DNA from: a virus
Lineage: Duplodnaviria > Caudoviricetes
Length of the DNA: 64,000 bases
Reading direction: 5' to 3' (one strand)
IMG/VR virus record: IMGVR_UViG_3300028591_000084
Shown in pieces: positions 1 through 64,000 of this stretch (within the stretch, counting starts at the first letter, position 1; each line of letters begins with the position of its first letter). The notes under the pieces are model-generated. The model was not told the DNA's origin. It made no database searches and saw nothing but the letters and a program-made list of their open reading frames with translations. Both the position numbers and the translations under genes were made by a program.

Positions 1-360
1 TGCTTTGATTGAATGTAAGTTATTGGGGGTTTCAAGAAAATCACTTACTATTAGAATATTAGAACAGTAAGCACCCCTAATCATTAATTTTATTAAGTTT
101 GGTGTCATTATTTTATCTCCGATGCCACGTGCCTGGTGATAAAAACACTCAAATTTTAGGTAGGCAGGTTCATATTCCTTCTTATATGCCGGAGTAATAT
201 CAGGTCCACTAATAACTCCTATTAATTTTCCATCAAAATTATAAATATTACTCTTATAAGAAAATATTTGATCTAATCTGGTAAATATAGGAATATAGAT
301 CGAAATATTATAAGTTATATATTTCTGACCAAGAAAAGATAGAGTTATTATACTTTTCAT
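1..360 (-). CDS. hypothetical protein, partial (runs off window start); paralog of 365..865
   Basis: Not in ORF track. Manual translation from ATG at 360 is open to base 1 (MKSIITLSF...EPAYLKFECFYHQARGIGDKIMTPNLIK), aligning with RPAYASFDYCYNSHLGITEKILTPRLVK of 365..865. Confidence 0.8.
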   Translation of the reverse strand, partial: MKSIITLSFLGQKYITYNISIYIPIFTRLDQIFSYKSNIYNFDGKLIGVISGPDITPAYKKEYEPAYLKFECFYHQARGIGDKIMTPNLIKLMIRGAYCSNILIVSDFLETPNNLHSIKA

Positions 361-364
361 ATTT

Positions 365-865
365 CTATAAGAAGTCGTTACTCCTATATAATAAAGATAA
401 CATCTCTCGCTTACTACAAGTCCCATAAATCCCATTAAACCCCAGTTCTACAAAATAAGAGTGAAATTCTTGAAAGGCCTTGTTAGTTCTTTGTGGTGTT
501 TTTATATTTTCCTTATCAAGAAGAAACTCTTTTACGACTATAGTTCGAGAATAAATTATTGAAAAGCTTTTTAATAACTCTTTAACTAACCTAGGAGTTA
601 ATATTTTTTCTGTAATTCCTAGGTGCGAGTTATAGCAATAGTCGAAGCTAGCATAGGCAGGCCTGAGTTTATCACCATCTCTCATTGAATAGTAATCATA
701 AGTCTCTATAATAATATCTCTTTCAAAACCAGGGATAATTTTAGTAGTGTTATTTACAATATTAGAACCTGTCTTAGTAGTTAATATTGGAACATTAATA
801 GTAATAAAACAAGTCTTATTCTCATTTAGTTCATCCAACGAAGATATTACTACTAAACTTTTCAC
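365..865 (-). CDS. hypothetical protein
   Basis: 166 aa ORF, paralogous to the adjacent partial ORF. Confidence 0.75.
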   Translation of the reverse strand: MKSLVVISSLDELNENKTCFITINVPILTTKTGSNIVNNTTKIIPGFERDIIIETYDYYSMRDGDKLRPAYASFDYCYNSHLGITEKILTPRLVKELLKSFSIIYSRTIVVKEFLLDKENIKTPQRTNKAFQEFHSYFVELGFNGIYGTCSKREMLSLLYRSNDFL

Positions 866-1283
866 AATTCTTTATAGTTTCTTCAAGATCCATCGTAAAT
901 TTCTCTGGTAGCTGTCCATATATAGTTTTTATCTGATCATCAAATTTAGGATAATCATATTCAATAATGTCTATTATTTCATCATAAAACTCTTCTATCA
1001 CTCCCTTAATTTGGTCGATTTCATCATAGACTCCACATCTAGTAAGTGGAATTCTAACTGTACTTCTAAGCAGTCTTAGTTGATTAAGGGTTGGTATCTT
1101 TGTCACTTCTCCTGTTATTGTTCCGAAATAGTATCCGGCAACAACATGATGATTATTAAATGGAATCTTTGGAAAAGCCGATAGACGTTCTTTTGCTCGA
1201 AAATAGGTCTTAAATCTAATTGGTATTGCTCTAACAAATGTAAATCCCGATAAAGCTCTAATAATAAAAAAATAGCATTTCAT
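831..1283 (-). CDS. hypothetical protein
   Basis: 150 aa ORF directly after a promoter motif. Confidence 0.7.
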   Translation of the reverse strand: MKCYFFIIRALSGFTFVRAIPIRFKTYFRAKERLSAFPKIPFNNHHVVAGYYFGTITGEVTKIPTLNQLRLLRSTVRIPLTRCGVYDEIDQIKGVIEEFYDEIIDIIEYDYPKFDDQIKTIYGQLPEKFTMDLEETIKNCEKFSSNIFVG

Positions 1284-1284
1284 T

Positions 1285-1346
1285 TATTATTAAGGATTTG
1301 AAACCTATGTTTTTACTGTTAGATCCACTTTAGACTCTTATTATTG
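1285..1346. promoter_or_regulatory. divergent pair of phage promoter motifs (for 1283(-) and groES)
   Basis: Minus: aaatCCTTAataaTA. Plus: gacTCTTAttatTG. Confidence 0.6.
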
Positions 1347-1374
1347 AATATAAATAATTTAAATTTCAGGAAAT

Positions 1375-1638
1375 ATGAAAACAGTTGATGTAAAAATTTT
1401 AGTAAAACATGAGGAACTAAAGGACTCTAGGCTGTCTGAAAAGCTAGGTGGTTTTGAGTTACCAGCAGGAGCAGGTGAGTATGATACTTATCGTGTTATT
1501 TCTGTTGGTGAAAATGTAACATCTTCTCTTAAGGAAGGTGACTTAATTGCTACCTATCCTAAAGCAGGTCATGAAATTACTGTTGAGGGAGTCAGCTATA
1601 GAGTTATTACGTTATCAGATATTTTGCTAGTATTTTAA
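1375..1638 (+). CDS. groES: co-chaperonin GroES
   Basis: 87 aa; GGFELP mobile loop, VISVG, LKEGD, EGVSYRVITLSDIL; directly upstream of groEL. Confidence 0.9.
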   Translation: MKTVDVKILVKHEELKDSRLSEKLGGFELPAGAGEYDTYRVISVGENVTSSLKEGDLIATYPKAGHEITVEGVSYRVITLSDILLVF

Positions 1639-1653
1639 AAAATTATTAAAGAA

Positions 1654-3297
1654 ATGGACAATAAAATTATTAAGACGGGAAGATCCTGTCAAGAGAAAAT
1701 TATTGAAGGTGTTAATAAAGCCGTTGATGCAATTAAGATTTCGATGGGACCGTCAGGACATGGCATTGCTATTGCTGATGATGGTCTAGGTTGTCAAATT
1801 ACTCGTGATGGTGCTACTATCGCCAAGAATATTAGACTAGCTGACCAAGAGGAAAACATCGGAGCTGAGCTAGTAAAGAAAGCTGCTGCATTAACAGAAG
1901 AAAAGGCTGGTGACTCAACCTCTACTTGCTCCTTGTTTATTCAGGAGTTCTGTAAGAGAGGTCAACGGGCTATTTCTGCTGGTGCTAATGTGAACGAAAT
2001 TAAAGCTGGTATGTTGTTAGCAGGTAAATGGGTAACAGAATTTATCAAGGCTAATTCAATCCCCGTTAATGGAGATCTTGAGAAGGTCTGTAAGGTTGCC
2101 ACGATATCTGCAAATAATGATCCAGAGGTTGGTTCTTTAGTAGCTGAGGGCTTTAAGACTGTTGGTTTTAATGGTCTAGTTACTGCTGATACTTCATCTG
2201 CCCTAGACACAACGATTGAGGTAACGACTGGTATGAAGCTAGACAAAGGTTGGTGTTCTCCCCAGTACGTAACTAATGCCGAAGAAGGCAAGTGTGTCAT
2301 GGAGGATGCTTATATTTTGGTGGCATCAGAACGTATTTCATCTATCCCTCAGATTGTTAATTTTTTGCAGGACTATCAGACAAATGCTCAGGGTCGTCCT
2401 TTGCTTATTATCTGTGATGATATTGATGAGACAGTTAATGCTATGTTTGTTTATAATACCATAAGAGGTGCTATTCGTTGTTGTGTTGTTAAGGGTGTCG
2501 AATTTGGAGATACTCGAAAGAATACAATGGAGGATATTGCAGTTGTTGTGGGCGCTACTCATATCATTGCTGAGGCCGGATTGACTCTTAGTTCAGCCAC
2601 CCTCTCTGATCTTGGTCAGGCTAAGAAGGTTGTAGTTGGAAGAGACTCTTGTATTATCTATAATGGTGCTGGAAATCCTGATGCTATTAGTCAGAGGGCT
2701 TCAATTATGGTTAAGCGTCTTGAGGATCCTACTATTTCGGATTACGACAAGACTAAGTTTGAGAAGAGAATTGCTAATCTAACTGGAGGTATTGCTGTTA
2801 TTAAAGCTGGTGGAGCTAGTGAAGCTGAAACCGCAAACAGAAAGGCCACTATTGAGGATGCAATTCTTGCTGCCAAATGTGCTATTGAGGAAGGTTGTAG
2901 TCCTGGTGGAGGTTATACTTTCTTTAAAGCAGCTGAGGCACTTGGACGAGATAAATCCTTCTGGTCTAAACTAACTGAAGATGAACGTGAGGGTGCTATG
3001 ATTGTTCAGAAGTCTCTCCCAGTTGTTCTTACCACTATTGCTGAAAATTCCGGTGTTAATGGTGAAGTTATTCTGAGAGAGCTTCAAAAGATCAAGAAAC
3101 CTGGTGTTGGTTTTGATGCCAAGACTAAGTCATTTGTTAATCTAGAGCAAGCAGGTATTTTAGATAGTGCTAAGTGTCTAAGGGTTAGTATTGAGAATAG
3201 CATTAGTGCTGCAAGTATGATCTTGCTAATTGACTGCACTATAACGAAAGATGCGGAGTCAGATAAGAATGATTCTGGATCGAGCAGTATCTTCTAA
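1654..3297 (+). CDS. groEL: chaperonin GroEL (divergent, phage-type)
   Basis: MGPSG, TRDGATIA, GDSTST, ISANND, GGIAVIKAGG motifs; no C-terminal GGM tail. Confidence 0.97.
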   Translation: MDNKIIKTGRSCQEKIIEGVNKAVDAIKISMGPSGHGIAIADDGLGCQITRDGATIAKNIRLADQEENIGAELVKKAAALTEEKAGDSTSTCSLFIQEFCKRGQRAISAGANVNEIKAGMLLAGKWVTEFIKANSIPVNGDLEKVCKVATISANNDPEVGSLVAEGFKTVGFNGLVTADTSSALDTTIEVTTGMKLDKGWCSPQYVTNAEEGKCVMEDAYILVASERISSIPQIVNFLQDYQTNAQGRPLLIICDDIDETVNAMFVYNTIRGAIRCCVVKGVEFGDTRKNTMEDIAVVVGATHIIAEAGLTLSSATLSDLGQAKKVVVGRDSCIIYNGAGNPDAISQRASIMVKRLEDPTISDYDKTKFEKRIANLTGGIAVIKAGGASEAETANRKATIEDAILAAKCAIEEGCSPGGGYTFFKAAEALGRDKSFWSKLTEDEREGAMIVQKSLPVVLTTIAENSGVNGEVILRELQKIKKPGVGFDAKTKSFVNLEQAGILDSAKCLRVSIENSISAASMILLIDCTITKDAESDKNDSGSSSIF

Positions 3298-3332
3298 AGG
3301 GTGTGGAGTACAAGTTACTCCTCCCTTTTTTG
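3297..3332 (+). terminator. intrinsic terminator after groEL
   Basis: aggg..ggagta/tactcc.ccct hairpin followed by T-tract. Confidence 0.6.
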
Positions 3333-3338
3333 TAATTA

Positions 3339-3842
3339 ATGAACGTAACAGTTTTTGGATACTCTCGAAGACCGAGTGGATCTTTCGTCGAAATACCATT
3401 GGGAGATTATTTCTGGGTCCCTGATATTGAATATATTGAGTCTATTCAAAAAGCTTCTAAACCCAATATAATAAACTATATAAAAAATAATCCCCCAAGA
3501 ACACGGACTTTATGTAAGGATGCTTGTTTAACAGTACCTTTATTTGATTATTGTCCCTACAAATACGTAACGGAGATGATCATCCTAGGTAGTATTAAAG
3601 AAGAAAGTAAGGATTTTTCTAGATTTTCTGATTTCTTTAGGTTTGAAGGAAGAGCTAGAGAATTTCCCATCCATTATGATAAAAGAATTAGAACTAAGGT
3701 CGATTTATTCTATATTATGGATCAGGTTAGTGATATTTGGACAGTTAACATGATTTATAATTCAGAAACAGATCTTAACGTAGTTCTTGCATACCTCTTA
3801 GTGTATTACTATACTGAACAATTTACCAAAAAGATCAAGTAA
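3339..3842 (+). CDS. hypothetical protein
   Basis: 167 aa ORF. Confidence 0.7.
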   Translation: MNVTVFGYSRRPSGSFVEIPLGDYFWVPDIEYIESIQKASKPNIINYIKNNPPRTRTLCKDACLTVPLFDYCPYKYVTEMIILGSIKEESKDFSRFSDFFRFEGRAREFPIHYDKRIRTKVDLFYIMDQVSDIWTVNMIYNSETDLNVVLAYLLVYYYTEQFTKKIK

Positions 3843-3856
3843 ATGCCTTAACTTTG
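3836..3856 (+). promoter_or_regulatory. phage promoter motif
   Basis: CCTTAacttTG, which also matches TAnnTTTG exactly. Confidence 0.6.
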
Positions 3857-3863
3857 AAAATAT

Positions 3864-4196
3864 ATGAGTCATATAATTGAAGAAAGTGATTGGTTTTCAA
3901 ATAACGAGAGCTATAATGAAAATGAAGATGACGGTTGTGAATTTGCCAATGACATTTTATGCTCAATAGAAGCTTCTCGTCCTTTTGGAATTATCTGGGA
4001 TGTAGATAAAATGAAAGAGTTTCTAGAGAAACGCGGTTATAATGTCGTTCCACTAGATACTGATCCAGAGGATTATATAGTCTACAAAGATACAGATGAT
4101 CTTATCCCAGATTTGCCAAACATAGATGAAGTTTTCGCATCTGAAATTCAATCAATTCTATTAAAATGGTTAATAAAACTAGATGCAGACAATTGA
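3864..4196 (+). CDS. hypothetical acidic protein
   Basis: 110 aa ORF overlapping the ligase start. Confidence 0.75.
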   Translation: MSHIIEESDWFSNNESYNENEDDGCEFANDILCSIEASRPFGIIWDVDKMKEFLEKRGYNVVPLDTDPEDYIVYKDTDDLIPDLPNIDEVFASEIQSILLKWLIKLDADN

Positions 4197-5688
4197 CACG
4201 CAAGTATTGTTGAAGTGGGAATTTTTGATTAATGCAGCAAAAGCTTATTGGGTAGATTCTAAGCCGACTGGAATGTCAGATCAATTATTTGATGCTTATG
4301 AATTACAAGCTGCGCGAGAAGACAAGTTTAATGTTCGTGATTATGTCATCCAAACCTATCTTAAAGGAACCAGAAGTAAGAATAAATATATTCAAAAAAT
4401 TCAGAAATTCAAGGTTCAGGGGTGTACGATGATAGAGGCTATCTGTAAGACTGCTAAGGAGTTAGGAATATCAGAAGACGAGATGTATTGTGATCTCAAG
4501 TATGATGGTTGTTCTATAGCTCTTTATCTGGATCCTAAGACAGGAATTCCATTACGTCTTACTTCAGTTGGCAATACTTCATTTGATTATGGAGTAGATC
4601 AGACTTGGAAACTTTTAAAACTCGTACCTAAGAAATTTCCAACAGGAATACTAGCTATTCAGTGTGAGGCTTTAGTAGATCTTGAACGTTTGTCTGAAGC
4701 AGAGCCTGAAAGAGCAAGGCAAAAAGCTAGTGGCCTAATAAACAGTAAGCATCTTGAGTCAGAGGTTAATAATCTCTTAACACTCAGGGCTTATCGGTAT
4801 TATCTAGCTCCAGATTCACCATTAGAAGGCAAATCTTATCGTGAGGTTCTTGATTCTTTCCCTATCCAATATAGTAAAATTGATGGTCATATTACATTTG
4901 CTCCAGCCCAGACTTGGACACTATCAGAGCTTCTTAATATGCCAGAAGGTTTTACTGAGGTAGATAGAACAAAGACTAATACCGGTAAATTTTTGAATGA
5001 TGGCTGGTGTCTTTATAATTCTCATGGCGTTTGTCAGAGAGCGCTTAAATTTTCAGGAGCAGGAACGGACACTGAAGCCCTAAAGACGGTTGTTCACGGA
5101 ATACAGTGGAATGATCAGTCGGATAAAGGTAAAGATTCATGGTCTGCTAATGTAATTATTGATCCTGTCTATATTAAGGGCTGTAAGATCGTTAAGCCTT
5201 CTGCTGGGTCTGTTTCAAAATTAATAAAAAATAATATTACGGAAGGTGCTGAAGTTGGTATTATCCTAGCAAACAGCACTATTCCTATGGTTGGTAGTGT
5301 ATTCTCAAGTGGGTCAGGTAATTTTGCTTGGCCGACATGCGAGTGTGGCTATACTTTAGGAGAAAAAGATATATTTGGATCTTTTCTTAAGTGTGGTAAT
5401 CCTCTATGTACCTCAAGAATAAATAGAATGAGAACATACCTGAAGAATCTTGCCAACCTTGAGGATCTTGATCTCAATCTACTTCTTGTTATTGACCGAT
5501 TTAGATGGGAAAATACGGACATTGATATTAAGACCCTTTTGAAGCTTGTGAAAGAAGGAAAGGAGGGAGATTATCATGAATATCTTAATCAATATTTAAA
5601 CACAAGTCTTCAAAAACGAAACTTAGAGTTAGTCTGGAAAGCATCGTATATAACGTTAAATGAAAGACTGCAAAAAGACAAAAAATGA
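4183..5688 (+). CDS. ligA: NAD-dependent DNA ligase (compact, no BRCT)
   Basis: Domain Ia (AYW...MSDQLFD), KYDG adenylation motif, OB domain (IP), Zn finger PTCECG...CGNPLC. Confidence 0.88.
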   Translation: MQTIDTQVLLKWEFLINAAKAYWVDSKPTGMSDQLFDAYELQAAREDKFNVRDYVIQTYLKGTRSKNKYIQKIQKFKVQGCTMIEAICKTAKELGISEDEMYCDLKYDGCSIALYLDPKTGIPLRLTSVGNTSFDYGVDQTWKLLKLVPKKFPTGILAIQCEALVDLERLSEAEPERARQKASGLINSKHLESEVNNLLTLRAYRYYLAPDSPLEGKSYREVLDSFPIQYSKIDGHITFAPAQTWTLSELLNMPEGFTEVDRTKTNTGKFLNDGWCLYNSHGVCQRALKFSGAGTDTEALKTVVHGIQWNDQSDKGKDSWSANVIIDPVYIKGCKIVKPSAGSVSKLIKNNITEGAEVGIILANSTIPMVGSVFSSGSGNFAWPTCECGYTLGEKDIFGSFLKCGNPLCTSRINRMRTYLKNLANLEDLDLNLLLVIDRFRWENTDIDIKTLLKLVKEGKEGDYHEYLNQYLNTSLQKRNLELVWKASYITLNERLQKDKK

Positions 5689-6049
5689 CACAGACTTTAC
5701 AGACTTTATGAAAGTTCTGTATAGTTCATTGATTAGTAGATACGGCGGCAGATTAGTCATAACTAGGTTCTTTGAGTACCTAAGAGTTTCAATTGATCAA
5801 GTTGAGTGGGATTTGTTGGATGGAGGGAGAACGATTCAGGATCCCTTCTTTATGTCCCACCTAATTGACCTAGCTATCGACTTTAAAAATAATCTTGCCG
5901 TAGATTTTAATAAATTGGCTGATGAAATATTAGACCTTAATCAATTTTCTGCTAGTGAATTGAATCTATTAGGAATTAATTTTTCTGAGAGACTATGGAC
6001 TATATTTTTAGCCATTGAAAATCCAAAAATTAAACAGTTATTAAATTAA
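5660..6049 (+). CDS. hypothetical protein
   Basis: 129 aa ORF in operon. Confidence 0.7.
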   Translation: MKDCKKTKNDTDFTDFMKVLYSSLISRYGGRLVITRFFEYLRVSIDQVEWDLLDGGRTIQDPFFMSHLIDLAIDFKNNLAVDFNKLADEILDLNQFSASELNLLGINFSERLWTIFLAIENPKIKQLLN

Positions 6050-6667
6050 ATGATTGAAGTAAGTTTGTATTCTATCACTGGTCGTGATGTGAATGTTTCT
6101 ATGGGTAAGTGCGTTGATCGTGCTAGACTGAATAAGACTGCTCTTGGTGTAGATACTATGGAGTTCATTAAAGGTTTCTTGAAGCAGAATGTTGCTTCTA
6201 TTGAGCTTGCTCTTAAGAATCCTGACATTATCAATTTTATTAATGATGACGCCACTATGACCTTCAAGGATTTCGCTAGCCTTAATTATTGGCTGGCAAA
6301 GAGCGGTTATTTGGTAAAGGTTTTCAACGTAACTGATGATGAGGAAAATCCAACTGGTCCCGCACCTGAGGTTTCGGAGTGGAATGTGATCGATTATAAT
6401 TTTTATCAGAATGGATTCCCTACAGCTATTAAGATTGTTCCTGCTGATGGAGCTGATGTTGTTGAGATCCTGAAGCAAGTCGTAAATGATTCCGGCCTGT
6501 TTGATAAGAATAAGCTCGGTAATACTAAGAATCCTTTGACAGAATATATCGAGTTGCTCGAAAAATCTAAGAAGTTGATGGGAAAGATTGAACCCGGTGC
6601 TGCTTCAAAGATTTATGATATCCTTGATCAGGTAGGTGTTAAGCTGTTTTTAGCCGTTGGTGAGTAA
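6050..6667 (+). CDS. hypothetical protein
   Basis: 205 aa ORF, translationally coupled. Confidence 0.8.
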   Translation: MIEVSLYSITGRDVNVSMGKCVDRARLNKTALGVDTMEFIKGFLKQNVASIELALKNPDIINFINDDATMTFKDFASLNYWLAKSGYLVKVFNVTDDEENPTGPAPEVSEWNVIDYNFYQNGFPTAIKIVPADGADVVEILKQVVNDSGLFDKNKLGNTKNPLTEYIELLEKSKKLMGKIEPGAASKIYDILDQVGVKLFLAVGE

Positions 6668-7125
6668 TGACAGTACTACAGGAGGACCTATTGGAGATGT
6701 ATAATAATCTTACTGAGTTTAGTAAGACTATTTCTACCAGTACTAATCCTATGCCAATTCGAGTATGGTTTGATAGGGAGGGTATTGAGTCTCCTCTGGT
6801 ATTTGAATATAAAGGAATATCAGTGAGACTTAGACTTCCTATCTACTATTGCTTGGACTTAGAAGAGCTTGAAGGTAAAGGATCTTATCTAGTTCCTGAG
6901 GATTATAATAACCTTATGCAATCGCTCAGTGACTTAATCTATGATGAGAGAGTTCTGAACGATAGAGGAATTGTTCTTAGCCCTGAAAATATGGGTTTTG
7001 ATGTTTACGCTATTGATATCAAACAGTTTCAAAAAGGTTTAGAGTTTGTTAGAGGAGTTAGGTTTGTTTCCGGGTCTGGATGGTGGTTTAGATTAAAGAC
7101 AAAATTTAAGTATGGAATCAGTTGA
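6667..7125 (+). CDS. hypothetical protein
   Basis: 152 aa ORF, TAATG overlap. Confidence 0.8.
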   Translation: MTVLQEDLLEMYNNLTEFSKTISTSTNPMPIRVWFDREGIESPLVFEYKGISVRLRLPIYYCLDLEELEGKGSYLVPEDYNNLMQSLSDLIYDERVLNDRGIVLSPENMGFDVYAIDIKQFQKGLEFVRGVRFVSGSGWWFRLKTKFKYGIS

Positions 7126-7564
7126 TGTTGTAGTGTACAATTCGTCGCCATATAAACTCCCCGAATATGCGAAATCGGGAGATTCTGGTATGGACGTAAG
7201 AGCTAATATTGAAGAAGCTATTATTCTAAAACCTGGAGCTACTGTTATTGTACCAGTTGGATTATTTGTTGAACTTCCAGAAGGCTATGAGATACAGGTT
7301 AGACCCAGAAGTGGATTAGCTGCTAAATACAGTGTTACGGTTCTTAATACTCCTGGGACAATTGATGAAGGTTATAGAAATGAGATTGGTGTTATTCTAA
7401 TCAATCATCACCAAACTAATGACTTTGTTATTGAACCTGGTGATAGAATTGCTCAAATAGTACTTCAACAAGTTCCTAAGATAAACTGGATTCCTAAAGA
7501 AACTATGGTAGACACAAATACCGAAAGAGGTCTTGGTAGATATGGGCATACTGGTAGGAGTTAA
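7112..7564 (+). CDS. dut: trimeric dUTPase
   Basis: All five motifs: SGMDV, RPRSG, GTIDEGYRNE, RIAQ, RGxGxxGHTG. Confidence 0.97.
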   Translation: MESVDVVVYNSSPYKLPEYAKSGDSGMDVRANIEEAIILKPGATVIVPVGLFVELPEGYEIQVRPRSGLAAKYSVTVLNTPGTIDEGYRNEIGVILINHHQTNDFVIEPGDRIAQIVLQQVPKINWIPKETMVDTNTERGLGRYGHTGRS

Positions 7565-7913
7565 TGACATTGATCGCCTTCTTAGAATGAGAGGGCAAAG
7601 AAGATTACAAATAAAGAATAAACTAACTGATTATATAACAGAGTATCCCTTCGATAAAAGAGGGGTTAAGCTACAGTTTCTTGAATCAATCAATATTATG
7701 GGTGAGGAAAAGCCTTGGGAGGAATATAAAGTTCTCCTGAAGATCCCAAAGATTAAGGAAGATTCTGAATATCTTGGTTCTGCTCTTGAGGCAGTTGGGA
7801 AATTTATGAAGGATATGAAGGCCTGTAAAGATTGTTATGAGACTATTGGAATTCAAGAGATTGAATGTGGTTTAGGAAATTATTACTTTGTTTTAATTTA
7901 TTTAATTAACTAA
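7533..7913 (+). CDS. hypothetical protein
   Basis: 126 aa ORF in operon; start uncertain. Confidence 0.7.
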   Translation: MVDMGILVGVNDIDRLLRMRGQRRLQIKNKLTDYITEYPFDKRGVKLQFLESINIMGEEKPWEEYKVLLKIPKIKEDSEYLGSALEAVGKFMKDMKACKDCYETIGIQEIECGLGNYYFVLIYLIN

Positions 7914-7916
7914 TAG

Positions 7917-8294
7917 ATGAATGAAAGAAATTTAAATATTGAAGTTGATGTAAAAGAACCTTTGGATGGGGAGAGATACGTTTGGGGTTGGCATTCAGTA
8001 GAGGAAGCTGCTGCAGATTTATATTCATCATTGCACAGAGATCTTCTTAATGGTCGACCTTTATTCCTATATAAAAATACAACATCAGGAAAGTCAGACC
8101 TAATCCAAGTAGTTGTAGTAGAGAGTACAAAGAATCCTAATGATTATGCACTTGGGGTTGTAACAACAGGGTACTCTTACTTATATCCGCATGTTGGAAA
8201 AGATTACTTAATATCCGAGCTGATTGTGGATCTAACTAAGTGGAAGATCGATAAGAAGATCATAGAAGAATATACAAAAATAGTAAATAAGTAA
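7917..8294 (+). CDS. hypothetical protein
   Basis: 125 aa ORF in operon. Confidence 0.75.
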   Translation: MNERNLNIEVDVKEPLDGERYVWGWHSVEEAAADLYSSLHRDLLNGRPLFLYKNTTSGKSDLIQVVVVESTKNPNDYALGVVTTGYSYLYPHVGKDYLISELIVDLTKWKIDKKIIEEYTKIVNK

Positions 8295-8308
8295 TTTGTT
8301 CTAATTAT

Positions 8309-9337
8309 ATGCAGAAAAAACCGAGAATTTTAAGTATTGATCTGGGATATAGTAGTGTAAAGTATAGTTACTTTGATGAAAATGGACTCCTTGTTAATGA
8401 GAAGTTTATTTCGTCTGTTGCAAAATTACCTGAACAACCTTTAATGGCTGATCAGAACAGCGTTTTTAGTCTTAATGGTTGTTATTATGTCCTAGCAGAA
8501 AGCGCATTAAAGTTGGATCGTAGTCTCTTAATGCCACTCGAGTCCTATAATGATATGAAAGAGGTTTACCCGGTCGTTATTTCCTATGTCCTTAAAAAGT
8601 TAGGAAATCAAAATTGGAGTAAAGTATGTCTTGGACTGAGTATGGCATTCTCTGATAAAGCTGATGACTTGCTTGATTATCTCTATACAGCACTTCTTAT
8701 AGATAGATCAAACAATTATTTCCTTGTCTATCCTCAAGGATTGGCTTGTCGATATTGTTATGATACCTATAAAGAGAATCCTAGAGATCCCGCAGTTCAT
8801 AGTTCAAGTAATACTCTTAGTAATGCTGTCATTTGTGATGGTGGATTTTTGAGTTTGGATCTTTGTGCAATTATTGATCACAAGTCCGCAGCTGGACAAA
8901 CAATAGGTCTTGAAAATACTGGGGTCTTGAATATTAGTAGAGAACTTGCTAACTATATTTATAAAAATTATGAGTATAGAATCAGTATTAAAGAAGCTCA
9001 AGTGGCTGTTGATAGCAGACAGATTGTAAGAAGAGGAAGAACTATTGATCTGACTGATATTGTTGATAAGCTTTCTAAACAATATTTGATTAGTGTTCTT
9101 AACCTAATTGAGGAAAAATATTCTAATTACCTTGATGTTGTTGAAGGAATTTTATTTGTTGGTGGAATTTCTTACTTTATGTCGAGGGCTTTAGAAGATC
9201 CTGAATTTTGTAACGAAGTTGAGAAACACTACCCAGTAAGCTTTATCCACTGCCCGAAAGAGCTTGGAGAATATTATAATTCCATTGGATATTTATTGCT
9301 TACTGAGGATCTACTTAAGAAAGGTAAGATCCAGTAA
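8309..9337 (+). CDS. ParM/StbA-family actin-like ATPase
   Basis: Phosphate-1 IDLGYSSVK, connect-1 PQG, phosphate-2 CDGGFLSLD, adenosine LFVGG; 342 aa. Confidence 0.85.
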   Translation: MQKKPRILSIDLGYSSVKYSYFDENGLLVNEKFISSVAKLPEQPLMADQNSVFSLNGCYYVLAESALKLDRSLLMPLESYNDMKEVYPVVISYVLKKLGNQNWSKVCLGLSMAFSDKADDLLDYLYTALLIDRSNNYFLVYPQGLACRYCYDTYKENPRDPAVHSSSNTLSNAVICDGGFLSLDLCAIIDHKSAAGQTIGLENTGVLNISRELANYIYKNYEYRISIKEAQVAVDSRQIVRRGRTIDLTDIVDKLSKQYLISVLNLIEEKYSNYLDVVEGILFVGGISYFMSRALEDPEFCNEVEKHYPVSFIHCPKELGEYYNSIGYLLLTEDLLKKGKIQ

Positions 9338-9399
9338 AAACAGGAGAAGATATGATTAATTGTAGTCATATCTTTTCTTTTATTGTATGATTGAATTAA

Positions 9400-9897
9400 A
9401 TGGCAATTACTAAGACGATAAAAGGTTCTGTATGGGTAAGTGGAAATCAACTCGTACAAAACCAAACGCTGGTTACTCCTAATGGTATGGGAGAGAATAC
9501 AGTTGTTTTGATTAATGATATTTGGGAAGATCTCCTCTCCTCTGAGTCGACTGCTAAGAGGGAGAGAAACTATTGGTACTGGGAAGTACAGCAAACTAAT
9601 CTAGAAGATGAAGAGGTAACAGTTAGATTTGAATGTCCAAAGCCAAAAGACGGTCTGTTGGATCAATACGAATTGGATCCTAATAATGCCGTGTCTGATT
9701 GGGCTAAATATTGGGTTGGAAAATATAAGGAGGTGTCAGATAGGTATGCAGACTCTTGCACTATTCAGCCTAAGTCAGTAGTGTTCCAATCCGCTGATTT
9801 GGTAGATTATGATGACGGACATATGTATACTGTTGATGAATTAACGGTTCCTAGAAATAATCTCGGAGATATTAAGTCTCTCATTACAAAATTTTGA
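9400..9897 (+). CDS. hypothetical protein
   Basis: 165 aa ORF followed by a terminator. Confidence 0.8.
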   Translation: MAITKTIKGSVWVSGNQLVQNQTLVTPNGMGENTVVLINDIWEDLLSSESTAKRERNYWYWEVQQTNLEDEEVTVRFECPKPKDGLLDQYELDPNNAVSDWAKYWVGKYKEVSDRYADSCTIQPKSVVFQSADLVDYDDGHMYTVDELTVPRNNLGDIKSLITKF

Positions 9898-9905
9898 ATA
9901 AATAA

Positions 9906-9945
9906 GCACCTTAAGGATATTCTTTGAGGTGTTTTCTTTTTTTTT
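9906..9945 (+). terminator. intrinsic terminator
   Basis: gcaccttaagga/tctttgaggtgt hairpin followed by long T-tract. Confidence 0.75.
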
Positions 9946-9964
9946 AGACCTCAGTTTTTCAAAT

Positions 9965-9985
9965 CCCCCCAAAACCTTATATATG
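9965..9985 (+). promoter_or_regulatory. phage promoter motif
   Basis: CCC-cccaaaa-CCTTAtataTG. Confidence 0.7.
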
Positions 9986-10058
9986 TGATGATAAAGTGGT
10001 TAACCGGGGTCCACAGTCACAGTAAACAAAATCCCGTTATTTAACGTTGTAAGGTGTT

Positions 10059-10382
10059 ATGGAGAATACACAGCAAACGCAACCCGAGAAGAAGTCTTGG
10101 GTGAAGAAGACGATCAGGGTAGTCGGTAAGGCTGCCTTGTTAGTAGGCGTAGGATACGTCTGCTACAAACAAGGGAAGGACAAGGAGTTCATTCCCGGGA
10201 CCTGTCGTAAGGTCAAAAGTACGGTCTTCCCAACTAGGGAGGCCGACCAGGCATTAGAGCCTGAGATGAGGTCAGAGGAGCCTGTAGCTGCTCCGACGAC
10301 AAGCGAGAGTTATCGCCAGGGTCAGAATGGTGGTTTTTACCGCCAAGGCCATGGCAAGTTCAACAACAACAGCAACAACTAA
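10059..10382 (+). CDS. N-terminally membrane-anchored hypothetical protein
   Basis: Hydrophobic VVGKAALLVGVGYVCY; locally GC-rich. Confidence 0.7.
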   Translation: MENTQQTQPEKKSWVKKTIRVVGKAALLVGVGYVCYKQGKDKEFIPGTCRKVKSTVFPTREADQALEPEMRSEEPVAAPTTSESYRQGQNGGFYRQGHGKFNNNSNN

Positions 10383-10387
10383 GTGTT

Positions 10388-10600
10388 ATGGAAAAGAAAG
10401 GTAATGGACTGAAAGTCCTGATAGGAACCGCTGCAGGTTTTGCAGTGGGATACTACTGGCCGAAGATCTCGGCCAGCGTGAGAGAGAAATACTCCCAGAT
10501 TAAGAATCAAGTTGAAGAAGCAAAGGTTGCCGCCACTAAGGCGGTGAACGAAGAAGCTTCTAAAGCTAAAGGCGCTGGTGAGGACAAGACGGAAGGATAA
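10388..10600 (+). CDS. small membrane-anchored coiled-coil protein (YtxH-like architecture)
   Basis: VLIGTAAGFAVGYYW followed by a charged helix. Confidence 0.7.
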   Translation: MEKKGNGLKVLIGTAAGFAVGYYWPKISASVREKYSQIKNQVEEAKVAATKAVNEEASKAKGAGEDKTEG

Positions 10601-10625
10601 TATTCTTCTGTAACACTTGTTGTTA

Positions 10626-10671
10626 GGAGAGGTAAGAGAGAATAAAATCTTGCCTCTCCTTTTATTTTTTT
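10626..10671 (+). terminator. intrinsic terminator
   Basis: ggagaggtaaga/tcttgcctctcc followed by T-tract. Confidence 0.8.
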
Positions 10672-10694
10672 TAAGAAAACAAAAAACTGAGGAA

Positions 10695-11303
10695 TTAATC
10701 CTCAGTTTTCTTTTCAAAATGCTTAATTAGGTCCGGGAAGCTGATCATAAAATTCCCAGTGTTCTTAGCTATTTCAGAGTCAAACCCGATATCAACTCTG
10801 AGATCCCCAGATTCTTTGTTATAAGAGTCCAGTGCACCATGAGTATGTCCAGCTATCATCCACGAACCTCTACTTTTATCTCTCCACGACAACAATGGAT
10901 AATGACTTAGTACTAGTTTATATATCTTCCCCTGATAGTCTACATTTATCTCCAGGATATCAGATATAAGACTAAACAAAGTACCCACATAAGATTTTTT
11001 ATAGACATTATAATTATCATGATTTCCCATGATTTTGTAGATTCGTTGTTTAGGTATTTCACTTATAATCCTTTTCATCTCTGTTTCTGATACTCCTTTC
11101 CAGAACAGATCTCCCAAGTCGAAGATTATATCTCCTTTCTTGGGTGTTGTCTTGAGAGTTTCTTCAATGTGTTTATTCATTCTATACACATTCTCAAATG
11201 GTCTTTCATTAAATCTAATAACATTTGCATGGTTGTAATGTAGGTCTGACATAAACCATAACATACAATCATCTGTTATTATAAAAGGTTCTACTATTTT
11301 CAT
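10695..11303 (-). CDS. calcineurin-like metallophosphoesterase
   Basis: SDLH, LGD, GNHD, SHYP, GHTH motifs. Confidence 0.92.
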   Translation of the reverse strand: MKIVEPFIITDDCMLWFMSDLHYNHANVIRFNERPFENVYRMNKHIEETLKTTPKKGDIIFDLGDLFWKGVSETEMKRIISEIPKQRIYKIMGNHDNYNVYKKSYVGTLFSLISDILEINVDYQGKIYKLVLSHYPLLSWRDKSRGSWMIAGHTHGALDSYNKESGDLRVDIGFDSEIAKNTGNFMISFPDLIKHFEKKTED

Positions 11304-11378
11304 TTTTAATATAATTTCAAGCCAATTAATAATTATTCTTCTGGCGGGTCGTGCATGTTATTGCTTCATCTTCTTTAT

Positions 11379-11894
11379 TTACCAGACTTCAACGACATTA
11401 CCCTTCTTTCTGAGCCACCAGATTGGTTCTCCTTTTCCATCATTGCCTCGATAGATAGGTGTGTTCATTGGAAGTCCTGGATCAGCTGGTCTATTCCAAG
11501 GATAATCTCCATAGGCATAACCATTATTATCCGGTTGAACCGCCATATTTTCATAATATTTCGGGTCAAACATTTTGTTAATACAACTAATAACTGATCC
11601 AATACCACTAATAACAGCAATAAGACTACCAATAACTGATTGACCAATCCTTAATCCTCTAACAATCTTTTCACTAGTAGGTTTCTTTTCTTGTTTAGGC
11701 TGTTCTTCTTCCTGCACAATAGGTGATTCTTCTGGCGGAGGTATCTGATTACAATCTTTGTCCTCACTCGAATCCCCTGTAGTCTTCTTTTCATCAAAAA
11801 GTTTAGTAATGCCGGAATAAATAGCAGCAGTACCCGCCAAGGCTAAGATTAACTTCAATCCTACCTTAGCTACTTCAGAATAATCGATTTTCAT
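11379..11894 (-). CDS. membrane protein, hypothetical
   Basis: Two hydrophobic segments; promoter motif upstream. Confidence 0.75.
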   Translation of the reverse strand: MKIDYSEVAKVGLKLILALAGTAAIYSGITKLFDEKKTTGDSSEDKDCNQIPPPEESPIVQEEEQPKQEKKPTSEKIVRGLRIGQSVIGSLIAVISGIGSVISCINKMFDPKYYENMAVQPDNNGYAYGDYPWNRPADPGLPMNTPIYRGNDGKGEPIWWLRKKGNVVEVW

Positions 11895-11952
11895 TGGCTT
11901 TATTTTATTAAATTACAAAATTATTCTAAATAAAATTTTAGTTTAATTTTCA

Positions 11953-11997
11953 CAGATATAAGGAAATAGAGGGTATCCCCTTAAGTCCTTACTACTG
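11953..11997. promoter_or_regulatory. back-to-back divergent phage promoters
   Basis: Minus: CCC-tctattt-CCTTAtatcTG. Plus: CCC-cttaagt-CCTTActacTG, 3 nt before ATG 12001. Confidence 0.75.
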
Positions 11998-12000
11998 AAT

Positions 12001-12195
12001 ATGATTTTATTTTTAAGTATTTATTTAATTATTGGAGTTCTTATTGCGTTTGTAGCGTATAAGTTATTTTTCCTTGTCCCCCTTAATCGTAAGTTTTTGA
12101 TTTTAGGTGGAATAGTGTTTGGCTGGCCTTTAGCCGTAATAACCATCTTAATTGTAGCCTTAATCGTCGTCTATTTTGTTCTTAAAAGGAGATGA
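12001..12195 (+). CDS. small two-TM membrane protein
   Basis: Hydrophobic 64 aa with FGWP. Confidence 0.7.
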   Translation: MILFLSIYLIIGVLIAFVAYKLFFLVPLNRKFLILGGIVFGWPLAVITILIVALIVVYFVLKRR

Positions 12196-12476
12196 ATACT
12201 CAGATTTATGATAAGGTAGTTAATACGAGAAAAGCCTGGGAATATTACAAAAGCAGGCTTAATTCTATTATAGGAGAAATTAATCGAATGAGACTCTTAG
12301 TTGATCAAGCCCCAAAGGCAAATAATGCTAATGAATTGTTTAATCTTGAGAGAATCAAACGTGAAATACACAGAAAGAAGGTTGAGAGAAGAATTTTTAA
12401 CAAGAGATGTAAATTCTGGAAGAAGGAATTTAAGTTAGCCTTATTCTGGTGGGATCTTCGGGAGAAAAAGAATTAA
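12192..12476 (+). CDS. hypothetical basic coiled-coil protein
   Basis: ATGA overlap, 94 aa. Confidence 0.7.
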   Translation: MNTQIYDKVVNTRKAWEYYKSRLNSIIGEINRMRLLVDQAPKANNANELFNLERIKREIHRKKVERRIFNKRCKFWKKEFKLALFWWDLREKKN

Positions 12477-12477
12477 A

Positions 12478-12498
12478 CCCGTTAAATCCTTATGTTTG
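12478..12498 (+). promoter_or_regulatory. phage promoter motif
   Basis: CCC-gttaaat-CCTTAtgttTG. Confidence 0.75.
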
Positions 12499-12528
12499 AT
12501 AAAATTTTTTAAACTTAAACTTAAAATT

Positions 12529-12786
12529 ATGGAAAAAATTGAAAAAATCCGATTAGAAATCGAGAGACACACTAATGTGTCAAAAAAACTGTTTTCCGTA
12601 GCCGATGGTGTAGGCTACGTTGGAAAAATTATCACAACAGGCGGGATCGCCCTGTTAATGGTTGGCGGAATTGCCGCTATTGGAGCAGACGTTGCTGCTC
12701 AACTTGCGTCAAGAAAGCGCAGAAAGTTTGTCTCTCTGCAAAGAGAGGCTAGAGTTAATAATATTAAAATAAAGAATGATGAATAA
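12529..12786 (+). CDS. membrane-associated hypothetical protein (start revised to MEKIEK)
   Basis: Gly-rich hydrophobic segment; the track TTG start lies inside the promoter. Confidence 0.7.
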   Translation: MEKIEKIRLEIERHTNVSKKLFSVADGVGYVGKIITTGGIALLMVGGIAAIGADVAAQLASRKRRKFVSLQREARVNNIKIKNDE

Positions 12787-13027
12787 TCTAATAAACGTAC
12801 TAAACTTTAACCGGTTGTTCGAGAAAAACGAAGACCCTTCTTCTATTTCAGGCAATTTTGCCCGAACCCATGTTGAAGGGCCAATGAAGATGATGGTTGG
12901 GGCTATCACCCTTCTAGCCGTGTCGAATATTATCATATCGGCAGTCTTCAGGACTACATCCGGAATGGCGGATGCAGATAGCAATCGCCAAGTGATGAGA
13001 AACAACAACAAGTTTAACAGGAGATAA
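12776..13027 (+). CDS. membrane-associated hypothetical protein
   Basis: Hydrophobic MMVGAITLLAVSNIIISAVF. Confidence 0.65.
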   Translation: MMNNLINVLNFNRLFEKNEDPSSISGNFARTHVEGPMKMMVGAITLLAVSNIIISAVFRTTSGMADADSNRQVMRNNNKFNRR

Positions 13028-13072
13028 TAATGTAATATAGAGTGTTACAGAACCCTAAACACAGTTTGTTAT

Positions 13073-14203
13073 ATGAAGAATAAGAAAATGTGGACAGGCG
13101 TAGGCATTATCGTGGCCGGCGTCGCAGTCGGGATGTGGATTTATAAGTCCATAAAAAAGACTGAAAAAAAAGTTGCGAAAAGAGCAGCAAGTATGGATGA
13201 GTTCAACCCAGAAGTTCTTGATGAAGAACTTGGAGAAACAGAACCAACTCCATCACCATCAGTTACCACAGAGAGTGATGTAACTGAAGAGAAAACTAAC
13301 TTGACTCAAGAAATTTTTGAGTCATGCGTAGAAAACAGCATAGCCCCAGAAGAGTCATTTAAGGCTACTGATTTCTGGCCAACGACAGGCTCTGAGGACA
13401 GAGTTCATATCGTTGAGAGAGAATACAGGGGCAATAAGATAGTGGACCTCTTGTTTGAGGTTCCTCATACGGCCCTTGGGGATCCTAAAGATCCAAGAAC
13501 ATCGAGAGATTACAACATAAAAGACTTCTCTCGAGTAATAAAAGGAGAATACAAAGAAGGTCGGCAGGTCTCAGAAGGAATTGTAGGCGACTTGGCGAAC
13601 GAAATCATAAATGGTCTTGGCTTCTCTGTAAAACAAGACCACAGTTCTCCTCTATTTGAGACAATGATAGAGGGATATTATTTAACAAACGGAAAAATCC
13701 AGGAAAAGGATGGATCTGTTGAGTCTACCGGATGGATTCAAAGAATCCCGAAGGAGGACTATCAATCCTCTGCGTTTAGAGAAGGTTTTAACCTTCAGAA
13801 GAAACGTAAGGTGACGGAGTATGTCTATGACCTACAGAATGCGTTGTCTGCTGGGAAAGAGGTCAGAATGACAGAAACGGATGATGGAGTCTTTGATGTA
13901 AAAGTTATAGACTCATTCGCGGCCATCAGGGTATCTTTCTGGGTACAAGATGGACCCGGACAGATAGGTGTCAACGCAAAGTCTGGACTGGCATTAGTTG
14001 ATTGGATTTATAAGAATCTGGTCATTAATGTTGACGTTCCTGGCCGTACTACAAAGGAGTGGAGGTATAACAAATTCTTGTTCCACGTTCCTGACACGGT
14101 TGGGACCTATGAGAGCCAAGTCTATAGCTATGTTATAGACCCGGAAGATGGCAAGTTTGAAACGCTTAAGGTAAACATCTTGGGCGAGGAGATTGACGCG
14201 TAA
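13073..14203 (+). CDS. N-terminally anchored hypothetical protein
   Basis: 376 aa; N-terminal TM, acidic linker, globular C-terminus. Confidence 0.85.
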   Translation: MKNKKMWTGVGIIVAGVAVGMWIYKSIKKTEKKVAKRAASMDEFNPEVLDEELGETEPTPSPSVTTESDVTEEKTNLTQEIFESCVENSIAPEESFKATDFWPTTGSEDRVHIVEREYRGNKIVDLLFEVPHTALGDPKDPRTSRDYNIKDFSRVIKGEYKEGRQVSEGIVGDLANEIINGLGFSVKQDHSSPLFETMIEGYYLTNGKIQEKDGSVESTGWIQRIPKEDYQSSAFREGFNLQKKRKVTEYVYDLQNALSAGKEVRMTETDDGVFDVKVIDSFAAIRVSFWVQDGPGQIGVNAKSGLALVDWIYKNLVINVDVPGRTTKEWRYNKFLFHVPDTVGTYESQVYSYVIDPEDGKFETLKVNILGEEIDA

Positions 14204-14208
14204 TAAGA

Positions 14209-14258
14209 TAAAAAAGAAAAGGCGGAGATGTAAAAGTCTCTACCTTTCTTTTTTTTTT
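14209..14258. terminator. bidirectional terminator between convergent genes
   Basis: A-tract, aggcggaga/tctctacct hairpin, T-tract. Confidence 0.75.
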
Positions 14259-14442
14259 AATTTCGGAGCAATAAGAGTTTCTTCCCTAATCGCCCCTTAT
14301 AAACGATCGTATCATATTTTGACATATCTCCCAGTTTAAAACCAAAAGATCCTATCTCAATATCATCAATCTTAACATCTTTCTTCTTACATTCTAGTTC
14401 TGAATCTTCTAGAATTAGTAAGTTTGAAGTTCTCCTAATCAT
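14257..14442 (-). CDS. hypothetical protein
   Basis: 61 aa ORF in operon. Confidence 0.65.
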   Translation of the reverse strand: MIRRTSNLLILEDSELECKKKDVKIDDIEIGSFGFKLGDMSKYDTIVYKGRLGKKLLLLRN

Positions 14443-14445
14443 TTC

Positions 14446-15075
14446 TTACATCAAAATCTCAACTACTTTATTTCTATCGCCGTCCAGTTCTTTAGTTCTA
14501 CTTCCTGACATAATCTCTTTTGGTTTCTCAGTAGGACTAATAGTGAAACTGTCCAGGTTATACTTACCTACAATCCCACGATACATAGAGGTCTTGATAG
14601 TATCAGCGAAATTGAAGAGCTTATCATTCTTAGACTTATTTCTGATATTATTCCAGAGATTATTGATCACTTCCTCAATCTCTTTAAGGTCAGATCTCCT
14701 ATTTTCTGAATCTTTAACTTCATTAATTATCTGAACCATCTTTCTCATAATACAGATTATTGTGTCTGCCTCTGATAACCTCTTTTCTACTAATCTCTTA
14801 TATTCTCTTTGAAAAACTGGCTTAAGAAGGAATAAGACTTTTCCAAAACAAACCATTTCTTCATTACTGACATTTTTATTGATCTTGTTAAAGGCAATAG
14901 CAATCTTCTCCATATAAGTATTGATTACACCAAAATAACGACCCTCCTTCTTTAGGTGGTCTTTTAGATCTTGATATAAAAACTCAAGAATGTCAACTAA
15001 ACAGAGAGCATAATACTGGGTGTCAATAGTCTCATTCTGATTAACTCTCTGATCAATACTGAATCTCTTTTTCAT
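14446..15075 (-). CDS. hypothetical protein
   Basis: 209 aa ORF; promoter motif at 15098..15118. Confidence 0.8.
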   Translation of the reverse strand: MKKRFSIDQRVNQNETIDTQYYALCLVDILEFLYQDLKDHLKKEGRYFGVINTYMEKIAIAFNKINKNVSNEEMVCFGKVLFLLKPVFQREYKRLVEKRLSEADTIICIMRKMVQIINEVKDSENRRSDLKEIEEVINNLWNNIRNKSKNDKLFNFADTIKTSMYRGIVGKYNLDSFTISPTEKPKEIMSGSRTKELDGDRNKVVEILM

Positions 15076-15097
15076 TTTTTATTTTAGGTTTATAATA

Positions 15098-15156
15098 CAT
15101 CAGTAAGGATTTTACCCCTATTTCACTTTTCTTTTCCCTCTTAACCCTTATTTTTG
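15098..15156. promoter_or_regulatory. divergent phage promoters
   Basis: Minus: aaatCCTTActgaTG. Plus: CCC-tcttaac-CCTTAttttTG-at-ATG. Confidence 0.7.
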
Positions 15157-15158
15157 AT

Positions 15159-15767
15159 ATGAGTATATCTAAAAAAGATAAGAATACTATTGTATACAAG
15201 TGGTTTAAGTCCTCCGAGAACTATAAAATTTTGGGGGACTTAAATAAGAAAATTACGTCAACAATTGAGGATTTTTGTGAACGCTGTTTAACGATAGAAG
15301 AATTGAGCTTTCTTAATTGGGTTAGAGAGGATCCTAGTAGAAAGGATTATCTAAAGACTCAATTAACCCCTATAAACGCCCTTTCGTTATTCAACTATTA
15401 TGGTCTTCCAATAAAAAATATTGAAACTCTCAAAAATAATAGGTACTATGATTCAATGAAGAGTAGGGTTAGCTTTATGGATGATCAAGACTTTTATGAA
15501 ATTAGACAGGAACTGTACACTTTTAACGTTAAATCTGGTCTACCAGTATTAATAACAGAGGGTTCTATGGAGTTATTTAAGGGTTTTCAGAAATTAATTT
15601 TTAAAACTGAATATGAAGAGCTAAAGTCCTTAGTAACTAAATATTGGTCTCACTTAGGACAGGCCTACCTAAATCTTCGGTCTTTATCGGAGGTTTTATT
15701 GGATAAAGACTGTCGGATTGATCTTCTTGAACGACATTTTCCTGAATTGTTGAACTATGATAAATGA
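15159..15767 (+). CDS. hypothetical protein, family A copy 1
   Basis: Similar to 16298..16891 (IVYKWFKSSENYK / ILYNYLVTSEEYK; KDYLK / KNYLK). Confidence 0.8.
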   Translation: MSISKKDKNTIVYKWFKSSENYKILGDLNKKITSTIEDFCERCLTIEELSFLNWVREDPSRKDYLKTQLTPINALSLFNYYGLPIKNIETLKNNRYYDSMKSRVSFMDDQDFYEIRQELYTFNVKSGLPVLITEGSMELFKGFQKLIFKTEYEELKSLVTKYWSHLGQAYLNLRSLSEVLLDKDCRIDLLERHFPELLNYDK

Positions 15768-16317
15768 TAATTATAAAGATTATAGACTATCTGTTAAAGA
15801 TAACTATTTTATTAGAAGCCACCTTAGTAAGGTCAGTAACTTAGAATCCGCCATTAAAAATTTTGATGACTTCTTAATTGAAAAAATAAAGGAGCGGATT
15901 GACCCAAGGTTGTTATTCTTAGCAAAAGGGGCTACCAGAATTCTTAATTGTCCTAATTTAATATCTATTACTATCTTAGTCGATTCTGAGAAGGCGACAT
16001 ATACAATTATTAATAATGATTTTCTTCCTGTTAGTTCAGATAAAATGATTATTAAGTTAGATAGTACTGAAGATATTGATAAATATAGAGAACTTCTTAA
16101 AAATATAGAGGGTTGTCATAAAGAGGACGAATTTAACTGGTTTGAATTCTTAGGTGATGCTGCTAGAGAATTATCAAGTGATGATATTCATACTCTCGTT
16201 AAATTCATGGGTTTAAGTGAAGAGGATGTTTTTGCAGCTGGAGAACCTAATGAAGGGTTGATAGTAGATAAATTAATTAACTTAAAGAAAATATTAAATG
16301 ATATCGGGGAAGCATAG
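15757..16317 (+). CDS. hypothetical protein, family B copy 1
   Basis: Similar to 16888..17565 (RLSVKD / KLSIQD; RIDP / RYDP). Confidence 0.8.
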   Translation: MINDNYKDYRLSVKDNYFIRSHLSKVSNLESAIKNFDDFLIEKIKERIDPRLLFLAKGATRILNCPNLISITILVDSEKATYTIINNDFLPVSSDKMIIKLDSTEDIDKYRELLKNIEGCHKEDEFNWFEFLGDAARELSSDDIHTLVKFMGLSEEDVFAAGEPNEGLIVDKLINLKKILNDIGEA

Positions 16318-16891
16318 GTATAATATTTTGTATAATTACCTGGTTACATCAGAAGAATATAAGGAGTTAATAAAATTAAAACAAGAACTTAAGAATAAAA
16401 TTATTGAATATTCTGTTAAGTCTCTAACTGACGGTGAGCGCAAGTATTATGATCTTGTCAAGGATCGTAGGGATATTAAGAACTATCTTAAGTTACAGCC
16501 TGCGTCTCTTGATATACTTAGTTTGTGGAGATGGCTTTTACCTTTGTCGAAGCGACTTAATACTAAGACCCTATACGATATTGTACATTATCATGAAACT
16601 AAAGGGGGAGCACTAATCTATCTGTTTGATACTTCTAGGATGAGTAGAATTCGTAAAGAGTTGACAAGGATAGACAATATACCCCCTGGTCTCCCACTTT
16701 TTGTTAGTCTTAATTCCGTACCTACAGAAACAAAAGAGATGGAGGAGTTTACAGCCTTAGTAGATAATTACTATAAGAAACTCCTAGGGGTTCATACTAC
16801 TTTAGTGAAGATTTCTCAAACACTACTATTGCCCGGATTAGGACTGAGGATGTTAAGATTAGAATTTAAAGAACTTTACGACTTAAGATGA
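16298..16891 (+). CDS. hypothetical protein, family A copy 2
   Basis: See 15159..15767. Confidence 0.8.
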   Translation: MISGKHRYNILYNYLVTSEEYKELIKLKQELKNKIIEYSVKSLTDGERKYYDLVKDRRDIKNYLKLQPASLDILSLWRWLLPLSKRLNTKTLYDIVHYHETKGGALIYLFDTSRMSRIRKELTRIDNIPPGLPLFVSLNSVPTETKEMEEFTALVDNYYKKLLGVHTTLVKISQTLLLPGLGLRMLRLEFKELYDLR

Positions 16892-17565
16892 AAAAACTAG
16901 TTAGTAAATTTGCTAATACGAAGTTATCTATACAGGATAGACTTTATGCTTATCGACTTTATATTAATAAAAATGAAGACAAAAAAGAGCTTGATACTCT
17001 GTTTGATGCCTTAACTAATCTAACTCGGGAATATCTTGCAAGTAGATATGATCCAGTAATTTACAAAGCTAGTCAAGAGGCTAGAAGGATAGTACCCAAA
17101 GATACTATTCACACTAAAATAGTATTTCAACTAGTACCTGGACAAAACTCTGTAATTCCTATAGCTTTATCGAATAGTAAAGATGTTGCAGTATTGCCCT
17201 TTTCCAGAGAAAACTACAATCTAAATATTGATCCTCTTGGCATTCTTTCTATATGTCCTGATACTTTTGAGGATAAAATTTTAAGAGATAAATTTATTTC
17301 TCTGGCTCAGACTTACGTGAAAGTAAAAGAAAAAATATATCAATATAATATTAAGTATGGACAGTCTTATAGAGATTTCTTAGGACTTAAAGCTACATAT
17401 AAGACATTATTTGAATTTAATGAGGAGATATTTGAAGAAGTAATTAAAAAATCTGGAAAATCGCTTGAGAAGGTTTATTTGGGTGAAAATAATCCTGAAT
17501 TAGATCAGTTGGAAGTTCAGGAGGCTTTAGATAGTCTAAAAAAATTAAAAGATTATTTGAAATAA
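16888..17565 (+). CDS. hypothetical protein, family B copy 2
   Basis: See 15757..16317. Confidence 0.8.
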   Translation: MKKLVSKFANTKLSIQDRLYAYRLYINKNEDKKELDTLFDALTNLTREYLASRYDPVIYKASQEARRIVPKDTIHTKIVFQLVPGQNSVIPIALSNSKDVAVLPFSRENYNLNIDPLGILSICPDTFEDKILRDKFISLAQTYVKVKEKIYQYNIKYGQSYRDFLGLKATYKTLFEFNEEIFEEVIKKSGKSLEKVYLGENNPELDQLEVQEALDSLKKLKDYLK

Positions 17566-17569
17566 AACT

Positions 17570-17611
17570 AAAGAGAAGAGAATGGTTTAAGTTCTCTCCT
17601 CTTTTTTTTTT
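17570..17611. terminator. bidirectional terminator
   Basis: aagagaagagaa/ttctctcctctt followed by T-tract. Confidence 0.7.
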
Positions 17612-18254
17612 ACTCATTCTCGGTCCTTATTCTATGACCGCAAGTACAATCTGGTTCATTTGATAAACTAGCTCTCCAGGAAGCAGTAGTTGAATAAGCA
17701 TTATAGCCATAATCAAATTTACTATATTCCTCATCTTCAGCGTAAACATGGCCACTATTATAGGCCTCCCAATCTTTATAGGTTTCGCCTGGAGGACATA
17801 AACATCCACAGCCCTGTTTAACTGGCTGGTATAAGAGACTAGCATATTGTAACTTAAGTCTAGTTACAAGACAAGACATTACATTAGTCCAGCAGAAGAT
17901 AAAGCGGTCTTGTTCATAGGCAACGATAGTATAGTCATCAGATTCTTCCTCTTCACCCTCGTCAGCCTCGATAACCCCAATTTCTTCAGCCAGAGTTTGA
18001 CCCATTAAGGTTACAATCTTATCTGAACCTTCATCAAAGATGTCAAAAATCTTGTTAAGTTTCTCTAGGATCTCAGCATCATCTCCCAGCTTAATGAGTT
18101 CTGTGTTGAGATATTTGAGGATCTTAGTCAGGTATGGACCAAGTTCTTCTCTGATGAGATAGTCTACTTTTCCAATACCTAGTTGTCTCATTACTCCGTC
18201 TTGGGCAGCTTTAAATTCATAATACCCACTAGTTTCATTCCACTTCATTACCAC
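17610..18254 (-). CDS. hypothetical protein with Cys-rich C-terminus
   Basis: 214 aa; GCGCLC, CTCG. Confidence 0.8.
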   Translation of the reverse strand: MVMKWNETSGYYEFKAAQDGVMRQLGIGKVDYLIREELGPYLTKILKYLNTELIKLGDDAEILEKLNKIFDIFDEGSDKIVTLMGQTLAEEIGVIEADEGEEEESDDYTIVAYEQDRFIFCWTNVMSCLVTRLKLQYASLLYQPVKQGCGCLCPPGETYKDWEAYNSGHVYAEDEEYSKFDYGYNAYSTTASWRASLSNEPDCTCGHRIRTENE

Positions 18255-18598
18255 TCTCCTCCGTCAATACGATCATTAAGTGTGACTACCCAATTATTAT
18301 CAGAGTTCCAATCGAGATCGCCAGTACTATTACCACTAAATACCCACTGCGTCCATATTCCACCTTCCTGTCTAAAGATTAACTTAAATCCACTAGCTCT
18401 TCTGGTTACTGGAACTAAGGCTCTAGCGGTGGAAAGTGTATAGGCATTGTTAGGAGTATTCAATTCCAAGTTTACATTCATTCCTGACTTTTGCAGAATA
18501 TTTATTGCATCAACCAGTTCATTTACCTTATCTACGATACTATTGAGATCGCTGCTTGATAAACCTCCTGGCGCAAATCTTACTGTAAGCTTTTCCAT
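18248..18598 (-). CDS. possible virion/tail-associated protein
   Basis: YTLSTARALVP..R..G....W..W.FSG....W...NW resembles a domain I recall from Bacteroides phage tail proteins (not verified). Confidence 0.55.
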   Translation of the reverse strand: MEKLTVRFAPGGLSSSDLNSIVDKVNELVDAINILQKSGMNVNLELNTPNNAYTLSTARALVPVTRRASGFKLIFRQEGGIWTQWVFSGNSTGDLDWNSDNNWVVTLNDRIDGGEW

Positions 18599-18741
18599 TA
18601 CGTCAAAATTATAGAATCGATATCACCTAAATCTCCCTTATTAGGTCTCTTAGGTTTCTTAGTAAGCATAACAATTCCCCTTGGCTTAGGTTTAGGCTGG
18701 ACCAGGGACATTTGTGCTGGATTTTTTATTTTTCTGCTCAT
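18598..18741 (-). CDS. small basic protein (47 aa, below track threshold)
   Basis: MSRKIKNPAQMSLVQPKPKPRG...IILT; ATGA overlap upstream and TAATG overlap downstream. Confidence 0.65.
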   Translation of the reverse strand: MSRKIKNPAQMSLVQPKPKPRGIVMLTKKPKRPNKGDLGDIDSIILT

Positions 18742-19082
18742 ACTACTATCTCAATATCTTTAAGGGTGAAATATCTATCAGTAATCTCCTCAAAAGATAT
18801 CAAAGTTATAGTTTTTCCATCTACTGATATTCTAAAAGAGATTGCTGATATTGTGAATCCTTTTTGAACTGAATTTTCTTGAGTCTTCTTACCATCTTTA
18901 AAAGAAATAACTCCTGTAACAGTCTTTTTCTCCAGTCCTTTGATATTGTGCATTGTTCCTGATCTGATATATGCTTTCTTACCTATCAAATCTTCTATGG
19001 AATAGAGTCTTACTTGTTCTGGGATATCGATTCTCCTTTCATTATTATTACAAATTCCCTTACTCATTCTCTCCTTTAGCAA
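18738..19082 (-). CDS. hypothetical protein
   Basis: 114 aa ORF in operon. Confidence 0.7.
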   Translation of the reverse strand: MLKERMSKGICNNNERRIDIPEQVRLYSIEDLIGKKAYIRSGTMHNIKGLEKKTVTGVISFKDGKKTQENSVQKGFTISAISFRISVDGKTITLISFEEITDRYFTLKDIEIVV

Positions 19083-19539
19083 GTTTATCAGTTATCCCAT
19101 TCCAATAAGCATCAATACTAATAGCACTATTCTGATGTCCTTTAACCCACTCAAACTTAATCTTTCCAGTCAAGTTTTTTATTTTTATTAGGTTATCGAT
19201 AGATTGCTTAATAATTTTGATGTATGGCTCTTTAATTTTCCAGGACCCCTCATTCCAGCACTTAACTCCTTGATAATCAGCAAAGATAATTACTTGCTTG
19301 ACTTCTTTAGGAATATTAAACTTTTTTAAAGCGAAGTAGGCACCCAACATTTCAGCTGTTGGATTTGATACTTTAGTAGTTCCAAGGAAGTTCTGGAGAT
19401 ATCTGGGAGTTAATTCCTCGCTAAACTTATCGATCAGTTTACCAGTATCTCCATTGATCATAACTCCTCCACAGCCTAATCTTCCATTATTCTGTTTATC
19501 TAAGTGGGATCCGTCTGTGTATATTTTTACTAGGTTCAT
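19060..19539 (-). CDS. rnhA: ribonuclease HI
   Basis: IYTDGS, NPTAEM, FADYQG, WVKGH, NxxxDKLA. Confidence 0.93.
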   Translation of the reverse strand: MNLVKIYTDGSHLDKQNNGRLGCGGVMINGDTGKLIDKFSEELTPRYLQNFLGTTKVSNPTAEMLGAYFALKKFNIPKEVKQVIIFADYQGVKCWNEGSWKIKEPYIKIIKQSIDNLIKIKNLTGKIKFEWVKGHQNSAISIDAYWNGITDKLAKGENE

Positions 19540-19997
19540 TATATATTGAAGTTTTTAATTGGAGAATTATATGACAGTTCAGGAAGTACTATTGAGTATT
19601 CCCGGTTCACATAATCTCTAAATCTCTTTGTCCCAATAATACTAATATCACTTAAGACGTCAAGGAACTTATCGCCATCAATATTTTTATGGCCAATTAT
19701 TAAGGATTGAAGCTTGACGAATAATTGAATGAAATATGCAAGTATATTATGGGGTGAGCAATCAATGGATAGAATTTGATCTCCACTATGAAGAGATAGG
19801 TTATAAAACAAGTCTATCCAAGGCCAGGGAATAAACAAAGATCCTCCATCAGAAAGATAATAGACATGATCACCATCAGTAAGTTGTCTAAGGATCCTAT
19901 TTCCCCCAAGAGAATAATCAGAAAAGTAATTATCAGGTCTGGTTCTTCTAATATATTCCAGACTCATAAAATCATTGAATAGTTCTATGATTCCCAT
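19539..19997 (-). CDS. hypothetical protein
   Basis: 152 aa, coupled. Confidence 0.75.
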   Translation of the reverse strand: MGIIELFNDFMSLEYIRRTRPDNYFSDYSLGGNRILRQLTDGDHVYYLSDGGSLFIPWPWIDLFYNLSLHSGDQILSIDCSPHNILAYFIQLFVKLQSLIIGHKNIDGDKFLDVLSDISIIGTKRFRDYVNREYSIVLPELSYNSPIKNFNI

Positions 19998-20260
19998 AAT
20001 GCTAGATTTTCCAATGCCAATCCAGTTAGTAAAATTGTATTAGTGGATCGGTAAATTATATATCCAGACTTATCACAGGCGGTTCTATACCCCAAGAGGT
20101 CAAGTATTTCATCGACATCCGAACTTAAGAAGGTAGTGATAGCCAAAAGACCACTAGAACTACGGCCAATGACTTTTGTGTATATAATAGAGTAGGGGTA
20201 GATTTCATACCTATCCAAAAAATCTCTAACACAGGTCTCTACCTCTTTAGCTAGATTCAC
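19985..20260 (-). CDS. hypothetical protein
   Basis: 91 aa, coupled. Confidence 0.7.
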   Translation of the reverse strand: MNLAKEVETCVRDFLDRYEIYPYSIIYTKVIGRSSSGLLAITTFLSSDVDEILDLLGYRTACDKSGYIIYRSTNTILLTGLALENLALWES

Positions 20261-20691
20261 AGAATAAATTCCTTTATCGGGTTAACAAGTAACTCTGAAT
20301 TATTCAAGATTTTAGTCAGAGTTGATCTATGGCAGGATTCATAGGAGCTACCATATCCAAGCAAAATTAAACCTTTAGCGTGAGAACAAGAACTTAGGAT
20401 TTCCCACTCTCTTAATACTTGTTCCAGGTCAACTTCACTTATTTCTTTGGCGTAACCCTTATGAAATTCCTCTAGTGTTATTTTTTTATCTCGTTTCTTT
20501 CTAAACAGTTCTGTACTCGGAGACAGGATCTTATAATGAACACTTGTATCGGAGTAACAGCCGATTAAGTCTGATGTTTTAATGTTTCTAATTATAAATA
20601 TTGGAAGTAAGTCCATCGAAATAAAGATGGGCAATGTGAGAGGTGACACAAATGATGTGCTTATTTTGAGATCAGATTTCATTTCCTTCAA
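20257..20691 (-). CDS. DUF488/YeaO-like protein
   Basis: LSPSTEL, EFxxxYxxEI, CHR motifs. Confidence 0.7.
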   Translation of the reverse strand: MKEMKSDLKISTSFVSPLTLPIFISMDLLPIFIIRNIKTSDLIGCYSDTSVHYKILSPSTELFRKKRDKKITLEEFHKGYAKEISEVDLEQVLREWEILSSCSHAKGLILLGYGSSYESCHRSTLTKILNNSELLVNPIKEFIL

Positions 20692-21116
20692 AATTTGTTT
20701 CCCCCAAACTTTTTAAATGCTGCCTTGAATCCTGCTGCATTTGTAAAGCCTGAGGATCTATTTTTCTTTTTCTTGCCTCTACTACTCTCAAAAGATGGCT
20801 GAGAATCTTGTCTCTTTGGTTGTTGTCCGCCGAATCTTTGATTGCTAATCATGAATCCAGAGGGAGCAGACGATAATCTTTTTAAGAGTGCCCTATTACC
20901 CTCAACTATACTGCTCATAGTTTTAGAATCAATATGGTAAGAGATATCTGGACATTGAAGAATATCAACCTTACTTAGTCCTTTATCAAGTAAAAGCTTA
21001 TTCAGCATAACAAGCGCTTCTGTCAAGTTAGTAGAAGCCATTAGTGTGTCAGAATTAGGTTCGTAAATAAGATAACTCTGTTTATTATCGTCGTACTTGA
21101 TGACCACTTCTATCAT
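20688..21116 (-). CDS. hypothetical protein (start revised to MIEVVIKY)
   Basis: The track N-terminal extension overlaps the lipoprotein gene; basic C-terminus. Confidence 0.7.
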   Translation of the reverse strand: MIEVVIKYDDNKQSYLIYEPNSDTLMASTNLTEALVMLNKLLLDKGLSKVDILQCPDISYHIDSKTMSSIVEGNRALLKRLSSAPSGFMISNQRFGGQQPKRQDSQPSFESSRGKKKKNRSSGFTNAAGFKAAFKKFGGNKF

Positions 21117-21354
21117 AATAGTAATAATGTTGATGCTTAGGCTGGTGATGCTTATCAATTGCCTTTTTCTTTGGAATACGATATTTATAAACAGGTTTTC
21201 TTGGTGGTGGAGGAGCTGGTCTATACCTATAATAACCGGGATGTGTCTGCCACTGATGATGATTATAAGGAGTTGGATCATCCCCTACATAAACTTCCCC
21301 TGAGCACCCAATCAACAAGAGGGCGCCAAGTAATGATAAGATGAACTTTTTCAT
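21085..21354 (-). CDS. lipoprotein with Pro/His/Tyr-rich body
   Basis: Signal II MKKFILSLLGALLLIG-C. Confidence 0.7.
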   Translation of the reverse strand: MKKFILSLLGALLLIGCSGEVYVGDDPTPYNHHQWQTHPGYYRYRPAPPPPRKPVYKYRIPKKKAIDKHHQPKHQHYYYYDRSGHQVRR

Positions 21355-21734
21355 AGCAAAATACCAATAATAAGTCCAATTATAGCACCAATACCGGATC
21401 CTTTAAGAAAACTAAGAGTCTTCTTTTTCTTTAGGTCCTTCTTTAGTGCTGCTGTTTGATCAATATAGAAAGCCTCCTTTTTCTGTTCTCTAAGTTCTGT
21501 ATATTGAATAATTGAGTCCTTTTCCGCCAATAGGGCTGAATCTGCACTCAAGAGTTCATTCTGAGTCTCTACGGTCTTTCTTAAATATTCCTCACTTACG
21601 ATAATTTTATTGATTTTAACAAGTTCTTCAGGCGTAATAACCACCATCGTATCTTTGCCGTTAATCAATAGATTCTGAGCATTGGTTGGAATAAAAAGAA
21701 AGAACAATAGGAATGTCATTATAATTCTACTCAT
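21351..21734 (-). CDS. exported coiled-coil protein with C-terminal TM (spanin-like?)
   Basis: Signal peptide ..TNA-Q; C-terminal GIGAIIGLIIGILL. Confidence 0.65.
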   Translation of the reverse strand: MSRIIMTFLLFFLFIPTNAQNLLINGKDTMVVITPEELVKINKIIVSEEYLRKTVETQNELLSADSALLAEKDSIIQYTELREQKKEAFYIDQTAALKKDLKKKKTLSFLKGSGIGAIIGLIIGILL

Positions 21735-22035
21735 ATTGTTCTAATTTTTCTTTTAAGAATTTGATACCACTATCAACAGAAAGGTTCTCTACCTCCTTTT
21801 GCTTCTCCTTAACTTCTTCAAGGATCTTTATCACACTATCCTTTAAGTTTTTTCTCTTCTCTTCTAATCTAGCCTCAATGACCCTCAAGGAATCAAGAGT
21901 TGCCTGTTCCTTCGCATAGTTGTCTGGGGGACAAACAGTTGGGTCAGGATTAAAAAACTGGAAGGTGCAAAAACCAATGCACCACCCAGCTATCAAACCT
22001 ATAAAGGCCAGTAGAATCTCTTTTTTATTTTTCAT
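21727..22035 (-). CDS. N-terminal TM plus coiled coil (i-spanin-like?)
   Basis: ILLAFIGLIAGWCIGF followed by coiled coil. Confidence 0.6.
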   Translation of the reverse strand: MKNKKEILLAFIGLIAGWCIGFCTFQFFNPDPTVCPPDNYAKEQATLDSLRVIEARLEEKRKNLKDSVIKILEEVKEKQKEVENLSVDSGIKFLKEKLEQYE

Positions 22036-22600
22036 CTACAAAAATGCCTAATCTATATTCAACACCCTCACGCTTAGTATAGTTGACGTTCAGGTGGAAG
22101 ATCTTATAATCAGCATCACCATCTTTCATGATAATATGATCGTTCCAACCACCAGTCTCATCTAAATTGTCAATAAGGGTCTTCAATTTCTTGATCTTAT
22201 GAGCTACCTCTGTCATATTCTCAAGCGAGGAATGAGGATTCATCATTTGCTTCTCAAGTTCCTTATATGCTTCAACAGCAGCGTCACGATCAAGTGTGTT
22301 ATCGGGGAGATCTTCAATTCGGTATTGAGACACGCCTGACTCTTTGTAAATCGTATTCATAAACTGATCCCCGACCTTCTTACTAGTAATTTCGACAATC
22401 TTAGCCTCACACTTTCCATCAGAAGCTATGAAGTCTTTAATATTTTCTAGAGTCTTAAATTTTGTTGTAAGCCCTAAGCTAACAAAAACACCTATGGGCT
22501 TGACAAACTCATTTCCATCCACACTATTGACGTAAAATGTCTTGAATGTATGTGGATAGAATAGTTTAACGAGTTCATAAACTTTTTCTCTACTTATCAT
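22025..22600 (-). CDS. hypothetical protein
   Basis: 191 aa ORF in operon. Confidence 0.8.
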   Translation of the reverse strand: MISREKVYELVKLFYPHTFKTFYVNSVDGNEFVKPIGVFVSLGLTTKFKTLENIKDFIASDGKCEAKIVEITSKKVGDQFMNTIYKESGVSQYRIEDLPDNTLDRDAAVEAYKELEKQMMNPHSSLENMTEVAHKIKKLKTLIDNLDETGGWNDHIIMKDGDADYKIFHLNVNYTKREGVEYRLGIFVDEK

Positions 22601-22605
22601 AATAA

Positions 22606-24405
22606 TTAATAGCCTCGTCCTCCAACATAGGACTTATTAAAATTCTTCACTTTGAAATTCCTCGGCCAATCAATTTTATAATTCTGACGGCCATAGTTAA
22701 AGCCCCAGCCTTCATATCCAGGCATCTCCTTTAGTGCAGTTACCCATTCCTCAAGGTAATCCTCAAAATCACTACAAATAATGAAAGTAGTAGAGGAATC
22801 ATAATTTTCCTTGATAAAACGGATAGACCCAGAGAGTCTAGTACCACCGCCCATGTGAATCTTTGGTATAGATTTCCTAGGATCAATATTCTTAATCCAT
22901 TCGCCCATTGAAGTAGACCAAGTAATTATATCATACTTTAATCCTCTATTGATGGATGCCATTTTTCTAGCAATAGTACTAATGATTCTATCTATTAGAT
23001 CTGTATCCATGGATCCAGAAATATCAATGATAAAAACTAACTTAGGTTTTCTATCAATTCTATTTCTAACAATCATACTGGGGGCTATAACGGATCTATT
23101 CTTGCCAAGGTTGTAGTTTCTTATTACATTTCGGGTTACAATGTGCCTCAGAACTTTCGTCTTAGTCCGATTCATTACTTCATCAATTGCTTCGTCTACC
23201 GGATCTAACTTCCTTACTATTCTTATAGCATCAGGGTCACCGTCGGAACCACAACCATAACCACCACCAGCAGCAATAGAGCCAACCTCTCTAGCGTGAT
23301 CAGCCTTGTCCCTGCTCGGGCTCCTATGGTCAAGATTCCAATTAGCCTTGTTCCCTCTTTTACCCTTGTTTCTTAGGTCTCTCTTTTGATTTGTACCTAA
23401 AAATCCTCCAGAATTACTTGTATCGTGTTCAGAACCACTAGGCGCTCCTTTTCTATCACCTTGACCTGGTTGATTACTATCCTGATTTTTTGGATCAGTA
23501 GTACCTTGTTGCTCATCTTCGCTGTCATCATTAAACATTCCGGCAGCTTTCATCAGGTCTTCAAGCGTCGAATAGGAAGAACCATTACCTAGCGCTTTCT
23601 GGAGAGTTTCATTATCAATTTCTGAAGTATCTCCTGAACCACCCATACTAATAGAAACCATCATCTTAATGAATTGACTCAAGTTTCTAATGATTTTCAA
23701 AAAGTATTCAGGATAAGACAAACCATCGGGCCAAGGATTACCATCTTTATCATGGTATTTTCCAGGGAGAATAAACTTAATCTTGGACTCTTTTTCGAGT
23801 TTATCCAAGGCTTCTTTAGCTTCTTTTTTCTTCTCCTCGTCCTTTTCATTGTCAATATAGGCCTTCAAGTCTTCTTCAAGATATTTAGGCATCAAATCGC
23901 TAATATCCTTTTCCATCTCCTCAATATCTTCAGGACTAAGGATCTTGGTATTAACCTCCATATCCATAGCGATATTGTGAAGCTCATGGTTTAATTTGGG
24001 GTCGTCGAGAATTCTATTAATGAGCTCTTCTGCCCACGTAATATTACACTCCTTATTAATTTCATCAATTAACTGACCCCTATAATTTTTCAAAACATCA
24101 TAAGCCCTTCTATCGAGTTCCTGATATTGATTTGAGGATAAGTGACCAAAATAGCAATGACCCCATTCATGTGCCTTGATTCGGTATTGAGTATATTCCT
24201 TATCCGGACCAAGATCAGCAGCAAAAATCGTTACTATCTCAGTTTTATCAGTAGGATCTACGTATGCCCAAGAATAACCAAGAGGCATTTGAGATGAAGG
24301 ATCATAAGGTGTATCATACTGCTCCCTTAATCTCTTATTACCTCTATTATAGGTTCTTCTAATCGTTCTTTCAATAATCTCAATGTCAGATCTTCTTTTC
24401 TTCAT
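22606..24405 (-). CDS. DUF2201-type metallopeptidase-like + VWA domain protein
   Basis: AHEWGH (HExxH), NIAMDMEVN, low-complexity linker, MIDAS DISGSM, GGGT, SD. Confidence 0.85.
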   Translation of the reverse strand: MKKRRSDIEIIERTIRRTYNRGNKRLREQYDTPYDPSSQMPLGYSWAYVDPTDKTEIVTIFAADLGPDKEYTQYRIKAHEWGHCYFGHLSSNQYQELDRRAYDVLKNYRGQLIDEINKECNITWAEELINRILDDPKLNHELHNIAMDMEVNTKILSPEDIEEMEKDISDLMPKYLEEDLKAYIDNEKDEEKKKEAKEALDKLEKESKIKFILPGKYHDKDGNPWPDGLSYPEYFLKIIRNLSQFIKMMVSISMGGSGDTSEIDNETLQKALGNGSSYSTLEDLMKAAGMFNDDSEDEQQGTTDPKNQDSNQPGQGDRKGAPSGSEHDTSNSGGFLGTNQKRDLRNKGKRGNKANWNLDHRSPSRDKADHAREVGSIAAGGGYGCGSDGDPDAIRIVRKLDPVDEAIDEVMNRTKTKVLRHIVTRNVIRNYNLGKNRSVIAPSMIVRNRIDRKPKLVFIIDISGSMDTDLIDRIISTIARKMASINRGLKYDIITWSTSMGEWIKNIDPRKSIPKIHMGGGTRLSGSIRFIKENYDSSTTFIICSDFEDYLEEWVTALKEMPGYEGWGFNYGRQNYKIDWPRNFKVKNFNKSYVGGRGY

Positions 24406-24448
24406 AATAAAAGAAGCCTCAAGGAGTTAATCCCTAAGGCTAATTTAA

Positions 24449-26014
24449 TTAATTAGTAATCTCAATTGGATTAATTTCAGGCATTATATCGAAAGCCGGA
24501 GACCCAAGTCTCTTTGCAGTCTTTCTGATAGTCTTCAAGTTATATTGATATCTCTTGCAGGATAGCGTTACTGTTTCCAAGATATTCTTAACCTCATCAC
24601 TATAATGCTTGTTAGGATCGTTGACTAGGTTACTAGTTACTCTCATCAATCCTGCAATATTATTCCATAAAGCAATATACTTGACAAATTTATCAGGGTT
24701 GTTAACCAAATCCTGCTTAATCTTATCACCATCATCAATACTAAGTTGATTAGCTCTAATAGTGGCAACAACTCTTTCACCAAGCACCTCAATTACATGA
24801 TCATCTAGGGGACGATCAATGTTAGCTAGATCCTTCTCAGCAACCAAACTTTCAATCTTCTTAGTAATAGCAATAATATTACCGTCATCAATAGGTTTAT
24901 TTGCTGCATCATCCTTGTTAGTTTCAAGAATGTCATAGAAGAATTGATTGTATTGAGGAAGAAGATCATTACTCATCTTCTCAATATCGTTAGCTGCATC
25001 AGCAATAGCTTGCATATATCTGTTGGTTACGATCTCTTTTTTCAGCTCATCATTATTTCCACGACTTAGAGCCAAACCTACCGTACCATGAACAACTTTC
25101 TGAAAATTGTTACTAGTCAAACCAGACTTTCCATAATTGATATAACAAGCCACAGCCGCATCAATCAGATAACAGAGAGTACGGAATGTTGCGATATTAG
25201 GAACACCCATCCCCTCATTATCCTGATTTCCAGAATAAATATCCTTAAGTTCTGTTACTGAAGGCACATTGATACCTTCACGGATTTGCATACCTGCCTC
25301 AATCTCAACGGCGCTCTCTAGAATCTCACCTATCTTGTTAATCTGTTCGTCTGATATATTCTTAATACCACCTTCCTCTAAAGCATCGGAAGCCTTCTTC
25401 AACTCATCATACAGGTTAACTCTGTTTCCTGTCATTGAGCCCTTATACTTACACAAGAAGTGCTTCAAATCAGATGCCTGAGGAACAAGATTTACTATAA
25501 AGAATCGATTCAACATTGGAGCAATAACCTCCATCTCAGAACTCAGGTTGTCTGCATAATTACCTGCAGCACAAAGAATCACATTTGAACCGCCGCCAAT
25601 AAACTCATCGTGGCACTTTCTATCGAAAATAATATTCAATGCAGCACCTTGAGTATGACTGTCGGCAACCGTAATTTCATCGAAGAATAATAAGACTTTT
25701 TTACCCTCATCCAGGAGATTCAAGGTCTTCTGAAACCATGACGGTCTGATATGCTTGGCTGACGTTACTGTTGCATCGTTTGTATTAGCAGCAATGTCAT
25801 ATCCAGTCAGAGTATCCGGGGTCTCATTTGATATTCTCAACAATACCATTTCGTACCCATGGATATCACACCACATCTTAACCGCAGTAGATTTTCCAAG
25901 ACCTACATTACCAAGAAATAAGGGGCTAATAAATCTTCCAAGTCTTTCTTGACATGTTCTAGTCATGTTTAACGACATAAAAATCGTTACGTCGATTGAA
26001 TTACTAAAATCCAT
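24449..26014 (-). CDS. MoxR/AAA_5-type AAA+ ATPase
   Basis: Walker A GNVGLGKST, Walker B LFFDE, AAGN, NRF. Confidence 0.88.
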   Translation of the reverse strand: MDFSNSIDVTIFMSLNMTRTCQERLGRFISPLFLGNVGLGKSTAVKMWCDIHGYEMVLLRISNETPDTLTGYDIAANTNDATVTSAKHIRPSWFQKTLNLLDEGKKVLLFFDEITVADSHTQGAALNIIFDRKCHDEFIGGGSNVILCAAGNYADNLSSEMEVIAPMLNRFFIVNLVPQASDLKHFLCKYKGSMTGNRVNLYDELKKASDALEEGGIKNISDEQINKIGEILESAVEIEAGMQIREGINVPSVTELKDIYSGNQDNEGMGVPNIATFRTLCYLIDAAVACYINYGKSGLTSNNFQKVVHGTVGLALSRGNNDELKKEIVTNRYMQAIADAANDIEKMSNDLLPQYNQFFYDILETNKDDAANKPIDDGNIIAITKKIESLVAEKDLANIDRPLDDHVIEVLGERVVATIRANQLSIDDGDKIKQDLVNNPDKFVKYIALWNNIAGLMRVTSNLVNDPNKHYSDEVKNILETVTLSCKRYQYNLKTIRKTAKRLGSPAFDIMPEINPIEITN

Positions 26015-26054
26015 TTTTTCTTTTAATTTTTGTTGTTCTTTAAATATAATTTGT

Positions 26055-26075
26055 CATATATAAGAGAATCACGGG
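26055..26075 (-). promoter_or_regulatory. phage promoter motif
   Basis: CCC-gtgattc-TCTTAtataTG. Confidence 0.7.
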
Positions 26076-26093
26076 TTAGTAGAAGCAAAATAT

Positions 26094-26528
26094 TTAAATG
26101 GGAAACAAATTTTTTAATTGTATTTCCTCAAACTTATCAACTATATTATTAATGATAATGTCCCTCTGTTTTACTACTTCCTCAAGGGTAATCGTATAAT
26201 AGTAGTTTATGCTTCCTTCGAATTTTATTTCAACTCTTATTGAATTCTCTTGTGTAACATAAATATTAATAGTCAAACAGGAAATAGACTCTAAAAATAA
26301 TTTACTGATTGAGGTCCAAAGTTCTTTATCTTCGTTAATGAGAATCTTTTCACTAATTTCATTTAATATAGATCTCATATCGGCGAAGAATTTTTGAAGA
26401 ACTTTCTTTAATTTTGGCTTGATATGGATTATCTGTTCATAATCCGAAGCTAATTCACAATACCAAAACTTATAAAATACTGAACAAGGCTTACATTCTA
26501 TTATAGGAACTTTAGATAGTTTCATCAT
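26094..26528 (-). CDS. hypothetical protein, family C
   Basis: 144 aa; ends QLKNLFPI, similar to neighbours. Confidence 0.7.
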   Translation of the reverse strand: MMKLSKVPIIECKPCSVFYKFWYCELASDYEQIIHIKPKLKKVLQKFFADMRSILNEISEKILINEDKELWTSISKLFLESISCLTINIYVTQENSIRVEIKFEGSINYYYTITLEEVVKQRDIIINNIVDKFEEIQLKNLFPI

Positions 26529-26953
26529 ATTTTCAAAAGATGATTAAGTTGATAATTAAGAACTTGATTGGAAATCTCTCTTGCTAAAGATTTCTTTGTA
26601 TATTTCTTCTTACGGCTATAGAACTCTGTCATTTCTTCATTTGTATAGACAACTAGGTCTTTCTCTCCGAAAAATTTAATCTTAATTGAATTAATTTTAT
26701 CAGTCTTTGAGTTAAGATCAATCTCAACTTCTATTTCTCTTAGAAAAATTCCTAACATTATTTCAACAAAAGAAGTTATATAAGTATCGTTAGGAATCTC
26801 ATTAAATACATCCGAGATAATAGTATATTTTAAAAGACTCATCCCAACCTTTATACGATTAAATCTTAATCCTCCTACATCAAAACAACTAGGCGTTTTC
26901 TTTTTACCATCAACAAGAATTGAATAATGCGTTATTATATCTGACATCTTCAT
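26525..26953 (-). CDS. hypothetical protein, family C
   Basis: Ends YQLNHLLKI. Confidence 0.75.
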   Translation of the reverse strand: MKMSDIITHYSILVDGKKKTPSCFDVGGLRFNRIKVGMSLLKYTIISDVFNEIPNDTYITSFVEIMLGIFLREIEVEIDLNSKTDKINSIKIKFFGEKDLVVYTNEEMTEFYSRKKKYTKKSLAREISNQVLNYQLNHLLKI

Positions 26954-27384
26954 ACTGGCAAAAGATGATTAAGTTGATAATCAAGAGCCTTCATTATTAA
27001 AAAATTCTCTAGTTCAGGCGTCGAGTAATATTTTCGTTCTAATATTGACCAGAAACGCTCCAGATCATCACTGACAAAAGTTATCTTCTCAGTCATATGA
27101 AAGTCAATCGTTATTACTGGATCATAACTATTTTTTAAAAAATCAACAGTAATATTGATATGGCCGAATAAATAAGATATCATATTGTCGACATAGTTAT
27201 ACTCAAATGAACCAATATCTTCCCTTAGTTGATTAATTACTGAGGTTCTGAGATTTACTATGTCTGATTTTATTTTATTATATTGTATCACATATCTTGG
27301 ATTTGAATGATTAGTCTTTACTTCAATTTCACTTATATGTATACCTTCTATAAACAAATCAAAATGTATAAATAAATTTGTCAT
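26950..27384 (-). CDS. hypothetical protein, family C
   Basis: Ends YQLNHLLPV; shares DNA aaaagatgattaagttgataat with neighbour. Confidence 0.75.
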
Positions 27385-27455
27385 TTCTAAAAGTAAGGTT
27401 TTTAAATGAAATGAAAAATTTACCGGTGAGGAACAGTTATCTCCTTATAAGTGTT

Positions 27456-28253
27456 ATGAAACAATATTTAGATATTTTGAAAAAAACCTTAAATGAAGGG
27501 ACAGATCGTATTGATCGAACTGGAGTAGGAACAAGGGCTATTTTTGGAACATCTACCAGGTATAACTTGGCTGATGGTAAATTTCCCTTATTGACTACTA
27601 AAAAACTCTTTACTAGAGGTATTATTGAAGAATTGTTATGGTTCATTAGTGGTTCTACAAATGCTAAGGATCTTCAAGCAAAAAATGTCCATATTTGGGA
27701 TGAATGGGCTGGCCCTGATGGTGAATTGGGACCTGTCTATGGTAAACAGTGGAGATCCTGGACAATGCCAGATGGTTCTGGAAAGGATCAACTAATGGAA
27801 GTTATTAGTGATATAAAACAAAATCCCTCAAGTAGAAGACTAATTGTTTCATCTTGGAATGTTGGTGAGATACCTGATATGGCTTTACCTCCATGTCATT
27901 GTTTCTATCAATTTTTTGTTAGAGGGGAATATTTAGATCTTCAACTCTATCAGAGAAGTTGCGATATTTTCTTAGGGATGCCTTTTAATATTGCTTCTTA
28001 CTCATTACTTTTAATGATGGTAGCACAAGTAACGGGATTGAAGCCTGGAGAGTTTATTCATACGACTGGGGATACTCATCTGTATAGTAATCACTTTGAA
28101 CAGGCTAAACTGCAATTAACGAGAGAACCAAGAGAGTTACCAACAATGACAATCAATCCGGAAGTGACTGATATTACGAAATTTACAGTTACTGATTTTG
28201 TCTTGTCTGATTATAATCCTTGGCCTGCTATTAAAGCTCCAATTGCAGTATGA
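27456..28253 (+). CDS. thyA: thymidylate synthase (start revised to MKQYLD)
   Basis: [41 protein letters not shown]; promoter CCTTAtaagTG 2 nt before ATG. Confidence 0.98.
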
Positions 28254-28378
28254 AGACCTATCGAGAATTCTTGATTGGCTGCCTCACTAAAGCACCGGAT
28301 ATTAGTGAGATTAAAGAAATATTGTCGGAATTAGAAAGAAATGAAAATATCAATGATTGCAGCAGTGGCTACGGGTAA
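28250..28378 (+). CDS. small ORF (42 aa) between thyA and DHFR
   Basis: ATGA overlap with thyA stop; [32 protein letters not shown]... Confidence 0.5.
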
Positions 28379-28832
28379 TTTTGCTATTGGAAGAAATGGA
28401 GACTTATGTTTCCATATTTCTGATGATCTTAAGCATTTTAAGGAATTAACTATGGGACATCCTATTATTATGGGATCTAATACAATGAGAAGTATTGAAA
28501 TTCCTCTGCCTGGGCGTAGAAATATGGTACTCAGTAGAAATCCTAATCTTCTTACTGCTGATGATTTTGAAGTTTACAGTAGCTTAGAGGAAGCATTGAA
28601 GGCTTGCGAGCAGGAAGACGAAGTGTTTATTATTGGAGGTGGTCAGGTTTATAAAGAGGCTTATCCGCTAGCAGACACTCTATATCTAACTGAGATCTTT
28701 GAATCTCCTCAAGGAGCTGACACATTCTTCCCTCCATATCACCACGACTTTAAGTGTGTTGAAAGAGAGTATCATTATAGTGAGGGAAAATATAGATTCG
28801 AGTTTACCAAATATGTCAGATATAATACATAG
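28341..28832 (+). CDS. folA: dihydrofolate reductase
   Basis: AIG, DLKHFKELT, IIMG, PLPGRRN, IIGGGQVY, ADTFFP. Confidence 0.97.
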   Translation: MKISMIAAVATGNFAIGRNGDLCFHISDDLKHFKELTMGHPIIMGSNTMRSIEIPLPGRRNMVLSRNPNLLTADDFEVYSSLEEALKACEQEDEVFIIGGGQVYKEAYPLADTLYLTEIFESPQGADTFFPPYHHDFKCVEREYHYSEGKYRFEFTKYVRYNT

Positions 28833-29817
28833 ATGTCCGTACTGTAGTTTTACTTTTACAGACTTAGCGGACTTAGAAAATCATTTAAAGGAAGAGCATT
28901 ACCTAACAATGCAGGCCTATTATGAATTGGAGGAGCTAAGAACGGTTGCTCCTGAAACCTGCTATAAATGTGGAAAAGATAGAACTCCCCTGACTTATTA
29001 TTTGCCGGGAGGTTATTATCTACCTTGTTGGGGATGCTTGACAAACAAATTTGAAAGATCACAAAATACAACTATTATCTTATCGGCTATTAAGAATTAC
29101 TTCTCTAAACTTGTTAATGATAGATACTTACAAATGTTCCTTGTTAGTGATATGTACTTTACCTGGACATTAAGTCATACTTATGACGAGTTTAAAGAAG
29201 TTCTTAAGAATCTTGAGAAATATAATAGAAGTAAAATCTGGTTCCTGGATTGGATCCCTGGATATCCTAAAACAATCTGTTTAGATAATATTGATGGAAT
29301 TCAAGTTAAATTGATCGATGACTGGTATTCAGTGGAATCAGAGCCGGGGGAAATTAAAATCAATTCCTGGAAAGTTATTATGCCAGAGATCATACCATTT
29401 GATCAAAGACATCACTCCAGGTATAACTTACTGAACCTAGCCGCTGATTCTAAAGGTACTAAGAGACTGAGACTCAAAGGTGTCGGAGAGGGTGATACTT
29501 GTGTTAAACTATTTAATAATGGAGAAATGAAATCTCTCTTTCAAATAGTTGACTTAGAGGGTAATCCTATCGAACGACTATCAGAACAAGATCTGACTGT
29601 TACAAAATTAGTATTAATGAGAAATAAACCTTTCATGAAATTAATTTGGTCAGTCTTAGAGGAGATTTTAAGTACTTCTTGTATTTTTAGTGATTCAGCT
29701 TTCTTAAGGAATACTATTACAATTAATCCTGATGAGAGATCTGGTATTAAACTAAATTTTTCTTGGGATCCTTCAAATTATAAAGAAACCTATAATATTA
29801 ATTTATCAATTTTATGA
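28813..29817 (+). CDS. C2H2 + C4 zinc-finger protein (start revised to MSDIIHR)
   Basis: CPYCSFTFTDLADLENHLKEEH; CYKC...CWGC. Confidence 0.8.
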   Translation: MSDIIHRCPYCSFTFTDLADLENHLKEEHYLTMQAYYELEELRTVAPETCYKCGKDRTPLTYYLPGGYYLPCWGCLTNKFERSQNTTIILSAIKNYFSKLVNDRYLQMFLVSDMYFTWTLSHTYDEFKEVLKNLEKYNRSKIWFLDWIPGYPKTICLDNIDGIQVKLIDDWYSVESEPGEIKINSWKVIMPEIIPFDQRHHSRYNLLNLAADSKGTKRLRLKGVGEGDTCVKLFNNGEMKSLFQIVDLEGNPIERLSEQDLTVTKLVLMRNKPFMKLIWSVLEEILSTSCIFSDSAFLRNTITINPDERSGIKLNFSWDPSNYKETYNINLSIL

Positions 29818-31058
29818 GTAAATTCAAAATTCAGGGTATTGGTCTTGATACGAGCACAATAGATTATAAGCCAGAAAATCTCTATGAGAATTTTGATTAT
29901 GTTTATACTTCAATCAGGGCTAATAACGACTACTTGGTCAGTGACGCCATAAGTAGTATTAAGAAAACGCCAACTCTTATCGTCTCTACCGACTATCTAG
30001 ATAATATTAATATTGGTCTGGAAGAACATTTGAAAGCTCTAGATAGAAAGTTCTGTCAGCTTTTACTTGTTGATGCTGGAGCAAATTGGGCATTTACTTC
30101 TTATCTACTTAATGACGAATGTAAGGCGCTTTATGAGAATATAGGTATTGAAAATCCTAAAGACCTAGACCAATTAAAAGAACTAATTGAAAAAGCTGGA
30201 AGTCAAGGAATTAAAATTGAGTATGTTTCAATTCACATCAGTCCCTTTGAGTTTAATAAAGAGCTAATTGAGTTTTGTGTTGAGAATAAAATTACTATCC
30301 TTGGTACTAATCCAATGGGCGGTTATCTCAGCGCAAATAGAAATATTGAAACTTTCTCAGTACCTTATCTACTCGGTTTTGCAGCTAATTACGCGGATAT
30401 TGTCTTTTTATCGGGTAGAAATTTAGTTAAAGCTTCGGATGATCTAGCTTACTTAACAGAATTGATTGGAACTGAAGCAGGAAATGAGTATACCCTAAGC
30501 AAGAGTGTTTATAAGCCTGTTAAACCACTAAAAAAGGCTATCTACACGTCCATTCAGCTTGGAAATAAGACTATTGTTCCTTATGACTGTCCAGAGCTTT
30601 GTGTTGATCCTAGGGTACTTGTTACTAAAATTGGGTCTTACGTTAATACTGTGAAGAAAATCAGTGGTAAGAAAAAACTTGAGTCTACTGCTGATCTTGA
30701 AACGGAGGGCACTGAACCACTTGATGCTGAAACTGAAAACTTCCTTAAACTGCTTTACTATCCCTCTGATGGAACTCTGGAAGACTGTTTTGCTATCGCC
30801 AGGTATAAAGTTCTTAATTTTCTTAGGGTTACGTTGACTAAAGCTGAAGGGTGGGATTTTCAGTCATTTAAGATCGGAAACAATATCCTCTTAATAACGG
30901 CTAGTAAAGAACCTAAAGTAGAAGGTTTTTTGATTTGGAAAAATCTGAAAATTGAAAAGCCAAGAGAGTTTATGCTCGTTTTCCCAGATAAAGATAAGGA
31001 TAGTATAATCTTCCAAGAATTAGTCCACCCTGAACAGAAAGAATTACTTAGCAAATAG
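29814..31058 (+). CDS. aldo/keto-reductase-fold protein, degenerate
   Basis: LEEHLKAL..QLLLVD, IGIEN, ISPF..NKELIEFCVENKITILGTNPMGG match AKR signatures. Confidence 0.6.
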   Translation: MSKFKIQGIGLDTSTIDYKPENLYENFDYVYTSIRANNDYLVSDAISSIKKTPTLIVSTDYLDNINIGLEEHLKALDRKFCQLLLVDAGANWAFTSYLLNDECKALYENIGIENPKDLDQLKELIEKAGSQGIKIEYVSIHISPFEFNKELIEFCVENKITILGTNPMGGYLSANRNIETFSVPYLLGFAANYADIVFLSGRNLVKASDDLAYLTELIGTEAGNEYTLSKSVYKPVKPLKKAIYTSIQLGNKTIVPYDCPELCVDPRVLVTKIGSYVNTVKKISGKKKLESTADLETEGTEPLDAETENFLKLLYYPSDGTLEDCFAIARYKVLNFLRVTLTKAEGWDFQSFKIGNNILLITASKEPKVEGFLIWKNLKIEKPREFMLVFPDKDKDSIIFQELVHPEQKELLSK

Positions 31059-31104
31059 GTGTAATTCCTTAATAATAAATAATGAAATTAATTTTTAAAA
31101 AGTT

Positions 31105-31653
31105 ATGAGAATTTATAATGCAAAAAATTCTTTGGTAGACATCCCTCTGCCAGGTTCGAAGGTTAGAGTTGTTATTCCTGCACATTCAATTAGTCAGGAT
31201 GTTCTTCCCAGTGATGAGCTTTTTACAATGTTGGCTACAAACTTTGAGGCTAACGAGTTGGCTCTCATTGTTAATGGTCCCTTTGAGGTCAATCTTGCAG
31301 CTAAGTCACCTGCTGTTACTCCAATGATAGTTAATAGCATTGACGAGGCAATTAAGAGATTTACTGAAGAGGATGATAAGCCGGAGTTGAAGATTGAGCA
31401 TGCTGCTGAAACTCCAGAACCTATTGAAGAGACTGCTCCTGCTGTTGAAGAGGAGAAGCCTGAAGACAAAAGTGTAATGAATCTGAACCCTGCACCTGAA
31501 GAGGATGTCAAGGATGAACCTGAAGTGCCTTCCTTTCCGGAAGTTAATGAGGTTGCTGGTAACGTCGATGTTGTAGAAGAAACTCCAGCACCCGCTTCTG
31601 AAAAACCTATTGAGAAAGCTAAGCGTAAAGCTAGAAGAATCAAGAAAGGTTAA
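31105..31653 (+). CDS. hypothetical protein with acidic Pro/Glu linker and basic tail
   Basis: 182 aa; promoter motif at 31057..31077. Confidence 0.8.
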   Translation: MRIYNAKNSLVDIPLPGSKVRVVIPAHSISQDVLPSDELFTMLATNFEANELALIVNGPFEVNLAAKSPAVTPMIVNSIDEAIKRFTEEDDKPELKIEHAAETPEPIEETAPAVEEEKPEDKSVMNLNPAPEEDVKDEPEVPSFPEVNEVAGNVDVVEETPAPASEKPIEKAKRKARRIKKG

Positions 31654-31711
31654 TTAAACAAATTTTATGGGGTCCTTGAGAGATTAATTTCTCCCAAGGA
31701 TCTCTTTCTTT

Positions 31712-32668
31712 ATGGAGTACAAAGAGGTTAATACCCGAAGTGGTAAACATATTGTATTTTGTGATTTTAAGGAATTATTAACGGAATTTTATAAAGTCAG
31801 TTCCTTTGAAGAGATAGAGAATAGAGCTAATAGCGCAGGAGAATTTATTATTCACTGCCCATTCTGTAAGAAGGAAGGACATAGAAAACATAAACTCTAT
31901 ATTAAGAATGACTTGACGGTTGGACATTGTTTCGTCTGTTGTAGAGATTTTATTAATGTAAATGACGAAATTAATTTAAAGTTTAACTTGTCGGGGCTTC
32001 TTAATTTTAATGGGTTTAATAATAATAGAGAGTTTAAAGTTGTTCCTATAAATGATCCTGATTGGAGTATTGAGTCCTTTAAATTTGATATGGACGACTA
32101 TGATGAAGATGGTGTAAAATATCTGAAGGGGAGACATGCTTATTTAGGGGAACTTTATAAATTACTAGATTTTAAATTCTTAGATGGTAATGTGGTAGTG
32201 CCATTCAAACATAATGGGGAAGTATTCTATTACCAGATTAGATTTAGTAATCCAGGCAATAAGATTAAGTATTTTATGCCTAGAATAGATCAAGGATGTA
32301 AACCCCCATATATTATAGAAAGAGAAAATGAAGATGCAAGACATAGGATCTTAATAGTAGAAGGAATTTTTGATGCTATAGCTGCTCTTATTCAATGTCC
32401 AGAATATACTCCTGTTGCCGTATTAGGTTCTAGTATAACACCATATCAAATGGAGTTTATTAGAAATTATAGTGGTTATATCAAAGAAGTTAGAATTTGG
32501 ATGGATGAGACTCACATCTCTAAAGGAATAGCTAAAAGATTAAAAACACAGATAGATTATTGTCCTATAGAAATTATAAAGTCATACGGCCCTGATCCTG
32601 AGGAAATTTTAAAGGATAGAATGGCTAAAGGATTACCTGTTCAGTGGATTTGGAGTAAGTATAAATAA
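31712..32668 (+). CDS. DNA primase (Zn finger + TOPRIM)
   Basis: CPFC..H..CFVC; IVEGIFDA; VLGS; WMDE. Confidence 0.85.
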   Translation: MEYKEVNTRSGKHIVFCDFKELLTEFYKVSSFEEIENRANSAGEFIIHCPFCKKEGHRKHKLYIKNDLTVGHCFVCCRDFINVNDEINLKFNLSGLLNFNGFNNNREFKVVPINDPDWSIESFKFDMDDYDEDGVKYLKGRHAYLGELYKLLDFKFLDGNVVVPFKHNGEVFYYQIRFSNPGNKIKYFMPRIDQGCKPPYIIERENEDARHRILIVEGIFDAIAALIQCPEYTPVAVLGSSITPYQMEFIRNYSGYIKEVRIWMDETHISKGIAKRLKTQIDYCPIEIIKSYGPDPEEILKDRMAKGLPVQWIWSKYK

Positions 32669-32674
32669 GACGGT

Positions 32675-34192
32675 ATGTTAGAAATAAAGCACGATAAGAG
32701 TATTAATCGACTTGTATTATTAACAGATGACCCTAGCGTTCACTTTTTTCTAGAGTCTAAACAATCTGAGTATGCCTATTGCGCATGGAAAAAACAGTAT
32801 GATTGGGTTCACAAGATAATTAAGGTCTATGAACCAACCAAACATAGTATTACCGGTGGATATAGGTATGTTCTGGGAATAGGTTGGGCTGGATATCTTC
32901 TTGGCGTATTTAAAGAATATATGAGTAAGGAAAACTACGATGATATTCTATATAATGTAGTTTTAGCAGATTCCTATAGAACAGCACCATTTCCAGAGCT
33001 TAGAGATTATCAAAATGATGATATTCTGTTTCTCTTAAAATATAGGGTAGGTCTGGTTACAGTTAATACCGGTTATGGAAAAACGCAAACCATAGCCACT
33101 TTAACAAACTATGCTTACCGAGTGTTAGGAAAGAAAGTACTCATTGTAACGCCTAATAATAAAGCGAAGGATGAGTTGATAAAGAGATGTAAGAATGTTT
33201 TTGGACTTGAAGTAAGTGACGGAAAAAATAAACTCCCCGATGGAGAGCTAGACTGTCTTATTACAGCAGGAGTTATGAATTCTGGTAGAATCAAGGATCC
33301 TGAAGAAAATGCTGAATTTCTTAAGATGTTAAGTGGCTATGAGTGGGTCTTAGCGGACGAAGTAGAATATACTATCAATAATGGTGGTAAGTATATATAT
33401 GATCATTGTACTGGGGCAGAAAGATTCTATGCTTTCTCTGGTACTGCTGATAAAACAGCTGGAGAAATAATATCCTTCGCCCAGGGACTTAGTGAGGTCG
33501 TATTAAGAAATAAAGACCTAATTAAGTATTTTGGTCCATCACTTGTTTATAGAATGCCTCTTAATATTAGTATAAGTAATATAAAAGTTAAAACAATGTC
33601 TCTGGACGATCTCCACCTTGATCGTGAAAAAATTGATGATAGTGGTAATCTTTATTCAGAGATTATGACACAAATTTGGAGTAATCCAGATGTTTGTAAT
33701 ACTTTAGTCAGAATTATAAGAAAGTATCCAAGATGCTTTATACCAATTAATAATTTGGTAAATATCTTATACTTCTGGATTGAAAATTACTTTATTGGGA
33801 GATTTAGAACTCTCTTGGTTTGCGGAGAAGGATATATCTACTATGACTTGACGGGACATACAACACACTTAACGCTTCAAGAGGCTTGTGATAAAATTGA
33901 GGCTGGAGAGGTTGATGTGATTCCAAGTACTAGTAGCGGATATAGAGCACTCGATTTTCCAGGATTAGAAAATATTTTCTTAGCTCAAGGTAAAGTGGCT
34001 GGTGTTACTCTCCAGACGATAGGACGTTGTGCTAGAGGGAAACATATGAATATAATATCATTAGAACCATTTAATACAAAAAAGAAAATCCCTGTCTACA
34101 CAAACGGATCTAAAAATCGAGAAGAGATGATTAAATCCTACTATAAATATTGTGAGATTGAGGATGTGATTATTGTAGAGGATGACTTATAA
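32675..34192 (+). CDS. SF2 DNA helicase (UvsW-like)
   Basis: LRDYQ, TGYGKT, DEVE, SGT, QTIGRCAR. Confidence 0.88.
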   Translation: MLEIKHDKSINRLVLLTDDPSVHFFLESKQSEYAYCAWKKQYDWVHKIIKVYEPTKHSITGGYRYVLGIGWAGYLLGVFKEYMSKENYDDILYNVVLADSYRTAPFPELRDYQNDDILFLLKYRVGLVTVNTGYGKTQTIATLTNYAYRVLGKKVLIVTPNNKAKDELIKRCKNVFGLEVSDGKNKLPDGELDCLITAGVMNSGRIKDPEENAEFLKMLSGYEWVLADEVEYTINNGGKYIYDHCTGAERFYAFSGTADKTAGEIISFAQGLSEVVLRNKDLIKYFGPSLVYRMPLNISISNIKVKTMSLDDLHLDREKIDDSGNLYSEIMTQIWSNPDVCNTLVRIIRKYPRCFIPINNLVNILYFWIENYFIGRFRTLLVCGEGYIYYDLTGHTTHLTLQEACDKIEAGEVDVIPSTSSGYRALDFPGLENIFLAQGKVAGVTLQTIGRCARGKHMNIISLEPFNTKKKIPVYTNGSKNREEMIKSYYKYCEIEDVIIVEDDL

Positions 34193-34251
34193 GGTAGGGA
34201 ACTAATCCTTACCTTTATTTTTTTGGAGAAAATAAAAAAAAAGAGGCTCTG

Positions 34252-34707
34252 TCACCTAGCCTCTAATTGTAGTAGTCTGTTAGTTAGATATTGTCCTAGA
34301 AGGAACAGTACATCAAGCTCTGAATCCTGGCACCTTAGATCCGAGAATATAACATCAGTGTTAGTTGTCATTGTATTTTCATAAATACTTATCTCATCTT
34401 TGAAATACTCTTTTATCTCTTCTAACACCTGGTCTTCAGTATTACCATCGTCACTAAGATCCCAGCCGAACTTTCGCCCCACTAGAAACTCAAAGACCCT
34501 ATAGCAGCAAGCTTTAAGTCTATTTTTTGTTACTCTTCTAACAAACTTGTTCTCGCACTTAGTGATTCGATATGCATTAACAGCTGCGTAATAATCACAT
34601 AGTGCCTCTGTTTTAGTTTCGATATCATCATAGATATCCTTAACTCTGACTCTGGTGCCTACTAAACAATAGGCCCAAGAGATCAATATAATATAAAATT
34701 TATTCAT
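34252..34707 (-). CDS. hypothetical protein
   Basis: 151 aa; promoter CCTTAttggTG 2 nt before ATG. Confidence 0.75.
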   Translation of the reverse strand: MNKFYIILISWAYCLVGTRVRVKDIYDDIETKTEALCDYYAAVNAYRITKCENKFVRRVTKNRLKACCYRVFEFLVGRKFGWDLSDDGNTEDQVLEEIKEYFKDEISIYENTMTTNTDVIFSDLRCQDSELDVLFLLGQYLTNRLLQLEAR

Positions 34708-34750
34708 ATCACCAATAAGGATTTGAAGTGTTTATTTAGTCATATTTTCA

Positions 34751-34771
34751 CCCTGCACTTCCTTATAGTTG
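34751..34771 (+). promoter_or_regulatory. phage promoter of polA
   Basis: CCC-tgcactt-CCTTAtagtTG. Confidence 0.75.
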
Positions 34772-34793
34772 AATATAAATTTCAAAAATATAT

Positions 34794-37700
34794 ATGAAGA
34801 GAGTTTTGTTATTGGATCGAGATGAGGTTAAGGACTTTGCGAGATACGTGATGAAATATAGTGCATTGTCCGTCCAAGATCTCGAATTTATGTTGGAGGA
34901 CGACCCAGTTAAATTCAAATCTATTATGTCTTTTGGCCCAGGTGATGCTATTATGTTGTGGGGCTCTAAAGCTTTTACATTCATAAAGCAATATTATCAC
35001 CTAGGTATTAGATCAGAGAATTACTGGGATTGTGCTAAATTACGAAGAGTCAGTATGGAGGGAGGAGCTTATGCGAAAGTTATTGTCGAACCTCCTACTG
35101 ATGAAGAATTGAGAGACTTTGGTAGTAGGTCTTTCACTACTAAGGTCGAATTTAACGGATTAAATGCTGGTATAATTAGTACTTATGGAGAGGCGATTGA
35201 ATTCTTGAAATTTCTTCAAGCTCAGCCGTTGAGTGATTACTTCGGCTTTGACTATGAAGGATCAGGTTTTCCTATGGATCGCTGGTATGAATTGAGTGGT
35301 TTTTCTCTATCAACAGAATCTATAGTACGTTTTATATCTTTAACTGATATTCGTCATGAATTGGGAGGAAGTGACAATGAGTCTTATCGAACGCTTCTTG
35401 CAGTTCTTGGTCAATTCTTAGTGGATCGTCAAGACCATATTGTTGTATATAATATGCAGTACGAATGGCAAGCAAGTCATCGTATGTTAGGCGTAGATTT
35501 ATACAACTTAGTAGATGCTAGTGTAGTTAATGTTCTTGATGGTTTTCATGAGAAAAAATATAGTTTAAAGTGGACGGGTCAACGAGTTCTTAGTGTTGAT
35601 GTTTGGGATGCCGAATTTGATAGAATTTCAGACCTAGTAGACCAAATGCTATTCACGGAAGAAGGAAAATTGAAGAAAGATAAACGTAAAGTTCTTCGCG
35701 TAGATCCCGGAAATTTTGAAGCTACTGAAGAGTGGGGTATATTGTGTAGTAGGTACCCAGATTATATAGATGAATTCAGATCTTTGATTTTAGAATATTG
35801 GGGTAATCCTTTTATGTGTATCCCAAGTAAAATTCTAGGCTATTACTGTAATTTGGATGCATTTTATACTCTCCAAATATTCCTAACCAAGAAGAAGGAA
35901 TATAGCGATGAGTGTATTAACGTATTTTTAGATAATATACGTCTTGGTTGTCGTCTTATGTCTAGCGGCTTGTATATAGACGAGCCTTTTAGAGCTAAAT
36001 ACGATCATTATTGTAGACAGATGATGGCCTGGGGAATAACCTATTGTGCTATGGCTAGATGCTGGATCAAGATGGAAAAGCATAAGGTTAATGCCAATAA
36101 TATAAAACGGTATAATCCCACGGCTCAGAAATTATTAAGAGAGAATCAATTTTATCAAGGAAATGCGGTAGAGATCGTTAAAAACTTGATGGCTAGATTC
36201 ATAGATCAGAACGATACGACAGAAACAGGCTTGGATGAAGGAAGGCTAATGATGACTTACGGTCCAAAATTTGCCGAAAAGTTTGTTGAAATCGTAAAGG
36301 AGTCTATGATTGAGGTTAAGATGAAGGGGAAGATAGATTCCGGTATAGTGAGAAAAAAGAAGATACTAAATATTATAGCGGAAAAATCTATTCACCTTCT
36401 CGGCCTTGATGCTGTGAAATTAGGAAATAAGCATATTGAGTTAGAGAAGTATATTTATTATGAGACAGCTTTTAATGAACTATCAAAAGTAGCCTATAAA
36501 CAGCTGACAGATATTAATAATATACCTGACAAACTCTACTTCTTTGGTAAATATTGGGATCTCTTAGAGTATTCTGATTATGTATCTGATAATTACTTTA
36601 AATGTAAGAGTCCGTTAGAAAATGACGAAATAATTTATGATATGACAATGTTATTTCGCTCACAAACAGCCTTCTTAGGGGCTCTGTCAGAAAGTACTCA
36701 ACAGCTCCCGAATACAGATAAATTTTATAGTAAGAGGGAGATAACGGATATAAATGAGGCATTTCAGGAATTTATGTGTGCCTGGGAGTTAAATTATAAG
36801 ACAGGGGAGAGAGATTCTTTATATCCTCAAAAAATGTTTACCTTGGCCTTAGAATTTTTCCAATGTCCAAAAAAGACAAAGGATCCTAAGAAAAGTACAG
36901 AAGAAAAGACTGAGTATATTTATGGAACAGCAGATAAAGTCAAAGAAATATGGACTGATTTTGTAGGTTTTAATGCTCAAACAACATATTTTCCTGCCTA
37001 TAAAGATCAATTTATAGAGTATTCAAAGCCCTTTAGACCAGAAACAGAAGCTGATGATGTATTCTTCTTTATGAGGAAATTTACCATCAACTATCTCCTC
37101 TATAAGAAATATGCTAAGATGTATTCAACTTATGTAGGACCAGATGGAATGTTTAAGAAGAATAATAAGTATGTTATTGTAGACGAGCATCACTTACCGA
37201 TAAAAGAAGTAGATCCAGAAGAACCGGGAGCAGTTGAGCTTTGTTTAGTTCGATATGAGGTACTTTCAAAAAGTAGTAAGAGATGGTCTAGTGCCTTTCA
37301 TACTATTATATCTCATAGTGACTGTAAAAATGTTCTATGTCCACCGCCAACGAGAGATGAGAATGGAAATATAGTATATGGAGGAAGCGATCAGATGCTA
37401 ACGTATTTTGACATTAGCAGCGCAGAGGTTAAATTTAGCCGTCACCTATAGTAATGTAGGTGAGCATAAACGGGCAAATAACGGTGGAATCTGTGATGAT
37501 AATACCGTGCTAACTCACCTGAATTGCGAAAGGTTAGGTGAGTAGTGTAGAGCATAGGAAGTGAATAAATATAATCTTCCCACGAGTGTCCGTCATCCTT
37601 CTGGATGAAAATATATGCCGAACTGTAGAGAAAGAGAATCTACAGAACTACTAGATAAAAAGCTAGTAGGTTAACAGAATTGTAAGGCTGCTGGCTTCTC

Positions 37701-38634
37701 GTCCCTTGACAGAGGCCTTATTTCTAAATTCAGTGCTGGCGAAGATATATACATATACAGTACAAAGCTTTATCTTGGTGAAGAAGGTTGGAATTCGCTA
37801 AGTAAAGAACAGCAGAAGGCTTGGCGTAAGAAATTCAAAACAGTCTTCCTAGGTGTCTTATACGGCTTAGGTAAAAACTCACTAGCAGAACGTTTGGAAT
37901 GTAGTTTAGAGGAAGCTGAAAGAATTATTCAATCACTCTACACATCATTCCCAGGCCTAAGAGAGTATGTGGATAAACAAGGTCAATATCCTCTTGATCA
38001 TGACGGTTACATCAACACATTTTTAGGTGATAAGCTAAGATTAAGAGAATTTTATGATTATCTCCCCAAGGCTACTAGTGATTACGAAAGGAAGAATATA
38101 ATTGCTAGAATTAAACGCCTAGGAGTTAATCTTCCAATTCAAGGTGGAACAAGTAGTATTATGGCTTGTGGATTCTTCAACAATATTAGGCAATCAATAA
38201 AAGAAGGCTGGGATCAACCTCTTCAACCTATTATTGTAGTGCATGATTCAAATACTAATTACATCCCAGTTGAAAAGATCTTTGACATCAGACATTTTTA
38301 CGATGTAAATTATACTGATTTCTGTGCTAGTTTTGGTCCTAGAATCAAGCTACTATTTGATTTATTGGCGGGCTATTCTTATGAGTCAGCTAAGGAGATG
38401 AAAACTAGAAACAATGAAATTGAATTTACTGGGGATGCCACGAGTTTAATGATGATTAGGAATAAAATAATGTCCTGTCCAAAATTAAACGTTGAATGTA
38501 GTATGTCTGTTGAAGAACTAATTGCATCTCGTCAAATAATCACGGATCCTATCGATAGATTTATTAAGGAAAATGGTTGTTGTATGGACAAAGATGTAAG
38601 TAAAGTAACTATCAAATTCAGAAAGCTTAACTAA
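34794..38634 (+). CDS. polA: family A DNA polymerase with 3'-5' exonuclease, spliced join(34794..37429,37683..38634), 1195 aa
   Basis: Exo FDYEG, YNMQYE, YCNLD; motif A DISSAEV|KAAG restored by splicing; motif B RKKFKTVFLGVLYG; NLPIQG; motif C VHDS. Confidence 0.93.
37430..37682 (+). mobile_element. group I self-splicing intron, 253 nt, no homing endonuclease
   Basis: P1 GGUU/AGCC with U37429.G wobble; P2 tcacctata/tgtaggtga; P3 acgggca/tgtccgt; P4 acggt/accgt; P6 ctcacct/aggtgag; P7 GCAUA/UAUGC; P8 catcc/ggatg; P9 ctgtaga/tctacag; terminal G37682; removal restores the frame. Confidence 0.92.
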
Positions 38635-38642
38635 AAAAAATT

Positions 38643-38727
38643 AGAACTTACCATTATCGTTTCGTGTAATGGCAGGTTCTTTTTTTTTTATTCGGAGTAA
38701 AAAAGAAAAAGAGGATCTTAGTCCTCT
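38643..38727. terminator. two convergent terminators
   Basis: agaacttaccatta/taatggcaggttct followed by T-tract; A-tract then agagga/tcctct. Confidence 0.75.
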
Positions 38728-38728
38728 C

Positions 38729-39322
38729 TTACCAAACAATACCTTCAGAAATCATTAAGAAATCTGAAAGTAGATCCAAACTTTTCTGTCCTACTCCTTT
38801 CTTTCTAGCAAAAAGGGCGCTAGAAGGATATTTAATTAGAAATTCTTGAATTGTAAAATTTTTACTTGCACTACCCCAATAAGACATTGCGGAAATCAAG
38901 CAGTTTCTTAACCTTCCTACTCCCCTTTGATCACCATAGAGTAGATTAATTTTATAGATCATTGAGTCGGGCCTTAGTTTTTCTACTACCTGTTGTTTAC
39001 CGACTCTTTCTCTAATATCCAGTCTCTTAAGTCCATCAGCCATTCTCAAAAGTCTGGCAATTCCGTAGGACAATCTAAAATTCTCTTTTTCTTCTAATAA
39101 TGGTGGTCTATGATTTATAAATCCCGGCACCTCGTCTGCCGCAAAATTAAGAGAAAGGACATAAGTATAAGTTCCTCCTCCATCTAAAGTAACATAAGTT
39201 CTGCCTTGATCCTTAAGTTCTACTATTCTCTTTTCCACATAATAGTAGGCCTCGTTAACTAATTCTTGAAGTTCGAGCGGTTTGAACCTTAATTTCTCAC
39301 CCTCCACTATAAACAGTTTCAT
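38729..39322 (-). CDS. protein with C-terminal RNA polymerase alpha-CTD-like domain
   Basis: RLRNCL...TIQEFL...GVGQKSLDLL parallels alpha-CTD RSANCL...IGDL...NLGKKSLTEI. Confidence 0.65.
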   Translation of the reverse strand: MKLFIVEGEKLRFKPLELQELVNEAYYYVEKRIVELKDQGRTYVTLDGGGTYTYVLSLNFAADEVPGFINHRPPLLEEKENFRLSYGIARLLRMADGLKRLDIRERVGKQQVVEKLRPDSMIYKINLLYGDQRGVGRLRNCLISAMSYWGSASKNFTIQEFLIKYPSSALFARKKGVGQKSLDLLSDFLMISEGIVW

Positions 39323-39800
39323 CTATTACTAAATTATCTAAATTAAATAAAAGTAGACATTCACAATCCCAAGTACAGAATAATTCATGTTCTTCTGATT
39401 CCCAGGGCCTTAATTCTTGCTGACTAAGAATATAGGCTTCTTCTGTCAACCAAATACCATCATAATCTTGAGCTAGTTTTTCAAAGTTTATTGTCTTATA
39501 CTTTCTATCAAGCCAAATTTGATCAGGCGTCGGAAGAAGTATCTCTGTATATTGTTCTACATCTTTTGCTGTTTTAATTTTTAGAAGATTTTTAGGTTTA
39601 CTAAAATGGAACTTAGTAAAAGTCCCTAAGCTCTCTCTTCTAAAATCCTCTAACTCACAGAAATATTTCCAATCAAACCTTACATTATCAACCGGACAAC
39701 ACCAAAGACCACCTCTGGGCTTATTACTAATAGCTAGTTCATTTTTTATTAATCTAAACTTATTCTTATCAATAATATGTCCGTAAGTTATTAAATTCAT
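39297..39800 (-). CDS. hypothetical phage protein
   Basis: 167 aa; KPRGGLW, NFEKLAQDYDGI, WDCE. Confidence 0.8.
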   Translation of the reverse strand: MNLITYGHIIDKNKFRLIKNELAISNKPRGGLWCCPVDNVRFDWKYFCELEDFRRESLGTFTKFHFSKPKNLLKIKTAKDVEQYTEILLPTPDQIWLDRKYKTINFEKLAQDYDGIWLTEEAYILSQQELRPWESEEHELFCTWDCECLLLFNLDNLVIDETVYSGG

Positions 39801-39802
39801 TT

Positions 39803-39844
39803 CATAATTTAGGCATTGGAGGGGGCACTAAATCCTTACTATTG
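39803..39844. promoter_or_regulatory. back-to-back divergent phage promoters
   Basis: Minus: CCC-tccaatg-CCTAAattaTG-aa-ATG. Plus: aaatCCTTActatTG-at-ATG. Confidence 0.7.
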
Positions 39845-39846
39845 AT

Positions 39847-40221
39847 ATGAATAGTATTTTTGAAAGTACAGCGACTATTTTTTCGCTTATTAAGAAACCT
39901 GGAGTAGATAGTTATGAATTCTATTTCTTAGGTATGACAGAAGACAATAATAATGTCTTTTGGACTAGTGATTTGAACTTAGGTAAGAGGTTTCCAATTG
40001 GTGATGCTGAAAGTAATGACTTCTTTGCCGAAACTTTTTTGAAGGTTACTGATCCTGAATCTCCTATATATCAGGACCTAATAAAAAGGATCGAACCCCC
40101 TTATCGAGAGGATGCTGAAATCTATGTCGGTAAATTTAGATTACACCTTGATGTTCTTCCCGGCACTGTAGTTAGGAAGATAAAGAAAGGAAAACCTATC
40201 GACGTTGATCTCAAGAATTGA
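39847..40221 (+). CDS. hypothetical protein
   Basis: 124 aa. Confidence 0.8.
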   Translation: MNSIFESTATIFSLIKKPGVDSYEFYFLGMTEDNNNVFWTSDLNLGKRFPIGDAESNDFFAETFLKVTDPESPIYQDLIKRIEPPYREDAEIYVGKFRLHLDVLPGTVVRKIKKGKPIDVDLKN

Positions 40222-40270
40222 GTGGTATTTGAGATCCCCCCCAATTCTTTAATAATGTAATAAGAAGATT

Positions 40271-40518
40271 ATGCAAAAAAGATTCCTGTTATTAAACTGG
40301 AATTTCGGTTAGATTGTTTCCTCAGGGATAACATTACTAACCGGCATAATACTCTTATTAACCTGGAATTTATATTAGAGACACAATACAAATATTTACA
40401 GATAGATCTTCCTTCCCAAGTAGAAATATTTGGGAGATACTTAAGCTTTACGCGCAATAAATACGAGGACGGCTTAAGTATGAAGAACTATCTTTTGCTT
40501 ATAAAACATAAAAAGTAG
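40271..40518 (+). pseudogene. frameshifted ~82 aa ORF (A6 run after ATG)
   Basis: Promoter at 40237..40257; ATG CAA AAA A is out of frame with an open frame KIPVIKLEF...KHKK*; A7 would restore it. Confidence 0.45.
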
Positions 40519-40747
40519 TTTGGTAGGTCAATTAGATCTATTTAAACGAAACCACAGGCTGGTTAGGACCGTTATAAGTTCTGTAAAATGTTAGGCCTGG
40601 CATAATATTACTATTCTTATTTATATTTATTCGACCTAACATAACCAGTATAAAATAAGTATTAATCTACTAACTATCGCTGCATAGTGGTAGTTTTTCT
40701 TTTTTTTTATTTTATACCAAACAAATCATCTCAATTCCTTAATAATA

Positions 40748-40823
40748 GATAGTGCTAGCTAGTTATTTTAGTTATTTGAATATTTGGGAGGGAAATTGCT
40801 TGTGATAAGTAGTTTCCCTTTTT
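40748..40823 (+). ncRNA. candidate sRNA 1 (promoter, U-rich segment, GUGAU-loop terminator)
   Basis: Promoter CCTTAataaTA 40737..40747; hairpin gggaaattgctt-GTGAT-aagtagtttccc + T5; no ORF. Confidence 0.55.
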
Positions 40824-40861
40824 ACTTTGAAAATGAAATCCCTATCAAATCCTTACTAGTG

Positions 40862-40929
40862 AAGTAAATTTTTCGGTTGCTATTTCAAAAGGTAGTGGTC
40901 TGTGAAGATCGCTACTTTTCATTTTTTTT
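40862..40929 (+). ncRNA. candidate sRNA 2
   Basis: Promoter CCTTActagTG 40851..40861; hairpin gtagtggtct-GTGA-agatcgctac + T-tract. Confidence 0.55.
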
Positions 40930-40953
40930 ATTCCCCTCGAATCTTTATTAATA

Positions 40954-41027
40954 TATATTAGTGGTTTTATTATTATAATTTCGTTAGAAGAGACCGTTCG
41001 TGATGAATAGTCTCTTTTTTCTTTTTT
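40954..41027 (+). ncRNA. candidate sRNA 3
   Basis: Promoter CCC-N7-CTTTAttaaTA 40933..40953; hairpin gagaccgttc-GTGAT-gaatagtctc + T-tract. Confidence 0.55.
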
Positions 41028-41053
41028 CAACCCGTTAAATCTTTAATATTGAT

Positions 41054-41131
41054 ATGAGTAATAAAACATATATTATAAGTAAGATTTGTATTGGTAATAT
41101 AATGCTCGGATTCAGGAGGTCCGGGCTATAA
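41054..41131 (+). CDS. possible 25-aa leader peptide
   Basis: ATG 2 nt after promoter CCC-gttaaat-CTTTAatatTG; MSNKTYIISKICIGNIMLGFRRSGL. Confidence 0.35.
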   Translation: MSNKTYIISKICIGNIMLGFRRSGL

Positions 41132-41141
41132 TAAAAATAGT

Positions 41142-41366
41142 ATGGAAGAGATCAAGAAAGGATTGATTGTTGAATTTAAAGATAAGAGTCCTAATCCAAA
41201 AACAGGATTAAGTCACGAAAATGCTTATCAAGTTATCGGTACTTGCTTCATGAAAGATCCTACTAGTAGAGAGTGGTTACCGGCCGTAATCTATAAAGGG
41301 GGTGATGAAGTTTATGTTAGAGAACTTAATGAATTCATTGAAAAATTTCAAATTAGAACATCATGA
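41142..41366 (+). CDS. DUF1653-like small protein
   Basis: YQVIG...VIYK....YVRELNEFIEKF pattern. Confidence 0.65.
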   Translation: MEEIKKGLIVEFKDKSPNPKTGLSHENAYQVIGTCFMKDPTSREWLPAVIYKGGDEVYVRELNEFIEKFQIRTS

Positions 41367-43057
41367 TTGGTCAATCTATTATTAACTTATTCGACGGTAT
41401 TATTAAAGGTAATGCACAATTAATTGTAGGCGATTATCAAAGAAGACCAGATTCGTGGCAGAGAATGCAACACAAGAGGCTCTTCGACGATATTATTCGA
41501 TCTTCTGAGAGAGCAGAACGAGGAGAACAGGCAGAGCATTATATCCAGACAGTAACCTTGTTTAGAGGTGAAGGTCGATTAGGGGATCCTTATCAATCAG
41601 CTTATATTGTTGATGGATTGCAGAGAACCACTAATATTTTTATTCTTTGCGCTGCTTTAAGAAATGCTATTCTTAATTCTCCAGAACTAATTAAAGAAGA
41701 CAAGTATAATGACTGTCAAAGAGATCTAAAGAGGCAATTTCTTATTAATTCTGAATCGGGAGAACGAAAATTAAAACTTTATCGTCAAAGTGATGATGAG
41801 ATATTAGATTTTATCGTTCAAAATGATAAGGAAAATCTTGAAAAACTTAAAGAGATTCCACTAATAAAGGTCTACCAATATTACTATAATAGAGCTAAAT
41901 TGGTTAAAAGATCAATCCCTAAGTATTATGAGAAGGGATTGAGAAACTTTACGTGGATTCTTGAAGAGTGTCAATCAGAAAGACAAGCAATAGAACTTTT
42001 CATTGATAAAAACGCTCTACAAAAAGGTACTACAAGCGGCGAAGTGATTCAAGCTAAATTTAGAAATGCTATTATGGATCACTTAACACCTGAAGAGTCT
42101 AAAGAAATAACAAAGCTAATAGATGAAGTAATTGAGTATGAGGAGCTTACGCTTAGTTCCTTTTTTACTGATTTTCTCTACTACAGCTATAATGAAAAGT
42201 ATTCAGATCAAACAACAAAAGAGGTTTATATGAACCTTCTTGACGATCCTGGCGTTGATTTAGTAAGAACTATAAAGAAATTATATTCCTATTATCTATT
42301 TGATAAAGCTTGGAAAGAGAAATCATTTAATCTCGAACCAGCTAAACATCTTCTGGAATCTACCTATACTAAACAATCCTTAAAGGATCTCTTTGTAGAT
42401 CTTTTCAGTGATAAATTTGATGGTAAGTTTGAACTAGGAATGCAGGACAAAGTTCTTATATATAAACTGTGTGAAGCCTATATTATAAGACGAGATGCTG
42501 TAGGTAGAACACAGCACGATAATAAAGTCCTGGCGAAAGTTCTTAGCACTGCGCTAACAGAAGATACTGATTCATATAAAAACCCAGTCGATAAGGTTAG
42601 AAATTTTCTATATAAAAGACCAGGAAAAGAACTGTCCGTCGTCTCTGATGAAGAACTAAGAAAAGAAGGATTAAAGAGTGATGTCTATAAGAATAATGCC
42701 ATGAGAAGACTGACCCTGTGCATACTTCAAAGAATCAATGATAGATTCAGAGTCATCGGGGAACCAAGAATCTATGGGGCTGATAGCATCTCCCTTGATC
42801 ATATTATGTGTCAAAAAAATAATGACAAGAATCCACTCCTGAATATGATCGGAAATCTAACAATTCTTACATCATCCGCCAACTCCCAAATTAGAAATGC
42901 TAAGTTTGAGGAGAAAAGACATCAACTTTATGACCAATCTATATTTAAAATTAATTGGTATTTTAAAGAAAATGAAATTGAACACTGGACTGATGATGAA
43001 ATTCTGAGGAGAAATGATTATATTATTGACCAAGTTATTGATCTCTGGCCAATCTAA
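41363..43057 (+). CDS. GmrSD/SspE-like protein (DUF262 + DUF1524 HNH)
   Basis: YQRRPDSW, IVDGLQRTT, LFxxxN; C-terminal SLDHIMCQ...IGNLTILTSSANS. Confidence 0.85.
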   Translation: MIGQSIINLFDGIIKGNAQLIVGDYQRRPDSWQRMQHKRLFDDIIRSSERAERGEQAEHYIQTVTLFRGEGRLGDPYQSAYIVDGLQRTTNIFILCAALRNAILNSPELIKEDKYNDCQRDLKRQFLINSESGERKLKLYRQSDDEILDFIVQNDKENLEKLKEIPLIKVYQYYYNRAKLVKRSIPKYYEKGLRNFTWILEECQSERQAIELFIDKNALQKGTTSGEVIQAKFRNAIMDHLTPEESKEITKLIDEVIEYEELTLSSFFTDFLYYSYNEKYSDQTTKEVYMNLLDDPGVDLVRTIKKLYSYYLFDKAWKEKSFNLEPAKHLLESTYTKQSLKDLFVDLFSDKFDGKFELGMQDKVLIYKLCEAYIIRRDAVGRTQHDNKVLAKVLSTALTEDTDSYKNPVDKVRNFLYKRPGKELSVVSDEELRKEGLKSDVYKNNAMRRLTLCILQRINDRFRVIGEPRIYGADSISLDHIMCQKNNDKNPLLNMIGNLTILTSSANSQIRNAKFEEKRHQLYDQSIFKINWYFKENEIEHWTDDEILRRNDYIIDQVIDLWPI

Positions 43058-43058
43058 A

Positions 43059-43103
43059 TAAAAAAAAGAGAGTAGTTTAAACGCTACCCTCTTTAATTTT
43101 TTT
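43059..43103. terminator. bidirectional terminator
   Basis: A-tract, agagagtag/ctaccctct, T-tract. Confidence 0.7.
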
Positions 43104-43427
43104 TTACTTTACCTCAATTAGTTTAGCCTCAGTTCCCTGCTTTTTGGGAACTAGTACTGTCAAAATTCCATTCTCAAGACTGGCTGTAATACCTTCTTGA
43201 TCAACATCAACCGGCAAAGTATACCTGAGATTGAACCTATCTTTGAAGGGGCCAAACTTATCAGAAGACTTAATTAGCAAACAATCACGTTCAGTTTTAA
43301 TCTCTAGCTCATCTTTAGTTACTCCTACAGCTCTAACCTCAATAATAAAATTCTCCTCACACTCTCTTACATCTGTTACCGCACTCTCCTTGAAAGTCGG
43401 AAACATAAAATCATTAAATGCTATCAT
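43104..43427 (-). CDS. small heat shock protein (Hsp20/alpha-crystallin)
   Basis: GVTKDEL, FxxxYTLP.DVD..I.ASLENGILTVLVPK, C-terminal IEV; AGGAG upstream. Confidence 0.93.
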   Translation of the reverse strand: MIAFNDFMFPTFKESAVTDVRECEENFIIEVRAVGVTKDELEIKTERDCLLIKSSDKFGPFKDRFNLRYTLPVDVDQEGITASLENGILTVLVPKKQGTEAKLIEVK

Positions 43428-43458
43428 AATATTTTATCTCCTTTCTATTAACCTCTAA

Positions 43459-43520
43459 TGCAAAAACTATACCAAAGAAAAAAGAATGACAAAATGACAT
43501 AAAGATGTGTCATACTGTCA
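43459..43520 (-). promoter_or_regulatory. sigma54-type promoter with upstream TGACA-N3-TGACA inverted operator
   Basis: Minus TTGGTATAGTTTTTGCA (GG-N10-GC) at 43459..43475; TGACAaaaTGACA-N8-TGTCAtacTGTCA at 43487..43520. Confidence 0.65.
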
Positions 43521-43521
43521 G

Positions 43522-43712
43522 AAAAAAAATTTTAAAGCGCACCAACTCCCATTGCTACACTCTTGCTATCACCTAAGAGCTCCACAATTCCATTAATGCG
43601 CTTTTAGACCAACAACTTACTTCTCTTAGCCTACCGATTCTTGCTATTACCTAAGAACCTAATATGCTTAAAAGATCTTTATTATTGATCTCTCTTACTA
43701 TTCTTATTTATT
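43522..43712 (-). ncRNA. candidate structured ncRNA with two copies of a TCTTAGGTRATAGCAAGA stem-loop
   Basis: Promoter CCTTAtataTG at 43713..43723; 18-nt repeats at 43561..43578 and 43639..43656; aaagcgca/tgcgcttt stem before a T-tract; no ORF. Confidence 0.5.
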
Positions 43713-43792
43713 CATATATAAGGCTTTAAGACGATTTTAAAGGTAGTTTTTGGCCTATTTTTAACCAAAATTTAAAGAAAAATAAAGAAAAA

Positions 43793-44185
43793 TCAAGGTA
43801 AATCCTTGATTTTCCCCAAAAACTCCTTATCAAAGGCGGACGTTTCGGAAATCGCCCAGATCTTACTTGGAGTTTTTATGTATACTTCTGTGAAATGCTC
43901 GATTTCTCGAGCTGCATCACATACTTTACTTATCTCAACATTTCCGTAAATGAAATGCTTAGATAATGTATCGTGTGCGCTACAAACGCCCTCCAACCAC
44001 TCCTTCTCCCGAAAGAATGGTATTTTTTGGTCCTTACCTGCTTTCTCACAAGCGGCCCTTAGTTTCTCTACTCGGGGCAATCCCTGTTTTATTATCAGGA
44101 TGATTTTTATTACCCCAAGGGACTCGGCCCTCTCCCAAATGGAGATAACCGACTCTCTAAATCTTAATTCTTTTGTTTTTTCCAT
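43793..44185 (-). CDS. hypothetical protein
   Basis: 130 aa; promoter at 44273..44293; structured leader. Confidence 0.75.
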   Translation of the reverse strand: MEKTKELRFRESVISIWERAESLGVIKIILIIKQGLPRVEKLRAACEKAGKDQKIPFFREKEWLEGVCSAHDTLSKHFIYGNVEISKVCDAAREIEHFTEVYIKTPSKIWAISETSAFDKEFLGKIKDLP

Positions 44186-44293
44186 AACTTGTTGTTGTTA
44201 GGCTCCTTTTTCTCATTCCTCAGGATCGGAACCTACTAATCCCTTGGAAGATAACTTACTACGTTTCAGTTACATATATAAGGCTTTGAGGAG

Positions 44294-44364
44294 AAAGAAG
44301 AAAGAGAGCTATTCATCACGAACGGCTCCCTCTAAAGTAATAAATAAAAACAAATAGGTATTTA
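44294..44364 (-). ncRNA. candidate sRNA 4 (paralog of sRNA 3)
   Basis: Promoter CCTTAcataTA 44365..44375; hairpin ggagccgttc-GTGAT-gaatagctct with compensatory changes versus sRNA 3. Confidence 0.55.
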
Positions 44365-44386
44365 TATATGTAAGGTTTTAATGGTT

Positions 44387-44445
44387 TAATACAGAGTCCG
44401 GTTAAAAATGAAAAGTAGCGATCTTCACAGACCACTACCTTTTGA
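44387..44445 (-). repeat. repeat/terminator element after clpC
   Basis: 44387..44438 is the exact reverse complement of 52939..52990; 44404..44445 is the exact reverse complement of 40885..40926. Confidence 0.9.
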
Positions 44446-44482
44446 GAAGGTCCAGGATTTTACTCCCAGACCCAACCAAGTA

Positions 44483-47257
44483 TTAATTAACAACTACTTT
44501 AACTTTTTTCTCTTCCTCATCCCAGTCCGTATTAAACTTATTAACAGTAGTATCTTCTACCATTTTAAGACTAATAGGACCTACAATATACTCAATAATC
44601 TTTCTCTGAAGATCTCTAGCTCCAAAGGTCTTATCACAAGCCTCAATAATTACATCTCTAAGCTTTGGTGAGATCTTGATTGATATATTAGACTTGTTTA
44701 ACTGCTTCTTAATTTTATCGAGCTCCAGAACAAATATCTTCTCCAGCTCTTTCTTTCCGAGCGGATTAAAAACAATAACCTTATTTAGTCGGTTCAGAAA
44801 TTCCGGCCTGAAATAGCTCTTGACGCTCTTCATAACAATATCTTGCGTTCTTTGAGCCTCATCATTTTCTTCGCCTTCCTTACCAAACCCGATCTTAATA
44901 GTATTCTTTAGTTCTTTAGTTCCAATATTGCCGGTAAAGATTATAATGGTATTTGTGAAATCTACTTCTTCACCATTAGCCATTTTTATTTTACCTTCAT
45001 CTAGCATATTAAGAAACAGGTCGAGTATAGACTCATGCATCTTCTCCACTTCATCGATTAGGACAAGTGAATTTTTGTGGCGCCTTACTTGCTCAAGTAA
45101 TGTTCCACCAGCATTATCATAACCAACATATCCCGGAGGAGCACCTATTAGTTTAGAGATTGAGTGGGATTCTTTAAGTTCACCACAATCAATCTTTACT
45201 AAATTCTTCTCTGATCCAAAAAAGTTTTTAGCTAGTTGTTTAGCTATCAGAGTTTTACCAACACCAGAGGGACCAACTTCCAAAATGCTACAAATTGGTT
45301 TTCTTTGATTTCTAAGTCCAAGCGCATTAAGCTGAATCGCCTGAATAAATGTATCAATAGCTCCTTGTTGTCCTATTACCTGTTTTTCAAGCTCTTTCTT
45401 GATTTTAGCTACTTTCTCAGTATCAGTCTGAATAATCTTTTCTACTGGTATTCTTGAAAGTTTTGAAACAGCCAGGGCAACATCACTCTTTGTCACTTCA
45501 AGCCAGTTCTTTCTATTATTAGTCTCCTTGGCTTGAGCTTTTTCTCGTTTATCTAATTCTTCTTTAAGAGCTCGTTCCTCTTTTTGCAATCGATCACCCT
45601 CCTCAAAATCCATCTTTACTGTAACAGCATCGATCTTGTCTTGAATAACCTTCTCTAACTTCTCCTCAAGATCAGCATTAGGATTATCCTTCGAACAAAG
45701 ACTTAAAGATCTCAAAGATACTATAGATCCCGCCAAATCCAGAACATCTATTGATTTGTCTGGTTGATGTCTATCTGAAATATACCTCTCGCTCCAATCA
45801 ACACAAAGTTCAATTACTTCTTTGGTGAATTTTACTTTATGGTATTTCTCATAGGAACTATTAACACCCTTTAGAATCTTTATACACTCTGCTCTGGAGG
45901 GTTCAATAATATCGATCTGTGAAAACCTTCTCTTCAAGGCTGCATCTTTCTCGATATATTTATGATATTCGTCACTCGTAGTTGCTCCTATACACTGAAA
46001 TTCTCCACGCGCAAGATATGGTTTTAAAATATTAGCCATATCACCAGAGCCACTAGAACCGGCATTAACGATATTATGAATCTCGTCAATAAAGATCATG
46101 ACCTTACCTTTATTTTCGATAAGCTCTTTAATGATTTTCTGGATTCTTTCCTCAAATTGGCCGCGATATTGTGTTCCTGCTATAAGATCATTTACGTTGA
46201 GAGCACAGAGACGTATTCCCCTTAAGTTCTTAGGTACCTCATCTCTACTAATTCTTTGTGCTAGTCTCTCAATAATAGCGGATTTTCCACAACCTGCCTC
46301 GCCCGTTAGGATGACATTATTTTTCTTCCTCTTAGTTAGAACCTCTATCATTTGATCTACAATGTCATCTCTTCCGATAACAGGATCAAACTTATTCTTC
46401 TCAGCTAGTTTTGTATAATCAACTGCAAAAGAGTCAAGGATAGGGGTATTACTACTAGGATCGATAGCAGTCCCTGAAAAAGCATTGGATTCTCCAAACT
46501 TCTCAAAAGCTTTATCATCCTCATTTTTTTCATCAATTCCACTGAAGGGAGAACTAATAATTTTCTCTTTCAATTCACCCTCCTCATCACTTTTTTTCTC
46601 AGCTCTCTTTTTCATGAACTCCTCGAAATCAGTGATAGTTGATATAATTTTATCAGCAAAGTGGGGATCATCAGGGCTTGGTATAGAGTCCAGCCAATTG
46701 CTCATTTTATCAAGAGTACCTCCTAAAGTCTTGACTAGTTCTTCATACTCCTCGTCGATAAATTTCTTAACAACTTCAGCAAAATCTTCACCCGTTACGT
46801 CTAAGATCCCGGGAATAACATCAAGTTCCTTATGAAGTAAACAGGAGTAAAGTAAAACCTCGGGAAATAATAAACCATTAAATTTTGGGTAATGTTTCGA
46901 AACTAAATCCGTAGCCTCTTCATAGATGACATCAAGAACTGGACTAAAAGGTATAGGATCATTGGGACCCATAAGACCCTCTTGAATATTTTTATCCAGT
47001 CTAAGCTCAGTCATTTCCTTCTCCTTAACAAGCTCAACATCAATAGCCTGTAAGATCTCAATTCTCTGTTTTGGCGTTAAATACTCAAAATAGATCTTAG
47101 ATAACAAACCCCCACTCTTAAGTAATCCTTCTTTTGTCATAACGAAGGAAGAAGCAATAAAGTTTGCTACAGTAATGACTTTAACATTACTTCGTCTCGC
47201 ATATTCTGATCCAAATTTCAGAATATTTGATAGTTCTTTGCTTTGTGATCTTTCCAT
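44483..47257 (-). CDS. clpC: ClpC-type Hsp100 AAA+ unfoldase
   Basis: GEAGCGKS, FIDEIH, GATT, PDKSIDVLD, UVR-like M-domain, GPSGVGKT, GAPPGYVGY, IGF loop, FRPEFLNR, FGAR. Confidence 0.92.
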   Translation of the reverse strand: MERSQSKELSNILKFGSEYARRSNVKVITVANFIASSFVMTKEGLLKSGGLLSKIYFEYLTPKQRIEILQAIDVELVKEKEMTELRLDKNIQEGLMGPNDPIPFSPVLDVIYEEATDLVSKHYPKFNGLLFPEVLLYSCLLHKELDVIPGILDVTGEDFAEVVKKFIDEEYEELVKTLGGTLDKMSNWLDSIPSPDDPHFADKIISTITDFEEFMKKRAEKKSDEEGELKEKIISSPFSGIDEKNEDDKAFEKFGESNAFSGTAIDPSSNTPILDSFAVDYTKLAEKNKFDPVIGRDDIVDQMIEVLTKRKKNNVILTGEAGCGKSAIIERLAQRISRDEVPKNLRGIRLCALNVNDLIAGTQYRGQFEERIQKIIKELIENKGKVMIFIDEIHNIVNAGSSGSGDMANILKPYLARGEFQCIGATTSDEYHKYIEKDAALKRRFSQIDIIEPSRAECIKILKGVNSSYEKYHKVKFTKEVIELCVDWSERYISDRHQPDKSIDVLDLAGSIVSLRSLSLCSKDNPNADLEEKLEKVIQDKIDAVTVKMDFEEGDRLQKEERALKEELDKREKAQAKETNNRKNWLEVTKSDVALAVSKLSRIPVEKIIQTDTEKVAKIKKELEKQVIGQQGAIDTFIQAIQLNALGLRNQRKPICSILEVGPSGVGKTLIAKQLAKNFFGSEKNLVKIDCGELKESHSISKLIGAPPGYVGYDNAGGTLLEQVRRHKNSLVLIDEVEKMHESILDLFLNMLDEGKIKMANGEEVDFTNTIIIFTGNIGTKELKNTIKIGFGKEGEENDEAQRTQDIVMKSVKSYFRPEFLNRLNKVIVFNPLGKKELEKIFVLELDKIKKQLNKSNISIKISPKLRDVIIEACDKTFGARDLQRKIIEYIVGPISLKMVEDTTVNKFNTDWDEEEKKVKVVVN

Positions 47258-47301
47258 ATATCTTTAAAACTTTTACCACTTTTAAGGGTCTGGCTACTTT
47301 T

Positions 47302-48138
47302 TTAGTGGATTTTTATAAGTTTTACTTTAGCTGCATTATCACCACAATCATTAGTAGCTATAATTTGAGATTTATAGTCATAACCACATCCTTTGATGGC
47401 CTTCCAGACAAGACGCATAACATCTCTCCTCTCCTCTTTAACGGGACAGATCAAAGAAGCAATTCCTCTTCTCGCCAATAAGAAAAAGTTAGCGTAAGCA
47501 ATGAAGATCGGTGAGTTATATTGATCTGGCCCTAACTCTTTTTTCAGAAATTCTTTAGCCTCCTCTCTGGAACTTTCACTAATACCAGTTTCGAGGGAGG
47601 TATCTAGATTTATTTCTTCCGGAACAAGAAGCTTATTCTCTCCTATCTCTTGCATTATTGATCTAAATTCTTCGATTTCTTTTATAATACAAGTCTGATA
47701 AGGAGTCTTTGGAATCATATTTTCCAACTCCCTAAATCTCTTTTCTGTAATTATATGTTGGGATATAGACTCTTTGGCCTGTATCTCCCCTAATCTTACC
47801 GCTATAAGAGATTCAAATTTGGTTGAGGGATAGAATGATATTTTATATAGATTCTCAGAAATAATCTTACCCACCAAATTAAAAGTAACTTTATAGGCAT
47901 AAGATGTGTAATTAGAAGAGAATATAATAAGAAACTCAGGCTCCTTATCCATCTTATCAGGCCAATCAATAGGCGTGTCTGACTGAATAAATCTGATATA
48001 CTGAGAAATTCTCTCAATAAACTCTTTAGAGAATAGATCATACTCACTGGATACTTTAATCAATCCACATCCATCTAGATCTTCTAATTCTCTAGTACCA
48101 ATAAACGGATCATTAACGATATTAAATTTCTTAATCAT
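47302..48138 (-). CDS. hypothetical protein
   Basis: 278 aa; promoter CCTTActatTG-ac-ATG. Confidence 0.8.
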   Translation of the reverse strand: MIKKFNIVNDPFIGTRELEDLDGCGLIKVSSEYDLFSKEFIERISQYIRFIQSDTPIDWPDKMDKEPEFLIIFSSNYTSYAYKVTFNLVGKIISENLYKISFYPSTKFESLIAVRLGEIQAKESISQHIITEKRFRELENMIPKTPYQTCIIKEIEEFRSIMQEIGENKLLVPEEINLDTSLETGISESSREEAKEFLKKELGPDQYNSPIFIAYANFFLLARRGIASLICPVKEERRDVMRLVWKAIKGCGYDYKSQIIATNDCGDNAAKVKLIKIH

Positions 48139-48154
48139 GTCAATAGTAAGGATC

Positions 48155-48823
48155 TTAGCCGATTAAATTATATCCAGGAATATATCTCGCTGAGTAAGAC
48201 GCTATAAGCATTTTTAGTGAGTTACCACCATGTATTTTGATATATCTATGTGAATCAGCCATAACTATAAAAATATTATCCCAATCGTAAATTTTTTTTA
48301 TGAGGTCACAAAATTGATCTTCATAAGTCGTTCCAATATTATTTTTCAGAACATTAATAAGCGGAGAAGAAGGTTCCACCATCTTCTCAAAAAGTGCTAT
48401 TTTTGTTTCAATAAAAGTTCTGAAAAGTGTTCTATCTATCCCAGGTATTGATAAGAATTTCGCTCCATACGAGCCCCTGTCACTACTGGTAAGATTATTT
48501 TTTAAAAAATTCTCAACATCCGCAAGGATACTGTTGAAAGTTATATATTTTCTTGAATTAGGACTTATAAAAAATTCATAAGAAGGGTAGTATCTTTCAT
48601 AACCAGCTTTTACTATAGCGCTCTGGGTAAAATCAAAGAATTTTTTTATTTTATCCTTCTTCGTTAGATAATCTGAACTTTTTAATAATCCGTCAAGATA
48701 ATCCAAATCAGATTTCCCTATTTTATCAAAATAGTTCTGAATTGAAGGTAATAATAATTGTCTTTTAACATCATTAGAAATGAATCTAACAAATCCAAAG
48801 CCAGTATTAAAAAACAGCATCAT
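48155..48823 (-). CDS. hypothetical protein
   Basis: 222 aa. Confidence 0.75.
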   Translation of the reverse strand: MMLFFNTGFGFVRFISNDVKRQLLLPSIQNYFDKIGKSDLDYLDGLLKSSDYLTKKDKIKKFFDFTQSAIVKAGYERYYPSYEFFISPNSRKYITFNSILADVENFLKNNLTSSDRGSYGAKFLSIPGIDRTLFRTFIETKIALFEKMVEPSSPLINVLKNNIGTTYEDQFCDLIKKIYDWDNIFIVMADSHRYIKIHGGNSLKMLIASYSARYIPGYNLIG

Positions 48824-49455
48824 ATCTTTACGCAGTCCTTTGTTACTAACTTAAATTCTTCAACTCCCTTTTTATAATACCCATAAGATTGTATGATAAG
48901 AAGGGAGTATCTATCATTCCAAGAAGGATAAGACTCCACATCTTTTTTTAATAGGTTTGTAATTCTATCAAAATCAAAAAATTCATTGATTATACTATCA
49001 CACTCCTCATCAATTTTATTACCAAAGTCACTAGTAAAAACACGCACTTGTCTCTCAGGAATACTTTCGAATTGGAGTGCATGTAGCTGCGATCTTGGTT
49101 TATCATCATATCCATAAGGAAAAAAGTGACCAAAATAATTTAAATTGAATCTTAAAACTCTTTCAATTAGGAATCTTGGTGTCAAAAACTTTAGGGAAGT
49201 GAAAATAGGATCATTATAATAAATAGATAAAAGTATTTCATTCTTAATGATTGCTTCTGATTTCCTTTTCCTTATCTCCTCTACCATCTCACTCAAGAAT
49301 CCAGGATCTTTAAAACGTTTATCTACTATAGGTCGGGGAGATCCGCCCATTAAGCCATATACTAGAGAGCTAATATTTTGTGTTAATAGATAATTACATT
49401 TAACCCCCTCTAGGATAAAACAATAGTTTTGGGTTGGTTTTTTGAAGCATCGCAT
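48820..49455 (-). CDS. hypothetical protein
   Basis: 211 aa. Confidence 0.75.
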   Translation of the reverse strand: MRCFKKPTQNYCFILEGVKCNYLLTQNISSLVYGLMGGSPRPIVDKRFKDPGFLSEMVEEIRKRKSEAIIKNEILLSIYYNDPIFTSLKFLTPRFLIERVLRFNLNYFGHFFPYGYDDKPRSQLHALQFESIPERQVRVFTSDFGNKIDEECDSIINEFFDFDRITNLLKKDVESYPSWNDRYSLLIIQSYGYYKKGVEEFKLVTKDCVKI

Positions 49456-50051
49456 AATATATCCTGTTTAAAAATATAGGATGATACAAAAAGGGACATA
49501 ATATTATCCCAGACTGACATAAGCTTGAAGGAGGGATCTGGAAACTTCATTATCTTCAAGAGATTTGAGAACTGTAGATAATTATTAAGTCCTATTATAA
49601 ACTCTTCTTCATTAAAGCTAAAATAGTTTGTAATAATTTCAGACCCGATCATATATGAAAATTTGTCTATTGATAAAAATCTATCATTAAGTTTACCATC
49701 AAGTTGAGTATTTATAAGACTTCCCCTAGTAATCAAATCTGTTCGGGCTATTATATCTAAAAAAGAAGTTATAGAAAATACTTTATATCCCAACAAAGAA
49801 TGGTGAAATTTAATAGAAAAAGTAGTACTTTCCTTAGACAATGAATAGTCCTTTGCTTTTTCAGCCAATTTAATCAGATTCTCACTATTAACTTGGTCAA
49901 AAAAATTTGGACTAACACTAAGGGCTAGTTGTCTCAATCGATTAGACATTATATACCTAAAAGTAATCTTCTTGTTACACGAAAGAAGACAAATATCATC
50001 TGACTTTAGTATAAACATTTTAATAACTTTGAGTCTTGGGCGGTACACCAT
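49410..50051 (-). CDS. hypothetical protein
   Basis: 213 aa. Confidence 0.7.
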   Translation of the reverse strand: MVYRPRLKVIKMFILKSDDICLLSCNKKITFRYIMSNRLRQLALSVSPNFFDQVNSENLIKLAEKAKDYSLSKESTTFSIKFHHSLLGYKVFSITSFLDIIARTDLITRGSLINTQLDGKLNDRFLSIDKFSYMIGSEIITNYFSFNEEEFIIGLNNYLQFSNLLKIMKFPDPSFKLMSVWDNIMSLFVSSYIFKQDILCDASKNQPKTIVLS

Positions 50052-50058
50052 TTAATTG

Positions 50059-50577
50059 CTACTTGATACTTACTCCAACCCACTCTAAAAATATCCTCTG
50101 AAAATTCTTGAAAGATACTAAACGACTATTGAAATATATAAATCTTCTCGCTATCTCTTGATCAAACTCATCAGTAAAAATATATTTAGGAAGTAAGCTT
50201 ATCATTTCCTCTTTTTCCTTTCTACACTTCATTGACCTAGAGAACGTTAGATACTTTTCGTAATCACTTCTTGTCAAGATCCTAGCATCGTATTTTAACA
50301 ATCCCATTAAGATCTGCTTCATACTTATCACTTTAGGCCCATGGAATAAAGCAATTTCATTAAAAGAAATCCTCACCTCAGAAATATTTATATCTTCATA
50401 TTTTTTACCTTTATTAAATAGTTTCTCTATGGTATCTGGAAAATCTATTGAATTTCTTTCCATATTTATATTAACAGATCTTATTTTCGTTTTTCTCTGA
50501 TTAAAAATAAAAGTTACTCTATCACAATAATTGTTACCACCCCACACGCCAAGCGATCTTGTCTTAACTAAAATCAT
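50059..50577 (-). CDS. hypothetical protein, family D
   Basis: LPKYIFTDEFDQEIARRFI shared with neighbour. Confidence 0.8.
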   Translation of the reverse strand: MILVKTRSLGVWGGNNYCDRVTFIFNQRKTKIRSVNINMERNSIDFPDTIEKLFNKGKKYEDINISEVRISFNEIALFHGPKVISMKQILMGLLKYDARILTRSDYEKYLTFSRSMKCRKEKEEMISLLPKYIFTDEFDQEIARRFIYFNSRLVSFKNFQRIFLEWVGVSIK

Positions 50578-51104
50578 ATTGTATCTTTCATTATTTTAAT
50601 GAGATTATATCTATAAGAGACATTATTCTCAAGTTTCTTCAGGTCAACTAGAACTGAATTAACGAATATAAATCTTCTTGCTATCTCTTGGTCAAACTCA
50701 TCAGTAAAAATAAACTCTGGTAATCTTCCCTTAGTAAGACTATAAACAGGTCTCCCCATGTTAATTACCATATCATAAGAGGCACTAAAGGTTAGGGTTT
50801 GATAGTTTTCTCTTGATATTGGGTCGACGGTACCTCGACTTATCTTTTTAACTATTTGTTGAGTAGATATTAGTTTATAAGGGGACCAATCTACACAAAG
50901 TCTATTAAAACATACTCTTTGATATGATACTGCTGTCTCCATTTGCAGTATTTCGTGTAAAGTTCTTGGTGGTTTTAGTAAAAAAAGTCTTTTATTAACT
51001 CTTATGTCTTTCAATAGCATATTATTTTGATTGAAAGCAAAAGATAAAGCTAAAATTCGATTTGATCCTTTTGCTTGTACATTAACAACATTAACTAAAA
51101 TCAT
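50574..51104 (-). CDS. hypothetical protein, family D
   Basis: LPEFIFTDEFDQEIARRFI. Confidence 0.8.
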   Translation of the reverse strand: MILVNVVNVQAKGSNRILALSFAFNQNNMLLKDIRVNKRLFLLKPPRTLHEILQMETAVSYQRVCFNRLCVDWSPYKLISTQQIVKKISRGTVDPISRENYQTLTFSASYDMVINMGRPVYSLTKGRLPEFIFTDEFDQEIARRFIFVNSVLVDLKKLENNVSYRYNLIKIMKDTI

Positions 51105-51158
51105 AATAAAATAAAAGGATTACACATACTCTTTTATAAGTAAGGTAATCCCGTGTTT

Positions 51159-51350
51159 TTAGATACTTCCTGCAGCTTCAGGGTCGAGTCGGCTAAGAAT
51201 TTTATGTAATCTCCAGATCTCTTTCTTTAATCTTTTATTCTCGTCACTAAGTTTATTAAGTCGATTATTAGTTTTCTCAGTTGTATTAACTAAGCTCTTT
51301 ATATTCTTCTCATTAGTTAAAACCTTCTTCTGCATTGACTCATTGGACAT
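51159..51350 (-). CDS. small coiled-coil protein
   Basis: 63 aa heptad-like. Confidence 0.65.
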   Translation of the reverse strand: MSNESMQKKVLTNEKNIKSLVNTTEKTNNRLNKLSDENKRLKKEIWRLHKILSRLDPEAAGSI

Positions 51351-51415
51351 TTCCGTTAGTTATTTATTAATTAGAATTGGGGGCCACTAAGAACCCCAGT
51401 TTGTATTTTTCTAAA

Positions 51416-52150
51416 CTAATTGCTTAATTGGAAAAGTTCATTAATACCTAAACACCTATAATTAGTTTCTCCACTATGACCGCAATAAGAATGATGATAA
51501 TGACCATAGAACCACCAAGAAGATCTAACCTCTCTTAATACAAAATCTAAGTAGTTTCTATCATCAAGTATTTTCTTATACGTCTCATACTGAACTTGCG
51601 ATCCTCTAATAAGTGGTGGATCAAAAGATAACGGGGCTTCATGAGATATAATAATATCTACTTTAATTGGAAGATCTGATGTCTTCTTTAAAATCTCTTC
51701 ATCAGGCCACCAAATTCTTTTACTTGACCCTAAAGAGATTAAGTAGTTATTATATTCTCTTCTACTTCTCCCCTTAATAGCATCAGGAAAATCTATATCA
51801 ACACTAACACCACCACCTATTGGATAAATCTTTTTTCCACAGATCTCAACAACTTCATGATCTTTCAAAAGTTTAAGTCGATCATAAGTATGAGTTCCAT
51901 CAAAATAAGCTGGGTCATCATGGTTCCCTCTAATAGCATAGATATTAAGATTATTCTCTTCTAAGGTTTTCTTTATCTTATCATACAAAACATCAAGACT
52001 ATTAGGGCCACCAAATCCTACACCAAAGTCCCCACAAATAATAATATCAGACTCCGATATCTTATTACGGGCCTTTAAAATCACATTTACTAAGTAATTC
52101 AATTCACCATGAATATCACCACAAAATAATAAACCTCTAATATTATCCAT
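51416..52150 (-). CDS. calcineurin-like metallophosphoesterase
   Basis: GDIHG, CGDFG, GNHD, SHEAP, GHYH. Confidence 0.92.
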   Translation of the reverse strand: MDNIRGLLFCGDIHGELNYLVNVILKARNKISESDIIICGDFGVGFGGPNSLDVLYDKIKKTLEENNLNIYAIRGNHDDPAYFDGTHTYDRLKLLKDHEVVEICGKKIYPIGGGVSVDIDFPDAIKGRSRREYNNYLISLGSSKRIWWPDEEILKKTSDLPIKVDIIISHEAPLSFDPPLIRGSQVQYETYKKILDDRNYLDFVLREVRSSWWFYGHYHHSYCGHSGETNYRCLGINELFQLSN

Positions 52151-52151
52151 A

Positions 52152-52199
52152 TATAGGTAAGGAATTTACCTGAGAATTCCAGCAAAATCCTTATTATTG
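52152..52199. promoter_or_regulatory. divergent phage promoters (phosphoesterase / clpP)
   Basis: Minus: aattCCTTAcctaTA. Plus: aaatCCTTAttatTG. Confidence 0.7.
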
Positions 52200-52220
52200 A
52201 CATTAAACAAATTAAATTTT

Positions 52221-52901
52221 ATGGGATTTAGAGATTTTTATAAAGCAGAACATCCTTATGGTATGTCTGCTCTTGATGATTATGCGAAGAAGAGTGTGAT
52301 TACTCCTTATATCACAAGAGAGAGTAAAGATCGCATGGTTCAAGTTGATGTATTTTCTGAGCTGATGGATAATAGAATTATGTTTCTCGGAGATGAGATT
52401 AATTCAGATGTTTGTTGTATTGCCCTCAGTCAGCTTGTATATCTTCACGCAGTAAATCCAACCGCCCCAATAACAGTTTATATCATGAGCCCTGGGGGTG
52501 AAGTATACTCAGGGATGGCACTTTATGATACTATGGAGCTTATTAAAAAAGATTGTGTAATTAATACAACTTGCCTTGGGCTGGCCGCTAGTATGGGCAG
52601 TATATTAATGCAAGGAGGTACACGAGGATATAGAAGCGCATTACCACATAGCAGAATTATGGTTCACTCTGCTAGTACCGGGGCAGAACGCATAACTTAT
52701 CCTGACCTTAGAATTATGGCAGATGAAACAGAACAGCTGAATAACGAATTGCTTAGAATTCTTAGTGAATCTAGTGGTAAACCTTTTGAGGAAGTAGAGA
52801 AAGATTGTCAAAGGGATTGCTGGGTTAGGGCAGATGATGCGCTACCTGGAAAATATGGAGAATTTGGATTGATAGATAAAATTATAGATAAATTAAATTG
52901 A
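52221..52901 (+). CDS. clpP: ATP-dependent Clp protease proteolytic subunit (start revised to MGFRDFY)
   Basis: DVFSELMDNRIMFL, YIMSPGG, AASMGS (Ser), IMVH (His), RD (Asp), FGLID. Confidence 0.96.
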   Translation: MGFRDFYKAEHPYGMSALDDYAKKSVITPYITRESKDRMVQVDVFSELMDNRIMFLGDEINSDVCCIALSQLVYLHAVNPTAPITVYIMSPGGEVYSGMALYDTMELIKKDCVINTTCLGLAASMGSILMQGGTRGYRSALPHSRIMVHSASTGAERITYPDLRIMADETEQLNNELLRILSESSGKPFEEVEKDCQRDCWVRADDALPGKYGEFGLIDKIIDKLN

Positions 52902-52938
52902 TTTTACATTTGTTTTAGCTTTACTTATTGTGAGGAAA

Positions 52939-52990
52939 GTAGTGGTCTGTGAAGATCGCTACTTTTCATTTTTAACCGGACTCTGTATTA
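52939..52990 (+). repeat. repeat/terminator element after clpP
   Basis: 52-bp perfect inverted repeat of 44387..44438. Confidence 0.9.
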
Positions 52991-53583
52991 GGGTCTTTGA
53001 GTTTCTAGTGGGACGAAAGTTCGGCGCGGAATCTTTGGTTTTGTAATCTCGGGAAAAATAAACAAACCTGACTTGCTTAAAGGCAGGAGTTAGGAGCGTT
53101 TCCCCGAAGACATAACTCTGGAATGAAACGACTGATTAAAGGAGTGAAATGAAGGATTAAATTAAAAGTTGAGACGGGAGCCCTAATTCTAAAAGAATTA
53201 GCCCTCCACACCACCCGTCTCACTCAATTGGCGCTATCGCTCCAACTGAGGTAAATTATATCAATAAAATCTCTATATTTCCAAAGGAAATTTGGTGTGG
53301 TGGGCTATTCTATACTTGGCGAATCTTATGATGACATGGCGCACTTTAGGGCGACAGGGCAGAATAAGACAATGAGATAGTATAGAATAGGGCTTGTTTT
53401 TAAAGATTTTATATTAAAATTAGTAAAATTAAAATTTGTCATTTTTTTAAAATTTATGTAGTATATAAGGGATAACGGAAAAATTATCTCAAAAATGACA
53501 AAAAATACTGATAAATTCAACCTAAATCCTGACATGTGGGAAATACTCCCAACTGCAGAAATTTTAAGCTAAATTTATATAGT
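52991..53583. other. structured non-coding region (candidate origin or regulatory RNA)
   Basis: Multiple hairpins (tgagacggg/cccgtctca; 53199..53213 complementary to 53293..53307) followed by an AT-rich tract. Confidence 0.4.
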
Positions 53584-55653
53584 ATGAAAAAAGAGAGAAT
53601 CATTGTACCAGAAGGAATTAGGTACTTAAGTGATTGGGAAGATTATAAGTTAAGTAATTTTTCATTTCCACACATTCTTAACAAGGTTCTAACAGGGTGT
53701 GGATTTACTGAATACTGCCTAACTAATAATCAACCCCTAGTGTTAGGATCTCCAAGAAGATTTTTATTAGAAAACAAAGAAGATCAACATCCAGGTGAGG
53801 TTTACTATGCTAGAAACGACTTTGAAGAGGTTGTTGATTATGAGCTAGATCTTTCTGTTGATGATCTTAGAGCTTGTAATAAAATTGAAAGAGCTCAAAA
53901 TCTTGAGTTATTCAAAAAAAGAGCAGAAGATTTTAAGGATAATCTTAATAATTATCTGAACAATTGCTTGATAACAGGTAAAATTCCAAAAATTCTCGTT
54001 ACCTATGACTCCTTTAAACTGGTAAAGGAAGTATTAAAGGATCGAGGCTTTCTATATGATTTTCAAGTAGTTATCGATGAATTTCAGTCAATTTTTATCG
54101 ATTCCAGATTTAAAGCAGGTACAGAATTAGAGTTACTCTATCATCTTCAGGATCTTCAAAAAATTTGTTTTGTATCTGCTACTCCAATGTTGGATGTATA
54201 TTTGGAGAAGCTTGATGAATTTAAAGATCTGCCATATTTCGAATTAGATTGGAAAACTGCTGATCCTGGCAGGGTAATTAATCCGATGCTGAATGTCAAA
54301 TTTGTTAGATCCTTGAATGAAGAGGCAGAGTCAGTTGTTCAGTCCTATCTTAAAGGTAAATTTGATACAAGATTAGATGCTAAAACCGGCGGATTTATAG
54401 AATCAACAGAGGCAGTTATCTTTATGAATTCTGTATCAGCTGTTTGCCAGGTTATACGAACAAATTTTCTTCACATTGATCAGTGTAATGTCTTATGTGC
54501 TAAGACTGCCGAGAATGAGAAAAAAGTGAGAGCAGCATTTAATCAAGTCTTAAAGAAGGAGCATAAGAATGAGTATAATATCCCAAGGGTTCCATCAAAA
54601 ATGCCTGTAATAGGTTCGATACCTAAGAAGGGAGAACGACACAAAATGTTTACTCTCTGCACTAGAACTGTCTATCTCGGAGCAGATTTTTATTCAACTT
54701 GTGCTAGAACTTTTATCTTTAGTGATGCTAATATTGAGTGTTTGGCAGTTGATATTAGTATGGATCTTGAACAGATTCTTGGTAGACAAAGACTTACTGA
54801 AAATTTATGGCGAGACGAGGCAAGTTTATTTGTAAGAACTATTAAGGATGATTATAAGATTCCCAGAGAGGAGTTTGATGCTTGGCTGACAGAGAAAGTT
54901 AGAAAAACAAATAGTTTATTGGAAATTTATAACGAAGTAACAGGTGGTTTAAAAAAGCACGACCTTGCAGACAAGTTCCTTGATGCTAATTTGATTAAAC
55001 ACTATAGAAAAGATTATATAGGCGTCAATAAACATGCAGGGAATGATCTCCTACCACAGTTTAATAATCTCGTCTTAGTGGCAGAACAAAGAGCATTTGA
55101 TATTCAGCAAATAGATTATGCAGATCGATTCAACGTTTTCAGTGCATTAAAGAAAGAAGATTTTCAGAGTACAAAAGAAGAGGTGATTGAGTTTGCTAGA
55201 GAATTTAACAGTATTAAAAATGTCTCTCAGAAATTGAAATGTCTTGTTGAATTTGGTGAAAAGGAGGATATTACCCCAGAAGATATCAAGAAGTTATTCA
55301 ACCTAATCCCTGGTAAGTATAAGGATTACTATACGCTCCTAGGGCCGGACAGAATAAGGGCCAATTCTTATCACGAGTCTGAACTTAAGAAAGAGTGGAT
55401 AAAGCTTCATACTGTTGATGGTACTGTTAGCCTTAAAACTAGAATTCTTGAAACTTTTGAGGTTGGCGAAAGATACTCAAAAGAAGATATTAAAGAGGCA
55501 CTGAGAGAAATTTATAAAAATTTAAATTATAACAAAACGCCAAAAGCTACGGATCTTAGTGAGTGGTATATTCTTAAGAGAGTTTATATTTCTGAGCGAA
55601 AGAAAAATGGCTTTGAGATTTTAGGTTTAAAAGAAGATGTTATACCTGATTAA
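53584..55653 (+). CDS. SF2-helicase-like protein with degenerate Walker A (possible origin-binding/replication protein)
   Basis: TGCGFT, VIDEFQ, SATP, GADF, QILGRQR; start revised to MKKERI. Confidence 0.75.
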   Translation: MKKERIIVPEGIRYLSDWEDYKLSNFSFPHILNKVLTGCGFTEYCLTNNQPLVLGSPRRFLLENKEDQHPGEVYYARNDFEEVVDYELDLSVDDLRACNKIERAQNLELFKKRAEDFKDNLNNYLNNCLITGKIPKILVTYDSFKLVKEVLKDRGFLYDFQVVIDEFQSIFIDSRFKAGTELELLYHLQDLQKICFVSATPMLDVYLEKLDEFKDLPYFELDWKTADPGRVINPMLNVKFVRSLNEEAESVVQSYLKGKFDTRLDAKTGGFIESTEAVIFMNSVSAVCQVIRTNFLHIDQCNVLCAKTAENEKKVRAAFNQVLKKEHKNEYNIPRVPSKMPVIGSIPKKGERHKMFTLCTRTVYLGADFYSTCARTFIFSDANIECLAVDISMDLEQILGRQRLTENLWRDEASLFVRTIKDDYKIPREEFDAWLTEKVRKTNSLLEIYNEVTGGLKKHDLADKFLDANLIKHYRKDYIGVNKHAGNDLLPQFNNLVLVAEQRAFDIQQIDYADRFNVFSALKKEDFQSTKEEVIEFAREFNSIKNVSQKLKCLVEFGEKEDITPEDIKKLFNLIPGKYKDYYTLLGPDRIRANSYHESELKKEWIKLHTVDGTVSLKTRILETFEVGERYSKEDIKEALREIYKNLNYNKTPKATDLSEWYILKRVYISERKKNGFEILGLKEDVIPD

Positions 55654-56323
55654 GGCTGCTTATTTGGATGATAATGGATTACCTAAGTCAATATTAAAAT
55701 TTGGTTACTCAGACAATTGGATTAAGCGCTACACATCATATCGTTCTTATCAGCCAGGGGTCAGGGTACTTAAGTTATATGATGGTGGTAATTTAGATGA
55801 TGAAGCAAGAGTAAAGGAATATTTGAAATTATTTTGTATTTATGGTTCAGAGTGGTTTATTGATTGTGAAGTTGTAATTGAGTTTTTCAAGTTCAATGAT
55901 ACTTTAGATAAGCTACGTGAATCAACCAAATATTCCTTACCTTTGTCTTCATTAGATCTTAATCCTCCTGATTATTTTCTGATTAATTTTGTCATCGATT
56001 CTTTTTATTCTATGGAGAGTAAAAAGTTTTGTCTTCTTCGTTCTAGACTATTTGGTGAAGAATTACGTGGTCATTCCTTTTCAGAACAGCGTGACATAAT
56101 TTTCAAGAGGTATAGTTGTAATGAGTCTGACTATAGAAATTGGTTTATGAAGAATAGCCCTAAGTCGCCTAGTAAAGAATTATTAAGTATGGTAAAGGAA
56201 ATACGCGAGGAGTCTAATGAAGTTAGGAGATTAGCGTTATTAAGGGAGTTCAAATCAAACCATAGTGAGGAAGATTATCAATCTCTCTTGTTCTATTTAC
56301 CTCGAGAATTAAAAACCCCTTAA
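55637..56323 (+). CDS. GIY-YIG/T5orf172-like nuclease-domain protein
   Basis: LYLI...KFGYS....R...Y, E, EWF. Confidence 0.65.
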   Translation: MLYLIKAAYLDDNGLPKSILKFGYSDNWIKRYTSYRSYQPGVRVLKLYDGGNLDDEARVKEYLKLFCIYGSEWFIDCEVVIEFFKFNDTLDKLRESTKYSLPLSSLDLNPPDYFLINFVIDSFYSMESKKFCLLRSRLFGEELRGHSFSEQRDIIFKRYSCNESDYRNWFMKNSPKSPSKELLSMVKEIREESNEVRRLALLREFKSNHSEEDYQSLLFYLPRELKTP

Positions 56324-56337
56324 AACCCTTATAAATG
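56317..56337 (+). promoter_or_regulatory. phage promoter motif
   Basis: CCC-ttaaaac-CCTTAtaaaTG. Confidence 0.7.
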
Positions 56338-56532
56338 ACTAATAATAATATCCCAGATACCTCTAAGTGGTTTATTAGACTAATAGAGCTAAAGATCTCG
56401 AAGCTAAAATCTGGGCGAATCGAAGAGATAGGAAAAGGATTGCGAAAAACTTCGTCAGAGGAAAAGTAGCCCCTTAGTACTATTTCATTAGAGGAGTATA
56501 ATAAAAGTTTTTACGAACTTATATTTAAACAC

Positions 56533-57150
56533 ATGAGTAGAGTTAAAAGTATAACTGATGATATTTTATTTGTAAAAGAAAACAACAACATTGATATGAG
56601 GGACGAAAATAGCAGTGCGCGTAATAATAATAGTAGTCTGAGGGGAGATCAGAGCATTACTAGGGTGATCTCCGGTGGAAGGAGAGATGAAAAATATGTA
56701 GTGAATAATAATGAAGGAGGATTCAGGAGATTCCGTGGTTCTGATCAGAAACTTAGCGAAATAACGATTGATCCTCTAACTGCTGGTCCATATGAAGCAG
56801 ATTTGTTATTCAGACAGGAAATTTTTAGGATACTGTCTGGTGAAAACAACATTGAGAATATAGATGACTTTTATAGTCAGTTCTATAATGCGATTATGAC
56901 AAGTTTTCGTTTCAACAAGGATATTGTGTCTTTGTTGCCAACATCTACGTCAAGTTTTGTAAAGATGACTAAACGTCTTAAGATGTGGCGCAGAGTAATA
57001 AATTATATCGAAGGAGGAGCTACGACTTTGCCAAACAACAACAAGCACCGTCATATTATTGTGCCGGTGATTGAGAAGAGCAAATCAAAATTCCGGGTGG
57101 TACAACAAAGGCCCAGAAAAGTTGGCAGGGTAGTAGTAGAGGGAGACTAA
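56533..57150 (+). CDS. hypothetical protein, Asn/Arg-rich
   Basis: 205 aa; about 195-nt leader; terminator after. Confidence 0.75.
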   Translation: MSRVKSITDDILFVKENNNIDMRDENSSARNNNSSLRGDQSITRVISGGRRDEKYVVNNNEGGFRRFRGSDQKLSEITIDPLTAGPYEADLLFRQEIFRILSGENNIENIDDFYSQFYNAIMTSFRFNKDIVSLLPTSTSSFVKMTKRLKMWRRVINYIEGGATTLPNNNKHRHIIVPVIEKSKSKFRVVQQRPRKVGRVVVEGD

Positions 57151-57181
57151 CCAACTCCCTTTCTTTTTTTTCTTTTCCCAG

Positions 57182-57202
57182 CCCTTAGGATCCTTACTAT
57201 TG
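57182..57202 (+). promoter_or_regulatory. phage promoter motif
   Basis: CCC-ttaggat-CCTTActatTG-at-ATG. Confidence 0.75.
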
Positions 57203-57204
57203 AT

Positions 57205-58629
57205 ATGGTTATACAAGAAAAGTTAATAGTATACTTATTGAAGAGTTATAAGGACAGTCTCCCTGCTCCTCCTCGGGCTTATTTTATAGGCCAGAAGGAT
57301 ACCACTCAAAGAAAACAAACTTTATTGGAAAACATGGCTAGTTTTCTTGGTATTTTAAGGGAGGATAATTGGAAGGAAGATAAGATAGTTCAGTACGTTA
57401 TTCCCAATGGTAATTTTACTGTTGAAATTTGTGCTGATGATATTAATTGGTATGGTTATAAATTTATTCCAATAACTATTTCTTCCAAGGCTTTAGAGGA
57501 GACTGTTGGTATTCCTGGTTTTAAAGTATCCAGTTATATTTTTATGAGTGATTTTCTTAATCTTCTGAATAAGGTTAAGAATATTAACAACCTAACTCTG
57601 CCTGGGACTTATTGTATTGCTGATAGCGGGAGCACAGGAAGAGTCATTCCTAGATGTCTACTTGGGCATTTCTCTAGTGTAGTATTAGAGGACAGTAAAA
57701 ATAGTTTATACAGGGCTGCCGTTAGTGCAGGCAATGCTAAGTGTGTAGATAGAATGACTAGTAAGTGGAAGCCCGGGTGTTCTTATATTACCAGAAAAGG
57801 TGAAGAATTTTTATATCTGGGTAATATTGGTGAATTCCTATCAACTCAAACTTTTGGAAACGTTAATAGTAGGTTAAGAGAGTTTTATCTAGATTTAAAC
57901 TTTGAATCTGATCCTAAAAAATTAAGATATTTTATTCCCAGGTCTTTTTGTGTTAGTGGAGGTAAGTTATTACTAAATCTAAATTCATCAACAGGGGGAG
58001 TACAAATCAGAGATCGGATTGAGAAGATTAAGGATTCTTACACTATGGATGATTTCTTGATGGCTCTTTTTGACCCTTCTCGTGATATAGAGGGTATTAA
58101 GTGTTCTGACGTTCTTATTAACTTACCCCAAAGTGTAATAACCGGTGTAAGAGAGAAGGAGTATTTTAAAGTTGATTCAGACAACTTAGATAATATTGTA
58201 AAGGCAGTAGCTAGAGATTATTTTTATGGTCATTCGGTAGATAGAGTTCCAGAATTAATATCAAGTAACTATAGATCTAATGTCTGGGTCTTACTATCTG
58301 TTCTTGGTTCAGAAATATTTAAGAATTCAGAATATAGACCTTATTTGTTGGCAGGTGATAGAGCCTCAACGATCTGGAGTATTAGGAAAGATTGTACGTA
58401 TGTGTATGCCTGTAAGGAAAAAAAGATTAGTACTACTCAGAGAGCTAAGGATTACATTAAAATTATAGAAGGTGGTAAGAGTACGGATAGTGTTACTGGT
58501 CCTTTCTCTTATCGTTATATACCACTTGCTTTGGAAGAGGTGGGCAGTGAGTTTGACTTAATGAAATATACAGCAGAAGAGCGTCAAAACCTTATAAACG
58601 ACTTAAAACAAATATTTAATGTTGTATGA
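57205..58629 (+). CDS. hypothetical protein
   Basis: 474 aa. Confidence 0.85.
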   Translation: MVIQEKLIVYLLKSYKDSLPAPPRAYFIGQKDTTQRKQTLLENMASFLGILREDNWKEDKIVQYVIPNGNFTVEICADDINWYGYKFIPITISSKALEETVGIPGFKVSSYIFMSDFLNLLNKVKNINNLTLPGTYCIADSGSTGRVIPRCLLGHFSSVVLEDSKNSLYRAAVSAGNAKCVDRMTSKWKPGCSYITRKGEEFLYLGNIGEFLSTQTFGNVNSRLREFYLDLNFESDPKKLRYFIPRSFCVSGGKLLLNLNSSTGGVQIRDRIEKIKDSYTMDDFLMALFDPSRDIEGIKCSDVLINLPQSVITGVREKEYFKVDSDNLDNIVKAVARDYFYGHSVDRVPELISSNYRSNVWVLLSVLGSEIFKNSEYRPYLLAGDRASTIWSIRKDCTYVYACKEKKISTTQRAKDYIKIIEGGKSTDSVTGPFSYRYIPLALEEVGSEFDLMKYTAEERQNLINDLKQIFNVV

Positions 58630-58751
58630 AAAAGGATAAAGAAAATTCTAGTATTGTATTTTTCAAACCAGACACTAATGTAGTTATTGGAGAAATACAA
58701 CAAGAAACAAAGGTAACTCTTCCTAATTCCGTCTACTTCTCATAAAGGGGT

Positions 58752-59318
58752 ATGCTTAGTGCAGAGTATATAAGGAGTATAAAAGAAAAACTCCTTGCGT
58801 GTTGTGAGAATCCTGATGACTTGAAGAAGTTCTTGTCTCAGGAGAATATTGGAAAGGAGGATTACGATATGATTTATTCTTATTATTTTCCAGAGAATAT
58901 TGGTGATAGAGAATTACCTGGAATCATTAATAAGAGTAGAGAGCAAAGAGGTTTTCTGGAAGGATTCTTACAACCAGACTCTATTGAAATTGGGATCTTA
59001 ACCCGAGCTTATAGTACTAGACAGTATAATAGGTATATGCTTCATTTATTGAATTCTTTCATTAATCATAGTGATAAGATTCAAGTTGAAGGTGGTTACG
59101 GTCAACATCAATGTGGGGTATGTGGTAAGAATATCTTTTGTTATGACACTTGGGATTTAATATTGAAACAAAATCCTACTTGGGAAGCTGAGAGGACGAA
59201 TAGACAATATTTATCCTTTACAAGTGATTATACAAATCAGAGAATATGTATTAACTGTCTTATTCAGTTGCGAGGATTATGGGACTGGATAGAGACTTTA
59301 AAACAGGTAAAATGCTGA
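58752..59318 (+). CDS. zinc-binding hypothetical protein
   Basis: CGVC...CINC. Confidence 0.75.
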   Translation: MLSAEYIRSIKEKLLACCENPDDLKKFLSQENIGKEDYDMIYSYYFPENIGDRELPGIINKSREQRGFLEGFLQPDSIEIGILTRAYSTRQYNRYMLHLLNSFINHSDKIQVEGGYGQHQCGVCGKNIFCYDTWDLILKQNPTWEAERTNRQYLSFTSDYTNQRICINCLIQLRGLWDWIETLKQVKC

Positions 59319-59436
59319 TCAAAACCGGTCAATATCTTATTAGTAGAGAACTTAGTTTTGATTAACAGACAATTTGAATGGAGAATTAGACAAGTTCTGA
59401 TTCTCCATCTCTTTTTAACAATTTAAAAAATTTAAA

Positions 59437-60078
59437 ATGATTAAAAATTTATTTGTTTTGGTTTGCAGCTTGGCCATTATTTCTTGTGCTGGCTGTAAGG
59501 GTAATCAAGAATCGCAAGAGCAGGAAACTCAGGCCACAGCAGTTGCCCCTCTTACTGTAGAGCAGGCTATTTCTATGGACCGTGAGTTTATGTATCTTAA
59601 CCATGCTAAGGATTATCGTTGGTTTGAGACTGATCTTGTTTTGAATGATTGGTTTGATTCTGAGGGTTGTGATGGTTCTGTTGAATCTGTACTCAACGTT
59701 TTTCAGACAGTTATTCAATGCAGTGAAACTACCTACGATACCATGGTTTATAAGATTACCCACGAAAAGGGTGAGTCATTGGTTGATTCAGTTCATGGAT
59801 TCTATGTCGAAGCTGTTATTCTGAATGAGGAAGACATTAAACTGACTTATAAAGAGGCCTATGAGGTTACCACTAAGGTTAATCTCCCCAAGCCTCATTC
59901 CAAGCATTGCACTCTCTACAAACCCGTTGGCCCCGTTGATTGTAATCCCCAGTATGTGTTTGGTAATACCAAGCAACAGATTTGGGTTGATGCAGTGACA
60001 GGCGAAGCTACTGATTCAAATCCCGCATTTAAAGGTTATGAGTCTAGTTTTGGTAAGCCTCTGGGTGAGTGGCCCTAA
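59437..60078 (+). CDS. lipoprotein with PepSY-like C-terminus
   Basis: Signal II ..LAIIS-C/AG-C; WVDAVTGE. Confidence 0.75.
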   Translation: MIKNLFVLVCSLAIISCAGCKGNQESQEQETQATAVAPLTVEQAISMDREFMYLNHAKDYRWFETDLVLNDWFDSEGCDGSVESVLNVFQTVIQCSETTYDTMVYKITHEKGESLVDSVHGFYVEAVILNEEDIKLTYKEAYEVTTKVNLPKPHSKHCTLYKPVGPVDCNPQYVFGNTKQQIWVDAVTGEATDSNPAFKGYESSFGKPLGEWP

Positions 60079-60085
60079 GTTTTCA

Positions 60086-60126
60086 GTCCCCTATCGCTAA
60101 TATCAGAGGTAGGGGATTTTAATTTT
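60086..60126 (+). terminator. intrinsic terminator
   Basis: gtcccctatc/ggtaggggat followed by T-rich tract. Confidence 0.65.
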
Positions 60127-60129
60127 CGT

Positions 60130-60699
60130 ATGATAGATAAGATAGAGTATTTCTTTTTTCCTGACATACCTCTTCAACCTTACCCTATTTATCTGGTTAA
60201 TAAGTCGGGAAAGTTGGCTAATTTTAAGTCTATTGTGTATCCTAATTCGACGAGTGTGAAGAGATACACAAGGAAGAAACAATTAAGATACAGATCACAG
60301 CAGGCTAAGATCATGGATGCCATTATTAATATTGGCTATTTTGACCCCCTAGTTGTTTACCGAGAATTTCCAGTACCTGTTCAAAATGTGTATAGACTGC
60401 CTGATCAAAAACGGCTCTATTATATTTTGGATTACTATTTTCCTAATTTAGATCTTGCTATTGAGTTGGATTCAGATTATCACGATTCTCAAACTAAGGA
60501 TCCTGATGATCTTCGTGATAGATACTTAATGGAAGCTCATGGTATTAAAGTTCTTAGACTTAGGGATCTTCAGAAAGAGTCTGTTCAAATGAAAAATTTT
60601 AGGGAGATGGCAGTTGAAATGAAGGGCTTAACTCCTCATGTTGAAGTTCCTCTGATTTTTACTAATGACCTTTCTAAGTTGATAAAAACGCAGTCTTAG
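60130..60699 (+). CDS. DUF559/Vsr-like PD-(D/E)xK endonuclease
   Basis: YILDYY...LAIELDSDYH...DxxRD...GIKVLR. Confidence 0.8.
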   Translation: MIDKIEYFFFPDIPLQPYPIYLVNKSGKLANFKSIVYPNSTSVKRYTRKKQLRYRSQQAKIMDAIINIGYFDPLVVYREFPVPVQNVYRLPDQKRLYYILDYYFPNLDLAIELDSDYHDSQTKDPDDLRDRYLMEAHGIKVLRLRDLQKESVQMKNFREMAVEMKGLTPHVEVPLIFTNDLSKLIKTQS

Positions 60700-60742
60700 T
60701 CCCGTTAAATCTTTATTATTAGTAAGTAAAACAAATTATAAT

Positions 60743-61342
60743 ATGGTAAAGATTATTACAGAAATTAATGTCACTGATCAGAAATTTAATATGACGGTAG
60801 AATCAGAGTCTACTTTGGTTAGTGATCATTTCTCGAGTCTTAAGGGGATGTTACTTAATGATTCTACTTCCCCTAGCGGTATAAATGTTGATCTTATTGG
60901 TAAGAACTCTGCAATTATTACTTTCCCAATTAGAGGAGGTATTATTAGAAAATCAGAAACTATGGCAGCTGTTAGTGACTCTGCTACTGAGGAGGTTAAC
61001 AAGGTAGCTAAGATTGTTTATAGATTTATTCAGGCTTACGTCAAGAGTCGTTTTAGCACGACAGAATTTCTCCCTATTCTTGATTTTAGTGGGGGTTATT
61101 CTTTTGAGGAGGCTCAGCATGATGCGCTTACTGCCGTTGAGAAGAAACGTGACATCTTAGTTATTGATACCTATGAGAGTTATAAGAAGCAGACAGAGTC
61201 AATGAGTTGTCAGTTTAATCAGTATCTTCTTAAATGGGGAACATCTGATTATGTAGATTTTGTCTTACTAATGAGACGAGGTGATCTGAAACAAATTAGA
61301 AAAACATACGGACCAAGACTTAAAAAATTTACTTGGTACTAA
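60743..61342 (+). CDS. hypothetical protein
   Basis: 199 aa; promoter CCC-gttaaat-CTTTA at 60701. Confidence 0.8.
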   Translation: MVKIITEINVTDQKFNMTVESESTLVSDHFSSLKGMLLNDSTSPSGINVDLIGKNSAIITFPIRGGIIRKSETMAAVSDSATEEVNKVAKIVYRFIQAYVKSRFSTTEFLPILDFSGGYSFEEAQHDALTAVEKKRDILVIDTYESYKKQTESMSCQFNQYLLKWGTSDYVDFVLLMRRGDLKQIRKTYGPRLKKFTWY

Positions 61343-61398
61343 AAACAAAACAATAAGAAGAGTGATTAATCCCGCTCTTCTCTTTTTTATTCTTTACT

Positions 61399-61980
61399 AT
61401 GATACAACTCAGCGATAATGTAATTCAGTATTTTCCCGGTGAAGGTCCTGGTCCTGAGGCCGCCGGGTTCATAAAGATAGCTCTTGTTGGTTCTGATTCT
61501 TATGAGCCTAGTGGAGCTTATGATTGGCAGGGTAAATTTGCTCAAGGATTAGCTAGTATTTGTGATCCTAACTCTGGTAATGGCCTAATAATGTACAAGA
61601 ATATGAAATTTGCAGTTCTAACTTGTAAGCCTGCCAACCCGCCTATAAATCCCGTATTGGAGCTTAACAACCCCGATGCTGTTAATAAAATTTCAGCCAC
61701 AATTGATTTTTGTGAACAGGCTGATGGAATTTTTTGTAACTTCCTAAAGAAATCAGAAGCTACTTTTCCAATATTTGCTTTTGGTTATCTGGCAAATTCT
61801 GGTAAGATGGTTGTTAGATGTCCGGAAGAATATAAGAATTATCCTCTGGTTAACATGATTTGCCAGAGAAAGGGTATCCCTCTTTATCCAGGGCGACTCA
61901 CTAACGTTCTAACAATTCTTCAAGGTCTCTTAACACTTCCCAATATTTCAAAATATCAGCAATATAGTCTCCCTGAGTAG
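61399..61980 (+). CDS. nucleoside 2-deoxyribosyltransferase-like protein
   Basis: ALVGS..DWQ, ADGI, PIFAFG, SGKMVVRCPEEY, MIC..GIP. Confidence 0.6.
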   Translation: MIQLSDNVIQYFPGEGPGPEAAGFIKIALVGSDSYEPSGAYDWQGKFAQGLASICDPNSGNGLIMYKNMKFAVLTCKPANPPINPVLELNNPDAVNKISATIDFCEQADGIFCNFLKKSEATFPIFAFGYLANSGKMVVRCPEEYKNYPLVNMICQRKGIPLYPGRLTNVLTILQGLLTLPNISKYQQYSLPE

Positions 61981-63200
61981 TGCGAAGCCTTGTTATTGTG
62001 AAGGGCTTAGTTGAAAAAAAGAAAACAGGATGGGCTAGAAAGGAGAATCTTCAGAATTTTTATCTGAATATTGAATCTGCCAGGAGTTTATTTTATAGAC
62101 CTGAATTTAGAGGGCAAAGGGAATTTCTTACTAAATCCTTTGATGACTTAGTCTATAAAGTCTTTATCAAATCACTCTGTACAAGATTAGCAACGGGATG
62201 TCTTGTTGTTGTGGATATGGGTCAAGAATCTACCACAATTCTTGAAGAACTAGCGGAAGTGTTTGGATATACAGTCTTTTACCATATTGAATCAACTCCA
62301 TCTGATTATCTCTCAAAATACAGAAAATATTGTAACCAGAAATACTCAATCCCTAGGAAAGAGCAGATTATGGATCAAATCAATAAGTTTAATGAGGAGA
62401 TCAAAGATATTCCAAAAATCAAGAAGGTTAATCAATATTCAGACTTAGAGAGATATTGGAAATATGAATTAAAAGAAAGAAGAATTCCTATAGATGGAAG
62501 TGTTTTACATGTATCTGACATTCATTCACACTATAGGATCCTTAATGATGAAGTACCGAGCCCAGAAGATTATAGCCTAACTGTTTTTGTTGGTGATTAT
62601 ATTGATGGTCCAGAAGTTGGAGGAAGTAGAAAAATCATAGATCAGATATTAAGTTACTCGGAAGATGATATTGTTTTTTTAGAGGGTAATCATGAGCTAA
62701 GACTTAGAAAATATCTTGGATACTTACTTTTTAAGTCGAGAGGAAGAAAAGTTGTATCTGAGATCTTACTTGAAGAGATACCAGATGAATTTTTGGAAAC
62801 AACTGCTAAAGAGTTTAAAGATCTCTTACCATTTGAAGCTCATGAAATGCTTGACAAACTTAATAAAATTCTTAAGGATTTTGTTATTTATTCTAGAGGG
62901 GATTGTACTTATATCTGTACCCATAGTGGTCTGAGGTGGCTTGAACAACTAAGCCCGAAGTATATAGGAAGTGTAATCTATTCAAATAAAAATGTAGATC
63001 GAATAGATAAAGCATTCTCAGACTCTTATAAGACTCAAAATATTTTTAGCATCCATGGACACTGTTCTTATCCTTCAGGCCTTGATTTCCTTAAATATGA
63101 TAGAGTAGTAAATATCGATGTTGAAAATGAAAATTGTATAAACTATTTTATAAACGAGAAAAATAATAAGTTTAAATTATGTATCTTAAAGGAAGAGTAA
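61980..63200 (+). CDS. PNKP-like fusion: degenerate kinase + metallophosphatase
   Basis: N-terminal LVIVKGLVEKKKT (broken P-loop); SDIH, GDYIDG, GNHE, THSG, HGH. Confidence 0.75.
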   Translation: MRSLVIVKGLVEKKKTGWARKENLQNFYLNIESARSLFYRPEFRGQREFLTKSFDDLVYKVFIKSLCTRLATGCLVVVDMGQESTTILEELAEVFGYTVFYHIESTPSDYLSKYRKYCNQKYSIPRKEQIMDQINKFNEEIKDIPKIKKVNQYSDLERYWKYELKERRIPIDGSVLHVSDIHSHYRILNDEVPSPEDYSLTVFVGDYIDGPEVGGSRKIIDQILSYSEDDIVFLEGNHELRLRKYLGYLLFKSRGRKVVSEILLEEIPDEFLETTAKEFKDLLPFEAHEMLDKLNKILKDFVIYSRGDCTYICTHSGLRWLEQLSPKYIGSVIYSNKNVDRIDKAFSDSYKTQNIFSIHGHCSYPSGLDFLKYDRVVNIDVENENCINYFINEKNNKFKLCILKEE

Positions 63201-63757
63201 AAGTAACTATTGATAAAGAGAACATAAATTCTTTTGTTGAGAATATTAAGAACTTTATAGGTTCAACAATTACTCTGGAGTTTGATTGGCAAGGTGCTGA
63301 ACCCATCGAATTTAATAAGGATGATGATGGGGAGAGAAAGAATACTACACAAATTTTCAATAGACTGGAAGATGGAGAGATATCACCAGCCATTGATGAG
63401 GACGTTAGAGCTATTTATCAGTGGGTCAAGGAGTGTCAGCCACAGACTATTATAAACTTTGATTCTTATCGTGCATACAGTATTCTCTCCTCTACTCTAA
63501 CCTTGAAAAAATCCAGAAATTCAATGTGGGGATTTCATCTAGGTGTTTGGAAGAGATATTTTAGCAATATTAGCACGGTCTACTTCGATGCTGAGACTGT
63601 TGAAGCAATTAGCAGCCTTCTAGATCAGTATAAAGATGGTTCAGAAAAATTTATGGCATTTCTTACTGGCTTAAAGAATGCTTGGCCTAAAATCAAACCA
63701 GATCATGACATACTCAAAGTAGTTGAGTTAGTTTTTAAAACAACAATTGCACCGTGA
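63179..63757 (+). CDS. hypothetical protein
   Basis: 192 aa. Confidence 0.75.
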   Translation: MYLKGRVKVTIDKENINSFVENIKNFIGSTITLEFDWQGAEPIEFNKDDDGERKNTTQIFNRLEDGEISPAIDEDVRAIYQWVKECQPQTIINFDSYRAYSILSSTLTLKKSRNSMWGFHLGVWKRYFSNISTVYFDAETVEAISSLLDQYKDGSEKFMAFLTGLKNAWPKIKPDHDILKVVELVFKTTIAP

Positions 63758-64000
63758 TAGGACTAGAAGATAGGATTAGATTTGCTAATGCCAAACTCAG
63801 AAATATAATTTATTACAGGCTAACAGTAGAAGAGGCTTGCGAGAAGTCTAGAGATCCTTATCTGAGTAGATATCGAGCAACTTATATGCATGTCTTAAGA
63901 TTATATCGAAAAATCTTAGTGGAACTTGTCAATGATATACCCCAAGAAGATCCAAGAAAGAATTGGTTTCAGGGAATTATTGACTTGATTTCCCCTAAAG
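63754..64000 (+). CDS. hypothetical protein, partial
   Basis: GTGA overlap; frame open to window end (MIGLEDRIRFANAKLRN...). Confidence 0.7.
   Translation, partial: MIGLEDRIRFANAKLRNIIYYRLTVEEACEKSRDPYLSRYRATYMHVLRLYRKILVELVNDIPQEDPRKNWFQGIIDLISPK

Follow-up and report, generated by a model that had tools for sequence, protein, structure and literature searches.

A row of three ORF-less units in a phage genome is best read as a set of stand-alone phage sRNA genes, carried by a giant Bacteroidales phage and built like the host sRNA FopS. We give this reading a probability of about 55%. It is the simplest one, since promoters and terminators are intact, the U-rich spacers are of similar length, paralogous copies keep their structure, and both the layout and the terminal hairpins (here called handles) recur elsewhere. 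Against it weigh the modest promoter scores of the units, the use of handles as terminators of protein genes, 5' segments that differ within each handle class, target predictions at chance level in the window, and a co-occurring variant that does without the array. The stretch of DNA analysed, referred to throughout as the window, is 64,000 nt long. Each unit would be transcribed from its own phage-type promoter as a discrete RNA of ~64-77 nt, with an unstructured 5' part (24-36 nt, 50-62% U) that differs in each unit, and with a 3' end formed by an intrinsic terminator whose apical 15-16 nt come from one of three handle classes. If the units work like FopS and GibS, this 5' part may base-pair with A-rich regions around the translation starts of mRNAs, of host or phage, and so block initiation, the handle contributing termination and stability and perhaps a protein docking site. 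We infer the discrete transcription, trans action and targets of the units.

Regulatory sRNAs of Bacteroidota have been described recently, GibS in 2020 (PMC7366714) and FopS in 2025 (PMC11697453). Our literature search for phage copies of Bacteroidota sRNAs returned only a line in the FopS paper, which reports one FopS copy in a Bacteroides phage (PMC11697453). If the units are expressed, giant gut and rumen phages would carry whole sets of sRNAs whose 3' ends are of the host type and whose 5' ends are their own, a route to reprogram host expression that is invisible to protein-centred annotation.

Promoters, spacers and terminators of the units

The window belongs to a large uncultured phage and encodes GroEL/GroES, Hsp20 (43104-43427, -), a GmrSD nuclease (41363-43057), a ClpC-like ATPase (44483-47257, -), ClpP (52221-52901) and a split family A polymerase; the phage has a coding fraction of ~89%. 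No tRNAs were found in the window, nor any Rfam family at gathering scores; other Rfam matches are at chance level, apart from a partial likeness to GibS. Among GenBank phages there was no match by megablast of 38000-47500 or by tblastn of the 885-aa polymerase, the ClpC query found no relative in IMG/VR, and ClpC homologues at 53-55% identity have another gene order and no GUGA-loop terminators near clpC; by these three routes, no homologous locus in a close relative was found. A contig with the window's own proteins is 311,995 bp long, and ClpC homologues at 44-55% identity lie on contigs of 300-430 kb. Gene content at the junction downstream of clpC varies among relatives.

Promoters were located with a weight matrix trained on 20 gene-upstream sites outside the array, the array's own sites being left out of training (consensus c.c.t.aaatccTTAnnnnTGA). 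Upstream of window genes, the ATG often lies 3 nt after the TGAT of this motif. At a threshold of at least 14 bits the window holds 28 sites, every one of them intergenic, versus 0.75 in shuffles. Five motif sites fall within 800 nt of ORF-less DNA, where chance predicts <1 per 128 kb. By score, the promoters of units 1-3 rank in the lower half of all sites in the window; on the minus strand, the site at 43721 reaches 21.6 bits and that of unit 4, at 44373, only 10.3 bits. A terminator followed by a promoter is the usual intergenic junction of this phage in the window. The elements of the array and its surroundings are as follows.

40229..40264, +, phage promoter; anchor TTA at 40249, 19.6 bits; heads ~440 nt of ORF-less DNA in this strain
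40672..40695, +, terminator hairpin T0 with GCAU loop and T-run; -10.1 kcal/mol, z -4.6; closes the stretch upstream of the array
40719..40754, +, unit 1 promoter; anchor 40739, 15.1 bits
40750..40826, +, unit 1 predicted RNA, ~77 nt; 36-nt 5' part (53% U), U-run at end
40786-40822, +, unit 1 type-1 hairpin; tip UGCUUGUGAUAAGUA at 40797-40811; 48.4 bits to the type-1/3 model
40833..40868, +, unit 2 promoter; anchor 40853, 18.0 bits
40864..40927, +, unit 2 predicted RNA, ~64 nt; 24-nt 5' part, U-run at end
40888-40919, +, unit 2 type-2 hairpin; tip UGGUCUGUGAAGAUCG, GUGA loop
40925..40960, +, unit 3 promoter; anchor 40945, 18.0 bits
40956..41026, +, unit 3 predicted RNA, ~71 nt; 30-nt 5' part (60% U), U-run at end
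40986-41018, +, unit 3 type-3 hairpin; tip CGUUCGUGAUGAAUA; 53.0 bits to the type-1/3 model
41023..41058, +, promoter of the 25-aa ORF/74-aa/GmrSD operon; anchor 41043, 24.2 bits; outside the ORF-less units
44296..44393, -, unit 4 (promoter and RNA); promoter anchor 44373; 29-nt 5' part (62% U), U-run at end
44333-44301, -, unit 4 type-3 hairpin; 47.3 bits to the type-1/3 model
44411..44442, -, type-2 hairpin again, as terminator of clpC; identical over 42 nt to unit 2 and over 52 nt to the clpP copy
52934..52967, +, type-2 hairpin, third copy, as terminator of clpP

Transcription would start ~11 nt past the TTA of the motif, and most protein genes of the phage would thus be leaderless. Short contigs from four samples bear on this placement: their 5' ends lie 7-31 nt past predicted start sites and their 3' ends at or near terminators. 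Contigs of 1047-1070 nt span exactly the operon of the 167-aa and 197-aa genes, beginning 8-31 nt inside first codons and all stopping at 38723, in that operon's terminator. Two others of ~2 kb (L237 and L239) start at 41061 and 41063, just past the 41043 promoter, and one of them stops at 43070, the GmrSD terminator. The short contigs fit the start-site model if they are derived from RNA, as we infer because their ends track transcription units.

The preliminary description had recognised three units of promoter, U-rich segment and terminator at 40727-41051 (+), and the matrix, the folds and the ORF check all confirm them, the U-rich segment measuring 24-36 nt. The unit size of ~70 nt proposed there agrees with the predicted RNAs (~64-77 nt), not with the promoter-to-promoter spacing, which is 92-114 nt. 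Each predicted RNA folds into a hairpin followed by a T-run: -22.8 kcal/mol (z -3.7) with a GUGAU loop in unit 1 (40751-40826), -18.4 kcal/mol (z -4.6) with a GUGA loop in unit 2 (40862-40927), -15.0 kcal/mol (z -2.9) with a GUGAU loop in unit 3 (40955-41026), and -14.8 kcal/mol (z -2.5), again with GUGAU, in unit 4, whose predicted RNA is 44362-44296 (-). Because the hairpins contain G-U pairs they are strand-specific and act at the RNA level. The 5' segments of units 1-4 are 50-62% U, versus 34% T in intergenic DNA.

The units encode no protein, as had been claimed: the plus strand of the array has no ATG ORF, and its frames start with TTG or GTG, reach at most 27 aa and cross hairpins and the next promoter. 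That the units are micro-peptide genes, or that the array is a replication origin with primer transcripts, has next to no probability. Unit 1 does have a 17-codon GTG frame ~2 nt past its predicted start site; peptide genes are rejected on the missing ATG, the lack of any frame common to the units and the way the frames enter hairpin loops. As for an origin, the region is ORF-poor, AT-rich and near replication genes, but GC skew tracks the coding strand and has no turning point specific to 40-41 kb, and this candidate too was rejected.

The fourth unit, which the preliminary description placed on the minus strand, proved to be an inverted copy at 44296-44362 (-), with the weak promoter given above. 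Positions 40880-41060 and the reverse complement of 44262-44450 form one duplicated module of ~170 nt with 81% identity, ordered as hairpin 2, promoter, spacer, hairpin 3 and next promoter. The 17-nt core noted as common to units 3 and 4, CCGTTCGTGATGAATAG, has exactly two copies in the window, at 40994 (+) and 44325 (-); around it the stem carries several compensatory changes, as also noted, while the 17-nt tip is invariant and the length and U-richness of the spacer are kept. To judge by this alignment, unit 4 is a diverged inverted paralogue of unit 3. The two module copies point towards each other, with the block of GmrSD, Hsp20 and a 130-aa gene between them. Hairpin 2 has three copies in the window, at 40891, 44439 (-) and 52938, and it does end clpC and clpP, as first described. 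Of the cassette parts it alone is repeated at 100% identity (42-52 nt), spacer identity being 74%. GUGA(U) hairpins are not the general terminator style of this phage, because only six long hairpins in the window have GUGA or GUGAU loops, those of units 1-4 and the terminators of clpC and clpP.

Hairpin handles in phages and Bacteroidaceae

The hairpin tips fall into three classes, each combining a conserved tip with a variable stem. The type-1 tip UGCUUGUGAUAAGUA equals the consensus of GibS hairpin 1, a likeness seen in the weak GibS match of a focused Rfam scan. The preliminary description's idea of looking for these hairpins in other phages and in Bacteroidota was borne out: all three tips recur in giant phages, type 1 also in Bacteroidaceae, and the stems covary. 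The type-1 tip with a T-run occurs on 20 viral contigs, many of 200-670 kb, and the type-3 tip CGUUCGUGAUGAAUA on 1 viral contig and 8 metagenome contigs, the latter of unknown origin. An exact 24-nt hairpin-2 pattern had no match in IMG/VR; the 16-nt tip UGGUCUGUGAAGAUCG plus a T-run gave 101 viral stretches, most of which lie on 200-400-kb contigs, with 21 distinct hairpins. In a species-genome collection, 98 stretches have the FopS R1 seed followed after 15-45 nt by GCTTGNGANAAGT; almost all of them belong to Bacteroides, Phocaeicola, other Bacteroidaceae or Prevotellaceae. Part of these are Rfam-confirmed FopS genes in which the type-1 hairpin is the terminator.

Alignment of types 1 and 3 (26 hairpins) is 97.1% paired, with both sides changed in 9 of 12 pairs and one G-U pair invariant; the covariation score is 0.938, versus 0.238 for shuffles and at most 0.28 for slid partners. 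The two types differ by compensated swaps (CUU/AAG versus UUC/GAA) that keep the G-U pair. Type-2 hairpins (19 distinct, 17 viral and 2 from the window) are 96.9% paired, all six variable pairs are changed on both sides, and the covariation score is 0.571 versus 0.133. The tip and the T-run were all that the search patterns prescribed, the stems being left free, so the stem pairing is an independent result. An invariant tip of 15-16 nt, a paired but variable lower stem and a U-run were thus all found; the class they define is uncurated, its limits being set by the models and alignments of this analysis.

Within the window, the type-1/3 model finds only the hairpins of units 3, 1 and 4 (53, 48 and 47 bits). 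At 18-20 bits, hairpin 2 is level with generic terminators; this rules it out as a type-1/3 member, and we treat it as a class of its own. Applied to 265 kb of phage loci chosen for having at least one copy, the model recovers 27 copies, 8 of them outside the training set, and in 465 kb of Bacteroidaceae DNA it finds two, both in sRNA genes. Many copies in other phages share the layout of the array: terminator, CCTTATATATGA-type promoter (CCTTAT(A/T)ATGA-type), 25-60 nt without an ORF, handle, next promoter and gene.

The handle alone is no mark of an sRNA gene, because handles also end protein genes, namely clpC and clpP here and elsewhere about half of the type-1/3 phage copies, which lie at most 80 nt behind a same-strand ORF as gene terminators. 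The handle is a special terminator class. Among the members compared, no 5' segment is conserved within a handle class, and so the feature that would most strongly mark a trans-acting family like FopS, a conserved seed, is lacking. Of the earlier proposal of a modular sRNA family with a variable seed and a conserved handle, the layout and the recurrence of the handles stand, whereas the handle is not specific to sRNAs.

Could the hairpins act in cis? Units 3 and 4 might be leaders of the two operons of the GmrSD/Hsp20 block, in which a factor that binds the tip sets stop or read-through at hairpin 3. The module does lie directly upstream of both inward-facing operons, and its tip is invariant while the stem changes. 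In form the hairpin recalls the boxB sites of phage lambda, where a GNRA-like pentaloop sits on a short stem. We nevertheless hold such attenuation to be very unlikely: each operon has a strong promoter of its own right after hairpin 3 (24.2 bits at 41043), the contigs L237 and L239 begin past the 41043 promoter and not upstream of it, units 1 and 2 are followed by no gene that they could control, and elsewhere these handles terminate both stand-alone units and ordinary genes.

Within the reading of the units as sRNA genes, the conserved tips and the invariant G-U pair point, at the level of sequence, to a reader factor common to host and phage RNAs. A bolder version, which we consider quite unlikely, is that the three tips dock one dedicated RNA-binding protein of host or phage and that the arrays are guide-like RNAs with fast-evolving 5' guides and a constant handle. 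Were that so, a phage could direct host translation or RNA decay to new targets, strains could trade guides by exchanging cassettes, and the handle on clpC and clpP mRNAs would recruit the protein to selected phage messages.

Relation to FopS and GibS

So, are the units FopS or GibS? FopS (RF04319; PMC11697453) resembles them in size (65-71 nt versus 64-77 nt), in being multicopy and in design: in both, a Rho-independent terminator with a GUGA(N) loop comes directly after a single-stranded 5' part. Some FopS copies even use the tip of unit 1 (GCUUGNGAYAAGU) as their terminator. In focused Rfam scans, however, the FopS model had no match at E <=10 in 40700-41060 or 44270-44480 (criterion 56 bits), whereas the same Rfam library detected FopS at 59-78 bits in Bacteroidaceae loci. 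The FopS R1/R1' seed GUGUUUUUCAU (GUGUUUUUCAUgGUAUUAGAU, within the first 21 nt of FopS) is absent from the units, as is UUUUUCAU from the 5' parts of units 1-4, where there is a loose likeness only, GUGGUUUUAUUA in unit 3 and UGUUUUUAU in unit 4. The 5' parts differ from unit to unit, whereas that of FopS is conserved; and the units, arranged head to tail in a row, use the phage promoter motif, FopS a promoter of the host sigma-ABfr type. FopS is bound by the RRM protein RbpB and represses SusC-type mRNAs; an RRM RNP1 motif was looked for among the proteins of the window and not found.

GibS (RF04182) reaches 20.6 bits (E 1.1), where the cut-off is 115, in a match that extends over two units. 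Unit 1 carries the GibS hairpin-1 tip uGCUUGuGAuAAGUa, and units 3 and 4 a compensated variant of it. GibS of B. thetaiotaomicron (PMC7366714) is 142 nt long and has two seeds, a pair of hairpins in the middle and a terminator distinct from them; the phage type-1 hairpin is itself the terminator, unlike hairpin 1 of GibS. Going by sequence, then, the units are members of neither family.

A strain-variable block and its junctions

A 24.8-kb contig (L240), from a sample that also has the GmrSD unit, joins window position 40379 directly to 56527. The junction has a short ACACA-like microhomology and no cassette. Taken at face value, the assembled contig is a co-occurring variant without 40380-56526, a 16-kb block that comprises the array, GmrSD, hsp20, clpC to clpP and more. 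The array is therefore dispensable. In L240 the 40249 promoter and its first ~130 nt lead straight into a 205-aa gene; for this reason we read the ORF-less 40264-40671 as probably the stranded leader of the 205-aa gene together with block DNA. No mobility genes were found in the block, where Pfam matches are only to Clp, Hsp20, GmrSD and phosphoesterase.

Variable regions of phage genomes bring to mind the PeSLs of T4-type phages (PMC2839356, PMC4122927), composite intergenic motifs of promoter and terminator. The units are like PeSLs in being repeated intergenic motifs of promoter plus terminator in a variable region, and may insulate small accessory genes as PeSLs do. On this account the repeated element would be terminator plus promoter, insulating genes and offering a patch of homology for shuffling, and the U-rich stretches would be empty slots whose short RNA is a by-product. 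Several observations agree with it: junctions of promoter and stem-loop are the rule between the genes in this window, hairpin 2 is identical over 42-52 nt at three sites, the 170-nt module is inverted around the accessory block of GmrSD, Hsp20 and the 130-aa gene, the array is inside the 16-kb strain-variable block, and the gene content at the clpC-downstream junction differs among relatives. We still think it unlikely. PeSLs flank ORFs and are alike in DNA, whereas the slots of the array hold no ORFs and only hairpin 2 is near-identical; with a spacer identity of 74%, hairpins 1 and 3 have too little DNA identity to other copies for homologous exchange. Linkers of this kind should leave recombinable DNA copies and indels that break at the cassettes, but the one indel seen, at ~40380/56527, has its junctions away from the cassettes, at the microhomology. 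What is conserved in the array, unlike in PeSLs, is the tip of a hairpin whose stem covaries, and bacterial sRNAs have it too. As unrelated phages and bacteria keep these tips on covarying stems, selection acts on RNA and not on DNA homology. Recombination would, moreover, leave one linker and not a row with unique 24-36-nt U-rich spacers. It is possible that linkers and cis attenuators of the kind considered above apply in part or in combination.

Decay would be another way to arrive at promoters and terminators with nothing between them, the units being functionless scars of deleted small genes whose signals have not yet eroded. The block is dispensable, and 40264-40671 looks like block DNA joined to a stranded piece of the leader that precedes the 205-aa gene. 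A search for targets within the window also found none: RNAduplex pairing of the 5' parts with the window's 84 start regions gave best energies equal to those of shuffled seeds, and the longest perfect complement, 12 nt, is at chance level. Yet in a phage that is ~89% coding one would hardly expect four scars side by side, all with promoter and terminator intact; units 3 and 4 have diverged while keeping structure and length, and the same ORF-less layout and handles are found in many other phages; we regard decay as highly improbable. For the reading of the array as sRNA genes, strains with and without the 16-kb block make up a natural pair for comparison.

A variant without the array

The 24.8-kb contig L240 (JGI 3300024345; L240:1600-1800) joins position 40379 of the window directly to 56527, and thus represents a co-occurring phage variant that lacks a 16.15-kb block (40380-56526). 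The block comprises the array of ORF-less promoter, U-rich segment and hairpin units, two large unknown genes, GmrSD, hsp20 and the genes from clpC through clpP. At the junction there is only ACACA-like microhomology.

Upstream of the array, ~440 nt without an ORF (40264-40671, plus strand) separate the 40249 promoter from the terminator hairpin at 40672-40695. The stretch includes a 28-nt direct repeat (copies at 40286-40313 and 40352-40379), and in the variant contig its first ~130 nt form the 5′ leader of a 205-aa gene.

Transcription starts and leaders

Short contigs from four samples (L237, L239 and L242-L244) match single transcription units:

38723-39792, minus strand: transcription unit matched by short contigs
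41061-43070, plus strand: transcription unit matched by short contigs

They begin 7-31 nt past predicted start sites and stop at or near terminators. These contigs look RNA-derived, and their ends support leaderless starts ~11 nt downstream of the TTA of the promoter motif.

Two further features lie near GmrSD and hsp20:

41054-41131, plus strand: 25-codon ORF whose ATG lies where a leaderless transcript from the 41043 promoter would start
43721 (anchor), minus strand: strong phage promoter, 21.6 bits

The ORF, which may encode a leader peptide, stops 10 nt upstream of a 74-aa gene that is itself coupled to GmrSD. Between the 43721 promoter and the hsp20 ATG are ~290 nt without an ORF (43428-43735, minus strand), which may serve as a long leader or give an RNA of its own; two 18-nt direct repeats occur here (43561-43578 and 43639-43656).

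Regions behind clpC and clpP

Positions 52939-52990 repeat, exactly and in inverted orientation, the 52 nt at 44387-44438 behind clpC. Immediately behind the clpP terminator, 52990-53330 (plus strand) lacks an ORF and matches nothing in Rfam; by eye it looks GC-richer and structured. In the nearest ClpC relatives, the junctions after clpC are:

L002:12715-12942
L003:12721-12958
L005:12718-13059
L008:12730-12824

These range from 94 nt to the presence of an additional 437- or 611-aa gene, and those of L003 and L005 share a conserved ~130-nt ORF-less unit with a long hairpin at its end.

Hairpins and bacterial sRNAs

CUACUUUUCAUUUUU forms the 3′ arm and tail of hairpin 2, the type-2 terminator hairpin, in each of its three copies (40910-40926, 44420-44404 on the minus strand, and 52957-52973). 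This sequence resembles the R1 seed core of the Bacteroides FopS sRNAs, UUUUUCAU, and complements a start region of the typical AAAAAUGAAAAG kind; this may be coincidental.

The type-3 handle, the hairpin tip class of array unit 3 and the inverted fourth unit, also ends what look like host-style sRNA genes in these metagenome contigs:

L128:1600-1745: apparent host-style sRNA gene
L133:850-985: apparent host-style sRNA gene

Given these apparent genes, the tip may also serve bacterial sRNAs absent from Rfam. Their order is a Bacteroides-type -33/-7 promoter, ~45 nt, and a type-3 handle terminator.
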